Source: Stramenopiles sp. TOSAG23-6 (lineage: Eukaryota). Taken from it: DNA of 44,779 nucleotides. The notes below the pieces were generated by a model that worked only from the letters and a program-made list of their open reading frames with translations, made no database searches and had not been told where the DNA came from. Below are positions 1 through 44,779 of the stretch, piece by piece. Each line of letters opens with the position of its first letter. Position 1 is the first letter of the stretch. Made by a program: the position numbers and the translations under genes. The DNA lies in the NCBI GenBank assembly GCA_900128565.1, contig LT635928.1, positions 1 through 44,779 on the forward strand, written 5' to 3'.

Positions 1-51
1 GAAATTCCGTACCTAACAAATTTTGACTACATTTTTTTTTTCACAATACAT
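1..51 (+). other. 3' part of a non-canonical family intron (ends ...TCACAATACAT), truncated by window start
   Basis: GAAATTCCGTACCTAAC core and TTTTCACAATACAT end match the other family introns; no AG in 1-51. Confidence 0.7.
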
Positions 52-193
52 GTACACGGGACATGTAAATTCTTCACATTGGTTTGCAGTTCCAGAATTC
101 TGGTTGAGTGCATTCTGTTTTGCTGTATTCTTAAGTTTAGCTTTTTGGTTTAGGTCTAATTATTTTAGAACCAACTTTGAAAGTCAAAATTAA
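52..193 (+). CDS. Terminal exon of a membrane protein that starts upstream of the window
   Basis: Open frame after the intron end: YTGHVNSSHWFAVPEFWLSAFCFAVFLSLAFWFRSNYFRTNFESQN*; one hydrophobic segment. Confidence 0.5.
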
Positions 194-260
194 TCTTCAG
201 TTTAGCTTTTTGGTTTAGGCCTAATTATTTTAGAACCAACTTTGAAAGTCAAAATTAATC
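134..260 (+). repeat. 62-bp near-tandem duplication spanning a stop codon
   Basis: 134-195 and 199-260 are identical except for one base. Confidence 0.9.
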
Positions 261-384
261 AATTTATTTTTGGTCATATATTTTTGATTTTTATTCCGCA
301 TTGAAAGTTAAATTCATATGTCAATATAAATTATTTGGAAATTATGTGAAGAAGAAAAATAACTAGTTGAATGAATTTTGAAAT

Positions 385-477
385 TGATACTAATACATCA
401 AATCATAAACACTAATACTAATACATCAAATCATAAACACTGATACTAATACATCAAATCATAAACACTGATAGTAA
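385..477. repeat. 28-bp tandem repeat, about 3.3 copies
   Basis: Unit TGATACTAATACATCAAATCATAAACAC at 385, 413 (one mismatch) and 441. Confidence 0.9.
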
Positions 478-501
478 GTAAAAAAGTGACTGAATAATTT
501 A

Positions 502-2301
502 TTATGAATTATCAACAGCAACTGTTCCGGGTTTTCCAAATAATTTCTTTGCAATCATACACACAAGTTTACTTGATTGAAATTCAATCCGAGCAAATGA
601 TATTGTGATTGAATACATAGATATTACAATTAATAAATACGAGACGATATTTTTAAACGTTAGTTGTAGTGATGATACTCGAGGATAAATCATATATAAT
701 AAATACACCCAAATAAAACGAATGATAAGCGCTAGTCCATTCACACCAAACCAAAAACATCGGTGTTGGCGTCTTTGAATGGAAGATATAAGAGATAATA
801 AAGTATCAGCTTTTTGTCCTCCACAAGAAATTATCGCGTCCCATTCAGATTTATTTTTTTTAATATTTTTTAGTAGGTCTTTTTGCACATATCGCAACAT
901 GCTAATACTTTTGCTCAGAAATATACAACCAAATATTAAACCACAGAAATCACTAATGAATATTGTAACATCAAGAAATGTCCAATCTAATGATTTGTAG
1001 CGCAATGTACTCATTATATTGAGAAGTATAAAGTCAAAAGGTATGACAGCAAAAACAAACACAACCAAAAAACATTGTCGTACTTTCTCATACAGTCGAG
1101 GCTGATCATATGTACTCAAAAGTTGGGAATTTTGAGAATCCGATATTTCTTCATTTGTAGCTTTGTCACTTTCTTCGCTGACGTTTTTGTCAAGTTCATT
1201 GTTGTCTTTGTTTACTTTAGTCTTTATGATAATTTNAACATCATTTTTAGGTTTTCTTTGAATATTCGTAGCACCAAACAAAGAATGTTTTGAATCTGTA
1301 GACATCACATTTCTTTCCTCAAAATCCACTTCATCAAAAATTCCAATAATTGCGGAGATATTACTCAAGATGAATAGCATTGGAAAGCTATACATGCACC
1401 ATATACCTACCCACTGTGGTGCCATTCGAGCACGGCAATTTCCAGACAAAAAAGTGAGTACTCCAAATCCGCAAGATCGGAGCATTACAAGTAAAACGGA
1501 AAGCCGACTTGCGCTGTATTTTCGCATAGTTTCATCTTCTTGCATTTCGGTTATCGTTGCTACACCTTGTTTGAAAGAACATAAACAAAAAAANGGAATG
1601 AAGAAATGAAAATATGTCCAAATATATTGCATATTATTTTCCCATANTACAGACTGATTTTTCGCGTCAATTGAAAAAGATACCGAAATGTTTTGGTTTA
1701 TATTGTTTGGGTTATCGAACTTTGCTTTTAGAAATTTACCGACTGATTCTTTCATATCAACAGTGACCCAAGGAACTCTATCTAGATCCTCAATACCACA
1801 ACAAGCACTGGTCCAACCTGAATGACGACTTAAATAAAAGAAAGCATCTGGCCAATTTTCATTATTCAGTTCAATTATACCAATTGCACCAGCAGTAACA
1901 GCATTGCGATACATTTCTTCAGGTTTGCATCCAATATGAAACGTTGACACTATTATTTTTTCAGAGACGTCAACCAAAATAGTTTCATCACCGATATAGT
2001 GTGTGATACCACATAGATCTGTCACAAACACAACGTCGCCTTTAATTTCCTCCGTTGTTTGAGGCCCAATAAACATATTCATAGCAAATACATTAGATTG
2101 CATCTGAATTTGGTTTTCATCAAGAGTGTATATTTGTGTATATGTTGATGGTGAAGGCAGTTCGTGAACTACCAACCAAGTTGTTGTCTCTATGAAACCA
2201 GCAAGGACTGCGACAGTTATAAGAGGAACAGGCTGAATCACTTTTCTTAATATCCTCCATCCTTTAGATTCAGTCCAGTTGGGTTTTTTCCTTCGCCTCA
2301 T
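502..2301 (-). CDS. Multi-pass membrane protein with a probable PA (protease-associated)-like domain
   Basis: About 600-aa ORF from first ATG at 2301; N-terminal TM; 'MYRNAVTAGAIGIIELN...VPWVTV' resembles a PA domain; about 7 downstream hydrophobic helices. Confidence 0.6.
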   Translation of the reverse strand: MRRRKKPNWTESKGWRILRKVIQPVPLITVAVLAGFIETTTWLVVHELPSPSTYTQIYTLDENQIQMQSNVFAMNMFIGPQTTEEIKGDVVFVTDLCGITHYIGDETILVDVSEKIIVSTFHIGCKPEEMYRNAVTAGAIGIIELNNENWPDAFFYLSRHSGWTSACCGIEDLDRVPWVTVDMKESVGKFLKAKFDNPNNINQNISVSFSIDAKNQSVXWENNMQYIWTYFHFFIXFFCLCSFKQGVATITEMQEDETMRKYSASRLSVLLVMLRSCGFGVLTFLSGNCRARMAPQWVGIWCMYSFPMLFILSNISAIIGIFDEVDFEERNVMSTDSKHSLFGATNIQRKPKNDVXIIIKTKVNKDNNELDKNVSEESDKATNEEISDSQNSQLLSTYDQPRLYEKVRQCFLVVFVFAVIPFDFILLNIMSTLRYKSLDWTFLDVTIFISDFCGLIFGCIFLSKSISMLRYVQKDLLKNIKKNKSEWDAIISCGGQKADTLLSLISSIQRRQHRCFWFGVNGLALIIRFIWVYLLYMIYPRVSSLQLTFKNIVSYLLIVISMYSITISFARIEFQSSKLVCMIAKKLFGKPGTVAVDNS

Positions 2302-2485
2302 TAAAACTTGTTTGGTTTGAGAAACTAATCGATTAAGTAACAAACAAAGCAATTACTATACAAGTATTACGTAGTCAAATGTCCAATATCTTAGTACCCT
2401 TTCCCGATGCCTCCTTTTTTTTTTTCCTTTTTTCGTTTTCGGAGGTATTTTAATTTTCGGTTCTTCAGAACTTCTTTGATTTTGT

Positions 2486-2498
2486 GTTACCTGGTAAC
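2486..2498. promoter_or_regulatory. Palindrome GTTACCTGGTAAC in a divergent promoter
   Basis: 6-1-6 palindrome; related TTACCCGGTAA at 12865-12875 in another divergent promoter. Confidence 0.35.
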
Positions 2499-2600
2499 GC
2501 GCGCGAATTCGCAAAAATGATCGATGTCAATATAAATATGATCATCGACAATAAATAGTAAATATTTACAAATTTTTACATAAACAACAACAACGACACG

Positions 2601-3977
2601 ATGTATGCTCTCCGCGGATTACGGACAGGCTTGAAAAATATTCAAAGGTTTTCTACAAACACTTCGCAACAAAAATCTGGGTCATCTCGTCTTTTAGGTG
2701 GACTTGTTCTTTTTGGTGGTACGGGTGTTTTACTTGCCAATCGCGATAGCGAAGCGTACTACGCTCTATCTGACAATGTAATCATGCCTTTATTACGCAT
2801 AATCGATGCCGAAAATGCGCATATTTTGGCAATCAAGGCAGCATCGTATGGGCTATCACCAAAGGACACGACTCCAGATATGTCATTATTGAACACAACT
2901 GTTTGGGGCTTAGATTTTGAGAATCCTATAGGCCTAGCTGCCGGTTTTGATAAGCATGCTGAGGCGATGAAAGGTTTAACAGAGTTTGGTTTTGGATTAA
3001 TTGAAGTAGGAAGTATAACACCTGAGCCCCAGAGTGGAAATCCAAAACCTAGAATGTTTCGCCTAATTCAAGATCAAGCAGTGATCAATCGGTACGGCTT
3101 CAATAGTGAAGGTATTGAAGCTAGTCGTGAACGTCTTCTCCAATACAGAAAAGATTTAAAGTCAAAAGAATCTCAAAAAGATAGAAATCATCACAGTAAA
3201 TATCAAAACAAGTTAGAAAATACTACTATCCATAATGCTAATGCGCGTAATAGTGTACTAGGGATAAATCTAGGTAAGAATAAAACAAGTCCAAGTGCTA
3301 TTGTTGATTATTGTCAAGGTATTAAAAGACTTGCAGTATTTGCTGATTATATTGTAATTAATATTTCATCCCCAAATACTCCAGGATTACGAGACTTACA
3401 GGGTAGGAAGCAATTAGAAGAACTACTAACAGCTGTGAAAGAAGAACTCAACAAAATATCTTGGTCTTCCTCTAAAATTTCAAATGTTGATAGTTCTGGT
3501 TATGATGTTGAAGACTCACGTGGACGAACCTGTCCACCTCTACTTGTCAAAGTAGCCCCAGATTTGTCTGATGATGGTATTCGTGATATTGCAGAAGTTA
3601 TACAAATTGTTGGTGTCGATGGAATTATTGTTTCAAATACAACAAACAAAAGAAAAAAAACTTTAAAAAGTGTAAATAAATTTGAAATTGGTGGTCTAAG
3701 TGGAAAGCCACTCATGGAAGATGCAACTCAAGTCCTTTCTGAATTTTATAGATTAACGAATGGCAAAATTCCTTTAGTTGGAGTTGGTGGCGTTTCATCT
3801 GGTGATGATGCATATAGAAAAATTCGAGCTGGTGCATCATTGGTTCAAATTTATTCTGCATTAGCATANCAAGGACCTGGTATGGTGCCACGTGTCAAGG
3901 AAAGATTAGCAGAACTTCTTTTAAAGGATGGTTTTACATCAGTTGCAGAAGCAGTTGGTGCTGATCATCGGAAATAA
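2601..3977 (+). CDS. DHODH: Dihydroorotate dehydrogenase (quinone), class 2, mitochondrial
   Basis: NPIGLAAGFDK, GNPKPRMFRL, INRYGFNS, NISSPNTPGLR, SNTT, GGLSGKP; N-terminal targeting peptide and TM. Confidence 0.97.
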   Translation: MYALRGLRTGLKNIQRFSTNTSQQKSGSSRLLGGLVLFGGTGVLLANRDSEAYYALSDNVIMPLLRIIDAENAHILAIKAASYGLSPKDTTPDMSLLNTTVWGLDFENPIGLAAGFDKHAEAMKGLTEFGFGLIEVGSITPEPQSGNPKPRMFRLIQDQAVINRYGFNSEGIEASRERLLQYRKDLKSKESQKDRNHHSKYQNKLENTTIHNANARNSVLGINLGKNKTSPSAIVDYCQGIKRLAVFADYIVINISSPNTPGLRDLQGRKQLEELLTAVKEELNKISWSSSKISNVDSSGYDVEDSRGRTCPPLLVKVAPDLSDDGIRDIAEVIQIVGVDGIIVSNTTNKRKKTLKSVNKFEIGGLSGKPLMEDATQVLSEFYRLTNGKIPLVGVGGVSSGDDAYRKIRAGASLVQIYSALAXQGPGMVPRVKERLAELLLKDGFTSVAEAVGADHRK

Positions 3978-4392
3978 TTTTTAAATGAAGTGCCGTTTTC
4001 TTTTATTTTTGTATTTACTAAGTAGTTGAGTTAATTTAGTTTATAAAAACTAGCACAGGCAAGTAAAAGTTAATCATTTCAATGATGATGAATGTAATAT
4101 TATTTTAATTTTTACACAATTTTTTTTTTACCTCGAGTCAATTTTAAACAAAATATGGTACCCGGATACCCCGGTCAAAATTGGCAAGCGAATTTTGCAA
4201 TTTTTTCTGTCAAACACACACAAGACAATGTCATAGGCTCATAACCTACATGAGCTACATGTTGGTATATATACTATGTATGTTTTTATGCACTAGCTAT
4301 CACACGATAATATATCCATAGAGGTACNACTATTACTACACACAGCATCATGATATTGAACTTGTATTAGTGATATTGCTTTGACAAAAGAT

Positions 4393-6060
4393 ATGTCAGC
4401 TTTTTTAAAAAGGAAAAAGAGGAAACGTGTGCCTGTTGAGAATGTACACCGAAATATTTCAGACCGTGTTCGCTCATTCGTTGGCACTACACATAGTATA
4501 CAGGGTGATAATATTGAATGGAAAACCGTTCTCGACCGAGCTCTCCAGAGTGACAACCATAAGAAGCGTTTATTGGGAGTTTACTTGGTAGCTTTAGATC
4601 TAGTTAATGGTATATATCAGAACTGGTGCTTCATTCGCCTTTGTACTGCGTCAGTAGATTCTAACCCATTAATTCGCTTTTCAGCACTTCGAGCTCTTCG
4701 TGGTGAAATTGAACCTCTTGGTGTTGACACTGTAGCTTCCCTGCACCATATACACCACACATTTAAGCTGAAGCAATGTTTAGATACATGTGCACAAATA
4801 CATTTTGCACCTGAACTTCTCTTGCTTACGTTATCGAAAGACCCTGGGACTGATCTACTTCAACGTGCTTTGCGTAGTTTTCCCTCATTGTTAGAACACT
4901 TGGCGAATGAGTTTTCTGTTAATTTTAGTAGCGCAAATCAAATTTCGACTGAAAATTTTCACTTATTCGGTGCTGGCTCAGGATACGGTGCATTATCAAA
5001 TGCATTAAGTGAAAAATTTATAGGTAATCGTATAGAAGCGTTAAAGACACTTGTATACATTATTTATAATATAAGTATGATCGACCCCTTATCTAGAAGA
5101 ATAGCAAGTGATATTATAGATATCGTATTTTGCACATTAGAAGACAGTGATGATAGAGTACGTCTCTCAGGATTATATTCTGTTGGTATGATATTATCAC
5201 GTTCAGTTGATTTTGGTGTACATCAAATATCATCCTCACAACTTTCTCTTCTTTTACCTTTCATTTCATGTACGAGTCCTATAAATGAGGGGTGTTGTAC
5301 TCAGAAAATTCAAAATTCGTTAGGTATGGAATTTGGTACAGATTCATTTTTGAATTTGCCAAGTACCACCTCTATAACTCTTGAAAACTCCGATACTAAT
5401 CGTATATTAAGTATATCATTCGAGTGTATAGAGACTATTAATATTTTGAGTAATATTCAATGTAGATCTGTACAGAAATTAAATGTCATTGTGACTGCAA
5501 TGATTTCACTAAGTCATCAATGTGATGAAAATAATAATGAAATGATAACACATACAGACAATATAAAAAATACNCAAAACATGACTAATTTAGTTTCAGA
5601 AATATATAATAAAAATGATGCGATCCGATATATCTGGTCAGGATTTCGTGTTTTGGGTAAAATGAATAAAGCTTACGTGGGACATTTTCTTGAACATCTT
5701 GTTAAAACAAATCAAAATATGTACGATATAACAAATATGTCATTATTACAACGTGTCTTTCATTCTATACNATGGAAGAGTAAAATATTAGCTATAAATG
5801 ATACTCAAAATCATTTTCAAAATCAGTCAGAGTTTACAAATACAGAGATTAGTTTTCTTCTCTTTCTTTATGGTGCTATTTTCGATACAGTTGATAATAC
5901 TACTCAAACAATAAAATCGTTTGGTACGNAATTTGGTACAAAACAAAAAGATATTGAAATTAACATATCAAATTTGTTGATGGCAAGACTTCGACCAAAT
6001 ACAGTCAATGCTATTAAAAGATCTTATGAAATTGCTCGAAATAGAAAATATATGTTGTGA
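4393..6060 (+). CDS. HEAT/ARM-repeat protein, possibly Integrator subunit 4-like
   Basis: HEAT-type motifs DSNPLIRFSAL, GSGYGALSNALSEKFIGNRIEAL and LEDSDDRVRLSGL resemble the INTS4 middle region as I recall it; start uncertain. Confidence 0.5.
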   Translation: MSAFLKRKKRKRVPVENVHRNISDRVRSFVGTTHSIQGDNIEWKTVLDRALQSDNHKKRLLGVYLVALDLVNGIYQNWCFIRLCTASVDSNPLIRFSALRALRGEIEPLGVDTVASLHHIHHTFKLKQCLDTCAQIHFAPELLLLTLSKDPGTDLLQRALRSFPSLLEHLANEFSVNFSSANQISTENFHLFGAGSGYGALSNALSEKFIGNRIEALKTLVYIIYNISMIDPLSRRIASDIIDIVFCTLEDSDDRVRLSGLYSVGMILSRSVDFGVHQISSSQLSLLLPFISCTSPINEGCCTQKIQNSLGMEFGTDSFLNLPSTTSITLENSDTNRILSISFECIETINILSNIQCRSVQKLNVIVTAMISLSHQCDENNNEMITHTDNIKNXQNMTNLVSEIYNKNDAIRYIWSGFRVLGKMNKAYVGHFLEHLVKTNQNMYDITNMSLLQRVFHSIXWKSKILAINDTQNHFQNQSEFTNTEISFLLFLYGAIFDTVDNTTQTIKSFGTXFGTKQKDIEINISNLLMARLRPNTVNAIKRSYEIARNRKYML

Positions 6061-6116
6061 AAATAATTTTATGAAATTGCTNGAAATAGAAAATATATGT
6101 TGTGAAAATAATTTTA
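6024..6116 (+). repeat. 45-bp tandem duplication spanning a stop codon
   Basis: TTATGAAATTGCTCGAAATAGAAAATATATGTTGTGAAAATAATT at 6024 and 6069. Confidence 0.9.
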
Positions 6117-6272
6117 ATAAATATTACAAAATAGTACAAGATGTTTCTTTTATTTTCATTCCACGTAAAAAATTATGTCATTGCAATTTCATTGAATAAC
6201 GTAAAATATAAAAAAATCATAAACAACATGNTATAGGTAGCATTGTAAAGCCACACTACATTTGTAACATTT

Positions 6273-7487
6273 TTACATTATAATACATGCCTTTGATGAC
6301 ATGTGACTTCCACCTGCATTAGTGTTGATAAGCTGCATAATTTTCTTTGCAAGGACATATGCACATTCTTTGTTTTCGTTTTGTATTGCTACCTCAAGTG
6401 GTGTATTACCCTCGTTGTCACGCACAACAATAGCTTGCATCGAATTTTCTTTTTCAAGAAGCAAAGCTGTTGAAAGCGTACTTCCGACTCTACATGCAGA
6501 ATGTAAAAGAGTTTCACCTTTAGAATTTGATTCAGAGACATCAATATTGTTACCATATAATAACATCATAACTTCCTGAGTATTATTGTTTATAACTGCA
6601 TTATGAACTTCTGTATGTTCTGGGTCCTCATCCTCATATGAAGCATTGTTTCCATATTTTCCAGATAGACTAGCATTTCGACGAGGACTTGACGATGTTT
6701 TTTTACCTTTCTTTCTTTTCTTCTGAGGTGTACCTGGAGCACTGATTTGATTTGGGCATAATGTACTACCAACTTCTAACACCTTCTTTGCAAGTAGGTA
6801 GGAACAATCTTTATGCTGATTCAGAATGGATACCTCAAGTGGAGTATGATTTTGTTTATCAACTAGAAATAAAGCTTCCTTTGCCTTATCTTTTTCCAGA
6901 AGTAATGCAACACAAAGTGTACTACCAACTCTTGATGCTTGATGGAGAAGTGTCTGGCCTTGTTCATCTTGATTTTTCAGATCGATAGGTTCACTATAAA
7001 GAAGTGTCATTACAGTTTGAACGTCACTATTTGCCACAGAATGATATAACTTCTGAAGTAACTCAGAACTTCCTAACTCATTCGAGTCTAAAAAACCATC
7101 GCGATTTTTGTCAGCTTGCATCATCAAATTTTTAGCGGAAGACTCAGTTACGAGAATGCCACGATTTTGCATACCCTTCATTAATTCTTGCTGTGTTATT
7201 TTTCCATCGCCGTCTTTATCAAAATCGGCAAGCATTCCATGCGCTGCCTGTTTATGCTCCGACATCATCTGTTGACCATGTGTTTTACCTTCTCTACGAT
7301 GCGGTGATGCTATTTGAGTATTTGAACCATATTGACTATACTGTTGTTGCTGTTGCAATCCACCCATCTGGCCAAAACTCTGTTGTCCGAAAGGAGACTG
7401 AGGTATTCCAGCAGAATGACTTTGGTTTTGTCCACTAAATGAATATCCCATACCCTGCTTACCCTCGCGAGCTGGAGAATTCATCAT
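6273..7487 (-). CDS. EF-hand pair plus ankyrin-repeat protein with C-terminal CaaX
   Basis: DKDGDGKITQQE and DKNRDGFLDSNE EF loops; two similar ANK blocks (GQTLLHQA...TPLEVS, GETLLHSA...TPLEVA); ends CIIM. Confidence 0.85.
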   Translation of the reverse strand: MMNSPAREGKQGMGYSFSGQNQSHSAGIPQSPFGQQSFGQMGGLQQQQQYSQYGSNTQIASPHRREGKTHGQQMMSEHKQAAHGMLADFDKDGDGKITQQELMKGMQNRGILVTESSAKNLMMQADKNRDGFLDSNELGSSELLQKLYHSVANSDVQTVMTLLYSEPIDLKNQDEQGQTLLHQASRVGSTLCVALLLEKDKAKEALFLVDKQNHTPLEVSILNQHKDCSYLLAKKVLEVGSTLCPNQISAPGTPQKKRKKGKKTSSSPRRNASLSGKYGNNASYEDEDPEHTEVHNAVINNNTQEVMMLLYGNNIDVSESNSKGETLLHSACRVGSTLSTALLLEKENSMQAIVVRDNEGNTPLEVAIQNENKECAYVLAKKIMQLINTNAGGSHMSSKACIIM

Positions 7488-7825
7488 TTTTCTCAAACTT
7501 TAACTCTACTACACTGTCTGAATAAAATCTAGCGCTTGTTTGTAGAGAGGCTTTTGAATGGAACAAAAATGTTATTTCTGTGTGTATTCTCCTTTTTATG
7601 TAATAAAGAAAATTTTATAGAGTTCGGTGTAACGTACGAAAAAGTGTAACGTTCTTCTAAATAGTTGTACTATTATACACGAAATATTGATTTTTTTCAT
7701 ATTATTTCAAATTTTCATTTTGAATTCAAAAATCTCAAATAAATCGAATGAATTCCTTTTCGTTTGTTTCTTTTTCTTTCTATCCTCCTTCTTCTTGCTT
7801 ACTTTTTTTTGCTAAGACTAGATAT

Positions 7826-10800
7826 ATGGACTCCAATACACATACAGAACATCTTCTGTCAAGTAATAGACATCTGAAAAAATGTATGGAAGAGGGTATG
7901 AGTGTTGAGCGACGAAAGGGTTTAAGCTCTCAAGAGGCTGCCGCAAGGTTGGAAGAGTTTGGATATAATGAGTTGCCAGAGAAGAAACGTAACGTTTGTT
8001 TTGAGTTCTTGGCTTACTTCTGGGGGCCAATGCCACTGATGATTTGGGTTGCGATGCTTCTGGAATTTGCGCAAGCAATAACTGGTGATTCTGAGCATTG
8101 GGCTGACTTTGTAGTTCTCTTGATCCTCCAAGTTGCAAATGGTACCGTTGCCTTTTTTGAAGAAAGGAATGCTGGAAATGCTATTGCTGCGTTAAAGGCT
8201 TCACTGGCACCTAAAGCAACTGTAAAACGAGATGGAAGATTTATGAATATCCCGGCACGTGAGCTTGTTCCAGGTGATGTGGTTAATCTTAAATTGGGTA
8301 ACATTGTTCCAGCAGATTGTGTCTTATTGGAAGGTAAACCAATGCAAGTAGACAGATCTGCTTTAACTGGAGAAAGTCTTGCTGCCACTGTAAGGTAAGT
8401 TATTTGACATCTATCAATCCATTATATGAAATGTAAATAATCGTAATGCTTATATCATTTTTTTTTATTTTTTACACTCTCAACAGACCTGGTGATACTG
8501 TAGAAATGGGCTGTACAATTGAAAGGGGTGAGTTAGAGGCTATTGTTGAAAATACTGGCGTAAATACTTTCTTTGGTCGTACAGCAATGATGTATGTTTT
8601 ATTTTTTTTCAAATTCGATTTTTTTTTTTTGGTTTCGTACTNAATTTTGTACCTAACNATTTTTTTTTGAAATATTTTTCCAAAATACATGGTTGGAGAA
8701 ACTGAAAATGTTGGTAGATTTCAAATGGTTTTATTTCGTGTGATGCTCTTCCTCATGGCAATTGCGTGTTTTCTTGTTGGTATTATACTTTTTAAATTGC
8801 TCAGTGGAAGAAATTTAACAGCTAAAGTAGTGCTACAAAGTGTTGGTGTAGCTGTAGTAATATTAGTTGCATCTATTCCTATTGCAATGCAAGTAGTTGC
8901 TACTGTAACTATGGCCGTTGGTGCTTCATTACTTGCCAAAGAAAAAGCAATTGTTGCGCGTCTTTCAGCAATTGAAGAACTTGCTGGCATGGAAATTCTT
9001 TGCTCCGATAAAACTGGAACATTAACAATAAATAAATTGACTCTTGACGACCCTATTGTAATAGATGGTAATAGTGCAAACAGACGTAATACACACAGTA
9101 AACAAGAAAGAACATCTGAATCTTTTACACTTGAACCTGAGCATATCATTTTCTATGCAGCTTTGGCAGCAAAACGAATTGAAGGAGCTGGACAGGATGC
9201 TATAGATTTTTGTATTACACAAAAAGCTTTTCAACTTGGGGAAGTTGAGCTTCCAAATGGAATTGGTTCAAGGAGTTTAAGAGACTTTGAGGAATTAGAT
9301 TTTCTTCCTTTTGATCCATTATTGAAACGCACAGAAGCTACTGTACAACCGACTAATGCACATATGTCAAAATCTCGAAGAAAATTACGAAGTAATATGG
9401 AAAATGCACATGAACTTGACCAGGTAGGGTTAGTTGGTGCCCCATTCAAAGTGACTAAAGGAGCAGCTCCAGTCATTATAGACATGTGTGTAAATGGAGC
9501 AGAAATGAAAAGTGAAGTTCTACAAGTCGTTGATAATCTTGCTGGTAATGGCTATCGAGCTCTTGGTGTAGCAGTTCATACTCCTATTGATTCAAATCAC
9601 ACTAATACAAATAAAGCAAAAGATTTGTCTGATGGAGCTTGGAAGTTTATTGGAATTCTCAGTTTGTTTGATCCTCCGAGAAGTGATACAAAAAGGACAA
9701 TAGAATTGGCCACGGAAATGCAAGTTGAAGTCAAAATGATTACAGGAGATCATGGAGCTATTGCCAAGGAGACTGCAAAAAGATTATCTATGGGTACAAA
9801 TATATTCCCCGCCGATTCATTAAAAGGTTTATCAAAAGCTGCTGAAATGAATAATGTTCCCCCCGCAATGCAGGAACTGGTCATTTCTGCGAATGGCTTT
9901 GCTGAAGTTCTTCCTGAAGATAAATTCAATATTGTCAAAGTTTTAATGGATCGTGGATATACTGTTGGTATGACTGGCGATGGTGTGAATGATGCACCTG
10001 CATTGAAGAGAGCTCAAATTGGAATTGCTGTGGAAGGAGCTACAGATGCTGCAAGGGCGGCAGCGGATATTGTCCTAACTGAACCGGGTTTGTCTACAAT
10101 TATCAAAGCTATGGTATTAAGTAGGAAAATATTTCAGCGTGTACGAAATTATTGTATTTTTCGCATTGCTGGAACTATTCAATTGATATTTTTCTTCTTT
10201 ATCGCGGTAAACTTCAAACCTAAGCAATATTTTCATTTGAGTGATGATGTATTGTCTGTAGATAATGTCTACTTACCTGTGATTGCTATTGTTCTAATAA
10301 CATTGCTAAATGATGCATGTGTACTCACCATTGCTAGAGATAATGTAGTGCCATCACCAAAGCCTCAACAATGGGATTTAGTAGAGGTGTTTGTTTCAGC
10401 TAGTGTACTTGGAGCAGTCGCTTGTATAGGTTCCACTCTCATTTTAATAATTGGTCTTCATGCAGGCAATACTGATAGATGGAACAGTAGCGCGTGTACA
10501 TTTTTTCCTGGTGAGAAAAATAATGAAGGGAAATGTGTTATTCAATATGATCAACTATTAACTGTGTTATACTTGAAGTTATCTTTAACTGATTTTATCA
10601 CTGTATTTGCTGCACGAACTCGAAACTTCTTCTTTTCTCGTGCCCCTGCCGTTGCATTATCTGGAGCATTTGTTGTAGCTACTGGATCAACATCATTTAT
10701 TGCAGGTAATGCTAAACTTGGTAAACTTATGTCTCCTATACCTATTGGTATGATTGTAATGACTTGGATATTTTCGATTATTTGCTTTCTAGTTCAAGAT

Positions 10801-10986
10801 ATTGTTAAAGTAATGACGTACAAATGTCTTGATTGTATGAGAGGGAAAACGCAAAATAATCTTGAAGAAGTTCTATGTAACGATTCACAGAACAGAAGAG
10901 TTACTGATTTAGAGAGACAAGTTAGTTTTCAACGTAATGCTACAAATAATACAGATGAGACGAAATATTCTATTTTACCCAACTAA
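7826..10986 (+). CDS. PMA1: Plasma-membrane P-type IIIA H+-ATPase; exons 7826-8394, 8487-8591, 8691-10986 (about 989 aa)
   Basis: FGYNELPE, LTGES, CSDKTGTLT, KGA, DPPR, MITGD, TGDGVNDAPALK; splicing restores TFFGRTAMMVGETENVGRFQ; start codon uncertain. Confidence 0.95.
8395..8486 (+). other. Canonical GT-AG intron (92 nt)
   Basis: AG|GTAAGT ... CTCAACAG|; phase 2 joins both frames. Confidence 0.9.
8592..8690 (+). other. Non-canonical GT-AT family intron (99 nt)
   Basis: GTATGTTTT...TTGTACCTAAC...CCAAAATACAT; in-frame stop inside, no AG inside; removal restores the conserved ATPase segment. Confidence 0.85.
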
Positions 10987-11048
10987 TTGTTATCTACAAA
11001 TAGTACAGATGAGACGAAATATTCTATTTTACCCAACTAATTGTTATC
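10940..11048 (+). repeat. 54-bp tandem duplication spanning a stop codon
   Basis: CTACAAATARTACAGATGAGACGAAATATTCTATTTTACCCAACTAATTGTTAT at 10940 and 10994. Confidence 0.9.
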
Positions 11049-11289
11049 CGCAACAAAATGGGGTAATGTAATAAAGTCATCAACTCGTCAACTGTGTAAA
11101 GGTGGTTTCAAGTGATAATAATGAAAATCGAGAATTGTTTGATAAATGTATTTACTTGAGTGCCTTTCCACAATGGAAGATTTTATATGTAAAAAGTATG
11201 TTATATGTAGAAAGTTTTATTGATTCATATTGTTACTTCCTGTCAATTTTTTATCCAATACAACAAAGTACCATTATCAATCATATGAA

Positions 11290-12747
11290 TTAAGCTTTGT
11301 CTTTTTTAGCCTTCTTTTCTTTTTTAGCTTTCTTTTCTTTCTTCTCTTTCTTTTCTTTCTTTGCCTTCTTAGCTTTCTTAGCTTTGGGAGCATCAGGTGT
11401 GGCCTCAGCTTTGCGTTTTGTTCCAGCACCTAAGGAAGAGTCACTCGCATCATTATATGAACCATTCTTAGCTGGGCTTACAATATCCATATTAGTTTGA
11501 CGCTTAGATGCTGAACCAGATAATGAAATATTTGCACCACCATCCATTTGTCTTAATCTGTCTTCGACCTTTGCTCGCATTTCAATACCACAAGAATTAT
11601 CTGAGGTTTCACTGAGTGCATCTATACGGATCGCAAGAGCTGATTTAGCAGCTAAAACACGTGAGATCTTACCCTTATTTTTTGGAGCTGCTTGACCAAT
11701 AAGTGATGCATGATAGATTAATCCATATTTTGGTGTATCACTCTTTGTCTTGAGAGCACGAAACAATGCTTTCTCAGCACCAAGAATTTGAACAGTAGAC
11801 GCAGGCTGTTTAGCAAGGTTCAGCAAAGAACCAGCATGAGCAATTAACCTTGCTCCTACTAACTCACCGACCATAACAGTAAGATTAGGAGCAATAGCAT
11901 TCATACGAGCTTTTAAATAATCACTCAACTGAGCACGATAATCATAAAGACCAACAACTTGTTCACATAGAGTTTGGACATTTTCCAAATCTTGAGCGGT
12001 AACGTCGACACCCATAGATATTGCTGCAGAAGACTTCAAGTCAGCTTCAACTTGTTCGTCAGCTAAAATATCAGAGAAATCCATTTCATTAATTCCTTTA
12101 CGAGTTCCCAATTTGAGCACAATTTGAGCATATGAAAGATTATCCAAAACAACCTTTTGCATCTCTGGAAAGTGCCAACCGTACCATTCCTTAACGCGCA
12201 TGGCGTATGTGTTGATTTCTTTATCAAGGTCGTCCAACAATCCAATTGCTTGGACAATCATCGTGTCAACTTTGTCAGGTGAAAACTTTAATTTATAACG
12301 AGATAAACTATGAGAAAGAGACAATGCCATTTGCTGCATATGTCCTTCCTCGAGACCTTGAATGAGTGAAGACATTTGAGAACGAACACCTCGTACAAGT
12401 TCATTAACCATACGGTTTGACTCACACATGATACCAAGCTTTTTCTTAATCAAACCACCAACTTTTGCATCACATACTGCAAGTGTATCAGTAAGACCCT
12501 TCTTGACAATATGCTTTTTCAAAAACTTTGATAAAGGTTTGTCTAAAGTGCTCTCTACAAGCGCAGTAGCAGCTGCAACTGCAGCTTTCGAGTCATCGAA
12601 TTTATTGAACGCACAAAGCTGTACTGCTTTGTTTGCCTTTTCCGCGGTAGCAAAGTAATCCATTACATTATCTGCATCTTTAAGTACATTCTCATCTGCC
12701 ACTTTGAAAATGGCTTGACCAGCAGCTGTTTCAAATAGAAGAAGCAT
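11290..12747 (-). CDS. NOP58: Nucleolar protein 58 (box C/D snoRNP)
   Basis: MLLLFETAAG start; SLSHSLSRYKLKFSPDKVDTMIVQAI, EWYGWHFPE, PASTVQILGAEKALFRAL; KKE-rich tail. Confidence 0.96.
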   Translation of the reverse strand: MLLLFETAAGQAIFKVADENVLKDADNVMDYFATAEKANKAVQLCAFNKFDDSKAAVAAATALVESTLDKPLSKFLKKHIVKKGLTDTLAVCDAKVGGLIKKKLGIMCESNRMVNELVRGVRSQMSSLIQGLEEGHMQQMALSLSHSLSRYKLKFSPDKVDTMIVQAIGLLDDLDKEINTYAMRVKEWYGWHFPEMQKVVLDNLSYAQIVLKLGTRKGINEMDFSDILADEQVEADLKSSAAISMGVDVTAQDLENVQTLCEQVVGLYDYRAQLSDYLKARMNAIAPNLTVMVGELVGARLIAHAGSLLNLAKQPASTVQILGAEKALFRALKTKSDTPKYGLIYHASLIGQAAPKNKGKISRVLAAKSALAIRIDALSETSDNSCGIEMRAKVEDRLRQMDGGANISLSGSASKRQTNMDIVSPAKNGSYNDASDSSLGAGTKRKAEATPDAPKAKKAKKAKKEKKEKKEKKAKKEKKAKKDKA

Positions 12748-12992
12748 TGTTAAAATACAACGCCAAAATGATCGCCGTATATTCACACCCGTCTTGTTTT
12801 TACTAATTATTCACTGACTCTCCTCGCAAAATTGTTTGTACGAAAATTTCCTACGTAAAGAACATTACCCGGTAACAAGAGTCTCAAAATCGAGTGGGTT
12901 CATTTTTCAAGAAAACTTTTGTCAAAGTACGAGAAGCTGCACTGATTTTACACTACGTGCAGCAGTGTGAAACCAAGACACATCGTAGGAAG

Positions 12993-13187
12993 ATGCACCT
13001 TATGTATTATCTCGGCCCAGATGGTAAGCGCGTTTACACGCTTAAAAAAGCTACGCCAACCGGAAAGCCTTCAGATTCTGCCCACCCAGCACGATTCTCA
13101 CCAGATGATAAATATTCTCGCCAGCGCATTACTGCAAAGAAACGTTTTGGAATGCTTTTGACTCAACGAGAGAGGGAATCATATTAA
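12993..13187 (+). CDS. NOP10: H/ACA snoRNP protein Nop10 (64 aa)
   Basis: [19 protein letters not shown]...[17 protein letters not shown]...KKRFG. Confidence 0.96.
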
Positions 13188-13573
13188 TACTTCTAACGAT
13201 ATAGATTGTACAAAACAAACACTTATTATATGTCAGTTCATTTTAAATATATAAAACACTACTGCTTTCGGCGGAAGGAGGTTTAATGAATCCGACAATT
13301 TTTTTTGCCTTTGCGTTTAGTTTAGGAACCTTTCATAAAGAAAATAAAGTTTCTTCAAAATACATTTCATTTTAATAACTACCTCCAAATAATATCGAAA
13401 AAGGTACAATCTAAAAGTTAACAATATGATAATTTATAATATAAGCAACAGATATATACCTTTTACAAAGTTTTCCTCACAAACACACCATTATAAAAAT
13501 TCACCACAACACATGAAAATTACACATGAAAATTGATCCAAAATATAATAAATATTCTACCGATAGAAGTCTA

Positions 13574-15313
13574 TTATTTAGTGGGTGAAACAAAATAATG
13601 TGAACTCGTCAATCCGTTTTCAATCCCTGTAAGCAAATTTAACCTAAATTTCTTCGAAACACGAGCAAAATTTGTGATTTGTGTTCGATGATCTAAAAAT
13701 AGTTTTCGATCTTTTAGTTCAGGTGCGAGAAAAGTATCCAACGGTTTTTCAACTAATTCATGCAACGCTTCTGTATTAACTTCAAGTTTTTCTTGCATAT
13801 GCTCAAAAAGATTCTTTTCCTCACCTTTTTCGAGATAATATCCAAAGACATAGGTCCACTGAAGAACTCGTCGAGATTCAATTACTTGAAGCGCAGCTTC
13901 TTTGAGAAACAAAACTTCTGATATATTATATCCTTTATCATGTAATAATCGCTCCATTTTCTTTTCAATATCTGCAAGGCTGCGTTCACCAAAAGTACGA
14001 GCACGGCGATGATTCATGTATCTTTCGAAGTAATGCATATAACGTTCTAAATCATGTTTAGCCATTTGCCTTTTTGACTCAAGTTCTTCCAATTTTCCAT
14101 CTTTTTGTAATTGATCGTATCTATTGCATTTATAATAACCTCCAGTATCGCCACCGTGTTTAGACCAGTCTCCCATGCACATCCAACAAAATTCAAACCC
14201 ACAACCGCCAGCACGCGCCGAACAAGTCATGTGATTACAACCTTGATTTTTTTCTATTGGCTTTCGACACTTCGGACATTGCTTAGTATTTGCCATGATC
14301 CAAGTGACATTTTCACTTTCTGCGCTATTTTTAATGCTCCATTTCTCCATTTGCTCACATGTCGCAGGTCTATGTGCTTCATCTTTACATTTAAAACAAT
14401 ACATATTACCACATGGGCATCGTATATCATATGAACCACCACCAGGAAGATATGATAATAAATCGCATCGCGGAGCTGTACACCATGCTATATCACGATT
14501 TTCATCCGCAAATGAACGCAACACATACCTTTCAAAAGTCTCCAAAGTATTTTTGTCAAGATAACGTTCCCAAAGTTCTTGAGTTACAGCATGGCCGCAT
14601 TCGTGCATTGGACAGCTAAGATAAATACTATTTCTTCCTGTTGTCACTGCAACTGTACAGTGGTCGGCCCAACAATCAGAACAAAAACGATGNCCACAAC
14701 TTAAAGCACTTGTATTTTTTGCATCTACAGTTTCAAGACAACAAGGACATTCCATTTTCACAGCTTTAGGTGGTGACGCTGGTGGCCACTCAGGATCAAA
14801 ACCGACTTTTTTGACAACTTGAGTGGAAGAGTCAAACCATTGTTCTTGAAGCTTATATGAATTCCACTTGAAAAATCGAAGCATAAGAGCAGCNTATTGT
14901 ATTGAGAATATTGAAAAATAATTGGATTAATGAGTAAAAAATAGACATAACATGTTAGTAAAAGCGACTATTGATATCAAAAAACAATGAAACAGTGTTT
15001 AAAAGAAAAGTCAACATCTATAGAAATAAACAGCACGTACCTGCGTCTTTGTCCAACCCATTAGATCAACCATTTCATTCACTAACTTATTCTTTCGCTT
15101 GAATAACATCTTAATTGTAAATATTTTATACGATTCTGTGCGAAGTAGAATTGGAGGTGTCGACCCGCCACCCTCATCACTCATAAAACCAGCCTTGGCC
15201 TCCGACTGTCCTTCGCCATCATATGAACCCACGGAACAATCTCCATCACTATCGTTATACTCGTACTCCATTTCATCTATATCCTCCTCATATTGGTACT
15301 CGTCTTCCGACAT
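13574..15313 (-). CDS. ARIH1: Ariadne-family RBR E3 ubiquitin ligase; exons 15313-15041, 14893-13574 (about 530 aa)
   Basis: Acidic N-terminus, RING1, IBR, RING2 (CPKCRKPIEKNQGCNHMTC), Ariadne domain (LERYMHYFERY, LQWTYVFGYY). Confidence 0.92.
14894..15040 (-). other. Probable canonical GT-AG intron (147 nt)
   Basis: CAG|GTACGT donor, TACTAAC branch, ends CAATAN (last base unresolved); phase 0; lacks the family core. Confidence 0.8.
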
Positions 15314-15514
15314 CGGATTGTTGACTTTTTGGTACAAGTGTCAACAACTTTTCAATGCCGTGATGATTATTATTATTGAAATATGACTATATAGCTATAC
15401 TAGCATAGATGGAGAGACCCAAAACTTGGAAATTTCCGTGCGCGCAGTTTCAGAAGGGGTGCGCGCACTCAAAAAGGCAGGTTTGTCCTTACAGTTACTT
15501 TTTGTCATTTTTGG

Positions 15515-18500
15515 ATGATACTACTGAATATAATATATTCAATTATGGAAATATGCGACAAGCAAGAGGCATCTCAAGCAAAATACAAGGAAAAGAAGTA
15601 TAATTATGATGCTTTAATTGATATGGCACGTCAAATACCAACAAAAAAAAGTCCAAATAAGAAAGTCATATTTCACTTCTCGAATGAAGGTCTAATTGAT
15701 GAATTGGCATCATTTAGAAAACCCAAAAACAACATAGAGCTAAACAACGATAAAAAATCAATCCTACCGAAAGATTTGTTCACATCAATAACATATCCTA
15801 TGAAAAGTAATAATGCAAAGCAACAACGAAATCATTATCATAAGCAGCAAACACAAACCTCAAAGGTCGTTGACAACGAAGAGCGTTTCAAAGAGCTATT
15901 CAGACAGACTATTGATTCGAAACTTGGAATATGCCGGAAAATCTTGGAAAAGAATGCTTCGATTTTTACTTATAATAAATCGAATAGCAATAATAAAACA
16001 AAGAAGAAAGGTCCTACTTGGAACAAAGCTATAGAACATCAATTTTTAGTATTTCGAAAAGCTGTATTTCGTGTAAGTTCTTCTAAACCGTTTTCAACGA
16101 TGCTTTGCTTTCTCATTTCTCCACAACATACTAGTAAGACTTCCGAGGAAGGAAAACCTATACTTGATACCAATGATGACACTTTTTCCAATGAGTATCA
16201 AGACATGGCGGAAGATAAGAGACTAAAATGCATTGCAGAGTTGAATCAAATTTGTGTTCAAATCAAGGCAAATGGCGAAAGTGACTCAAGTAATAAACAG
16301 AAAAATTTCTTGAATAATCTTTGGCAGAAGATAGACACAAATTCGAATGAAGCAGTTTCAATTAGAGAACTTTATGATTTTTTTGAGAAAACTTTTCCTC
16401 CACTTGCTAATAGAAATATCCTTCAAAAGGCATTAAATTCTACTGTGTCTGAAAAAGATACAATAAATAATACAAAATATCCTACTAGGAAAAAAGAGCA
16501 TTTCATTTATCAAAAAGACTTATTTGCAATGTTGAAAAATATTCAAATATACAGCAATAATTATCATAAGATTCAACAATCAAGAAACACATTACATAAT
16601 ACTCTTCGGAAAATTCAAAATCAAGTTGATAGTCTTCAAGTAAAACCTCATGAAAGAATGTTTTATTTGCGAGTAGCAAGACAAATTGATGGAGATCACA
16701 TGCATCGTCAGCACGTAAAGCAATTTTCTCAGAAACATGCTAATTTAGACGATTTTGTTAGTAAAGAACATAGATTAACTGTAGAGCAATTTATGGATTG
16801 CAGGGCAAAATATTTCCGACAAACGAGGCAGAAGTCCCAAAAGAAAAATAAAACAATCAATGATAAGAAACATAAGGCAAAGCAAATAGCAACAAAACGT
16901 AGCAAATTTATTGATGACAAGGATAAAGTTCTACGAAAGTTAAACAAGTTGACAGACCATAGAATATTATCACCAACGCGAAAAATTGAGATTGACGACA
17001 AAGTTACTAAAGTAGACTATAGTACTAAATTTTCAGCAACAACAAAACGTCCAGATGAAACGCTCTCTCCGTTTCTCGACCAACCATTTTTAGGTGAATA
17101 TTTTCCAATAGAAAATCTAGCGATACCAGAACATCATGTTTCCCTGGGGGTATGTTTTATTTTTTTTCAATTTCGAATTTATTTTTTTTGATACGAAATT
17201 TCGTACCTAACAAATTTTACAAAAAAAATATTTTTTCACAATATATGTTCATACAAAATCACCCAAAGGTAGTAAAAGTATGATGAATAATTCTACATCA
17301 GTTTTAGTCGGTGGTGGATTAAATGCAGTAAAAGGAATACAATTGATAAAATCTCCACAAAACCGAGATCCATTGGAGTTGATGATAAAACTTGGTTTTG
17401 AGTATACAAAATGCGTGAAAACATATGGTGGTGGTAAAGCATTGAAAGCTTTTACACAAAGAGAGAAAGAACTATTTGATACAAATGCTACAATTATTCA
17501 AAAGTATATACGTCGTTTGCAATGCATAAATTGGAAATATAGTTTACGTGCTTTACAGACACCTATAGTACTAAGATATGCAATTCATCGGCATTGCAGT
17601 AACTCAATGTTTTTAAAATTACATGATGTTAGAAATATTCTTCAGTATCTAGGTATTTGCATTTCTGAAAGAAATGATAACAAGGATATATTATCTGTAA
17701 GATATCATGGCCCGTATTTATATATGGACTGGGTAGAGGCTAGATTAAATGAACAAAAAACTAAAAATGAGGTGTCGGATATAAATGATGTATTTAATGT
17801 GGATTCCGAAATATTTTATTATTGGTGCAGGAAAAATGTCAGTCATATACTGATACAGCAAAGTATTACAATAAAAGGTACAAATAATAGTCTAAGTGCA
17901 ACTTGTCGGGAGGAAACAAAACTAAATCTATATAGTAAATATTTTTGTAAAAGGCGAACTGAAAATATCCAGCGAGCAAAGTCTGTAATTCGTGGTGCAA
18001 AAGACTTTTTACATTCACATCCAAACATTAGTTTTACATCAAAACTTGAAAATATTTCTAGTGGTCTGGATCGAACTGAAATAAGACAAAGTCAAGTTGA
18101 TGAGTTCAATATATTGCAACTAACACTTAGTGCTCCAGGAAGATTATCTCTTAGTATCACAAATAGCCCAAGAAATCAATCTAAATCAAATATCAAGGGG
18201 AAAATAAAGAAAACATTTGAAGACGAAAATGGTGAAAAACGGCAGTGGTTGGCAAGGAAGAACGCGAATATGTATTTAAAAGACAGAGGTTGGAAGAGGA
18301 AAAGTAAAATATCAAAGTGCAAAGAAAAATTAGATACAATAAAATATTGTAAAGAAATTAAAGAGGTCACAAATGAATTATCACATGTACCAAGTACTTT
18401 CACTCAAACAATGGTAAATTCTGAAGCTCTTGATACAAAATATTTCTCTCCAAAAAAACATCACGAAGACAAAAGTAATAATAAATTTTGTAATGTTACG

Positions 18501-19481
18501 ACTCATGATACAAATGACAAAGGAAATGATAGAATGAATGATGATAGTTTTATTTGTAAGAAAACTACTGAAACTAAACCTTCAGTGGAAGCTGAATTAT
18601 CATCTTATGATCTTGTTGATCAAATTCGTAATATTATGATGGAAACAGAAACGTTATTAGACACAAAACGTAATGCAATATTATTAGAGAGGAAAAGAGA
18701 AAAAAAGAGAAAATCTAGATTTAAATTACAGAGTACTGAAGGAACAAAAGCAGCAACTTTGCGATTAAAAGCACGCAAAATTGAAAATGATTCAAAACAG
18801 AATGAAATGCGTATCAAATCTGAAAAATTTCATAAAGAATCTGCGGATAAGTATACGGTTGAGTTACAACGAAAACTTNAAATACAACAACAATTAGAAT
18901 TAGAAGTTCGTGGCATTTCCCAATTAGCAGAGAAATTAGCAATTGAAAGCGCAAATAATGGGCATAAAATATCGGACACAATTTGGTTTGCATTGACGAA
19001 TGGAAATTCAGAAAAAAAGTCTGTTTCACTTGACAAAGTCATAACATTTGTCAAACATCGATGGTCATTACTTGATGATAGAGCAATGCTTCGATTAGCG
19101 TATCAAAAGACTTTAGCTGAAGATGATCAAGATTTGTGTTTACATGTGGATATTGCTGATCTTGAACTTAACACGAAATCAATAGATAAGACACATCAAG
19201 TAAGGAAAAAAATATGTAGAGGTATAAGTAAAAAACATCTACCAGTACTTTTCACAAAAATTACTATGGCTTGCTCAAAGTATTTAAACGTACAAGTTAG
19301 AAATCTATTGAAAAAATCTACGACAAAAATAAGCAAAAACACTGAAGAGTTAGAATATGATAGGCAGATAGAACAATTTTCTTCGTTGGTCAGAGAATCA
19401 GATATGAAACCCGAGATGAAAATGATTGATAATTTAGTAGAAGAATTATGGAATAATCCTGATAAATTTCAAAAGAAATAA
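15515..19481 (+). CDS. Large basic protein with two degenerate EF-hand-like modules and an IQ-like motif; exons 15515-17149, 17247-19481
   Basis: Two ORFs joined in frame by a family intron; LWQKIDTNSNEAVSIREL; ATIIQKYIRR. Confidence 0.65.
17150..17246 (+). other. Non-canonical GT-AT family intron (97 nt)
   Basis: GGG|GTATGTTTT...TACGAAATTTCGTACCTAAC...TTCACAATATAT|GTT; phase 0 joins both ORFs; no AG inside. Confidence 0.8.
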
Positions 19482-19694
19482 AAAAAAATAACACGAAATC
19501 TGTAAGACCGTTACGTATACGTCTGAGTGTAGTAACGGATGAGTCGGTACCTTATATATAATAATTATATACAAGTAGTATTTGATTTGAGATTTTTTCA
19601 ATCTTCAACTTCAACGGTAAAGAAAACACCTTGATATCATCACCCCCCCCNGATTTTGAGTATATTCAAGAGAGGAAAAGTATTATTTTGTAAA

Positions 19695-22600
19695 ATGAAG
19701 AATCGGAAATATTGGCGAATATTTATAGTATTAGCCATTGTGGAGTTTAGTTCATGGTGTTTCGCGGGTGAAAAAGAATTTGTTGACAAAAAGTGTGCAG
19801 GGGGTGTTGTTAAACCAACAATAACAGGTATTCAACCTGCCGAAGGTCCAGCAACTGGAGGTTCAGTGATTACCATTACAGGTGATTTTGGCACAATTGA
19901 TCCTGGTGATATGCTCACTATTACAGTCAATAGTGTAATGTGTGGAAAGGTAAAAGAAGGTGGTGTCGTAAAGTCACTTTATCGGTCGAAAACAGAACTG
20001 GTATGCGAAACAAAGAAAAGTGATGTTAATAAGGATGAAACACCAGCAGAAGTGAAAGTAAAATTTTTAAACGATGACGATTATAAAGCTGTAACATCTT
20101 TTAAACTTATCCGATGTAAACCGGGTACCTTTGCTGATATGTCCGCAACTCCTTTTAAGTGTTCCACTTGTCCTGGTGGGAAATATTCGACAACGTCTGG
20201 TCAGACTGCATGTCTTGACTGCCCCGCAGGAAAATCGCGCCTAGCTTCTTCCTCAGACCACACAGTATGTAATGACTGTCCTGCGGGTTATTTTCAATCC
20301 GAAACTGGGAAAGAAACGTGTGAGAAATGTTGGCCAGGTTGGTATAACTCTGTCACAGGTCAATCTAAATGCAAAATGTGTGCAATAGGCACTTATAACC
20401 TTGTTTCTGGTTCAGCTTCTGAACGAGCAAGCAGTTGCTTAGCATGTCCTACGGGAGCATTTTGTCCCGGTGGTCCTGTAATTATTCTAACACAAGGATA
20501 CTGGAGAGATCGTTCCGTAAAATATTTAGCATCTGTTCATAAATGTGACAATACAGGTTGGGATGAGCGTTGTGGAGGACTTACTGAAGCTAACGTTGTG
20601 GAATATCTTGCAAAATTCCAAGCTGCAGAAATGAGTGTTGAAAATTACGGTCATGGAAATTATGCATTAGTCGATGAACCATTGGATGTTACAATACAAT
20701 CTAATCTAGGATATTCTATGAATCAAATACTTCGGGAAATGAAAATGCCGGAGAATAAATGTGGTACAGGGGCAATAGGGGTATTATGTCATGCATGTAA
20801 TTCAACAGCAGGTTATGTTCCTGGTGACGAAACTGGTAAATGCATTAGTTGTGACAATTCATTAAGTGATGCAACATTAATTCAAGCAGGTATATTAGGT
20901 TGTCTCGTTCCTTTTTTTATAGTCTTCTTCTTTGTACAAGTCATTAAACGACCACCACCTAGTGCTAGAGACCCTAATGATATAAAGGCAAACAATAGAA
21001 TCCATCATATTCGACATGAACTTAGTCGACATGTTGATGATCCTGAAAGATTATTTCAAGCAATGATGCGTAGTGCAGATGTTGCAAATGCAGATTTAAA
21101 AAAAGATGGTGTCTACATCACAGATGATGTTGATGCTGAGATGAAAAAAGCATTTGAAGATGCTGATTTATCTGATGAAAGTGAGATAAACCAAAAAAAG
21201 GAGAAGAAGAAGAAGAAAAAGAAGAAGAAAAAGACCCAGGATAGAACTGGTATTGGCTTCAACAGTGATGGAGAAGAATTGAATATTGGCATGGATGAAT
21301 TTAAACGTGTTTTACTTCAACATATTTACTCCGAACAAGCTCACCAAGAACGGTTAGAGAGAAAAAAACTTAAAAACAAAAATGGAAAAAATATTACCAC
21401 CAAAAATAATGATAGCTCAAGCGATGACTCAAGCGATGACGACTTTGCAAAGTCATTAAAAGAATCATTAGCTGATGCTGATGTCACAAACAAAAGCAAT
21501 AAGAAACCTACAAAACGGTTAACTGTTCCTTCGGACGCCGAACTAAACGCTCTATTTCATTGGATCGACAAGGATGGAAGTGGCACTATTAGTTGGTCTG
21601 AACTTACAAATCAATTAAAAACTACAAAAACAGTAAAAGGTATGAGTGCATTGGCAATTGAAAAGGGTAGACGAAGTATAGCATTAAGTCTTCAATTAGG
21701 TCAAAGAACAACAACATTAGCTGCAATGTTAAATGGCAAAGCAAAGCTGGCTATTAGTTACATGCAAATTATATCTCAATTTGATATAGTTACAAATATA
21801 AATTGGCCAACTTCGTATACAAATTTTATCGCAGGCTTAAAACTGATAAATATTGATATCACCGGGGCTTTTACTACAATTGATTCGTGTTCCTTTACAC
21901 TTCCGTTTTGGGCAACATTCCTTGGTCACCAGTTATTATTTCCTATCATATCTCTACTCTTATTAATTTCTTATTATGTTGCAATAGGTGTAGGTTCATG
22001 TAGTGCATGGAGCATAGCTAGAAAACTCAGATATAAAGTTGCTACTGGAATGTCAACCAAGGTCATGGACGTCAGAGGGAATGATTCAATATTTGATGGT
22101 ACTGAAAACTTCCCGTCTAAAGATTTGATGTGGGATAGAATTGTTCAAATTCAAACATTTACTTTTTTTCTTTTGTTTCCCTCAATTGCAACATCAATAG
22201 TGAACATGTTTTTTTGTGTAGATATCGATGGTACAAAATATTTATATGCTGATAAGAGTGTGCTATGCTCAGGGAGTAGTTATACGTATGTGATACTTCT
22301 TGCAAGTGTCAGTTTTGTGGCATTTCTCATAGTGATACCTGGATTATACTTCAGATTACTATACACACATAGGAATGAAATATGTCGAGATGATCGTGAT
22401 ACAAATGGTTCTGAGGAATATCAATCAATTAGACGAAAGTATGGTATGTTATTTAGACAATATAACGGTGAAGATTGGTATTATGAATTTGTGGAAATGA
22501 TCAGAAAGTTTCTTCTCACTGCAGGATTGTTAGTAATGCCTGATGATTATACTATATTAACAGGTATTATAATAGCATTTATTTTCGCCACTATATTAGC

Positions 22601-23189
22601 ACATACATTCCCATATATCGATCCACTTGATGGAGTTTTACAAAATATGATATTGACGGTGTTGTTTGCTACTCTATTGTGTGCTGAAGTATTGAAAAAC
22701 TATGGTGCAAATGATATGGACAAACATGGATATTATAAGACCGCTGAAGTCATTGCGCCTATACTCATTACATTTAATGCGATTTTAATTATAGCTACAA
22801 TTGTTGCACTGTATCTCGTATTTCGACGTTTTTGGGACACACTCAAACAGGAAACCGATACACCTGGATTAGCTGGAGCAGTCTTTCGAACAACACATTT
22901 TATTGGTAAAAAAATCCATAATACTCGGGAAAGTAGAAGAGCGTCTCGACTTAGGAGAGCAAAGAGAAAGAAGAAGAAGAAACAAAGAATGATGATGGAA
23001 GTGAATCTAGTACGAAAAGTTCATATTGCGAATGAAAATGCTAGAGAAATTGAAGAAGCGACTGAAAAAGAAAAGGCAAAAGCTCGAATGAAAGCAAAAC
23101 GACAGAAAAATTTACAAAATAATGATGGCGATGATAATGAAAATTCACATGATAATGATGATGTACATTATATGGATACCAATGAGTAG
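19695..23189 (+). CDS. Cell-surface multi-pass protein: signal peptide, IPT/TIG, Cys-rich (GCC2/GCC3-like) repeats, cytosolic EF-hand, multi-TM C-terminus
   Basis: PTITGIQPAEGPATGGSVITITG; CxxCPxG repeats; DKDGSGTISWSE; YGMLFRQY...WYYEFVEMIRK. Confidence 0.8.
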   Translation: MKNRKYWRIFIVLAIVEFSSWCFAGEKEFVDKKCAGGVVKPTITGIQPAEGPATGGSVITITGDFGTIDPGDMLTITVNSVMCGKVKEGGVVKSLYRSKTELVCETKKSDVNKDETPAEVKVKFLNDDDYKAVTSFKLIRCKPGTFADMSATPFKCSTCPGGKYSTTSGQTACLDCPAGKSRLASSSDHTVCNDCPAGYFQSETGKETCEKCWPGWYNSVTGQSKCKMCAIGTYNLVSGSASERASSCLACPTGAFCPGGPVIILTQGYWRDRSVKYLASVHKCDNTGWDERCGGLTEANVVEYLAKFQAAEMSVENYGHGNYALVDEPLDVTIQSNLGYSMNQILREMKMPENKCGTGAIGVLCHACNSTAGYVPGDETGKCISCDNSLSDATLIQAGILGCLVPFFIVFFFVQVIKRPPPSARDPNDIKANNRIHHIRHELSRHVDDPERLFQAMMRSADVANADLKKDGVYITDDVDAEMKKAFEDADLSDESEINQKKEKKKKKKKKKKTQDRTGIGFNSDGEELNIGMDEFKRVLLQHIYSEQAHQERLERKKLKNKNGKNITTKNNDSSSDDSSDDDFAKSLKESLADADVTNKSNKKPTKRLTVPSDAELNALFHWIDKDGSGTISWSELTNQLKTTKTVKGMSALAIEKGRRSIALSLQLGQRTTTLAAMLNGKAKLAISYMQIISQFDIVTNINWPTSYTNFIAGLKLINIDITGAFTTIDSCSFTLPFWATFLGHQLLFPIISLLLLISYYVAIGVGSCSAWSIARKLRYKVATGMSTKVMDVRGNDSIFDGTENFPSKDLMWDRIVQIQTFTFFLLFPSIATSIVNMFFCVDIDGTKYLYADKSVLCSGSSYTYVILLASVSFVAFLIVIPGLYFRLLYTHRNEICRDDRDTNGSEEYQSIRRKYGMLFRQYNGEDWYYEFVEMIRKFLLTAGLLVMPDDYTILTGIIIAFIFATILAHTFPYIDPLDGVLQNMILTVLFATLLCAEVLKNYGANDMDKHGYYKTAEVIAPILITFNAILIIATIVALYLVFRRFWDTLKQETDTPGLAGAVFRTTHFIGKKIHNTRESRRASRLRRAKRKKKKKQRMMMEVNLVRKVHIANENAREIEEATEKEKAKARMKAKRQKNLQNNDGDDNENSHDNDDVHYMDTNE

Positions 23190-23248
23190 ACGTAAAAATC
23201 TAAGAGAAATATTTCAAAACTACAGATGAAAGTTAGTTTTATTATATA

Positions 23249-24456
23249 TTATAAAAGATCGTCGATTTCATTTTCAATATTGTGTTTACTTGTTTCGGAT
23301 TTATTTGTTTCGGATTTATTTGTTTCGGGTTTCGGTTGTGGCAATTTAACTGTTGTTTTTGGTTTTAGACGGGCTTTTTTCTTTCGTCGACGAACTCTCA
23401 CAAAAGTGGGGTTAGGGTTTGGAAGCGATAATATTTTTGCTGTTTGTTTTTTAGATATTTCATTATGCATTACTTTACTTGATGGATTTCTAAAGTTTTG
23501 AGATATTTCATTATGCACAACTGTGCTTGATGGATTTCTAAAGTTATCATTCAGATTATCAAAACTGGAAGGCTGTTCGTTCCAATTAACATCATACTCT
23601 TTAATCAAATTATTTCGTGTAGAAATTTCATCATTTGATTCACTGTCAGACTCAGTTTCTTCAATAGTTTTGTCATCACTTTCACCATGTATAGTGAAAA
23701 AATATATCAAATTAAAAATTCATTAGTTAGGTACGCGTAATTTGCTATGAAAAAATAAATTTGAAATTAATGATGAAAACGTACACGATAGTCACTACCA
23801 AGTTGTGCATGTAAATTTTCAATATGTTTTCTTTTCGAATTAAGTAATGCAGTAAATTGTTTAATTAGTTGAATTTCCATTTGTTTTTTTACAGTAGCGG
23901 CTTCAATAGTGGCAGTGTTAGATGCTTTCAAAAGACCTTTCAACTCTTCATTCTGCTTCTTCAAAGAAGAAATTGTACAAATCGACTGAGAGTATTGCTC
24001 TGATACGTCTACAAGTAATTGAGTCATAGCTTCTGATTTTTTCGATTGATGCATATCGATAGAGAGAAGTTTCAGTTTAAGTAAAGATCCTGGTCTCTGT
24101 ACTTTAACAACAAAAGTTCCCGTCTGGCAATTAATAGCATAAGAAAAGCGTGACCGTTCCACTTCTGTACCAAGAAACGCAGTAAACATTGCAGCACAGT
24201 AATCTTCATTAAATTCAACATCATTTGGTTTTAAACCGCTAAATATTTCAAAAGATTGTACCTGATATATTTTCAGACCACGACAAACTTGAATGTCGAG
24301 TTTTACACTGTTTCCAGTGACTCGACCCTTTACAAGAACAAAATAAGAAAATCCTTTGACATTAAAATGGAACATGTTCACTTTTAGAGTACCTTTGTTC
24401 TCATTGACGACATTCCCTGGTGATTCAGTTAACATGGAATCGATACATTCTGACAT
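23249..24456 (-). CDS. XRCC4: XRCC4-like NHEJ protein; exons 24456-23785, 23686-23249 (369 aa)
   Basis: Beta-rich head, then coiled coil with KKQMEIQLIKQFTALLNSKRKHIENL resembling the XRCC4 ligase IV-binding segment; low-complexity tail. Confidence 0.7.
23687..23784 (-). other. Non-canonical GT-AT family intron (98 nt)
   Basis: CGT|GTACGTTTT...GTACCTAAC...TTCACTATACAT|GGT; phase 0 joins the ORFs. Confidence 0.8.
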
Positions 24457-24588
24457 TGCCGAATGTCTCCGTCAAAACGAAGCAATATATCAATGCAAGT
24501 GGTTGAAGTAATTCGGATATATACTCTGTAAAATTCTATTATCTTTTACAGTTCGTTGTGTTGACGTTTGACGTGACTAGAGTATTAC

Positions 24589-24602
24589 TAGGGTTAGGGT
24601 TT
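24589..24602. promoter_or_regulatory. Telo-box-like TAGGGTTAGGGTTT in a divergent promoter
   Basis: Similar doublets at 38656-38669 and 39928-39941, both upstream of genes. Confidence 0.4.
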
Positions 24603-24773
24603 TTAAACCGTACGTTATTTAGCTAGTTAACGGCTCCTCTCATTTCAGTGATTTCACACGTTCTACAATCAAATAGCAAAACAATATTAAATCTCGAAAT
24701 CATTGTTTGGATTGAGATGGTGGTAGATAGCACTCATCAGTAGATCAACACACGGTAATTTTGTGTGTTTAAG

Positions 24774-26087
24774 ATGTCGCTAAACTCAATGTTTGCACAG
24801 CAAAAGATAGAATCTGAAACACAAATGAACCATGGATATCCTTCGCTTCACAGTGATGAGTTTCAATTATCCAGGATATTATTGAAAGATTTACACAATA
24901 GGGACGATATAATTTCGTCTAGGGATAAAACGTTTCTAAATAGACATATAAATGTTTCACTTGATAAAGCAAAAGTGGAGACATTTTCAGGACTCTATCG
25001 AGGACAACGGCATATTTCTCTAGAGAAAGATAAACTACACAACGCGCCAAGAAGAATACGTACTACTGGAAATCAAAATAAAGGAAAACAAACAAATAAC
25101 TGCTCAGTTACCAATGTCGCTAGAACTAGTTCTCTTGTTCTCTCTCTAGTTTGTGATAATACTGTTCTTCACGTACATTTCATGATTCATTTCAATTTCT
25201 ATTTTAGTATTACCAAATTCTGCACCCAACAAATTTTAAATTTGACATATTTTTTCACAAAACATAGTACTGATTCTATATCCACTGACACTGACGGTGA
25301 CACAGACAATAGTCAATTCATTGATGAAATGAACAATGAAACTTTACACAAAACACAAGCAAAATGTATAAAATCTAAGGTACAACTTTCGAATGTCAGC
25401 GAAAATATTTCCAATGATGTAAAAACAACAGTAAATATGGCACTACAAATGCCTGTTATTCTTAGGGAAATTCACACTGTACTTAAACTTTTACATCAAG
25501 CAAATTTGAAATTTCATCAAGGTATATTAGCTTGTATTCAAGAGAGTTCATTAACTAAATGTCAGAGAAGTTACACAACTTCTACTTACTTTCATTACTG
25601 TGAATTTAATCAATTTGTTGAAGGATTTGAAAATTTAGTTTCTCTTGCACAACTGGAAACTAAGAACCCTAACCCTAATCAATTACCAAAAATGATGTTG
25701 AGAAAATTATCAAACATTATTTTGACTGTCTTTCGTGTGCAGGTATCCAATAGCTCATTCCTTAAATTTGTTGATACTTTAATGGTTTCAGCTTGTTTTA
25801 CAATCATGTCGCTCTGTTACTCCATTAGTAAAAATATGGATATTGATGACGCTAAATATGCCACTATAGTATTCGAATATTTAGATATGGGTAATTTAGG
25901 AATGGTAACGTCATTACAATTGAAGTATTTGTATGATGGTTTAATAGGAATCAGTAAAAGTATTAGTACAAATATTAGTACGAGTGAGTTTATGTTCCCA
26001 CAAAATAATATGAATAGAGTAGAATTTATAATATGGTTTAAAAATTCAATGAAGCGAGGGGTGTTTGCTGATATTTTACAATTATAG
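24774..26087 (+). CDS. Uncharacterised protein with C-terminal EF-hand-like region; probable in-frame intron 25173-25265
   Basis: ORF; VFEYLDMGNLGMVT and MNRVEFIIWF are EF-like. Confidence 0.6.
   Translation: MSLNSMFAQQKIESETQMNHGYPSLHSDEFQLSRILLKDLHNRDDIISSRDKTFLNRHINVSLDKAKVETFSGLYRGQRHISLEKDKLHNAPRRIRTTGNQNKGKQTNNCSVTNVARTSSLVLSLVCDNTVLHVHFMIHFNFYFSITKFCTQQILNLTYFFTKHSTDSISTDTDGDTDNSQFIDEMNNETLHKTQAKCIKSKVQLSNVSENISNDVKTTVNMALQMPVILREIHTVLKLLHQANLKFHQGILACIQESSLTKCQRSYTTSTYFHYCEFNQFVEGFENLVSLAQLETKNPNPNQLPKMMLRKLSNIILTVFRVQVSNSSFLKFVDTLMVSACFTIMSLCYSISKNMDIDDAKYATIVFEYLDMGNLGMVTSLQLKYLYDGLIGISKSISTNISTSEFMFPQNNMNRVEFIIWFKNSMKRGVFADILQL
25173..25265 (+). other. Degenerate GT-AT family intron, stop-free and 3n (93 nt)
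   Basis: GTACATTTCATG...TACCAAATTCTGCACCCAAC...TTTTTCACAAAACAT inside an open ORF. Confidence 0.65.
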
Positions 26088-26129
26088 TTATAGTTATAAT
26101 AAAGTTTATAGTTTTGGTACTCATTAAAA

Positions 26130-28019
26130 TCAGAAAAAGTCTCGTACGAGAAATCCATTTGATATTTTTCTTGTACTTCGGTCCAAGTCTTGCATAATAC
26201 TACCATGTGACATAGGATTTGAACTAGTAAAATCATTTGTTTGTTCAGTGATATTTACAGCATTGTTGTCATCATCTGAATTTTTCTGATCAGAATCAAA
26301 AATTTTGTCATCTGAATTTTTCTGATCAGAATCAAGAATTGCTCTCAAATAATTTATTTCTGATTTTGCCAAATGAAGTTGTTCTCGCAATTCATTAATT
26401 TCTATGAATAAGCTCGTCATATCCTTATTTTGTATATTATTTGTATCATTTTGTTTATCTACAATTTTCATACTATTTGTATCATTTTGTTTATCTACAA
26501 TTTTCGTATTATTTGTATCATTTTGTTTATCTACAATTTTCGTATTATTCGTGTCCATACTTTTTTCAATTTTTGTTATATTTTCTCTATTATCTGTACT
26601 ATTTTTCAGTTGATCATGCATATTTTTTAAGAGTTCCTCTTTAATCGAAGAGTCACTAATATGTTTTGTAACAATATCCAACTGTTGATCAGTGGCACAA
26701 TTATTTCTTTGTAAGTTACGGAAAAGAGTCAAACCCTTTCTAAATGATTTTTGCATGTCTCTCTCCTTATGTCGATTTTGTTTTCGTTCTGAGAAACAAC
26801 TCTTCAATATATTTAACCGCCAAACATCTGGTTCTATAATATCATTTATCCGTGTAGTAAAAGAATTTGGTTTCAATCCAGCAGCAGGTATACCTATATC
26901 ATACAAATGAGCAGCATCGTCAATAAAACCATGTAACAACATAAATTTTATTATTCGATTGAACCATGTTATATCAACTTTCACTCCAGAGGACTGTAAT
27001 AAAGAAAGTATTTTTTCCGACTCCTCCGGTGATTCCAGTCTACTAAGCATAAGCTCAATATGACTTCTATTCACTAAACTTTTATCACACATTATAGTAA
27101 ATAATTTCAGAGATTTAATCTTACCCTCAACAGTACCATCATTTAATTCTGAAAGGTCTCTCGATAAATTTCGACCTAAAATATGTTTTTTATATCCTAT
27201 AGTATCTCTTTTTGTACCTACACGTGTCAGTTTCTTTCTTTGTTTTATTTCTTTTGTTTCTTTACCCTCTGTAGGATGGATTAATAAAGTAGATGTTTTT
27301 TCTTTTGTTTCTTTACCCTCAGTAGGATGGATTAATAAAGTAGATGCTTTTTCAACATTTTTGTCTAATCTAGGAGGAGTAAAACCTGCAGATCTCATAT
27401 GTCGTCTTGCAGCCCATGCATCTTGTTGTCTACCCGCTTTAATTAATTGGTTTATAAGTATCGAGTAACTCATTTCATTTGTCAAATTCATATGTTGCAT
27501 TAGTTTTACCATTTCAACTGTTTGGTCGGAATTTGCAGTAGCAGAAAGGACAAGATTGCATAATTTAGACGTAGCCTTTCCAGCTACAATTAAATCTGCT
27601 GTAATATCACGAGCCCTGAAAAACCCAGACTCGCCATTCCTCAGCTCCCTTTGAACAAGAGAAAATGTCCTTGCTTCTTCGGCAGACTCGAAGTCTTCAA
27701 CTATTGGTACATGAGAAGCAATATGAGTTGTAGTTGAAAATATTCGTTGAAAACCGGAAGAATAAGGATAGCATAAGGGTTGCCGTTTAATTTCATTTAC
27801 ATAACTATTGATACTATATGGGGCTATATACTGCATCCTGTAATTCATTCGTCTAGTTGTGTGTACATGACGAATAAGTAACTTTGGAAAAATAGGGAAC
27901 ACAAGAAGTTTCTTGGAAAAACGTCCAATGTCACGTACTTTCCTACATAGAAAGCAAGTTTGCCTGTAATTTAGCACCCGCGTCGATCCGATGAAACTAT
28001 TTACTAAACTATGATGCAT
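26130..28019 (-). CDS. PPR-like helical-repeat protein, probably organelle-targeted
   Basis: SYSILINQLIKAGRQQDA, VDITWFNRIIK, GLKPNSFT; Arg-rich N-terminus; internal 36-bp and 51-bp tandem repeats. Confidence 0.6.
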   Translation of the reverse strand: MHHSLVNSFIGSTRVLNYRQTCFLCRKVRDIGRFSKKLLVFPIFPKLLIRHVHTTRRMNYRMQYIAPYSINSYVNEIKRQPLCYPYSSGFQRIFSTTTHIASHVPIVEDFESAEEARTFSLVQRELRNGESGFFRARDITADLIVAGKATSKLCNLVLSATANSDQTVEMVKLMQHMNLTNEMSYSILINQLIKAGRQQDAWAARRHMRSAGFTPPRLDKNVEKASTLLIHPTEGKETKEKTSTLLIHPTEGKETKEIKQRKKLTRVGTKRDTIGYKKHILGRNLSRDLSELNDGTVEGKIKSLKLFTIMCDKSLVNRSHIELMLSRLESPEESEKILSLLQSSGVKVDITWFNRIIKFMLLHGFIDDAAHLYDIGIPAAGLKPNSFTTRINDIIEPDVWRLNILKSCFSERKQNRHKERDMQKSFRKGLTLFRNLQRNNCATDQQLDIVTKHISDSSIKEELLKNMHDQLKNSTDNRENITKIEKSMDTNNTKIVDKQNDTNNTKIVDKQNDTNSMKIVDKQNDTNNIQNKDMTSLFIEINELREQLHLAKSEINYLRAILDSDQKNSDDKIFDSDQKNSDDDNNAVNITEQTNDFTSSNPMSHGSIMQDLDRSTRKISNGFLVRDFF

Positions 28020-28475
28020 TATTTAACAGGTAAAACTAAATTTGGTTATATGCAAAATGTCGGCTTCTGAAACGCCCAGTACAAATTTTGCGCAGATTCC
28101 TAACGAGACTAACCTCAAACTGTTCGACGTCAGTTTATACACTTGAAACAGTATATGTCAATTACTTTTAATCCAGTATGTCAACTTATATTTTAATATC
28201 TTAATGAATTGGACTTTTGCTGAAACAAACAACCAAACAGACTCAGAGATATTATACTAGAAAAATACTATGAATGGGATACGTATATTCCTTTTGACCA
28301 GCTGGCCTTGCAAAATTTGGCCGCGGCACGTGTGTTTTTTGGCATCCTCCTCTCATAAGCTCACTTATTTCCAAGCTGTCGCTTTAGTAATTCTATAGTT
28401 ACTTAGTTAGTTGAGAGTAAATCACTAAATTATATCCTAATAGACAATTACCTTAAATCACTTTAAGATTTGAAA

Positions 28476-29072
28476 ATGCCATCCAATAAATGGACGAACT
28501 TCGTTGTTGTCGGTGCTGTTACTGGTGCTGTAGTTGCAGGTGCTGCGTATGTATATCAAAATTTCGCCAACCCAAAGTCAACTAAGGGAAGTAACAAATC
28601 TGAGAAGACGTATATAATGATTAAGCCAGATGGTGTCCAGAGAGGACTTGTTGGCGAGATTGTTACTCGTTTTGAAGAAAAGGGTTTCAAACTTGTTGCT
28701 TTTAAGATGATGAAAGCTTCGCGCCAACTCCTTGAAAAGCATTACTCTGACCTGAAAGGAAAAAAATTCTTTTCAGGTTTGATAACGTATATGCTTTCAG
28801 GACCTGTCGTCTGCATGGTGTGGGAAGGTACCGGTGCAGTAAAGACAGGACGTGTTATGCTAGGCGCAACTGACCCTGCAAAATCAGTACAGGGTTCTAT
28901 CCGAGGAGACTTGTGTATTTCTGTTGGTAAAAATATATGTCACGGGTCTGATTCTGTTAATAGTGCAAAGTCTGAAATTGCTCTTTGGTTTCCAGAAGGT
29001 AAAAACACAGATCCGAAGGTATGTGACTGGGTCAGTCATCATGACCCGTGGATTTATGAAGCTGGGCGATAA
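28476..29072 (+). CDS. NDK: Nucleoside diphosphate kinase with N-terminal hydrophobic extension
   Basis: [42 protein letters not shown]. Confidence 0.96.
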
Positions 29073-29226
29073 ATGTAGCGATAGATTGTGGTATAATTTG
29101 GCGATAGATTGTGGTATAATTTGTAGATAAATGTGAGATCAATTTTGAATTATGCTTTTAATGAAGAAATGAAGTCTTTGTGTTGTATTTACTAAATAAA
29201 TTTGAACTGTTTGAACAATATAAAAT

Positions 29227-30474
29227 TTACTCAACTGACTTTGGTATAAAGACTTGTGCCTGAGCATTGAACTTAGTTACATTATTTAAAGGACAATTTG
29301 TACCAAAGTACTCATGCTGGTTTTCTCCATATGTAGGGTTAGGGTTTTCTCCATATGTAGGGTTAGGGTTTTCTCCATATGTAGGGTTAGGGTTATTATT
29401 CATATGTTCAATTGTGTGGTACATTTCATTGTCACTGTTTGTCCATAATGTAGTTGAATAAACATCATTATCTTCAGGATAAATTCCAGTCACTATAGGT
29501 AAAAAATGAAGTTTTGCCAAATCTGTTAAACCAATGTAAGACAAACTAGATAACCGACGAGGGTTAGGGTTACGACGTGAATTCGACCGACGAGTTGAAA
29601 AGTTAGAGTTTCTATGACGACGACGTAAATTATTTTTCGTATTATTTTTTTTCGTATTAGTAAAATCCCGTGTTTTTATGTTTGAATCATAATTTGAATC
29701 ATAATTTGAATCATAATTTGAATCATAATTTGAATCATAATTCATAGTGAATATATCGACGTTGCTTCTAATAAAACATTCAATTACAAAATTTAAAATT
29801 CCAGTTGTATTATAATCAGATCTAGGTAAATTAGGTGCCAACGCTTGAAGACAAATATCTTTGCCATATCCCCCAAGACAGCCACATATAGCTGTTAATT
29901 GAGTCATTCGACCAAAAGTAGAGTTTTTCGACGTGTCATACGGAGGACCAAGAGATCTTTTCAGAATGAATATAGCAACGTGTTCTACAATACATCTTTC
30001 TGTTAGTTTGAAATTTCCAGGAATATACCATTCGGGAAGCTCCTGTACGTTTTGAGAATTGACTCTGTTATCACTCCTATCACTCTGAAATGAAGCCATT
30101 GACACATCTGATATTGATGTAGTAGAGCCATCTACACTTTCACCATCAGATACAATTTCGTGCTCTACATTAGGACGATTCGGACTGCTAGGTTTGCTAA
30201 ATTCACTTGAAGAAGAAGAACTGTAAACAGCACTTGACGAACTTACATCGGTACAATCCGGTTCATGAAATAACTTATGACTTAAAGGAGACTGTGATTG
30301 TGTAAAGAAACTGTCTGCTGCATGTTGATTGGTCTGAAATCCAGAGTAAGTATTCCAATGATAGAAATAATCGAGGTGGGTTGAAGATATTTGATCCCAT
30401 TGTTGTTGTAGAGGCATATTATTCACACTTCTCGAACGACGTGAATGTGTCTCCTTTCTGAGGTTACGACGCAT
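29227..30474 (-). CDS. Low-complexity protein with C-terminal PAM2-like motif
   Basis: 415-aa ORF; ends TKFNAQAQVFIPKS; NYDS x5 (29681-29742) and NPNPTYGE x3 repeats. Confidence 0.55.
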   Translation of the reverse strand: MRRNLRKETHSRRSRSVNNMPLQQQWDQISSTHLDYFYHWNTYSGFQTNQHAADSFFTQSQSPLSHKLFHEPDCTDVSSSSAVYSSSSSSEFSKPSSPNRPNVEHEIVSDGESVDGSTTSISDVSMASFQSDRSDNRVNSQNVQELPEWYIPGNFKLTERCIVEHVAIFILKRSLGPPYDTSKNSTFGRMTQLTAICGCLGGYGKDICLQALAPNLPRSDYNTTGILNFVIECFIRSNVDIFTMNYDSNYDSNYDSNYDSNYDSNIKTRDFTNTKKNNTKNNLRRRHRNSNFSTRRSNSRRNPNPRRLSSLSYIGLTDLAKLHFLPIVTGIYPEDNDVYSTTLWTNSDNEMYHTIEHMNNNPNPTYGENPNPTYGENPNPTYGENQHEYFGTNCPLNNVTKFNAQAQVFIPKSVE

Positions 30475-30755
30475 CAGTGGGATATCAATAGAGCTATTTT
30501 GAACTGTGTATCCGCACGAGCCACACGAGATACTTTTTTGTACGTGAGAGATAGCTGAGTTCCGCTTTTATTGTTTCTAAAAAATAGTTGACGTAAAAAA
30601 CGATTGACCAATTTAGTGAAGGTAGAGTGTTGTGAGTGACACCAATAAAAATTGCAGGGAGAAATCGAATGGCGCATATATATCAGGTATTATTATTACA
30701 ATTATAAAATGAGCAGGTTTGTACAACAATGAAATTTTTTTTTATTTTTTGTTTT

Positions 30756-33700
30756 TTACCTTCCACTTGCATTCCTCTCTAACGATAATCTAAGGACATC
30801 AATCTGTCCACTCAACCCCTCAATTTCTTCTTGTAAATGTTTATTTTCACCATGTGCACGATCTAATTCTTCTTCTTTAGCTCCCATTATTTCAAGTAGT
30901 ACAGAATGTTTCATTTTTATATCCTTTGTAAATCCTAATAATTTTTTCTCATTTTCACGAGATTTTTCAAGTTCAGTTTTACATTTTTCTTCTTTATCTG
31001 TAGCAGCTACTAAACTATTTATCAATTCTCTATGATTATTTTCTAATTGGAAAATCTTTCGTTGGAGGGTCCGTATTTCATTAGATTTTATACCAAGTAA
31101 TCTTCTTGCCTTTAACAACTCTAAAGCATCTGATGTATTTTTAGTATTTTTTGGGATTTCATTTGTATTACTATTCATATCATCAGTCAAATCTTCAGTA
31201 TCATTTGTCATTGTACCATTTTCAACACTTTTAGAAATTTCATTATTTTCGAGAGAATTATCTTGTGGAATGTTATTTGGTGTAGCATTTGTAGCAAAAC
31301 TGACTTTAAATTTTGTCTGACATTGCAAAAGTTCAAATTCCAAATTATTAATTCGACTTTTTGCTGAAAGTAGGTTTTTTTTTAATGTAGTTATTGACGT
31401 AGCATGATCCTGTATAGATTTCGTTCGCTCAGCACGAATACTGTCTAAAAGTTCCGACAAACCAGCAGCTTGTTGTTTTTCTTTTATTCTCATTTCTTCA
31501 AGTGATTTAACTTCAACTATTTTCTTTTCCAATTTTGTAGAGATTTTCTCCATCGTTTGAATCGCATTTTCTTTTTCTAAAACAGCTGACTCTAAACGTT
31601 TTTCAGCATCATTTCTTTTCATTCGATCTTGATGAGCCATACTTTCAGCAACACTGACTTTACCTTGTAAAATATTTTCCATATTTGCTGACACTGCAGC
31701 AGCAGCATCACTTTCAGCGCGGAGTGTCTGTAATTGAATGACTAATGGTCGCGTAGCATCTGCGTTTGAAGAAATCACTTCTTGGTGACGTAATTCTACA
31801 GTTCGTAGTTTATTTCGTAGTTCTTTGATCTCATTCCGAAAACTTTCACTTCTTTGATGGTTTTCTTTTCTAGATGTTTCAATTTGTTGCTGTAACATAC
31901 TTATTTCTGCTAATAAGGAATCAATTCTATCAATTGATGATTTTGTGTATTTGCTTTTTTCATTTGCCTGCTCTTCCTCATGAGCTTTTAATTTTGTCTG
32001 CGCTACTTCAGAAATCTTCTTAGCATCAGATAAACTTAACGCTGCATCTTCAATGAGTTTTTGAGTCGACTCTTTTGTCTCTTTTAACTCTCGCTTCAAA
32101 GATAAAACTAAAGTTTCTGCTGTTTCCCAATTTTTTTTTAAATCCACAGCATTTGATTTCTGGTTGTCATGTGCTTCATTTAATTCGAGAAATTCTTTTT
32201 CTTTTATTGAAAGTTTGTTTTGTACAGATAATGCTCTCTGACGGTGTTTCAAACTTTCTTCACGTAATAAAGATAATATATTGTGAAAAAATATTTTTTT
32301 TTTACTACGTAATCGTTAGGTACAAAATTTCGTATGAAAAAAAAACAAATTTTGAAATTCAATATAAAAACGTACATTCTTTCTTTGTTTCAGCCAAAGA
32401 ATTTATCGTTTCATTCATACTCGCTTCTGCATTAGCTGCGCGAGAATGTAATTCTCCAAATTCTCGTTGCCTTTTTGCTAACTGGCGCTCACGTACAACT
32501 ACTTTTTGTTCAAGCAAAGAAGTTTTTTTATCCGCTTCTAGAACGGATTTATTGAATAAATTAACTTTTTTGGTCAATTTTTCTACTTCTTGTATTTTAC
32601 TTCTCAGTAAATCTTTGGAATTTTTTAATTCTAACCGAATCTCTGCAATTTCATCTATTGTATCACTCATCAATATTCCATCCACTGAAATTTTATTATC
32701 ATCATTTTTTAATTTAGTTTCTTGTATTTGTGTTTTTTGTATACAAATATCCTTATTATTATTGCTATCATTATTATTTTCTTCTTCGTTGTCGATTGTA
32801 AGAGTTTTATCATCAGACGTTCTATTGACAATAACACCATTGCTATTCTTATCCATTTTATTATCATCATCAGGTATTGTTGTAGTACCACCAGTGCTTG
32901 TAGAAGCAACAACAGCAACTTTATCAGAAATAGATGCATTACTATTTGTACTGCCACTACTACTGACACCTTCAACAAAAACAACTTTATGTTTTTCAGT
33001 TAACTCAAATATTTCATTTCGGAGTTTTTCCGTTGTTTTCTTTTCTTCAGATAAATCAATTTCAAACTGTTGGGCAGAAATAAGTTTAGACTTCTGCGTT
33101 TCGAATGCAACTTTAAATTTATGCGCGATTGCTTTAAGCCTTTCCATTCTAGATTTCATTTCATCTTTTTCTTTCGTTGACTGTACATGCTGTTTCTCCA
33201 GAGAAGAAGTTTTTTCCTTTTCTGACTCAAGTTCATCGGTCAACTTAGAATTTACACCAACCATTGTTTGAAGTTGCTCTTCACGCTTCTTTAATGCAAA
33301 TTTCAATTGTTTGATTTCATTCGACTGTATCTTTAGACGGGATTCTAAGTCATCAACAGGAACAACTATTGTTGATTTAGCAGAGTCATCAATAGGAACA
33401 ACTGTTGTTGAATCAGCAGAGTCATCAATAGGAACAACTGTAGTTGATTCAGCAGAGTCATCAATAGGAACAACTGTAGTTGATTCAGCAGAGTCGTCTC
33501 TGTGTTCTGTGGGTCCCGTTGACAAGCTTGAGGATAAATCACCATCTTTCGTATTATCAATTATTAGGTCTTGTTTTGATTGTATAGGCTTTTCTTCAGG
33601 TAAACTATCCTTTTTGAGGCTATTTTCAGGTGTGGTAGAGTCTTGGACAAGTGAAGAAACTGATACCCCAGGAAGATCTTTGGTGGCGGAGTCAACTGGT

Positions 33701-33858
33701 AATTCCTTACCAGTTCCATTTTCTATATTTCTTTTACCTGATACACCATTCGCTATAGCTTCTATCTTGTTAACACCAACAGCATTATCAAAGTGAGCCT
33801 CCATGTTCTTATGCATCTGGGCTGCACTATCCAATACAGCAGAAAAGCTATCCCACAT
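30756..33858 (-). CDS. TMF1/Sgm1-like golgin coiled-coil protein; exons 33858-32376, 32275-30756 (1000 aa)
   Basis: Long coiled coil; ADATRPLVIQLQTL and C-terminal KHSVLLEIMGAKEEEL resemble TMF-family motifs. Confidence 0.7.
32276..32375 (-). other. Non-canonical GT-AT family intron (100 nt)
   Basis: GAAT|GTACGTTTTT...TACGAAATTTTGTACCTAAC...TTCACAATATAT|TA; phase 1 gives KKELSLLREESLK. Confidence 0.8.
33348..33497 (-). repeat. 36-bp coding tandem repeat x4 (DDSAESTTVVPI)
   Basis: Directly visible in DNA and protein. Confidence 0.9.
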
Positions 33859-34092
33859 TGTTCAAACTTTGAATATCAAAATCAAAAAGAAGTAACTGAC
33901 CTACGCTCGTTTATACAATACTCTAATTAACGTTATACAAATAGGAGCAAAGATGTTGAAGCATATAATCCAATGATTAACTTGTTACAGACTTGTTGGG
34001 TAGTTTTCTTTCAATGTCATTCCCCAGCGTAAAATAGTCTTGGTGAGTCCTTGGGTGTATGAATTTATGTGGCCGCCAAAGAGATCTGATTC

Positions 34093-34108
34093 AGAGAGAG
34101 AGAGAGAG
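34093..34108. repeat. (AG)8 microsatellite in a divergent intergenic region
   Basis: AGAGAGAGAGAGAGAG. Confidence 0.85.
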
Positions 34109-34348
34109 GAGGAACTGAACATTGGGAACAGGTTTGTGTTTGCCGAAGAAAATTTGAAATTCTTTCGTTTCAGGCAAATATATATAGGAATTCATATGTC
34201 TGTCACGTGATTGTTCGTAAATATAACTGTTACAACAACAGAGAACTAAATACTGCATAGATCTGTAAATGGCATCCAAAAGTCTCCTTCATCTAGTTTC
34301 CGTCAATTTTTAAATCTGCAATTACTGTATTATTGACTTGCAAAAATT

Positions 34349-36811
34349 ATGGAAAAAATGCTACCTGAAAATTTTTATAGATATGACAAGGGAATTTTTC
34401 TGAATGAAGAAAATGAAAAGATACAAAAATATCGTAGAAACTACCGCAAGTGGAGACTTCGTGGAAGCACGGGGGCAGTGGGCGAGGTCGGTGATTGTAT
34501 TAGTGATCCTTTACAGTATTCACATGATATTATTATTGATGTCGACAAAGTAAATTGTGCAATATGTCAGAAAGAAGCGCGTTGCCCAGTTTCACTGAAA
34601 TGTGCAGGACATCATATATTTTGTTGGAAATGTCTAAAGCTTGCTGACTCAGCACAAACAAAACGCGCTTGTCCTTTGTGTCGCGAAAGTCTTCAATCAC
34701 TTGATCCATCATATCACAATGTAGAAGTATTTAGAATGATGACATTACATGGAAAGAAGAAAACAAGAAACAAGTCTCTTCATTTAGAATTGAAGATACT
34801 TTCTGATGATGAACCAGCAGATGAAAAGTACATAACGAAAAAGGAATATAATCTTGTTGAAACAAATTCACGTTTTGAAACGAAAGATAATTTATTAAAA
34901 TCGGATGCTCCATTTCCGTGGAAGTTACTGCTGCCAACTCTATTTGTCACTGGTGTGGCAAATGTACGTTTTCATTTCAATTTCGAATTTTTTTCTTATA
35001 CGAAATTTTGTACCTAACAAAAAACATTTGAATGAAAAATATTTTTCCAAAATATATTTAACTTGGACATTTCATACAGCTTACTTACCTTTCATGGTTG
35101 ACTATGTAAATAAAGAAAAATCATCCAATGCTTCCAATCCTAACCAGAATGATTCTTTAAATTCTGTAGGATATCAAATTGGCTGGATAATTGCTTGTAT
35201 GTTTTCATTATTTATTTCAAATTTATTTTTTTACTATGAAAATTTTGTACCTAATGAATTGTTTTTGACTAAAAAACAAATATTTTTCACAGAACTTCGT
35301 TTCAGTTTGGGCAATTGATATCTTCATATTCTTGGGGTCAAATTTGTGATAAATGGGGTCGAAAACCTACCCTATTGTTATCCTCGATGTGCTGCTGCAT
35401 TTTCTTTGTTTTCTTTGGTTTCAGTAGAAAACTATGGACAATGTTATTATTTCGGTTTGGAAGTGGTGCTTTGAATGGTGTAGTAACAGTAAGTAAGTCT
35501 GTCATAGGAGATATTTGCTCTGGAATTCACATTGGTAAATGTTGGAGTCTTCTCGGAGCAATGTATGGATTTAGTCGCACATTTGGTCCAGCACTTGGTG
35601 AATCGTTGTCGCAACCATCTGATAAATATTCATATTTTAGTGATATTTCATTCTTTAGAGCTTATCCTTTTGCATTACCATCACTTTTTGTAGGTACATT
35701 TGCTTTCATTGCATTTATTATTGGATTTTTCTATTTGAAGGAGACAAAACCACAAGATTATAAAAAGGATATAGAAATGCTGGACTTTGAATATGATGTA
35801 ATAAAAACTAATGATGATACGCTAACCACTAGTGTGGAATATAATGTAATAAAGACTAATGATGATACTCTGAACACTAGTATGGAATATAATGTAATTA
35901 AGACTAATGATGATACTCTAAACTCTAGTATTGAGATGGAAGCGAGGGATACACGTATTGACATAGATAATGCAACCAGCGTTGTTAAACAAATAGAAAT
36001 TAGTGAAAATGATACAACAAAGATAGATAATACTGTTAAATGTTATGATGATAACCCGAGTAGCAAGGATGAATCAAATACCAAACGAATACTGAAAGAT
36101 CCAAACTGTGTCACAGCATTATCACTATATTTTTGGTTCGCAGCTGCAGAAGGTATCACATCAGTGGGTATTCCACTTTGGCTCATATCTTCAAATGAAG
36201 CTGGGGGTTTGGAGTACACTGCAAAAGATGTCTCATATCTCTATTCTATTGCTGGAGTTTTTGAGATCCCCTGGCAAATTTTTGTATTTCCTTTATTATC
36301 AAATACTTATGGTTTCTTGTTTTTACTTCGGATGGCAATCTTTAGTTGGATTTCAGTCATTTTGACGATGCCTTTTATTGTACCATTATTTATTTCAAAA
36401 GATGAAACTGGAATTTCTACATCTACCACGAATACAGTTACATATTCTAATTCAGAAACTGATACAAATATAATAGTATGGTGTATAATTTGTATTTATT
36501 TCACTGTAATAACAGTATGTCAAGTAACTTCATTCTATTCAATTTTCCCAATCATTAATGCTTCAGCTTCCAAAATGGATGTAGGGACTATCAATGGAAT
36601 GTCACAAGTGATAGCAGCATTTGCTCGACTACTAGCCCCAATTATTGGTTCAAATATTGCTGCGTGGACAGCAACAACAGAATCGAATAAGAAGAAATTA
36701 AATGGAACTTCATATCCATATCATGCCATTTTATTTGGAGTTGCTGGAATATTTGCATCGGTTGTAATAAAACAAACATATAAAATCAAAGTATCAAAAT
36801 TAAGAAAATGA
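34349..36811 (+). CDS. RING finger fused to an MFS (ZIFL/DHA1-like) transporter; exons 34349-34963, 35058-35196, 35298-36811 (755 aa)
   Basis: CAIC...CAGHHIFCWKC...CPLC RING; YLPFMV, WGQICDKWGRKP, FGPALGESLSQP, FFRAYPFALP MFS motifs; frames joined by two family introns. Confidence 0.75.
34964..35057 (+). other. Non-canonical GT-AT family intron (94 nt)
   Basis: AAT|GTACGTTTT...TACGAAATTTTGTACCTAAC...CCAAAATATAT|TTA; phase 0; no AG inside. Confidence 0.82.
35197..35297 (+). other. Non-canonical family intron, apparently GT-TT (101 nt)
   Basis: GCTT|GTATGTTTT...TTGTACCTAAT...TTCACAGAACTT|CG; both nearby AGs are out of frame; gives GWIIASFQFGQ. Confidence 0.65.
35789..35935 (+). repeat. 48-bp coding tandem repeat x3 (EYNVIKTNDDTLNTSM-like) in the MFS central loop
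   Basis: Directly visible in DNA and protein. Confidence 0.85.
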
Positions 36812-36953
36812 TTCATCGAAATAATAATAAAACATTTGTATAAAAATTAAGACAAAATAGTTCATCGAAATAATAATAAAACATGTAAAAAAGACAAAAA
36901 ATAATTTATCGAAATTAATAAAAAAGAGTAAAACATTGATTTTTCAAAAAAAA

Positions 36954-38446
36954 CTAATCCAACTTTCCACGCTTCTCCTTCTTTGTTTTTGTTTTTGTTT
37001 TTATCTTTGTTTTTGTATTTTCATTTACCTTTTTCAAATTTTTTCCTTTATTTTTTTGGTCTCTGTGAGAAATATTCTTTAAATAACTTTGTGACGTCAT
37101 TTCGTTGACCTCCTTCGGATGTTCTTTCGCCCATGATAAAGATCTTGGGTATATAACTTCCATCAAATTAGTATACCATCCATGGTTATAAATATTTTTA
37201 ATTTCAACTCCTATCAGTTTTACAAATCTCTCTGGGATCTGATGTATTATAAAAAAATATTTCAAACATTTGAAATTCGTTAGGTACAAAATTTCGTATA
37301 TGAAAAAAAAATAGATTTAAAATTAATTTTAAAATGAATGATAAAAACAAACATGATATTCTTCAAAATTTGGATTATCTCCACGACGCATTGCATCCTC
37401 TCGAATCTTTTTATTTCTCTTTGTTAAAAAATTAGCCTTTTCTATGAAATACTTCAAATCATCGTATTTATATCCTTCATTTGTCGTCATATTTCGAAGA
37501 ACTAAAGAAAAATGATAAAGTGTAAATACAAATATGACAACACCCATTACTGACGCAGTTATGCATAGACCCATCATATAATTATACTTACTTAACATGA
37601 ATCTAAAAACTATGAGTACTGTTGCTTGTGTTCGCTCTCCAGTGATAGCACTCCGAAACGTTGCTTCAAATAAATTGAGATCGTGAACAATCGATAGTAA
37701 AGTCATGTATTGTGAAAAAACACGACATCACAAAAAAACATCGTTAGGTACGAAATTTCGTACGAAAAAAAATTGAAATTGAAAAAAAACAAAAAAACAT
37801 ACATACCAATCGCCCAGCCACCATACATTAACAATAGCGAAGAACTCAAGATAAATTGTAAGAAATACCAATGGTTTTCTTCCCCAACTGGTTGGGCAAT
37901 CCACCCACAATAATGATCATATCTGGAAACATTTACACCCATTATTGAACAAAATTTAGAACGCGCTGGTTTTCGAAAACCAGCGGTACGGCAAACGTCG
38001 GGGTAATATATTTGTTGGTCGTATTCATAATTGTCAAAACGTCTGTGTGTAATACTTGTAATATATCCTGGTTCTTTTGAGCACGCCTGGTAGAATTTAA
38101 ACAATGTATAGAACATTAATCCTGTCCATAAGATTTTGTGTATTTCGCCAACATACTTATTTGGAACCATAGGGAAAACTGTAAACATTGCAATACCCCA
38201 ACCTCCGAGAATGAGACCAAGGTACATAATTTGCAACACAGGATTTCGTTGTTTGAACATATAGTGAAAAGCATTATAAGCATATGTAATCAAAAAGCCT
38301 AATCCTACTGATCTGAGAATTTTTTTCAAATAATGACCAAGGCTAAAAAATGATCTATTCAAAAAGTTATCCTGCGACGTGCACATGACAACGTAAAAGC
38401 TCGTCAAAATTGACAGAATGATAAATGCAGGCACAAGAAGCGACAT
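36954..38446 (-). CDS. DHHC-family palmitoyltransferase (Swf1/ZDHHC4-like, DHYC motif); exons 38446-37803, 37704-37353, 37241-36954
   Basis: KPARSKFCS...RYDHYCGWIAQPVGEEN, NMTTNE, NIYNHGWYTNLMEV. Confidence 0.88.
37242..37352 (-). other. Family intron (111 nt GT-AT, or 114 nt GT-AG using the next CAG)
   Basis: CAT|GTTTGTTTTT...TACGAAATTTTGTACCTAAC...TATAATACAT|CAG|ATC; both ends are in frame. Confidence 0.75.
37705..37802 (-). other. Non-canonical GT-AT family intron (98 nt)
   Basis: AT|GTATGTTTT...GTACGAAATTTCGTACCTAAC...TTCACAATACAT|G; phase 2; no AG inside. Confidence 0.82.
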
Positions 38447-38752
38447 TTTCAATATACACTGTAATAGACCAGACGCAAAAAAATAACTACTATGTAATAT
38501 GTAATGAACTTCGTGAAAGAAACAGACCCTTGTAAAAAGAACAGCAATGTTAATGTGTATACTTTCTTTTTCTAAACTCTCGAGTGTTTGGATTGCGATT
38601 GGCCGCTATTCATGACTGGCTAAAGCGCTAAACAAACGTACGAAAAGCTATCATTTAACCCTAACCCTACTATATAGGTAGTCGCGCGGGGTTGAGCCTC
38701 AACGTCGATTAAAAAATAAAGTTTGGTAAAAAAAATCATTATTTATATTTTT

Positions 38753-39814
38753 TTACATTTCAGATTGACCAACTTCAACAGAAGTAACAAAAGGAAGAGA
38801 ACATTCATTCATTGTTGTTTCCTTATTTTCCCATGAATCAACATCCTTATCAATCACATCTTCACTATTTCTATTCTTTTGTTTTTCACTGAGACGAGAC
38901 ACAACTTTATCTTTACTATAACTACAAATACCAATAATAATTAAAAAGGCAGCTAAAATATAAAAATGATTCGGAAATACATGATCAATCACAATTCGAA
39001 CAATTACAGCCCAGAGGTTCGAAGTTAGTAAAGATATATTAAAAAAGGCTGAATCAGAAAGTCGCAGCATGAAAGCAGTCATGCAATACATACTACACAA
39101 ACAAATGACAAATCCAGTCATATAACAAACTGTATGAAGATCTAATGTAAATTCTGACGTTTCACAAAGAATAAATGACTGGGATATAGAAATAATACTG
39201 CCAAATAAACCAAGCATACCTAAAAATTCAAGTGGGTTATGAACTTTTACGACACTTTCTTGACCTACGTTAGATGTCGCGTAGAGAGAAGCGCCAAGTA
39301 AGCACAGTAAGTTACCTAAAAGTGGATTTCTTGCAGTAGAAGAATTTGTAGTTGAAACATCCGAATAAAATAATGCACCAATTCCTGAGAAACATAAAAT
39401 ACAGCCAATGAAATGATATCGAGTATATTTTGCTGTAAGGAAAATGTAGGATAAAAACATACAAACAGGAACAGAGAAGCAATCCAAAAGTAAAATACTC
39501 GTCACTTTTGTATACTGATAGGCTTTTACCACAACAAAATTTGCTTCGACGTCAAACAATGCTAGGATTGCATATTTCCACCAACAACCTTCTAGTGTAA
39601 AACCACCACGCTTGATAAATAAATACGGGAGAAACATTGACAAAAGTATATAATTAGGACATGACTGTAAAGCAGGTGCGTCAAAGCCTCTTTTCTCGAG
39701 GAGACTGGAAAAAAGACCAGTACCTCCAATACAAAATGAAATAAGCTGCCCAAATAAGATTTGCTTAATTGTTAATTGTGTACATATGCTCCATTTCTTT
39801 CTTGTCGTCGACAT
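38753..39814 (-). CDS. SLC35F1/F2-like (DUF914) DMT-superfamily transporter
   Basis: GQLISFCI, WWKYAILALFDVEANFVVVKAYQYT, LLDC, LYATSNVGQE, FNISLLTS. Confidence 0.9.
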   Translation of the reverse strand: MSTTRKKWSICTQLTIKQILFGQLISFCIGGTGLFSSLLEKRGFDAPALQSCPNYILLSMFLPYLFIKRGGFTLEGCWWKYAILALFDVEANFVVVKAYQYTKVTSILLLDCFSVPVCMFLSYIFLTAKYTRYHFIGCILCFSGIGALFYSDVSTTNSSTARNPLLGNLLCLLGASLYATSNVGQESVVKVHNPLEFLGMLGLFGSIISISQSFILCETSEFTLDLHTVCYMTGFVICLCSMYCMTAFMLRLSDSAFFNISLLTSNLWAVIVRIVIDHVFPNHFYILAAFLIIIGICSYSKDKVVSRLSEKQKNRNSEDVIDKDVDSWENKETTMNECSLPFVTSVEVGQSEM

Positions 39815-40043
39815 GATAATTCAAAGACTATATTATATTGTCGTGATTACTATTGGAGTGTCGATGTTCTACTGGAATATAGAGCCGGTGCGTGTCTGTT
39901 ATGACAAACGACAAGTAGTAATTAGGCTAGGGTTAGGGTTACGTAGAAATATTTCGATTCAGCAACAGTTCTCAACACCGTTGTGGTTTCCTGCCTTGTA
40001 CTAAACTAAACGTAGGGCTCATTGGACCTAAATCCTATTTACA

Positions 40044-41852
40044 ATGACTTCATCGACAAATACCAAAGTCAGTGTCACTACCAAGGACAAGAAAAGTACA
40101 GAAATGACGGACGACCAAAAGTATTCTCATATGCAGAAAGCAAAACAGCAGCTCATCGACCTCTTTAGTGCCGCTGAAAAGGGAAATTGTAGCGAACTTG
40201 CTAAACAAATTGATTCCCACGTGCCTTACTATGCTAAAGAAGAAAACATTTTATTGAATGAATCTGATACAAACTATAATAAAATGTTGAACCGTGTTCG
40301 CATTGGTATAGTCTTGAGCTTCCTTGATGGAAGAAAGCGAAACGCTTTGCATTTCGCTTCTTTGTCTGGTAAAACGGAATGTGTGAAATACTTGGTGAAA
40401 ATGGCTACAGAAGTTTCTAACGAAATCAAGGAGGATTTTAATGGCAATCTAGTTGACTCACAGGATATCGATGGTGCTACTCCACTTATGTTATCTATCA
40501 ATTCCGGTGCTGCGGATACAGCTCAGCTGCTGATAGATATGGGTGCTGATCCTAGTGTACCCAATACTGATGGAGCCACTGCGCTTCATGCAGCTTCTGG
40601 AATGGGTTTTACTGACATTGTAAAGTCTGTTGCTGCCCATGATTTATGTGATATTAATGCCGTAAGTACTATTGGTACACCATTACATTGGGCAACTGGA
40701 CGCGGACATGCTGATGTCGCTGAAATCTTGTTAAAACTTGGTTCTGATGTAAATATGCTAAATCCATCAAATGTACCTCCTCTGGTTATGGCTGCTGCTC
40801 GAAACTCTCTGCTAACAGTCCAAGTTTTACTTCAAGGTGGAGCGGATCTTTGTATCACTGCCCCTAACCATGTTTCAGCTCTCACTATTATAGCTGATGC
40901 TGGAAATTTTCGTTTAATGGAAGTTGTTCTTGCTAATGTTAGTGAGGAAAAATTGTTGAAAGCGTGTTCTATGACTGATGGTGAAGGTTTAGTTCCAATT
41001 GAAGTTGCACAGTGGTCTAAACATGAAAAGATTGTAAAAATGTTACTACCTATCAGTCCGAAAATTATTACTGGGGGTTCGATTGAAGGTATTGCGCGTC
41101 ATGTGCAAGAAAAAAAAGATATTAAAACAAAAAAAGCTGCAGCAGTAGCTGCTGCAGCAGAAGCGGAAAAAAATTGGACCCCAAGTACTGATCAGGTTCG
41201 TATTGCGACTGAATCAAAAGTTGCTGGCAATAGATTTTTTATAAAGAAAGAGTTTGAAAATGCTATCAAATGTTACTCTGAAGGAATTGAAGCGAATCCT
41301 AAACATGCTCAATTATTATCAAATAGAGCAATGTGTTATATTGGTATCAACCAACCGGAAAAAGCGCTGATAGATGCCAAGAAAGCAATCAAAGAATCAC
41401 CAGGTTGGAACAAAGCATACTACAGAGCTGGCCAGTGTTATATGGCACTGAAGCAATACCCTGACGCAGCACAAATATTGTGGAAAGGTTACACGTTGGA
41501 TACTGGGGCTAAAGGAGCTAAAACATTACAAAAACTGTTTAAGGAAGCTGTAGCTTTGGGTAAAAGAATTCATCAAGGTAAAACAGCTGTTGCAAAAGAA
41601 GAGGAAGGACATGATAATGAAGATGGAAAAGATAGTAAAACTTTAGAAAAATATGATCATGTTATACCTATTGAAGTTCCAGAAGGGAAACTTTCGTCAG
41701 GGAAATTTATTACTTTGGATCTATCATTTAATAATGTTGATAATGCTGTCGAACGTGCAGGACAGTTTGTTGATAATTATAAATTAGACAGATCACTGAT
41801 ACACATTGTTGCCAGACAAATTGCTAAAGTTCAGGCTGAGGCAAATTTATAA
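40044..41852 (+). CDS. Ankyrin-repeat plus TPR protein
   Basis: ANK repeats (ALHFAS, GATPLMLS, GTPLHWA); TPR triplet (AGNRFF...AIKCYSEGI...LLSNRAMCY...KAYYRAG). Confidence 0.9.
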   Translation: MTSSTNTKVSVTTKDKKSTEMTDDQKYSHMQKAKQQLIDLFSAAEKGNCSELAKQIDSHVPYYAKEENILLNESDTNYNKMLNRVRIGIVLSFLDGRKRNALHFASLSGKTECVKYLVKMATEVSNEIKEDFNGNLVDSQDIDGATPLMLSINSGAADTAQLLIDMGADPSVPNTDGATALHAASGMGFTDIVKSVAAHDLCDINAVSTIGTPLHWATGRGHADVAEILLKLGSDVNMLNPSNVPPLVMAAARNSLLTVQVLLQGGADLCITAPNHVSALTIIADAGNFRLMEVVLANVSEEKLLKACSMTDGEGLVPIEVAQWSKHEKIVKMLLPISPKIITGGSIEGIARHVQEKKDIKTKKAAAVAAAAEAEKNWTPSTDQVRIATESKVAGNRFFIKKEFENAIKCYSEGIEANPKHAQLLSNRAMCYIGINQPEKALIDAKKAIKESPGWNKAYYRAGQCYMALKQYPDAAQILWKGYTLDTGAKGAKTLQKLFKEAVALGKRIHQGKTAVAKEEEGHDNEDGKDSKTLEKYDHVIPIEVPEGKLSSGKFITLDLSFNNVDNAVERAGQFVDNYKLDRSLIHIVARQIAKVQAEANL

Positions 41853-41975
41853 ATTAAGACACATTATTGCTACAAGACGAATTGTTAGAATTTAGTCTGA
41901 GGCAAATGATTGGATGACTTGTTCTGTAGAAAGAAATAAAGATTTAAAAATTACTGAGATTTATTAATCATTTGT

Positions 41976-44779
41976 TTATTGTGTAAGTGTTTTCTTATTT
42001 CCACTGTATCTAAATACTTTTTTGTTTCGCTTTTTCTTCATTTTTTTTGTTTTATCACCTGAGGCAGTTGTAATAGAGCGAGCATCAGCCAACCATTTAG
42101 CTAATTGGTATGATGTGATGCCACCAGTGCCACTGCTATCGATCCGTGCAAATGATATAAGTGCAGACCTATGTGGAATATCCATTCCCAATCTTCGTAG
42201 GATTACACGAAATTCAGATAAACCAATCATCATATTGTTAAAACTATTTGTTGTGTGAGAACCAGAAGTAGAAATATTTACTTTTTCATGCTGTGAAAAA
42301 GTAACCTGGCATGTTCCTAATCTATTCATCAAAAGAGACATTCCAACTGAAAAATCGAGCTCAGAAGGTTTGCATACTCTCCCATAAGTTTCACTATTTT
42401 TCGGTGAATCTAATCCAAAAAATGAGACTATCCTAAACCCACGTTTTACACCTGCATTAATTAAAATAGTTGATAGTTGACATTCGCTGTTTTCAACCAT
42501 ATTATCTCTTAGAGTGTGAGTCCTAATTTTGATTCCATAACCATTTTTACATGCTACGAGGTCTGCTTCTAATTGCGATCGATCATTTTCATTTAGTTTA
42601 ACACTTATTTCCTTATTTTCTTTTTGCTTTTCTATAAATTTATTATCTTTAGTGTTTATATTCCCTTTATCGTCACGGGTAATTATTTCCGGTTGATCGT
42701 GTTTTTTTATATCATTTACATTGAATAAATCATTAAATATGCCATCTGTAAGCGTAAGTGAAAAATAAAACCAATATCGAATAAATATTTGCAACATATG
42801 TCTTAATAAACCTGACTCGTTTTCAGAATGTATATTTCCCACTTTTATGCTTCTATTTTGAACTTTCATAGTTCGTGTGGCTTGGTATATTTCGCGAACA
42901 ACTGAAGAATTACTGGTAAAGAAATGTACACTGATACCAACATCTAAAGCTATTAAATCACGAATTCTTTCAATATGATTTGTCAGTGCTTTCTCGGTGA
43001 GAATAAAATTGCTTTCACTGGGAGCATTATAACTATTTTGCATAACTTCAGTAGAGACATTAATATCTCGTATACTACAAATTCTGGTCCATAATGCATC
43101 ACGTTTTTGCCTATTAAAATGTGAATATATATAATATAATAAATTATCTTCAGCAAAGAGCCAACCTCTAGGTGATGAGGCATCATCTAATAAACTGTTA
43201 TGATTGTCTTCATTCTTCATTCTATTATTTTCAACAGCAATCGTATTTCTCTTTTCATGAATCACATGTGAAACTTTGAAAGATGGTTTATCATCTTCTT
43301 GAAATACAGATTGGAAACCCATACGTGGTGGTGGAATCATCATAAAATGTTTAGTGCAGAGACTTTTCCCCGTGCCGTTGTCAAAAAACCAATCACCCAC
43401 TGTCAATACACATTGACAGTAATCGCAGAGATCTACCTGTTTTGTAGAGTATGTTTTATGATCATTACGTAATAGATTATTTGTATTTACGTATTTTTTT
43501 TCGGGTTCTTTCGATCTGGATTTAATTGTGCTCTTACTTTTACTTTTACTTCTGCTTCTACTTCTACTTCTACTTCTACTTCTACTTCTACTTCTACTTC
43601 TACTTTTACTTCTAGTTCTGCTTCTACCTCTGCTTCTGCTTCTACCTCTGCTTTTGCTTCTACTTTTACTTTTACTTCTGCTTCTACTTCTACTTCTACT
43701 TCTACTTCTACTTCTACTTCTGCTTCTGCTTCTACTTCTGCTTCTACTTCTGCTTCTACTTCTGCTTCTGCTTCTGCTTCTGCTTCTGCTTCTACTTCTG
43801 CTTCTACTCCTGCTTCTACTTCTGCTTTTACTACTATTCCAATTACGTTCTTTACTCAGCTTATTAAAACGAATATGTGAGCGCTTCCATATAGGAATCC
43901 TTTTTCTCCCTCTTTTCTTTCGTTTTTTTTCAACTATTGGATTATCCAAAAGGCGCATACTCATTTTACGTACAGTGTCCAAACCATTCGCCTTTGCTAA
44001 TGTATTGACTCTATTTGGGTCGATTATTTTTTTGTTTTTTTCTTTCGAAATTCGCGTATCCATCGCATTCAACTCTTGGAGAACATCATTTGCATCTTTA
44101 AAACACTTGATAAGCACAAATTTGGTTTTACTTTCATCACACAGCTCACCCCAGTGTAATTTACACAAGTCATAGTCACAGTTTGTTTTATGAAACCAAT
44201 TGTTATACATTACATCACTGTTGCATATATCGCAGCTAAAATCCATTGCAATACTAGTAGGGTGATTTTGAATATTACTATGTTTTTTACTACGAGCGTC
44301 TTCGTTCGATGACCCCTGCAGTAAAGTACCTAGTAGAGTTGCAGGTTTGGGTAATTTGTTTTCATAAGGATTAATGGGAGATATCACTTTTACCGGATTA
44401 ATACTATTTGCTTTTATCCTAGCATTACTATTTTGACTTAATTTTGGAGGCATGTTCACTTTACCATCTTCTATACAGGCACTACCATGAGCTAGAAGTG
44501 TATTAACTTGATTCTTTAACAACATATTTCTCACCCTCCTCTGAATTGCAATAGCAGATGCTTTCGCTTTCTTTAAATAATTTCTTTGGAGTTTACCTCT
44601 GATATGTGCCAACAATTGATTTATTACCATACGCTTTAGTTGAAACTCTTGGTAATGAACATGACGTCTACATAATGATTGTATTAACGTGGCTGCATTC
44701 TTTTGATGTTTTTTATATTCTCTAATTTGCCTGCCACGCTGATGTGATTGTATTAACGTGGCTGCATATATACTGTCAT
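41976..44779 (-). CDS. 5'-truncated protein with IQ motifs, two ZZ-like Cys/His motifs, a long RS repeat and a C-terminal EF-hand
   Basis: Frame open to the window end (AATLIQSHQRG, AATLIQSLCRR, AIAIQRRVR); CDIC...YDLCKLH; DSSGTGGITSYQL. Confidence 0.75.
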   Translation of the reverse strand, partial: DSIYAATLIQSHQRGRQIREYKKHQKNAATLIQSLCRRHVHYQEFQLKRMVINQLLAHIRGKLQRNYLKKAKASAIAIQRRVRNMLLKNQVNTLLAHGSACIEDGKVNMPPKLSQNSNARIKANSINPVKVISPINPYENKLPKPATLLGTLLQGSSNEDARSKKHSNIQNHPTSIAMDFSCDICNSDVMYNNWFHKTNCDYDLCKLHWGELCDESKTKFVLIKCFKDANDVLQELNAMDTRISKEKNKKIIDPNRVNTLAKANGLDTVRKMSMRLLDNPIVEKKRKKRGRKRIPIWKRSHIRFNKLSKERNWNSSKSRSRSRSRSRSRSRSRSRSRSRSRSRSRSRSRSRSRSRSRSRSRSRSRSRSKSKSRSKSRGRSRSRGRSRTRSKSRSRSRSRSRSRSRSRSRSKSKSKSTIKSRSKEPEKKYVNTNNLLRNDHKTYSTKQVDLCDYCQCVLTVGDWFFDNGTGKSLCTKHFMMIPPPRMGFQSVFQEDDKPSFKVSHVIHEKRNTIAVENNRMKNEDNHNSLLDDASSPRGWLFAEDNLLYYIYSHFNRQKRDALWTRICSIRDINVSTEVMQNSYNAPSESNFILTEKALTNHIERIRDLIALDVGISVHFFTSNSSVVREIYQATRTMKVQNRSIKVGNIHSENESGLLRHMLQIFIRYWFYFSLTLTDGIFNDLFNVNDIKKHDQPEIITRDDKGNINTKDNKFIEKQKENKEISVKLNENDRSQLEADLVACKNGYGIKIRTHTLRDNMVENSECQLSTILINAGVKRGFRIVSFFGLDSPKNSETYGRVCKPSELDFSVGMSLLMNRLGTCQVTFSQHEKVNISTSGSHTTNSFNNMMIGLSEFRVILRRLGMDIPHRSALISFARIDSSGTGGITSYQLAKWLADARSITTASGDKTKKMKKKRNKKVFRYSGNKKTLTQ
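43533..43833 (-). repeat. Hexamer (AGYAGA)n microsatellite encoding an RS dipeptide tract
   Basis: About 300 bp of CTTCTA/CTTCTG units on the + strand. Confidence 0.95.

Follow-up and report, generated by a model that had tools for sequence, protein, structure and literature searches.

Introner-like elements with a canonical donor and a probable non-AG 3' end in the genes of a marine heterotrophic stramenopile

In this work we have analysed a 44.8-kb stretch of DNA (the window) from a marine heterotrophic stramenopile, in which a conserved proton pump gene is interrupted by two inserts: a canonical intron and a copy of a repeated element of about 100 nt. Comparison with homologous pumps indicates that excision of the second insert has to join 8591 precisely to 8691, and no AG allows that cut. 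AG forms the 3' end of nearly all spliceosomal introns. In our interpretation, which we hold to be probable, this insert and its relatives in other genes are transposon-like introns of the introner type, in which a normal donor is combined with an acceptor other than AG, and their removal would take place on RNA.

The proton pump gene and its second insert

The host gene occupies positions 7826-10986 of the forward strand and is intact: when spliced by coordinates with a script, it gives a coding sequence of 989 aa with zero stops. Exon 1 (7826-8394) begins with the ATG at 7826, has a second in-frame ATG at 7886, and its open frame aligns with homologs without a gap up to the junction. It is followed by the 92-nt intron 1 (8395-8486, GTAAGT...CAG), by exon 2 (8487-8591, 105 nt), the last codon of which is cut after two bases, and, beyond the second insert, by exon 3 (8691-10986), which is open to the TAA at 10984-10986 and encodes the phosphorylation motif CSDKTGTLT at 9001-9027 (DKTGT of P-type pumps). 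The best PDB match of the protein is plant AHA2 (5ksd, E = 9.2e-107); the fungal PMA1 structures 7vh5 and 1mhs match with E = 6e-86 and 1.8e-83, and the next class after these is that of the Ca2+-ATPases (E = 2e-42). By these matches the host is a conserved P-IIIA H+-ATPase, nearer to AHA2 and PMA1 than to Ca2+ or Na+/K+ pumps. Exon 3 is covered by seven contigs from three RNA libraries at 99-100% identity, with the proviso that DNA may be present in such libraries. Given the 989-aa frame and these contigs, nothing marks the gene plainly as a dead pseudogene.

We aligned the spliced coding sequence to 39 homologs (P0002-P0040), 38 of which cover the region of interest. Removal of intron 1 joins ...ATV to RPGD..., matching P0002 and all 38 covering homologs. 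The original prediction had placed a GTAAGT...CAG intron here and a second intron of a repeated family 105 nt beyond it, with an in-frame TGA and without AG, and both sets of coordinates were reproduced. The second insert, which we call copy c, extends over 8592-8690 of the forward strand (99 nt, GTATGT...ACAT) and carries the motif GTACCTAAC at 8649-8657, T-runs and the in-frame TGA at 8668-8670. The number of AG dinucleotides inside it is zero, and since neither of its two undetermined letters (N at 8642 and 8658) is preceded by A or followed by G, these hide none. Downstream, the nearest AG (8697-8698) would remove 8 extra nt and break the frame, while the second (8716-8717) would remove 27 extra nt, keeping the frame at the cost of nine residues; both consequences had been foreseen in the original prediction. 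Reading through the insert was considered and rejected, as it gives a TGA and a junk peptide of poly-F. When exactly 8592-8690 is taken out, none of the 38 covering homologs shows a gap across either junction, and the spacing from TFFG to FQ, which had been proposed to be conserved in P-IIIA ATPases, is indeed 14 residues in every one of them. The model of P0002, from a sister species, has an unusual run, FFFFS, immediately ahead of this junction.

A direct repeat, ATG, lies across the two borders of the insert (8590-8592 on the left and 8689-8691 on the right). The place of the cut is therefore ambiguous in copy c by -2 to +1 nt, and could be read as AT..AC, TG..CA, GT..AT or TA..TG. Only GT..AT also fits the other copies of the family. 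With copy c left out, a profile of the remaining nine full copies recovers 8592-8690 end to end (E = 5e-8); by this match the insert is more than a chance resemblance, and is a member of a true repeat family whose copies start with GT.

Copies of the element and their shared features

With nhmmer we found nine full and two partial copies in the window, the full ones with E values of 3e-17 to 5e-11; pairwise identity among copies ranges from 57 to 84%, with a mean of 0.70. One further full copy, L001, was found in a public metagenome contig by means of a pattern of the element core, for which the viral contigs gave no match. The full window copies are spread over seven different genes, among roughly twenty long-ORF genes in 45 kb by a rough count from the ORF list. 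Besides copy c they comprise copy d (17150-17246, forward strand, 97 nt, in a 582+744-aa ORF pair), copy e (23687-23784, reverse strand, 98 nt), copy f (25173-25265, forward strand, 93 nt), copy g (32276-32375, reverse strand, 100 nt, with ORFs of 495 and 505 aa on its two sides), copies h (34964-35057, forward strand, 94 nt) and i (35197-35297, forward strand, 101 nt) in a gene for a RING and MFS transporter protein, and copies j (37242-37352, reverse strand, 111 nt) and k (37705-37802, reverse strand, 98 nt), both in one DHHC palmitoyltransferase gene. All of these read GT..AT except copy i, which reads GT..TT and has the direct repeat CTT. Copy f would be open in frame even if retained, and because it has no flanking repeat, GT..AT is its sole possible cut. 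Of the partial copies, one is the 3' part of an element cut by the window start (1-51, forward strand, E = 1.2e-5), which terminates in CACAATACAT and beyond which the frame stays open for 47 aa before a stop; the other is a truncated antisense relic (5885-5975, reverse strand, profile positions 15-74 of 98, E = 2.6e-8), which is open in frame within a forward-strand ORF at 4360-6060. Pfam named five of the 15 exon translations (RING, MFS_1 and, three times, DHHC), and the junctions of copies d, e, f and g are accordingly placed by ORF continuity only.

Junctions h and i, in contrast, could be placed by alignment: 40 MFS homologs were aligned, and the 38 that cover the junctions show no gap at either. 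The 3' end of copy i falls on a short sequence that directly repeats the last bases of the upstream exon. An AG lies 5 nt before that end, and its use would lead to an immediate TAA; the next AG (+8) breaks the frame. The retention of this unused AG so close to the inferred end is an observation that we count against our proposal. The original prediction had held that one pre-mRNA needs both a canonical and an AT acceptor for its processing. Homology upholds the part of this claim that concerns an exact excision without AG, but the term AT acceptor is too narrow, since copy i ends in TT at a gap-free junction. The acceptor would be better described as a non-AG end which is set by the element together with the flanking repeat.

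What do the copies have in common? All ten full copies begin with GT, and eight with GTAYGT, the exceptions being GTACAT in copy f and GTTTGT in copy j. The motif GTACCTAAC or a one-base variant of it occurs in all ten, 34-43 nt before the 3' end and with T-runs downstream, and at the level of motifs this arrangement fits the U2-type branch-site consensus (CTRAY, or TACTAAC-like), so that we call it branch-site-like. At their 3' ends nine of the ten have AYAT and copy i has TT; these ends are read at the one offset that all copies allow, and those of c, h and i are fixed by homology. The conserved blocks of the family are thus the donor, GTACCTAAC and a 3' block consisting of a T-run and then CACAATAYAT. 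The dinucleotide AG occurs five times inside the copies, against 17.8 +/- 3.4 in shuffled sequences (0 of 5000 shuffles were as low), whereas GA shows no such depletion (29 against 18.6). Because the copies share ancestry, neither the depletion of AG nor the conserved blocks can be taken as ten independent observations. The terminal direct repeats have an average length of 2.5 nt, compared with 0.79 +/- 0.34 for random placements (P ~ 1e-4); they are at least 2 nt long in nine of ten copies and their sequences vary (ATG, GT, TG, AT, CTT, CAT and, in one case, none). Inverted repetition at the ends amounts to 6 nt (ATGTAT/ATACAT), for which two exon bases are needed, and the centre of the element holds a 14-nt palindrome, TACGAAATTTCGTA. 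RNAalifold gave no consensus pairs for the family, and hence predicts neither a conserved hairpin nor a stem pairing the ends; Rfam had no matches within the window.

Excision as defined by the family joins long ORFs in frame in all nine window copies, the lengths of which (93-111 nt) cover all three mod-3 classes, the chance of an in-frame join being one third for each. The first downstream AG is in frame in only two of these nine, copies g (+18) and j (+3); a CAG stands directly after copy j, so that a GT-AG cut extended by these 3 nt would keep the frame as well. All 11 copies adjoining a long ORF (the nine full window copies, L001 and the partial one at 1-51) lie in sense orientation, which fits a strand-specific removal, that is, one from RNA. 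Against the nine full copies stand two GT-AG introns in the same 45 kb, one of them verified and the other probable. A crude, unreliable scan for canonical introns failed to recover intron 1, although this intron is verified, and its results were kept out of these counts.

Possible routes of removal

We propose that a transposon-like intron family of about 100 nt has spread through the genes of this organism, each copy supplying its own signals: a U2-type donor GTAYGT, the branch-site-like GTACCTAAC, T-runs and the 3' block. The last two or three bases of the element usually copy the end of the upstream exon, which is what a target-site duplication would produce, and because of this repetition a cut from GT to the end of the repeat restores the pre-insertion frame exactly. 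The major spliceosome would then excise the element from RNA at GT|...|AT, joining at a 3' end other than AG (AT in nine of the ten full copies, TT in one), while ordinary GT-AG introns such as 8395-8486 would be processed in the same transcript. An intron with G at its first and T at its last position is unusual for the U2-type spliceosome, in which the first and last bases pair in the second step, and this counts against the proposal. It may be that the introner family, present in very high copy and locally outnumbering ordinary introns, goes together with a major spliceosome whose way of recognising the 3' splice site in the second step has been relaxed or re-specified, a suggestion to which we give somewhat better than an even chance. 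The non-AG site would be fixed 10 nt past the conserved T-run, at the end of the target-site repeat, and would be used in copy i even with a good AG 5 nt upstream, AG still being avoided inside the introns.

Could the elements instead be excised from DNA, by a programmed elimination like that of the internal eliminated sequences (IESs) of ciliates, or could an element-free copy of each gene be the one expressed? The exact restoration of the pre-insertion sequence, the short direct repeat at each end, the 3' end without a splice consensus and the richness of RNA libraries in element-bearing contigs would all agree with this. However, removal from DNA would not require the sense orientation seen in 11 of 11 copies, a donor and a branch-site-like motif stand among the conserved blocks, and the flanking repeats follow no fixed sequence such as TA or TTAA. 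Furthermore, an independent seawater DNA contig (run X2) extends from 8666, inside copy c, into exon 3 at a depth of 9.0, like that of single-copy neighbours, and there is no element-free DNA joint among the joints listed. This contig also means that the insert is real DNA and no artefact of assembly. We therefore regard removal from DNA as quite unlikely.

An origin of the unusual ends in the minor, U12-type spliceosome is very unlikely. Copy c would then be an AT-AC intron (8590-8688) or a shifted one, and GT-AT is a known rare variant of the U12 type; GT-AT and AT-AC termini are described for U12-type introns of animals and Physarum, and the ATG repeat permits AT..AC in copies c, j, k and L001. 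An AT..AC reading is, however, impossible in six of the ten copies. The U12-type donor [G/A]TATC[C/T]T(T), a consensus taken from a preprint on Physarum, occurs in none of the ten, and in all of them the distance between the branch-like motif and the end is 34-43 nt, as against 9-12 nt in the same preprint. The family thus shares its terminal dinucleotides with U12-type GT-AT introns, but neither their donor nor their branch distance.

There is likewise only a slim chance that the AG at 8717 serves as the acceptor and that the pump lacks nine residues. The resulting GT(8592)...AG(8717) intron would be canonical and in frame, and an intron of the public coding sequence P0001 ends at 8718. Against this stand the invariant TFFG-FQ spacing in the 38 homologs and the conservation of the nine residues themselves with respect to P0002, and in seven of the nine window copies an escape to the next AG breaks the frame. 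P0001 starts at 7886, reads 46 nt into the element and omits conserved residues; as a public model of this gene it is incorrect.

That the inserts are never removed, being recent disabling transposon hits or parts of pseudogenes, we consider hardly credible. The stop codon in copy c would be expected of such hits, but seven genes are affected in one 45-kb window, all with long open frames on both sides, the identities of 57-84% mean that there was no single recent burst, the copies adjoining ORFs are all in sense, and a pump of an essential type is intact over its 989 aa. A translational bypass, in which ribosomes hop over the insert by means of the matching codons that direct repeats place at both ends, has a negligible probability for inserts of about 100 nt in nuclear genes which carry donor and branch-site motifs and for which RNAalifold found no conserved hairpin.

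Known systems, gene models and RNA libraries

The introner-type introns that we propose resemble several systems, which we compare here as far as the published accounts available to us describe them. Introner elements of Micromonas, Aureococcus, Chrysochromulina and others are likewise short repeated genic elements with short flanking duplications; one of their splice sites lies in the element, the other is supplied by the duplication or the flank, and splicing restores the frame, as proposed for the present family. Known introners, in the same accounts, use standard splice sites with some rare GC or GA donors, whereas the family described here has a 3' AT and once a TT. Transposon-derived introns of Fritillaria borealis and Amoebophrya are in many cases not GT-AG, are bordered by direct repeats and occur beside a canonical minority, and here too non-canonical and canonical introns coexist. 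Those of Fritillaria are mostly AG-AC and AG-AT, while in our family the donor is a strong canonical GTAYGT and only the 3' end departs. Those of Amoebophrya are described as having no preferred dinucleotides and inverted repeats of 8-20 nt which pair the ends, in an organism that apparently lacks U1; the present family has a U2-type branch motif and no predicted end-pairing stem. Rare U2-type introns of animals with non-canonical 3' ends, such as a GT-AT intron conserved between human and mouse, combine an optimal donor and a pyrimidine tract with a non-AG end, as here, but they are reported as isolated singles, whereas here the non-AG end is the rule of a multi-copy family (nine full copies per 45 kb). 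Finally, the non-conventional introns of euglenids and the IESs of ciliates have non-consensus borders and short repeats and are removed precisely, like this family. Euglenid introns are described as lacking a pyrimidine tract and depending on end pairing, and ciliate IESs are removed from DNA on either strand; neither system agrees with the donor and branch motifs or with the sense-only orientation found here.

In the literature that we searched, we found neither a report of introners for MAST-3-like heterotrophic stramenopiles nor a description of repeat-family introns with a non-AG acceptor of this kind. Two papers on MAST single-cell genomes contain no description of introns (the word occurs twice in one, in the methods and in a definition, and is absent in the other), and three supplementary files of the first of these papers mention neither introns nor splicing nor the term canonical. 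In the part of the supplement to an introner survey that was available, unannotated single-cell stramenopile assemblies stand in the genome table, and no introner call was seen for them.

Genes with introns of this family are mis-modelled by gene finders in which GT-AG is obligatory; in an uncultured group of ecological importance, the protein sets probably contain errors at every site of such an intron. If our proposal is correct, a whole family that ends in AT but keeps an ordinary donor and branch site, next to canonical introns of the same transcripts, would mean that the rules for choosing the 3' splice site can be re-specified while the 5' side stays as it was. Non-canonical splicing on a large scale is known in few cases, and those (Fritillaria, Amoebophrya) are far messier than this one. 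The family would add a new lineage and a new type of border to the transposon bursts that create introns, in an intron-poor genome with strong, yeast-like signals, and, if recognition is indeed relaxed or re-specified, it would offer a natural system for studying how the 3' splice site is chosen.

Contigs from metagenomes and RNA libraries were placed on the window from 8659 on, a range that begins beyond 8591, the left side of the 8591|8691 joint. A 23-nt probe for this junction had no matches among metagenome contigs, and a search for protein fragments (55-175 aa) across it gave 14 matches among 64 candidates, the best with 78% identity and none near-identical. For copies d, e and f, no bridging RNA contig was present among the contigs listed. 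Element-bearing contigs, some of them joined to flanks, are abundant in the RNA libraries as well, with depths that do not lend themselves to comparison, and could represent unspliced RNA or a carry-over of DNA. The summed depth in bins holding an element was 6577 and 5362 in DNA run X2, and 1597/446 and 559/641 in RNA libraries X8/X9, compared with about 1-9 elsewhere; this shows a high-copy repeat in the samples and is a measure of neither copy number nor splicing. Lastly, the alignment of one RNA contig of 371 nt (X8) with the window breaks off exactly at 15040, where an exon ends in front of a GTACGT donor; 42 letters of the contig remain unaligned, and this hints at spliced RNA of this organism.

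An H+-ATPase gene with a canonical intron and a nearby proposed one

The window is gene-dense, eukaryotic and AT-rich (G+C 28-40% per kb), and it contains 16 single Ns. Its forward strand encodes a P-type ATPase at 7826-10986, and the large last exon of this gene matches AHA2 of plants (5ksd, E = 9.2e-107) and PMA1 of fungi (7vh5, E = 6e-86; 1mhs, E = 1.8e-83) best among the pump classes, the others matching far more poorly. The original prediction had assigned it to the H+-ATPases, and this alignment agrees. Exon 1 ends at 8394 and is followed on the same strand by a GTAAGT...CAG intron (8395-8486), a second exon of 105 nt (8487-8591) and an insert of 99 nt (8592-8690), which starts with GTATGT, ends with ACAT, carries an in-frame TGA at 8668-8670 and has no internal AG; both intervals, the 105-nt spacing, the in-frame TGA and the lack of AG had been predicted exactly. 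The predicted frames of the downstream AGs were likewise correct, the one ending at 8698 lying 8 nt past the insert and out of frame, the one ending at 8717 lying 27 nt past it and in frame.

We joined the three exons by coordinates with a script, which gave a stop-free protein of 989 aa, and aligned it with 39 database homologs (P0002-P0040). Both junctions were gap-free in all 38 homologs that cover them, and in these the spacing from TFFG to FQ was 14 residues throughout, conserved as had been claimed. Use of the AG at 8717 as acceptor would lose nine of these 14 residues, the number originally foreseen, while translation through the insert gives a poly-Phe stretch and a stop codon. Exact loss of the 99 nt is therefore required. 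The 3-nt repeat ATG stands at both borders of the insert, and four cuts are equivalent there: AT..AC, TG..CA, GT..AT and TA..TG. The proposal that one pre-mRNA needs both acceptor types is right in substance, as a prediction for the RNA level.

The best database match, P0001 (GSMAST32.ASY1.ANO1.823.1), is the public CDS model of 7886-10983; 13 blocks of identical letters over this span account for 794 of its 797 residues. It continues past exon 2 to 8637, 46 nt inside the insert, restarts at 8719 and omits ten further conserved coding stretches, for example 8084-8215; of its 12 predicted introns the first alone is real. The next relative, P0002 (68% identity), has the same spacing and an odd FFFFS stretch right before the junction, which may be a comparable mis-model. 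After these two, the best named H+-ATPase homologs (P0003-P0014, 49-53% identity) come from chlorarachniophytes (Bigelowiella, Lotharella, Amorphochlora), not from other stramenopiles.

The repeat family and the position of the cut

Repeat finding and a profile search of the window uncovered nine full copies of the insert (E = 3e-17 to 5e-11), which we call c to k and which start at 8592, 17150, 23687, 25173, 32276, 34964, 35197, 37242 and 37705. The same search found a copy truncated by the window start (1-51) and a truncated antisense relic at 5885-5975 on the reverse strand (profile positions 15-74, E = 2.6e-8). When copy c, the ATPase insert, is left out of the profile, 8592-8690 is still matched end to end (E = 5e-8). 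The public metagenome contig L001 carries one more copy. Copy lengths span 93-111 nt and identities 57-84% (mean 70%), and the copies have in common a GTAYGT start, TTTCAAWTT, a T-run, the core TACGAAATTTYGTACCTAAC, which includes a palindrome, and a 3' T-run followed by CACAATAYAT. Three of the 16 Ns (5929, 8642 and 8658) fall within family copies and probably arose where reads from different copies or cells disagreed. Within a forward ORF (4360-6060) the relic leaves the frame open close to the C-terminus; it may have been exonised or be decaying. The partial element at 1-51 leads into a short open frame, and directly past this frame lies a 65-nt tandem duplication (134-263, forward strand, 61/65 identical). 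On L001, read on the reverse strand (about 800-870), a GTAAGT donor stands 72 nt past the family copy, with telomere-like CCCTAA/TTAGGG repeats beyond it.

Where is the family cut? If each copy is taken out from its initial G of GT through the final base of the 3' block, the long ORFs on either side are joined in frame for 9/9 window copies, whose lengths represent all three mod-3 classes; on L001 the same excision joins frames of 178 and 47 aa, a weak case. GT is the one start compatible with all ten full copies, and given that start the 3' dinucleotide is AT in nine and TT in one. For copy f, which lacks a flanking repeat, GT..AT is the sole possible cut. The first downstream AG is in frame for just two of nine copies. 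Copy i (35197-35297) ends in ...CACAGAACTT, which makes the predicted "AT acceptor" true of nine copies and too narrow as a rule. An AG inside copy i would, as acceptor, bring TAA directly after it, and the AG after that, at +8, falls out of frame. Against the first 40 homologs under 700 aa among P0137-P0199 (150 MFS homologs returned), removal of its 101 nt as GT..TT was gap-free in all 38 that cover the junction, through the conserved G..SF...Q..SS..WG..SDK.GRKP; the junction of copy h (34964-35057) in the same gene was likewise gap-free. This gene (34349-36811, forward strand) is a single open gene with an N-terminal RING finger (zf-C3HC4_3, E = 2.8e-7) and a full MFS transporter (MFS_1, E = 1.5e-23). 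Its two family introns are 139 nt apart, and its transporter part holds a 48-nt repeat three times (35789-35932).

Signs of origin and relation to known introns

Direct repeats border nine of the ten copies, with a mean of 2.5 nt where random placement gives 0.79 +/- 0.34 (P about 1e-4), and they have the look of target-site duplications. Since the intron end is the second repeat copy, excision would recreate the site as it was before insertion. Each of the 11 copies next to a long ORF has the sense orientation, as expected from removal at the transcript level, and the sole antisense member is the truncated, frame-open relic. AG occurs five times within the copies against 17.8 +/- 3.4 after shuffling (0/5000 shuffles that low), whereas GA (29 against 18.6) shows no depletion. 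The depletion is consistent with selection against cryptic acceptors, an argument weakened by the shared ancestry of the copies. The motif GTACCTAAC lies 34-43 nt from the 3' end, no U12-like donor was seen in the ten copies, and among them there was no conserved stem pairing both ends.

We read the family as probable introner-type introns. According to a 2024 review, the Amoebophrya paper and a pan-eukaryote introner survey, introners bring one splice site of their own and borrow the second from the target-site duplication, and transposon-derived introns with non-canonical borders occur in Fritillaria and Amoebophrya. GT-AT ends occur as rare U12-type variants and as isolated U2-type oddities. 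In the present family a strong canonical donor and, at motif level, a U2-type branch motif go together with a family-wide non-AG end. We did not find this combination in the literature searched, as far as its available text goes, nor by term search in the partial text of the survey's supplement. The literature search found no report of introners in MAST-3, and the two MAST single-cell genome papers (main texts and the supplementary files searched) describe no introns.

Search for spliced products

The runs that match the window are seawater samples, and by the 'MAST32' in the source name of P0001 the organism would be a MAST-3-type marine stramenopile. In the comparison of run contigs with the window from 8659 onward, seven RNA-library contigs from three libraries lie on exon 3 of the ATPase (99-100% identity), and a seawater DNA contig of single-copy depth extends from 8666, within copy c, into exon 3. 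Element parts reach a very high summed depth in DNA and RNA libraries alike. A 23-nt junction probe had no match in metagenome contigs, a search of the protein collection for short fragments crossing the junction found none, and no contig among the RNA and DNA matches listed bridged copies d, e or f. From the strand bias and the splicing-type motifs we infer that family copies would be removed at the RNA level.

An ariadne-like gene on the reverse strand contains a non-family intron (14894-15039) with donor GTACGT and a perfect TACTAAC; its final base is N (14894), so an AG end is not readable. The alignment of a 371-nt contig from RNA library X8 halts precisely where the exon ends, at 15040, and leaves 42 letters of the contig unaligned. 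Tandem repeats within ORFs, at 385-477 (period 28 nt), 11294-11394 (9 nt), 26419-26563 and 33348-33527 (both 36 nt), 29681-29742 (12 nt) and 43461-43892 (12/18 nt), suggest low-complexity protein segments.

Follow-up and report, generated by a model that had tools for sequence, protein, structure and literature searches.

Positions 35197 to 35297 of the window (the whole stretch of DNA analysed here, 44,779 nt long) hold, with a probability that we place at roughly three in four on sequence comparisons, a real U2-type intron that stems from a mobile element with a 2-bp TT duplication, its 5' cut being specified by a matching U1 snRNA and its 3' cut by a motif. The intron is best read as belonging to a GT-AT introner-like family that this U1 serves and as having had TT for its target, and its terminal TT would be the residue of an insertion into a TT site. 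For the genome as a whole, we lean slightly towards a scenario in which a mobile family took over and the sole spliceosome was re-tuned from AG/GT...AG to AT/GT...AT introns (slashes mark the 5' boundary): U1 would have been rewritten to read the donor including the last base of the exon, and a fixed motif would serve as the reference point for the 3' cut while AG is no longer checked, TT being cut exactly and a CAG five bases away ignored.

Host gene and source organism

The window sequence is that of an AT-rich eukaryote. In a Nop58 tree (FastTree; a single gene with 43 sequences, namely the query and 42 picked among 120 matches listed), the organism grouped with Incisomonas marina with a support of 0.95, and judging from this one gene it probably belongs to the marine heterotrophic stramenopiles. 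Pfam profile matches identify the product of the gene at 34349-36811 as a RING finger with a ZIFL-like MFS transporter behind it; two similar introns interrupt this gene. The RING finger is joined in frame to the N-terminus of the transporter, and three tandem repeats of about 54 nt each were spotted by eye in the MFS central loop (35790-35930). When intron 35197-35297 is retained, the reading frame stops at 35316-35318. The features of the gene are as follows:

34349..34963, + strand: exon 1 of the RING-finger and ZIFL-like MFS gene (RING Pfam matches; ORF 34337-35017; putative ATG at 34349)
34964..35057, + strand: intron 1, a GT...AT member of the family that also has AT ahead of its donor; removal restores the frame
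35058..35196, + strand: exon 2, ending in ...GWIIA plus one base (phase 1)
35194..35204, + strand: donor region (pairing with the U1 arm of the genome)
35195..35196, + strand: exon-side copy of the putatively duplicated TT (sequence; family statistics)
35197..35297, + strand: intron under study, 101 nt, GT...TT (homologue spacing; family caller)
35237..35255, + strand: family core and putative branch motif, four mismatches against the commonest form; branch A probably at 35254
35283..35295, + strand: T-tract and conserved 3' motif, here CACAGAAC, consensus CACAATAC
35290..35292, + strand: bypassed CAG, arisen by substitution within the family motif
35296..35297, + strand: intron-side TT, putative 3' splice site
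35298..36811, + strand: exon 3, remainder of the MFS domain, stop-free (MFS_1, E=3e-24)
35300..35305, + strand: unused TTTCAG, coding (within S-F-Q)

Placement of the putative acceptor at 35297

The original prediction had described a phase-1 GTATGT donor at 35197, CACA at 35288-35291, CAG at 35290-35292, TT at 35296-35297 and TTTCAG at 35300-35305, all of which were borne out. It had held both AGs to be out of frame with this donor, and the acceptors 35292 and 35305 indeed each give stops. The proposed end at 35297, in keeping with other family copies, was recovered by a position-weight caller for the family that leaves the final dinucleotide unscored and likewise called 35197-35297. The suggested fit to MFS spacing held in an alignment of homologues, where 35297 was the sole acceptor with both conserved glycines correctly placed; joined to donor 35197 it gives GWIIASFQFGQLISSYSWG. 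Relative to the D of the pattern D..GR[RK], these glycines stand at -22 in 110 and at -26 in 101 of 114 scored homologues. The homologues were collected using exon 3 only (150 sequences, of which 36 were excluded because the anchor pattern or flank was missing); an earlier search with the whole exon 3 had yielded two matches.

In a scan with donor 35197, eight of the 35 acceptor positions tested were open, and 35297 obtained the best profile score with 160.2 bits. The runners-up were 35294 (157.5 bits) and 35300 (152.1 bits), the HMM margin over 35294 being just 2.7 bits. The best donor usable with the CAG at 35292 reached 151.9 bits, and the seven donors usable with the AG at 35305 all stayed at or below 146.3 bits. 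An assembly indel would rescue neither AG, since a conserved helix would then gain or lose residues. At the level of DNA and protein comparison, the length of the intron is thereby established; the cut at 35297 would be the work of the spliceosome. Because TT also stands directly before the donor (35195-35196), cuts at 35197-35297, 35196-35296 and 35195-35295 yield identical mRNA, and mRNA alone cannot place the cut.

Mapping of two metatranscriptome runs from one sample and of two DNA runs to positions 20000-39900 was uninformative, the RNA runs containing 13-14% of the words. Neither a spliced junction nor an empty site was found among the 15 joints listed, and no indel at 35285-35305 was present among the rows listed. 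Contigs of the two RNA runs carry intron sequence; none of the contigs listed for the four runs spans intron 35197-35297. Contig C444 is identical over 3456 nt, a duplicate and hence not independent.

The intron family

The 19-nt family core displayed 7368 matches in the 21-Mb assembly and none in the reversed control, the genome-wide count being inflated by duplicate contigs (C443/C444, C13/C14 and C2432/C2433/C2439/C2440). The family was characterized in a sample of 835 kb, made up of the window and 80 further stretches, half of the latter having been chosen because of known matches or because they belonged to the same long contigs. There, 318 cores were found and 302 scored, and the 199 copies with both ends above threshold were kept. 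Their 3' ends were AT in 163 copies, GT in 11, AG in 9, TT in 7, AC in 4, AA in 2 and TG, CT and GA in one each, as called by end models in which the final dinucleotide is unscored and a penalty for T-runs just after the end may slightly under-call TT. Once the introns were removed, the reading frame was restored in 132 of the 139 copies whose flanking frames are clear, and without exception (20 of 20) in those of this set that have non-AT ends. The family, to which sequence comparison assigns 35197-35297, thus consists of many similar introns at unrelated coding sites, as is typical of introners.

A further property of introners, ends that match within a copy as after target-site duplication, is also displayed by the family. 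The last two bases of the intron repeat the last two of the exon in 145 of 199 copies and differ in the other 54. Among non-AT copies, for which a shuffle gave a mean of 2.1 and a maximum of 8 in 10,000 trials, the two dinucleotides are equal in 22 of 36, and we therefore consider the TT most likely to be a 2-bp target duplication. The match, as read from the DNA, is confined to two positions, with none at offsets -5 to -3 and 0 to +2. All seven TT-ended copies are preceded by an exon ending in TT, and six of them are frame-compatible, 35197-35297 included. Further members in the window are:

8592..8690, + strand: family intron AT/GT..AT in a P-type ATPase gene
17150..17246, + strand: family intron GG/GT..AT
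23687..23784, - strand: diverged family intron GT/GT..AT, end set by visual count, rejected by the caller
25173..25265, + strand: diverged family intron AC/GT..AT, end set by visual count, rejected by the caller
32276..32375, - strand: family intron AT/GT..AT
37242..37352, - strand: family intron with AT on both sides
37705..37802, - strand: family intron AT/GT..AT in a DHHC gene

A rough screen of the 835 kb for non-family GT-AG introns printed 19 candidate rows, most of which were family members or doubtful by eye and one of which was canonical-looking; by this outcome, the family seems to supply most introns here.

The canonical-looking non-family intron (AG/GTAAGT, TACTAAC, CAG) lies at L035:8182-8284. 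Atypical starts occur in 14 of 199 copies, either AT (12), TT or another non-G start, or GC, GA and GG, and two copies read AT..AC. In its GTACGAAATTTCGTAC form, the core is a 16-bp palindrome immediately upstream of a branch-like CTAAC (37746-37761 in the window, and other copies); the left arm of the palindrome varies without obvious compensation. In the first 10,000 nt of contig C27 there are several family-like introns whose donors read GTAAGT or GTAGGT, whose ends are AG and which contain telomere-like TAACCC repeats.

Register of the cuts

Copies in which the two dinucleotides differ are informative on where the cuts fall. In mismatched pairs, AT is kept on the intron side in 40 copies (X..AT) versus 7 on the exon side (AT..X; p=1e-6). 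In the 47 imperfect copies whose frames could be used, stops arose nowhere with the GT cut, in one copy with a 1-base shift and in three with a 2-base shift; one of the copies with a shift-induced stop lies between the contiguous Aa_trans profile positions 141 and 146, and another sits just before a MatE match. The histidine of the SET-domain NH motif, aligned to solved structures, is retained only with the GT cut in a copy that ends in AG, and an XPC valine (isoleucine in human) is lost under the 2-base shift. Where exon position -2 alone departs from AT, this base is the third of its codon in 10 of 17 copies versus 25 of 102 (p=0.008), as is expected if the upstream copy of the dinucleotide is coding. 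Taken together, asymmetry, stops, conserved residues and codon positions establish from DNA and protein sequence that the family is GT..NN, and by extension 35197-35297 would be GT..TT. Divergence is not measurably higher in mismatched than in matched copies (p=0.25), and 12 of the 40 X..AT copies depart from AT at both exon bases, which drift after duplication fits poorly.

U1 snRNA and the spliceosome

The U1 snRNA of this genome begins with AAACGUACAUGG, the Rfam consensus with AUACUUACCUGG. It was matched with 54.1 bits (E=3e-12), below the gathering score of 69.5, and is present in two identical contig copies; a second, canonical U1 could exist in the genome and be absent from the assembly. 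The changes at positions 2, 5 and 9 of the recognition arm face donor positions +7 (T in 99%), +4 (C/T in 97%) and -1 (T in 85%), and each fits the family donor AT/GTAYGTTT. Averaged over the 199 copies, 9.1 of 11 positions form Watson-Crick pairs with the genome's U1 versus 6.9 with the consensus arm, shifted registers reaching at most 3.7, and the duplex with the genome's U1 is the more stable one in 192 of 199 copies. For the donor at 35194..35204, the genome's U1 forms nine Watson-Crick pairs and one G-U pair out of 11, the Rfam consensus arm seven. Complementarity to U1 is thus directly apparent from the DNA.

By its GT donor complementary to U1, its branch motif (CTAAY) and its T-tract, in this order and with the GUAGUA of U2 intact, 35197-35297 has the properties of U2-type introns. 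It lacks the 3' AG of the canonical GT-AG class, ending in TT, and AG is found in only 9 of 199 family copies. The U2, U4, U5 and U6 snRNAs are present with canonical recognition motifs. On contig C1146 (L053:9-645), the genes for U5, U2, U1 and U4 follow one another in a head-to-tail array, separated by 2, 23 and 5 nt, an arrangement that suggests one precursor transcript. The donor consensus of U12-type introns is RTATCCTT, from which the family profile GTAYGTTTT departs, and U11, U12 and U6atac had no match in the assembly, which is incomplete and was searched without a positive control. Over human residues 1342-1700, Prp8 is nearly identical to the human protein, and the stretch that we take to be the alpha-finger differs only at KW/RF; no cause for a relaxed 3' check was therefore found there. 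None of 15 zf-CCCH matches resembled the U2AF small subunit when compared by eye with its domain layout, which is not proof of absence. An ORF resembling the U2AF large subunit exists, with a score below the model cut-off.

Choice of the 3' end

The original prediction had proposed that the acceptor is chosen by position rather than by dinucleotide. The positional part of this claim stood, in that AGs are bypassed and the cut falls at a fixed position after the T-tract and CACAATAC; its second part did not, as the dinucleotide counts too, with AT at 163 of 199 ends and the asymmetry of 40 versus 7. An AG lies between the branch motif and the end in 50 of 190 non-AG copies, and in eight non-AG copies it lies 4-7 nt before the end, always out of frame. 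The end is found 10-11 nt past the last T-run in 172 of 193 copies, a figure that is partly circular as the caller is anchored there, and two bases after a conserved CACAATAC-like motif. Position -2 is A in 89% and position -1 is T in 91% of the copies. The 3' part of family introns contains fewer AGs than expected (57 versus 130), a depletion that may partly go back to the founder sequence. A ruler starting from the branch point was rejected with branch-to-end distances of 32-59 nt, as was scanning to the first downstream AG, which is in frame in 39 of 125 copies.

Perhaps some protein recognizes the T-tract together with the motif and would thereby gauge the 3' position; the U2AF large subunit, with its one candidate ORF, may be that protein, and the 3' end would then be docked with a preference for pyrimidine-A-T. 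Splicing is said to depend on a non-Watson-Crick pairing of the first base of the intron with its last (PMC13326754). This pair would be G-U in 35197-35297, a copy that also lacks A at -2, and splicing of TT-ended copies may be poorer than that of AT-ended ones.

Proposed mobile origin

We posit the insertion of a small mobile element of non-autonomous type (GTAYGT...CACAATAC), in the course of which two bases of the target were duplicated; this would yield GT...AT introns at the usual target AT and GT...TT at the present target TT. Excision of the element with one copy of the duplication would restore the codons exactly. The 5' cut would be set by the U1 snRNA with its arm matching AT/GTAYGTTT, and the 3' cut would fall two bases past the T-tract and its motif regardless of a nearby AG, AT being preferred and GT, AG, TT, AC and AA tolerated.

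The terminal inverted repeat of the family measures only about 4 bp (GTAT/ATAC), short of the at least 6 nt that, together with an autonomous partner, characterize introners of the MITE or DNA-transposon type. No autonomous element with matching ends was found in a search restricted to PF13359, which returned five matches, four of them from one duplicated contig with a Harbinger-like element. This element was rejected as a partner, having its own 28-nt inverted repeats and TAA flanks. It comprises two ORFs (L115:502-3610, contig C2432), and a 26-nt family core lies between its converging ORFs, outside called introns. No empty site in a relative was found among the only two loci of the orthologue search, at 29-30% identity.

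Alternative explanations

Canonical or poor splicing, which we consider unlikely, would have GT 35201 joined to the CAG at 35292 (in frame, with three extra residues), another donor joined to the AG at 35305, an assembly indel, or frequent retention. The frame of 35201/35292 is open, the depletion of AG in family introns hints that AG may still compete, and no junction was present among the RNA joints listed. However, this joint scores 151.9 against 160.2 bits and displaces the conserved glycines, donor 35201 pairs weakly with U1 (-3.6 versus -8.1 kcal/mol), and none of the seven donors for AG 35305 exceeds 146.3 bits. Even with an indel, either AG adds or removes residues in the conserved helix, and six further TT-ended copies exist, five of them frame-compatible. 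A shade less likely still is that the two-base match is a working signal and not a relic, the 3' cut being chosen or selected so that the intron end repeats the exon end. The 22 equal pairs among 36 non-AT copies would suit such a signal, as would the lack of a transposase partner (PF13359 search) and of an empty site, but 54 of 199 copies are mismatched and yet restore the frame in most testable cases, and a match within the copy is the published signature of target duplication (10.1101/2022.06.06.494994).

A shifted cut (TT GTATGT...GAAC, 35195-35295), with the family as NN...AC introns, mostly AT-AC, removed by AT-AC chemistry or a minor spliceosome, appears very unlikely to us. For 35197-35297 its mRNA is indistinguishable from that of the GT..TT cut, the element itself ends in AC in most copies, and A-C terminal pairs are isosteric with G-G (PMC13326754). 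Against this stand the stops in 3 of 47 imperfect copies, the loss of the conserved SET histidine and XPC valine, the asymmetry of 40 versus 7 with the codon-position signal, the pairing of U1 in the GT register and, as a weak point given an incomplete genome and no positive control, the lack of U11, U12 and U6atac matches. We give least credence to removal without the usual spliceosome chemistry, such as the structure-guided excision proposed for euglenid non-conventional introns, to which non-AG ends and a palindromic core beside a branch-like motif might point. These introns are defined by a lack of U1 complementarity and a stem joining both ends (PMC6221363). The family has its donor, branch-like CTAAC and T-tract in spliceosomal order, its donor is matched by U1, and its predicted fold leaves the two ends apart.

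Comparison with known systems

Few checks in splicing are as conserved as the 3' AG, and thousands of GT-AT introns with natural GT-TT, GT-GT and GT-AA variants represent an allelic series for the needs of the second splicing step. The matching U1 changes point to co-evolution of spliceosome and mobile element, which has been argued for introners but seldom observed at the base-pair level. In practical terms, most split genes of this lineage will be predicted wrongly by gene finders that rely on GT-AG. The literature searched, which excluded supplements and most subscription papers, holds no description of GT-AT introns in such a protist, and the intron and splicing passages of marine single-cell papers do not mention them.

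Target-duplication introners of the Chrysochromulina type carry a 5' site and take the 3' site from the duplication (10.1101/2022.06.06.494994; PMC12130899). The present family resembles them in its similar introns at unrelated sites, ends that match within the copy, one splice site derived from the duplication and unchanged mRNA length. It differs by a duplication of 2 bp, mostly AT, so that the recruited 3' site is not AG, and by lacking a long terminal inverted repeat and a detected autonomous partner. The 3' sites listed in PMC12130899 are AG and AC only, other families having been screened there by hand. Introner elements of Amoebophrya have inverted repeats of 8-20 nt, direct repeats of 3-5 nt and no dominant terminal dinucleotides, and U1 was undetected (PMC7789003). 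Both are repeat-derived non-canonical introns with direct repeats at the junctions, but in the family described here the donor is fixed, a branch-like motif is present and U1 matches.

In Fritillaria borealis, non-canonical U2-type introns coexist with a canonical U1 5' end and a duplicated, divergent U2AF (PMC13326754). Shared with our genome are the escape of most introns from GT-AG, a U2-type spliceosome and possibly the lack of the minor one, no match to U11, U12 or U6atac having turned up in our incomplete assembly; the GT donor and the altered U1 set our genome apart, and the duplicated U2AF is a feature described for Fritillaria. Co-evolved U1 snRNAs have been described for Entamoeba (AACAAAC) and Mastigamoeba balamuthi (ACGUAC; 10.1101/2022.06.08.495308), and as in these, the U1 arm is altered here to pair with an atypical donor, sharing the ACGUAC core with Mastigamoeba and the extended pairing at +7 with Entamoeba. 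Unlike in both, the arm is also changed opposite exon position -1, where T instead of G is its partner, and the donor that it matches is that of repeated introns with non-AG 3' ends, none such being described in the sections seen of that work. What is new here is a U1 with three recognition-arm changes, each matching the donor of the family.

Follow-up and report, generated by a model that had tools for sequence, protein, structure and literature searches.

The window analyzed here, a stretch of 44,779 nucleotides from Stramenopiles sp. TOSAG23-6, is gene-dense, with a GC content of 28 to 40%, and encodes eukaryotic proteins that include an H+-ATPase, a Nop58-type protein, a dihydroorotate dehydrogenase, an MFS transporter, and a DHHC palmitoyltransferase. 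Sixteen of its letters are N, and three of these (5929, 8642, and 8658) fall inside copies or relics of the intron family described below. The top match to the H+-ATPase was the EukProt record P0001, labeled GSMAST32 (85% over 99%). We take this label, on the basis of the name and not of phylogeny, to denote a MAST-3 marine stramenopile, and on that reading of the record the host of the intron family is a MAST-3-like stramenopile. A RING-finger frame at 34337 to 36811 runs free of stops into exon 1 of the MFS transporter, which suggests a RING-MFS fusion protein. Positions 43461 to 43892 encode a long run of repeated Arg-Ser dipeptides, in a frame of 933 codons in which IQ-like motifs also occur.

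The DHHC palmitoyltransferase gene (36954 to 38446, minus strand) has three exons and encodes 427 amino acids once two introns of one family are removed. One of the two, at 37705 to 37802 on the minus strand (98 nt, GTATGT...ACAATACAT, placed by homology), contains the sequence on which the original prediction centered, an internal palindrome fused to a branch-site-like motif. This flagged intron comprises, all on the minus strand, a U2-type donor, GTATGT, with G at +5 (37797 to 37802); a perfect 16-nt palindrome that would form a 6-bp stem with an AAUU loop if folded (37748 to 37763); the motif GTACCTAAC (37743 to 37751), a match to nnyTrAy in which the predicted branch A would be 37744, at a distance of 39 nt from the 3' end; and a conserved 3' block, TTTTTCACAATACAT (37705 to 37719), which is a candidate AG-independent acceptor signal. 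The other intron, at 37242 to 37352 (minus strand, 111 nt, GTTTGT...ATAATACAT), is the one whose removal was seen in RNA. Two more perfect palindromes occur in the same gene, one of 22 nt in coding sequence (37964 to 37985) and one of 18 nt within the 111-nt intron (37316 to 37333).

Together, the flagged palindrome and motif form the central block of an intron family that recurs in copies of 93 to 111 nt. A search of the window with a profile built from the copies yielded nine full introns, one edge-truncated copy, and two antisense relics without intron ends. Ten window copies, spread over at least eight genes, scored E values of 1e-6 or better, the next unrelated match having an E value of 1.1, and a further copy lies on another contig, L016; the ten full copies referred to throughout are the nine from the window plus that of L016. 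All begin with GT, nine end in AT, and one ends in TT. Besides the two in the DHHC gene, full introns lie at 8592 to 8690 (plus strand, 99 nt, in the gene for the plasma-membrane H+-ATPase, placed by the spacing in homologues) and, placed by frame only, at 17150 to 17246 (plus strand, 97 nt, GT..AT, with a 14-nt palindrome), 23687 to 23784 (minus strand, 98 nt, GT..AT, with the palindrome broken and the branch motif intact), 32276 to 32375 (minus strand, 100 nt, GT..AT), 34964 to 35057 (plus strand, 94 nt, GT..AT, in the MFS transporter gene), and 35197 to 35297 (plus strand, 101 nt, GT..TT, where the upstream exon also ends in CTT). A diverged copy of 93 nt at 25173 to 25265 (plus strand, profile match) has both the palindrome and the branch motif altered and is in frame without a stop, so that its removal is not required by the frame. 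The 3' half of a family intron, with an AT end, is cut by the window edge at positions 1 to 51 (plus strand, profile match). The antisense relics of the family core, at 5907 to 5963 (minus strand; nhmmer E value, 7e-8) and 5307 to 5340 (minus strand; E value, 0.004), both lie within the open frame at 4360 to 6060 on the plus strand.

The family accounts for 10 of the 12 introns found in the window. At least two introns are not members: an ordinary GT-AG intron at 8395 to 8486 (plus strand), which is without CTAAC and has TGCTTAT as its best branch candidate, and an intron at 14894 to 15040 (minus strand), which has TACTAAC and whose last base is N. The pairwise likeness of the family copies is 64 to 84%, a range inflated by low complexity, and conservation is concentrated in islands, with per-column values of 0.90 in the donor, 0.88 in the 3' arm of the palindrome, 0.96 in CTAAC, and 0.91 in the 3' block and a value of 0.65 in the spacers. 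Copies that are this unlike one another and yet share islands of conservation indicate that the family is old and under constraint. The copy on L016, an unrelated marine contig, carries an identical perfect palindrome, is 84% like the flagged intron, and has a 5-nt flanking repeat. It was the sole family copy among 18 metagenome loci that matched a donor-plus-core pattern; the other 17 were chance matches or bacterial repeats, L006 among them having only a weak partial profile score. A viral scan gave seven loci, all judged to be chance, and a scan of prokaryote genomes gave none. Degenerate telomere-like repeats occupy positions 2280 to 2330 of L016, immediately downstream of the gene that carries the family intron.

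Removal of one family intron was observed in RNA. A polyA-RNA contig from run X3 joins 37241 to 37353, skipping exactly 111 nt with GT..AT ends on the transcribed strand; this junction is supported by one contig at a depth of 3.4, with flanks of 134 and 173 nt and a slide ambiguity of 3 nt. A CAG that lies 3 nt downstream of the intron end was not used in the RNA. Because of the slide, the junction fits GT..AT or AT..AC alike; sliding to AT..AC is possible at 4 of the 10 family junctions and not at the other 6, which rules out AT-AC as a general reading. The remaining six family introns in 22900 to 40000, the flagged one included, were unbridged among the RNA matches listed for four runs, a result that speaks neither for nor against their removal. 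The RNA runs contain only 6 to 16% of the sampled words.

Comparison with homologous proteins, which align gap-free, calls for a non-AG end at two more sites. At 37705 to 37802, the GT..AT cut aligns without gaps to all six DHHC homologues; the nearest in-frame GT-AG cut leaves a 15-residue gap, and two other choices lose 19 to 20 residues. At 8592 to 8690, the GT..AT cut alone yields the 20-residue spacing seen in all 83 pattern-matched homologues (of 120), and AG cuts lose 7 to 9 residues. Frame evidence from 35197 to 35297 agrees, in that the textbook-looking TTTTTCACAG (CACAG), 5 nt before the TT end, would create a stop in the MFS frame. Family introns interrupt coding frames and end without AG, and one of them is shown to be removed in RNA. 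They lack the YAG acceptor expected of U2-type introns (AT in nine of ten, TT in one), and the precise removal from mRNA that is expected of introners is seen at one RNA junction, with homology at two more introns. The RNA skip at 37242 to 37352 and the homology at 37705 and 8690 thus bear out the original prediction that the 3' splice site is set without AG.

The ATPase intron has also affected a public gene model. P0001 reads through it and loses conserved residues, and its differences from the window ATPase are mostly model gaps plus this read-through of 8592 to 8690. A practical consequence of this mis-modeling is that the protein sets of the MAST-3-like lineage are probably damaged. In another ATPase model (P0002, EukProt g1184.t1), which is 68% identical, FFFS replaces the conserved GRTA beside the family junction, and this replacement suggests a mis-annotated intron at nearly the same site in a relative.

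The RNA runs contain two further joints that involve family introns. On the transcribed strand, a contig of run X1 that joins 23785 to 32316 leads from a predicted branch A into a family donor, a lariat-like geometry; the joint is ambiguous, as the intervening letters are not known and two neighboring copies would look alike. A second joint, from 32357 back to 32311 in run X5, is equally ambiguous. Runs X1, X2, and X5 also pile hundreds of contigs on the intron core (bins 32036 to 32606, 34891 to 35461, and 37175 to 38316), with a summed depth, not to be read as a copy number, of up to ~3,000 versus <5 on exons. The pile is absent in X3, and it fits either very many copies together with DNA or unspliced RNA or else a stable intron RNA.

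The best candidate for the signal that sets the 3' end lies in the 3' block. The last 15 nt of the family introns have a conservation of 0.91 per column versus 0.65 in the spacers, a U-rich tract precedes the intron end, and the end itself lies 6 nt beyond TTTTCACA or a variant of it, however far away the branch is. This end overrides both the CAG 3 nt downstream in the RNA-verified intron and, judging by the frame, the CACAG 5 nt upstream at 35197 to 35297. The distance from branch to end varies between 34 and 43 nt, so the 3' end is not set by a branch ruler, and a fixed ruler of this kind was rejected. The TTTTCACA-plus-6-nt end had been put forward as part of the 3' signal before this analysis, and its conservation and the bypassing of nearby YAGs uphold it in that role. 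We infer that a protein may read the TTTTCACA block.

The branch motif looks largely conventional. There are eight exact copies of GTACCTAAC in the window, all within family introns, and variants are GTACCTAAT at 35247 and GCACCCAAC in the 25173 copy. Its distance from the 3' end had been given as 25 to 42 nt; it is 33 to 42 nt in all ten full copies (34 nt in the truncated one), and no 25-nt case was found. The predicted branch A accordingly lies 34 to 43 nt from the 3' end in the ten full copies. The intron at 14894 to 15040, which had been taken as an ordinary TACTAAC intron for comparison, does contain TACTAAC, 61 nt from its end, but it ends in TAN, and because N falls at 14894 its AG is not confirmed by the sequence. 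The family donors are of the U2 type, with GT in ten of ten, G at +5 in nine, and T at +6 in ten. According to the available text of PMC8531310, the branch is recognized through the GUAGUA of U2, and mammalian branch sites follow the consensus nnyTrAy and usually lie 18 to 37 nt before the acceptor. Nine of the ten copies match nnyTrAy and one has CCCAAC, with four of six pairs to GUAGUA, all as sequence matches only; ACCTAAC fits the consensus and makes four contiguous pairs with GUAGUA. The family motif can be described as an ordinary CTAAC preceded by the GTAC of the palindrome, and it looks like a usable predicted branch site. Since ACCTAAC fits the ordinary nnyTrAy, the variant U2 that had been suggested is not needed.

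It is nevertheless conceivable, although we consider it unlikely, that the extended motif is read by a variant U2 snRNA, a paralogue that has co-evolved with the family. Insertion of one G, changing GUAGUA to GUAGGUA, would allow full pairing with UACCU(A)AC. The GTAC that precedes the branch hardly varies (its G, A, and C are present in ten of ten copies), which is more constancy than an ordinary U2 would need, and GTACCTAAC as a whole is near-invariant while the spacers drift. Calculated energies of the bare duplexes are +1.3 kcal/mol for the standard 4-bp helix, −0.7 kcal/mol for TACTAAC, and −4.0 kcal/mol for the GUAGGUA variant. The weakness of the 4-bp helix, about 2 kcal/mol below TACTAAC, together with the near-invariant GTAC, keeps the variant-U2 idea alive, and there are precedents for co-evolution of snRNAs in the Physarum U12 (10.1101/2020.10.12.336362) and the Entamoeba U1 (10.1101/2022.06.08.495308). 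However, ACCTAAC is already within the usual consensus, common descent alone can account for part of the conservation, and an Rfam search of the window found no snRNA. A standard U2 is probably present, because a non-family intron carries TACTAAC, and in Fritillaria the branch-recognition sequence of U2 is described as strictly conserved (PMC13326754).

The palindrome at 37748 to 37763 is perfect, as had been reported, and the four letters with which the branch motif opens serve in the flagged copy as the palindrome's 3' arm. The window contains eight matches to it at ≤3 mismatches versus 0.19 expected. There are three palindromes of at least 16 nt in the window, and at least one was present in 73% of 30 Markov simulations; a single palindrome of 16 nt is therefore ordinary here, and only its recurrence goes beyond chance. 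The form TACGAAATTTCGTA was confirmed in the 17150 copy. Compatibility with G-U pairing, which had been claimed for other copies, holds in four of them (32375, 34964, 35197, and 37352), but the 8592 copy contains a T-T mismatch, and in the 23784, 25173, and truncated 1-to-51 copies the stem is broken.

A conserved hairpin that defines the 3' site, the structural part of the original prediction, was not supported. RNAalifold found 0 consensus pairs in 11 aligned copies, there was no compensatory change, the named 6-bp stem was paired in 67.2% of 61 cells versus 67.7% after shuffling, and the covariation score of the stem, 0.070, equaled the shuffled score of 0.070, the 11 sequences making this a weak test of low power. 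A lack of covariation was among the outcomes that the original prediction itself had named as refuting. The sole two-sided change in the stem turned out to be a one-column misalignment of the 35197 copy. Folds of nine whole introns, leaving out the 8592 copy with its unread bases, gave z-scores of −1.59 to +1.07, none of them significantly stable. The stem probability, taken without the two antisense relics, was 0.93 to 0.94 in the flagged copy and that of L016, 0.59 and 0.32 in two copies, and ≤0.05 in five full copies, among them the RNA-verified intron at 37242 to 37352. By these folding models the flagged copy is the best hairpin case in the family and not the typical one. Most copies retain the outer stem pairs, U-A and A-U, and where C has changed to T within the stem, G-U pairing is still allowed; these changes may be a single inherited event. 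A required hairpin was rejected on the missing consensus pairs and covariation, the unstable folds, and the broken stems. Both of the perfect-palindrome copies, the flagged one (37722 to 37744, minus strand) and that of L016 (2475 to 2578), share a second predicted stem after the branch motif; it would take in the branch A, and the two copies are possibly a young subfamily.

RNA structure might still position the branch, either through the hairpin or through a helix between the donor GUAYG and the 3' arm YGUAC of the palindrome that would place the branch A by the 5' splice site, and we regard this as improbable. Of 50 cells, 48 would allow the donor to pair with the 3' arm, versus 38 of 50 that allow the hairpin at those five positions, the donor pairing survives in both full copies with a broken hairpin, and the hairpin itself has a probability of >0.9 in the flagged copy and in L016. 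Against this stand the consensus, shuffling, covariation, and folding results given above, including the low stem probability of the intron verified in RNA; moreover, GTAC is self-complementary, so conservation of the sequence is enough by itself to produce the pairing with the donor, which is only a lead. The most suitable reading of the palindrome is that of a sequence motif internal to the element and not of an RNA stem needed for splicing. It adds little beyond marking the family, and the interest is carried by the intron family itself.

We see still less reason to think that a transformed minor (U12-type) spliceosome, tolerant of non-AG ends, removes the family introns. The U12 machinery can splice GT-AT introns (PMC1557818), another stramenopile, Blastocystis, has hundreds of minor introns (PMC10639083), U12 introns have multiplied via a transposon in Physarum (10.1101/2020.10.12.336362), and four of the ten family junctions allow the AT..AC reading by slide. 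However, the RTATCCTT donor is present in none of the ten copies, the motif is not TTCCTTRAC (GTACCTAAC shares with it only the TAAC end and scattered letters), six of the ten junctions are unreadable as AT..AC, and a U-rich tract lies before the end. Removal without a spliceosome, by an endonuclease and ligase or through pairing of the termini as in the nonconventional introns of euglenids (PMC11282704), would make the branch-like motif incidental and appears very unlikely: the intron ends are partly complementary and are paired in the predicted fold of the flagged copy, but such terminal pairing is missing from most folds, and every copy combines a standard donor with a U-tract and with CTAAC at 34 to 43 nt from the end. 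That the insertions are not spliced at these ends at all, being assembly artifacts, pseudogenes, or cases of hidden AG use, would suit the stop-free, in-frame 25173 copy and the eight of nine full window copies that have no RNA junction among the matches listed or lie outside 22900 to 40000, but it is contradicted by the exact RNA junction at 37242 to 37352, by AG alternatives that remove 7 to 15 conserved residues or make a stop, and by the copy on the independent marine contig, and we give it almost no weight.

Several features bear on the origin of the family. The exon ends repeat the letters of the intron ends, with 19 repeated letters over ten introns; random coding sites gave 4.2, and none of 20,000 draws reached the observed total. 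This repetition comes mostly from the six of ten sites that end in AT, and a site-specific permutation gave a P value of 0.08; with so weak a site-specific signal, a target preference without duplication fits too, and by the criterion of PMC9860276, in its available text, duplication evidence at this level is "ambiguous." A target-site duplication was probably the source of the AT acceptor. The donor and the ACAATAC end form an imperfect inverted match of 4 to 6 nt, and the word GTAY marks the left end, recurs twice within the palindrome, and appears in inverted form at the right end; these repeated words may be DNA-level binding sites of a MITE-like element. The relic at 5907 to 5963 scored 28.0, versus a maximum of 10.9 in 500 codon shuffles, and the score of the relic at 5307 to 5340, 12.7, was reached by 0 of 500 codon shuffles. 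The orientation of the relics, in which they cannot be spliced, points to mobility at the DNA level. Neither a transposase or autonomous element nor an empty site was found for the family. Both relics are read through in one frame, a 566-codon open frame with a weak HEAT match, and are possibly exonized insertions. A word search returned no homologue of this protein, and a full search returned one, aligned at residues 43 to 285, short of both relics.

On balance, we favor the explanation that these are transposon-derived U2-type introns, descended from an old, repeatedly copied mobile element and removed by a spliceosome with an AG-independent acceptor. U1 and U6 would read the GTAYGT donor, an ordinary U2 would pair with CU(A)AC, the second A of which would branch, and a protein would read the U-tract and the TTTTCACA block, with cleavage 6 nt further on, usually after YAT. 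Such a cut, after YAT and without AG, implies that the AG check, by U2AF35 and the second-step site, would have to be relaxed or changed. A more far-reaching version, which we consider doubtful, would have a second, specialized splicing route in which a U2 paralogue (predicted sequence, GUAGGUA) reads GUACCUAAC and a diverged U2AF or Prp8 cuts six bases past the UUUUCACA block without an AG check, all of these having co-evolved with one transposon that makes up most of the genome's introns.

Few features of eukaryotic genes are as strongly conserved as the 3' AG. A normal donor and branch without AG, in 10 of the 12 introns found, isolates the acceptor rule as the sole changed variable. If the density in the window is extrapolated, the genome would offer thousands of natural substrates for the study of second-step site choice, along with a precise prediction for U2. 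The family is not described in the literature that we searched on non-canonical and GT-AT, stramenopile, MAST-3, and introner introns, a coverage that leaves out most subscription journals. Splice sites are not discussed in the available text of three MAST genome papers (PMC5778133, 10.64898/2026.04.17.719054, and PMC12614181), and among the matches to "mast" in the supplement of PMC9860276 the best two of six are Mastigamoeba.

The family shares parts of its organization with several known systems. With the standard U2 branch site (PMC8531310) it has in common the fit to nnyTrAy and four contiguous pairs around a bulged A; it differs in that four more upstream letters are near-invariant and in that the predicted branch, 34 to 43 nt from the end, lies at or beyond the upper edge of the 18- to 37-nt range. 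Like introner elements (PMC9860276), it consists of multicopy introns derived from one element in an aquatic protist host. Introner elements bring a donor of their own, and their acceptor may come from a target-site duplication; GC and GA donors are mentioned in the available text on them, whereas AT acceptors are not. The family copies are only 64 to 84% alike and are therefore older than typical introners. A lead as to the type of element is provided by ISL2EU DNA transposons, whose AT target-site duplication would supply an AT acceptor (PMC4482050), but their A|AT|T target is not the rule in the family and their transposase was not found here. The U12 introns of Physarum polycephalum (10.1101/2020.10.12.336362) resemble the family in transposon-driven gain, an atypical branch motif, and non-canonical ends. 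They have, however, an RTATCYTT donor and a branch 9 to 12 nt from the end, neither of which is found here, and a complementary change in U12 has been shown for them.

In its intron ends the family parallels Fritillaria. The introns of the tunicates Fritillaria borealis and F. pellucida are reported to have YAY ends, with U2 unchanged and U2AF duplicated (PMC13326754). Common to those introns and the family are YAY intron ends that are often AT, the same triplet often standing before the donor, and transposon-like repeats (PMC13326754 and PMC11282704). The Fritillaria introns are removed by the U2 spliceosome according to the same sources; for the present family, removal of the U2 type is what we infer. 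Most donors in Fritillaria are AG or some other non-GT sequence, and its introns are diverse, whereas here the donor is the standard GTAYGT and the copies share a core and a 3' block. Fritillaria and the host of this family belong to distant lineages, and the likeness is therefore convergent. In Fritillaria both ends of the intron have changed, and a change confined to the acceptor, as in the present family, is the cleaner of the two cases.
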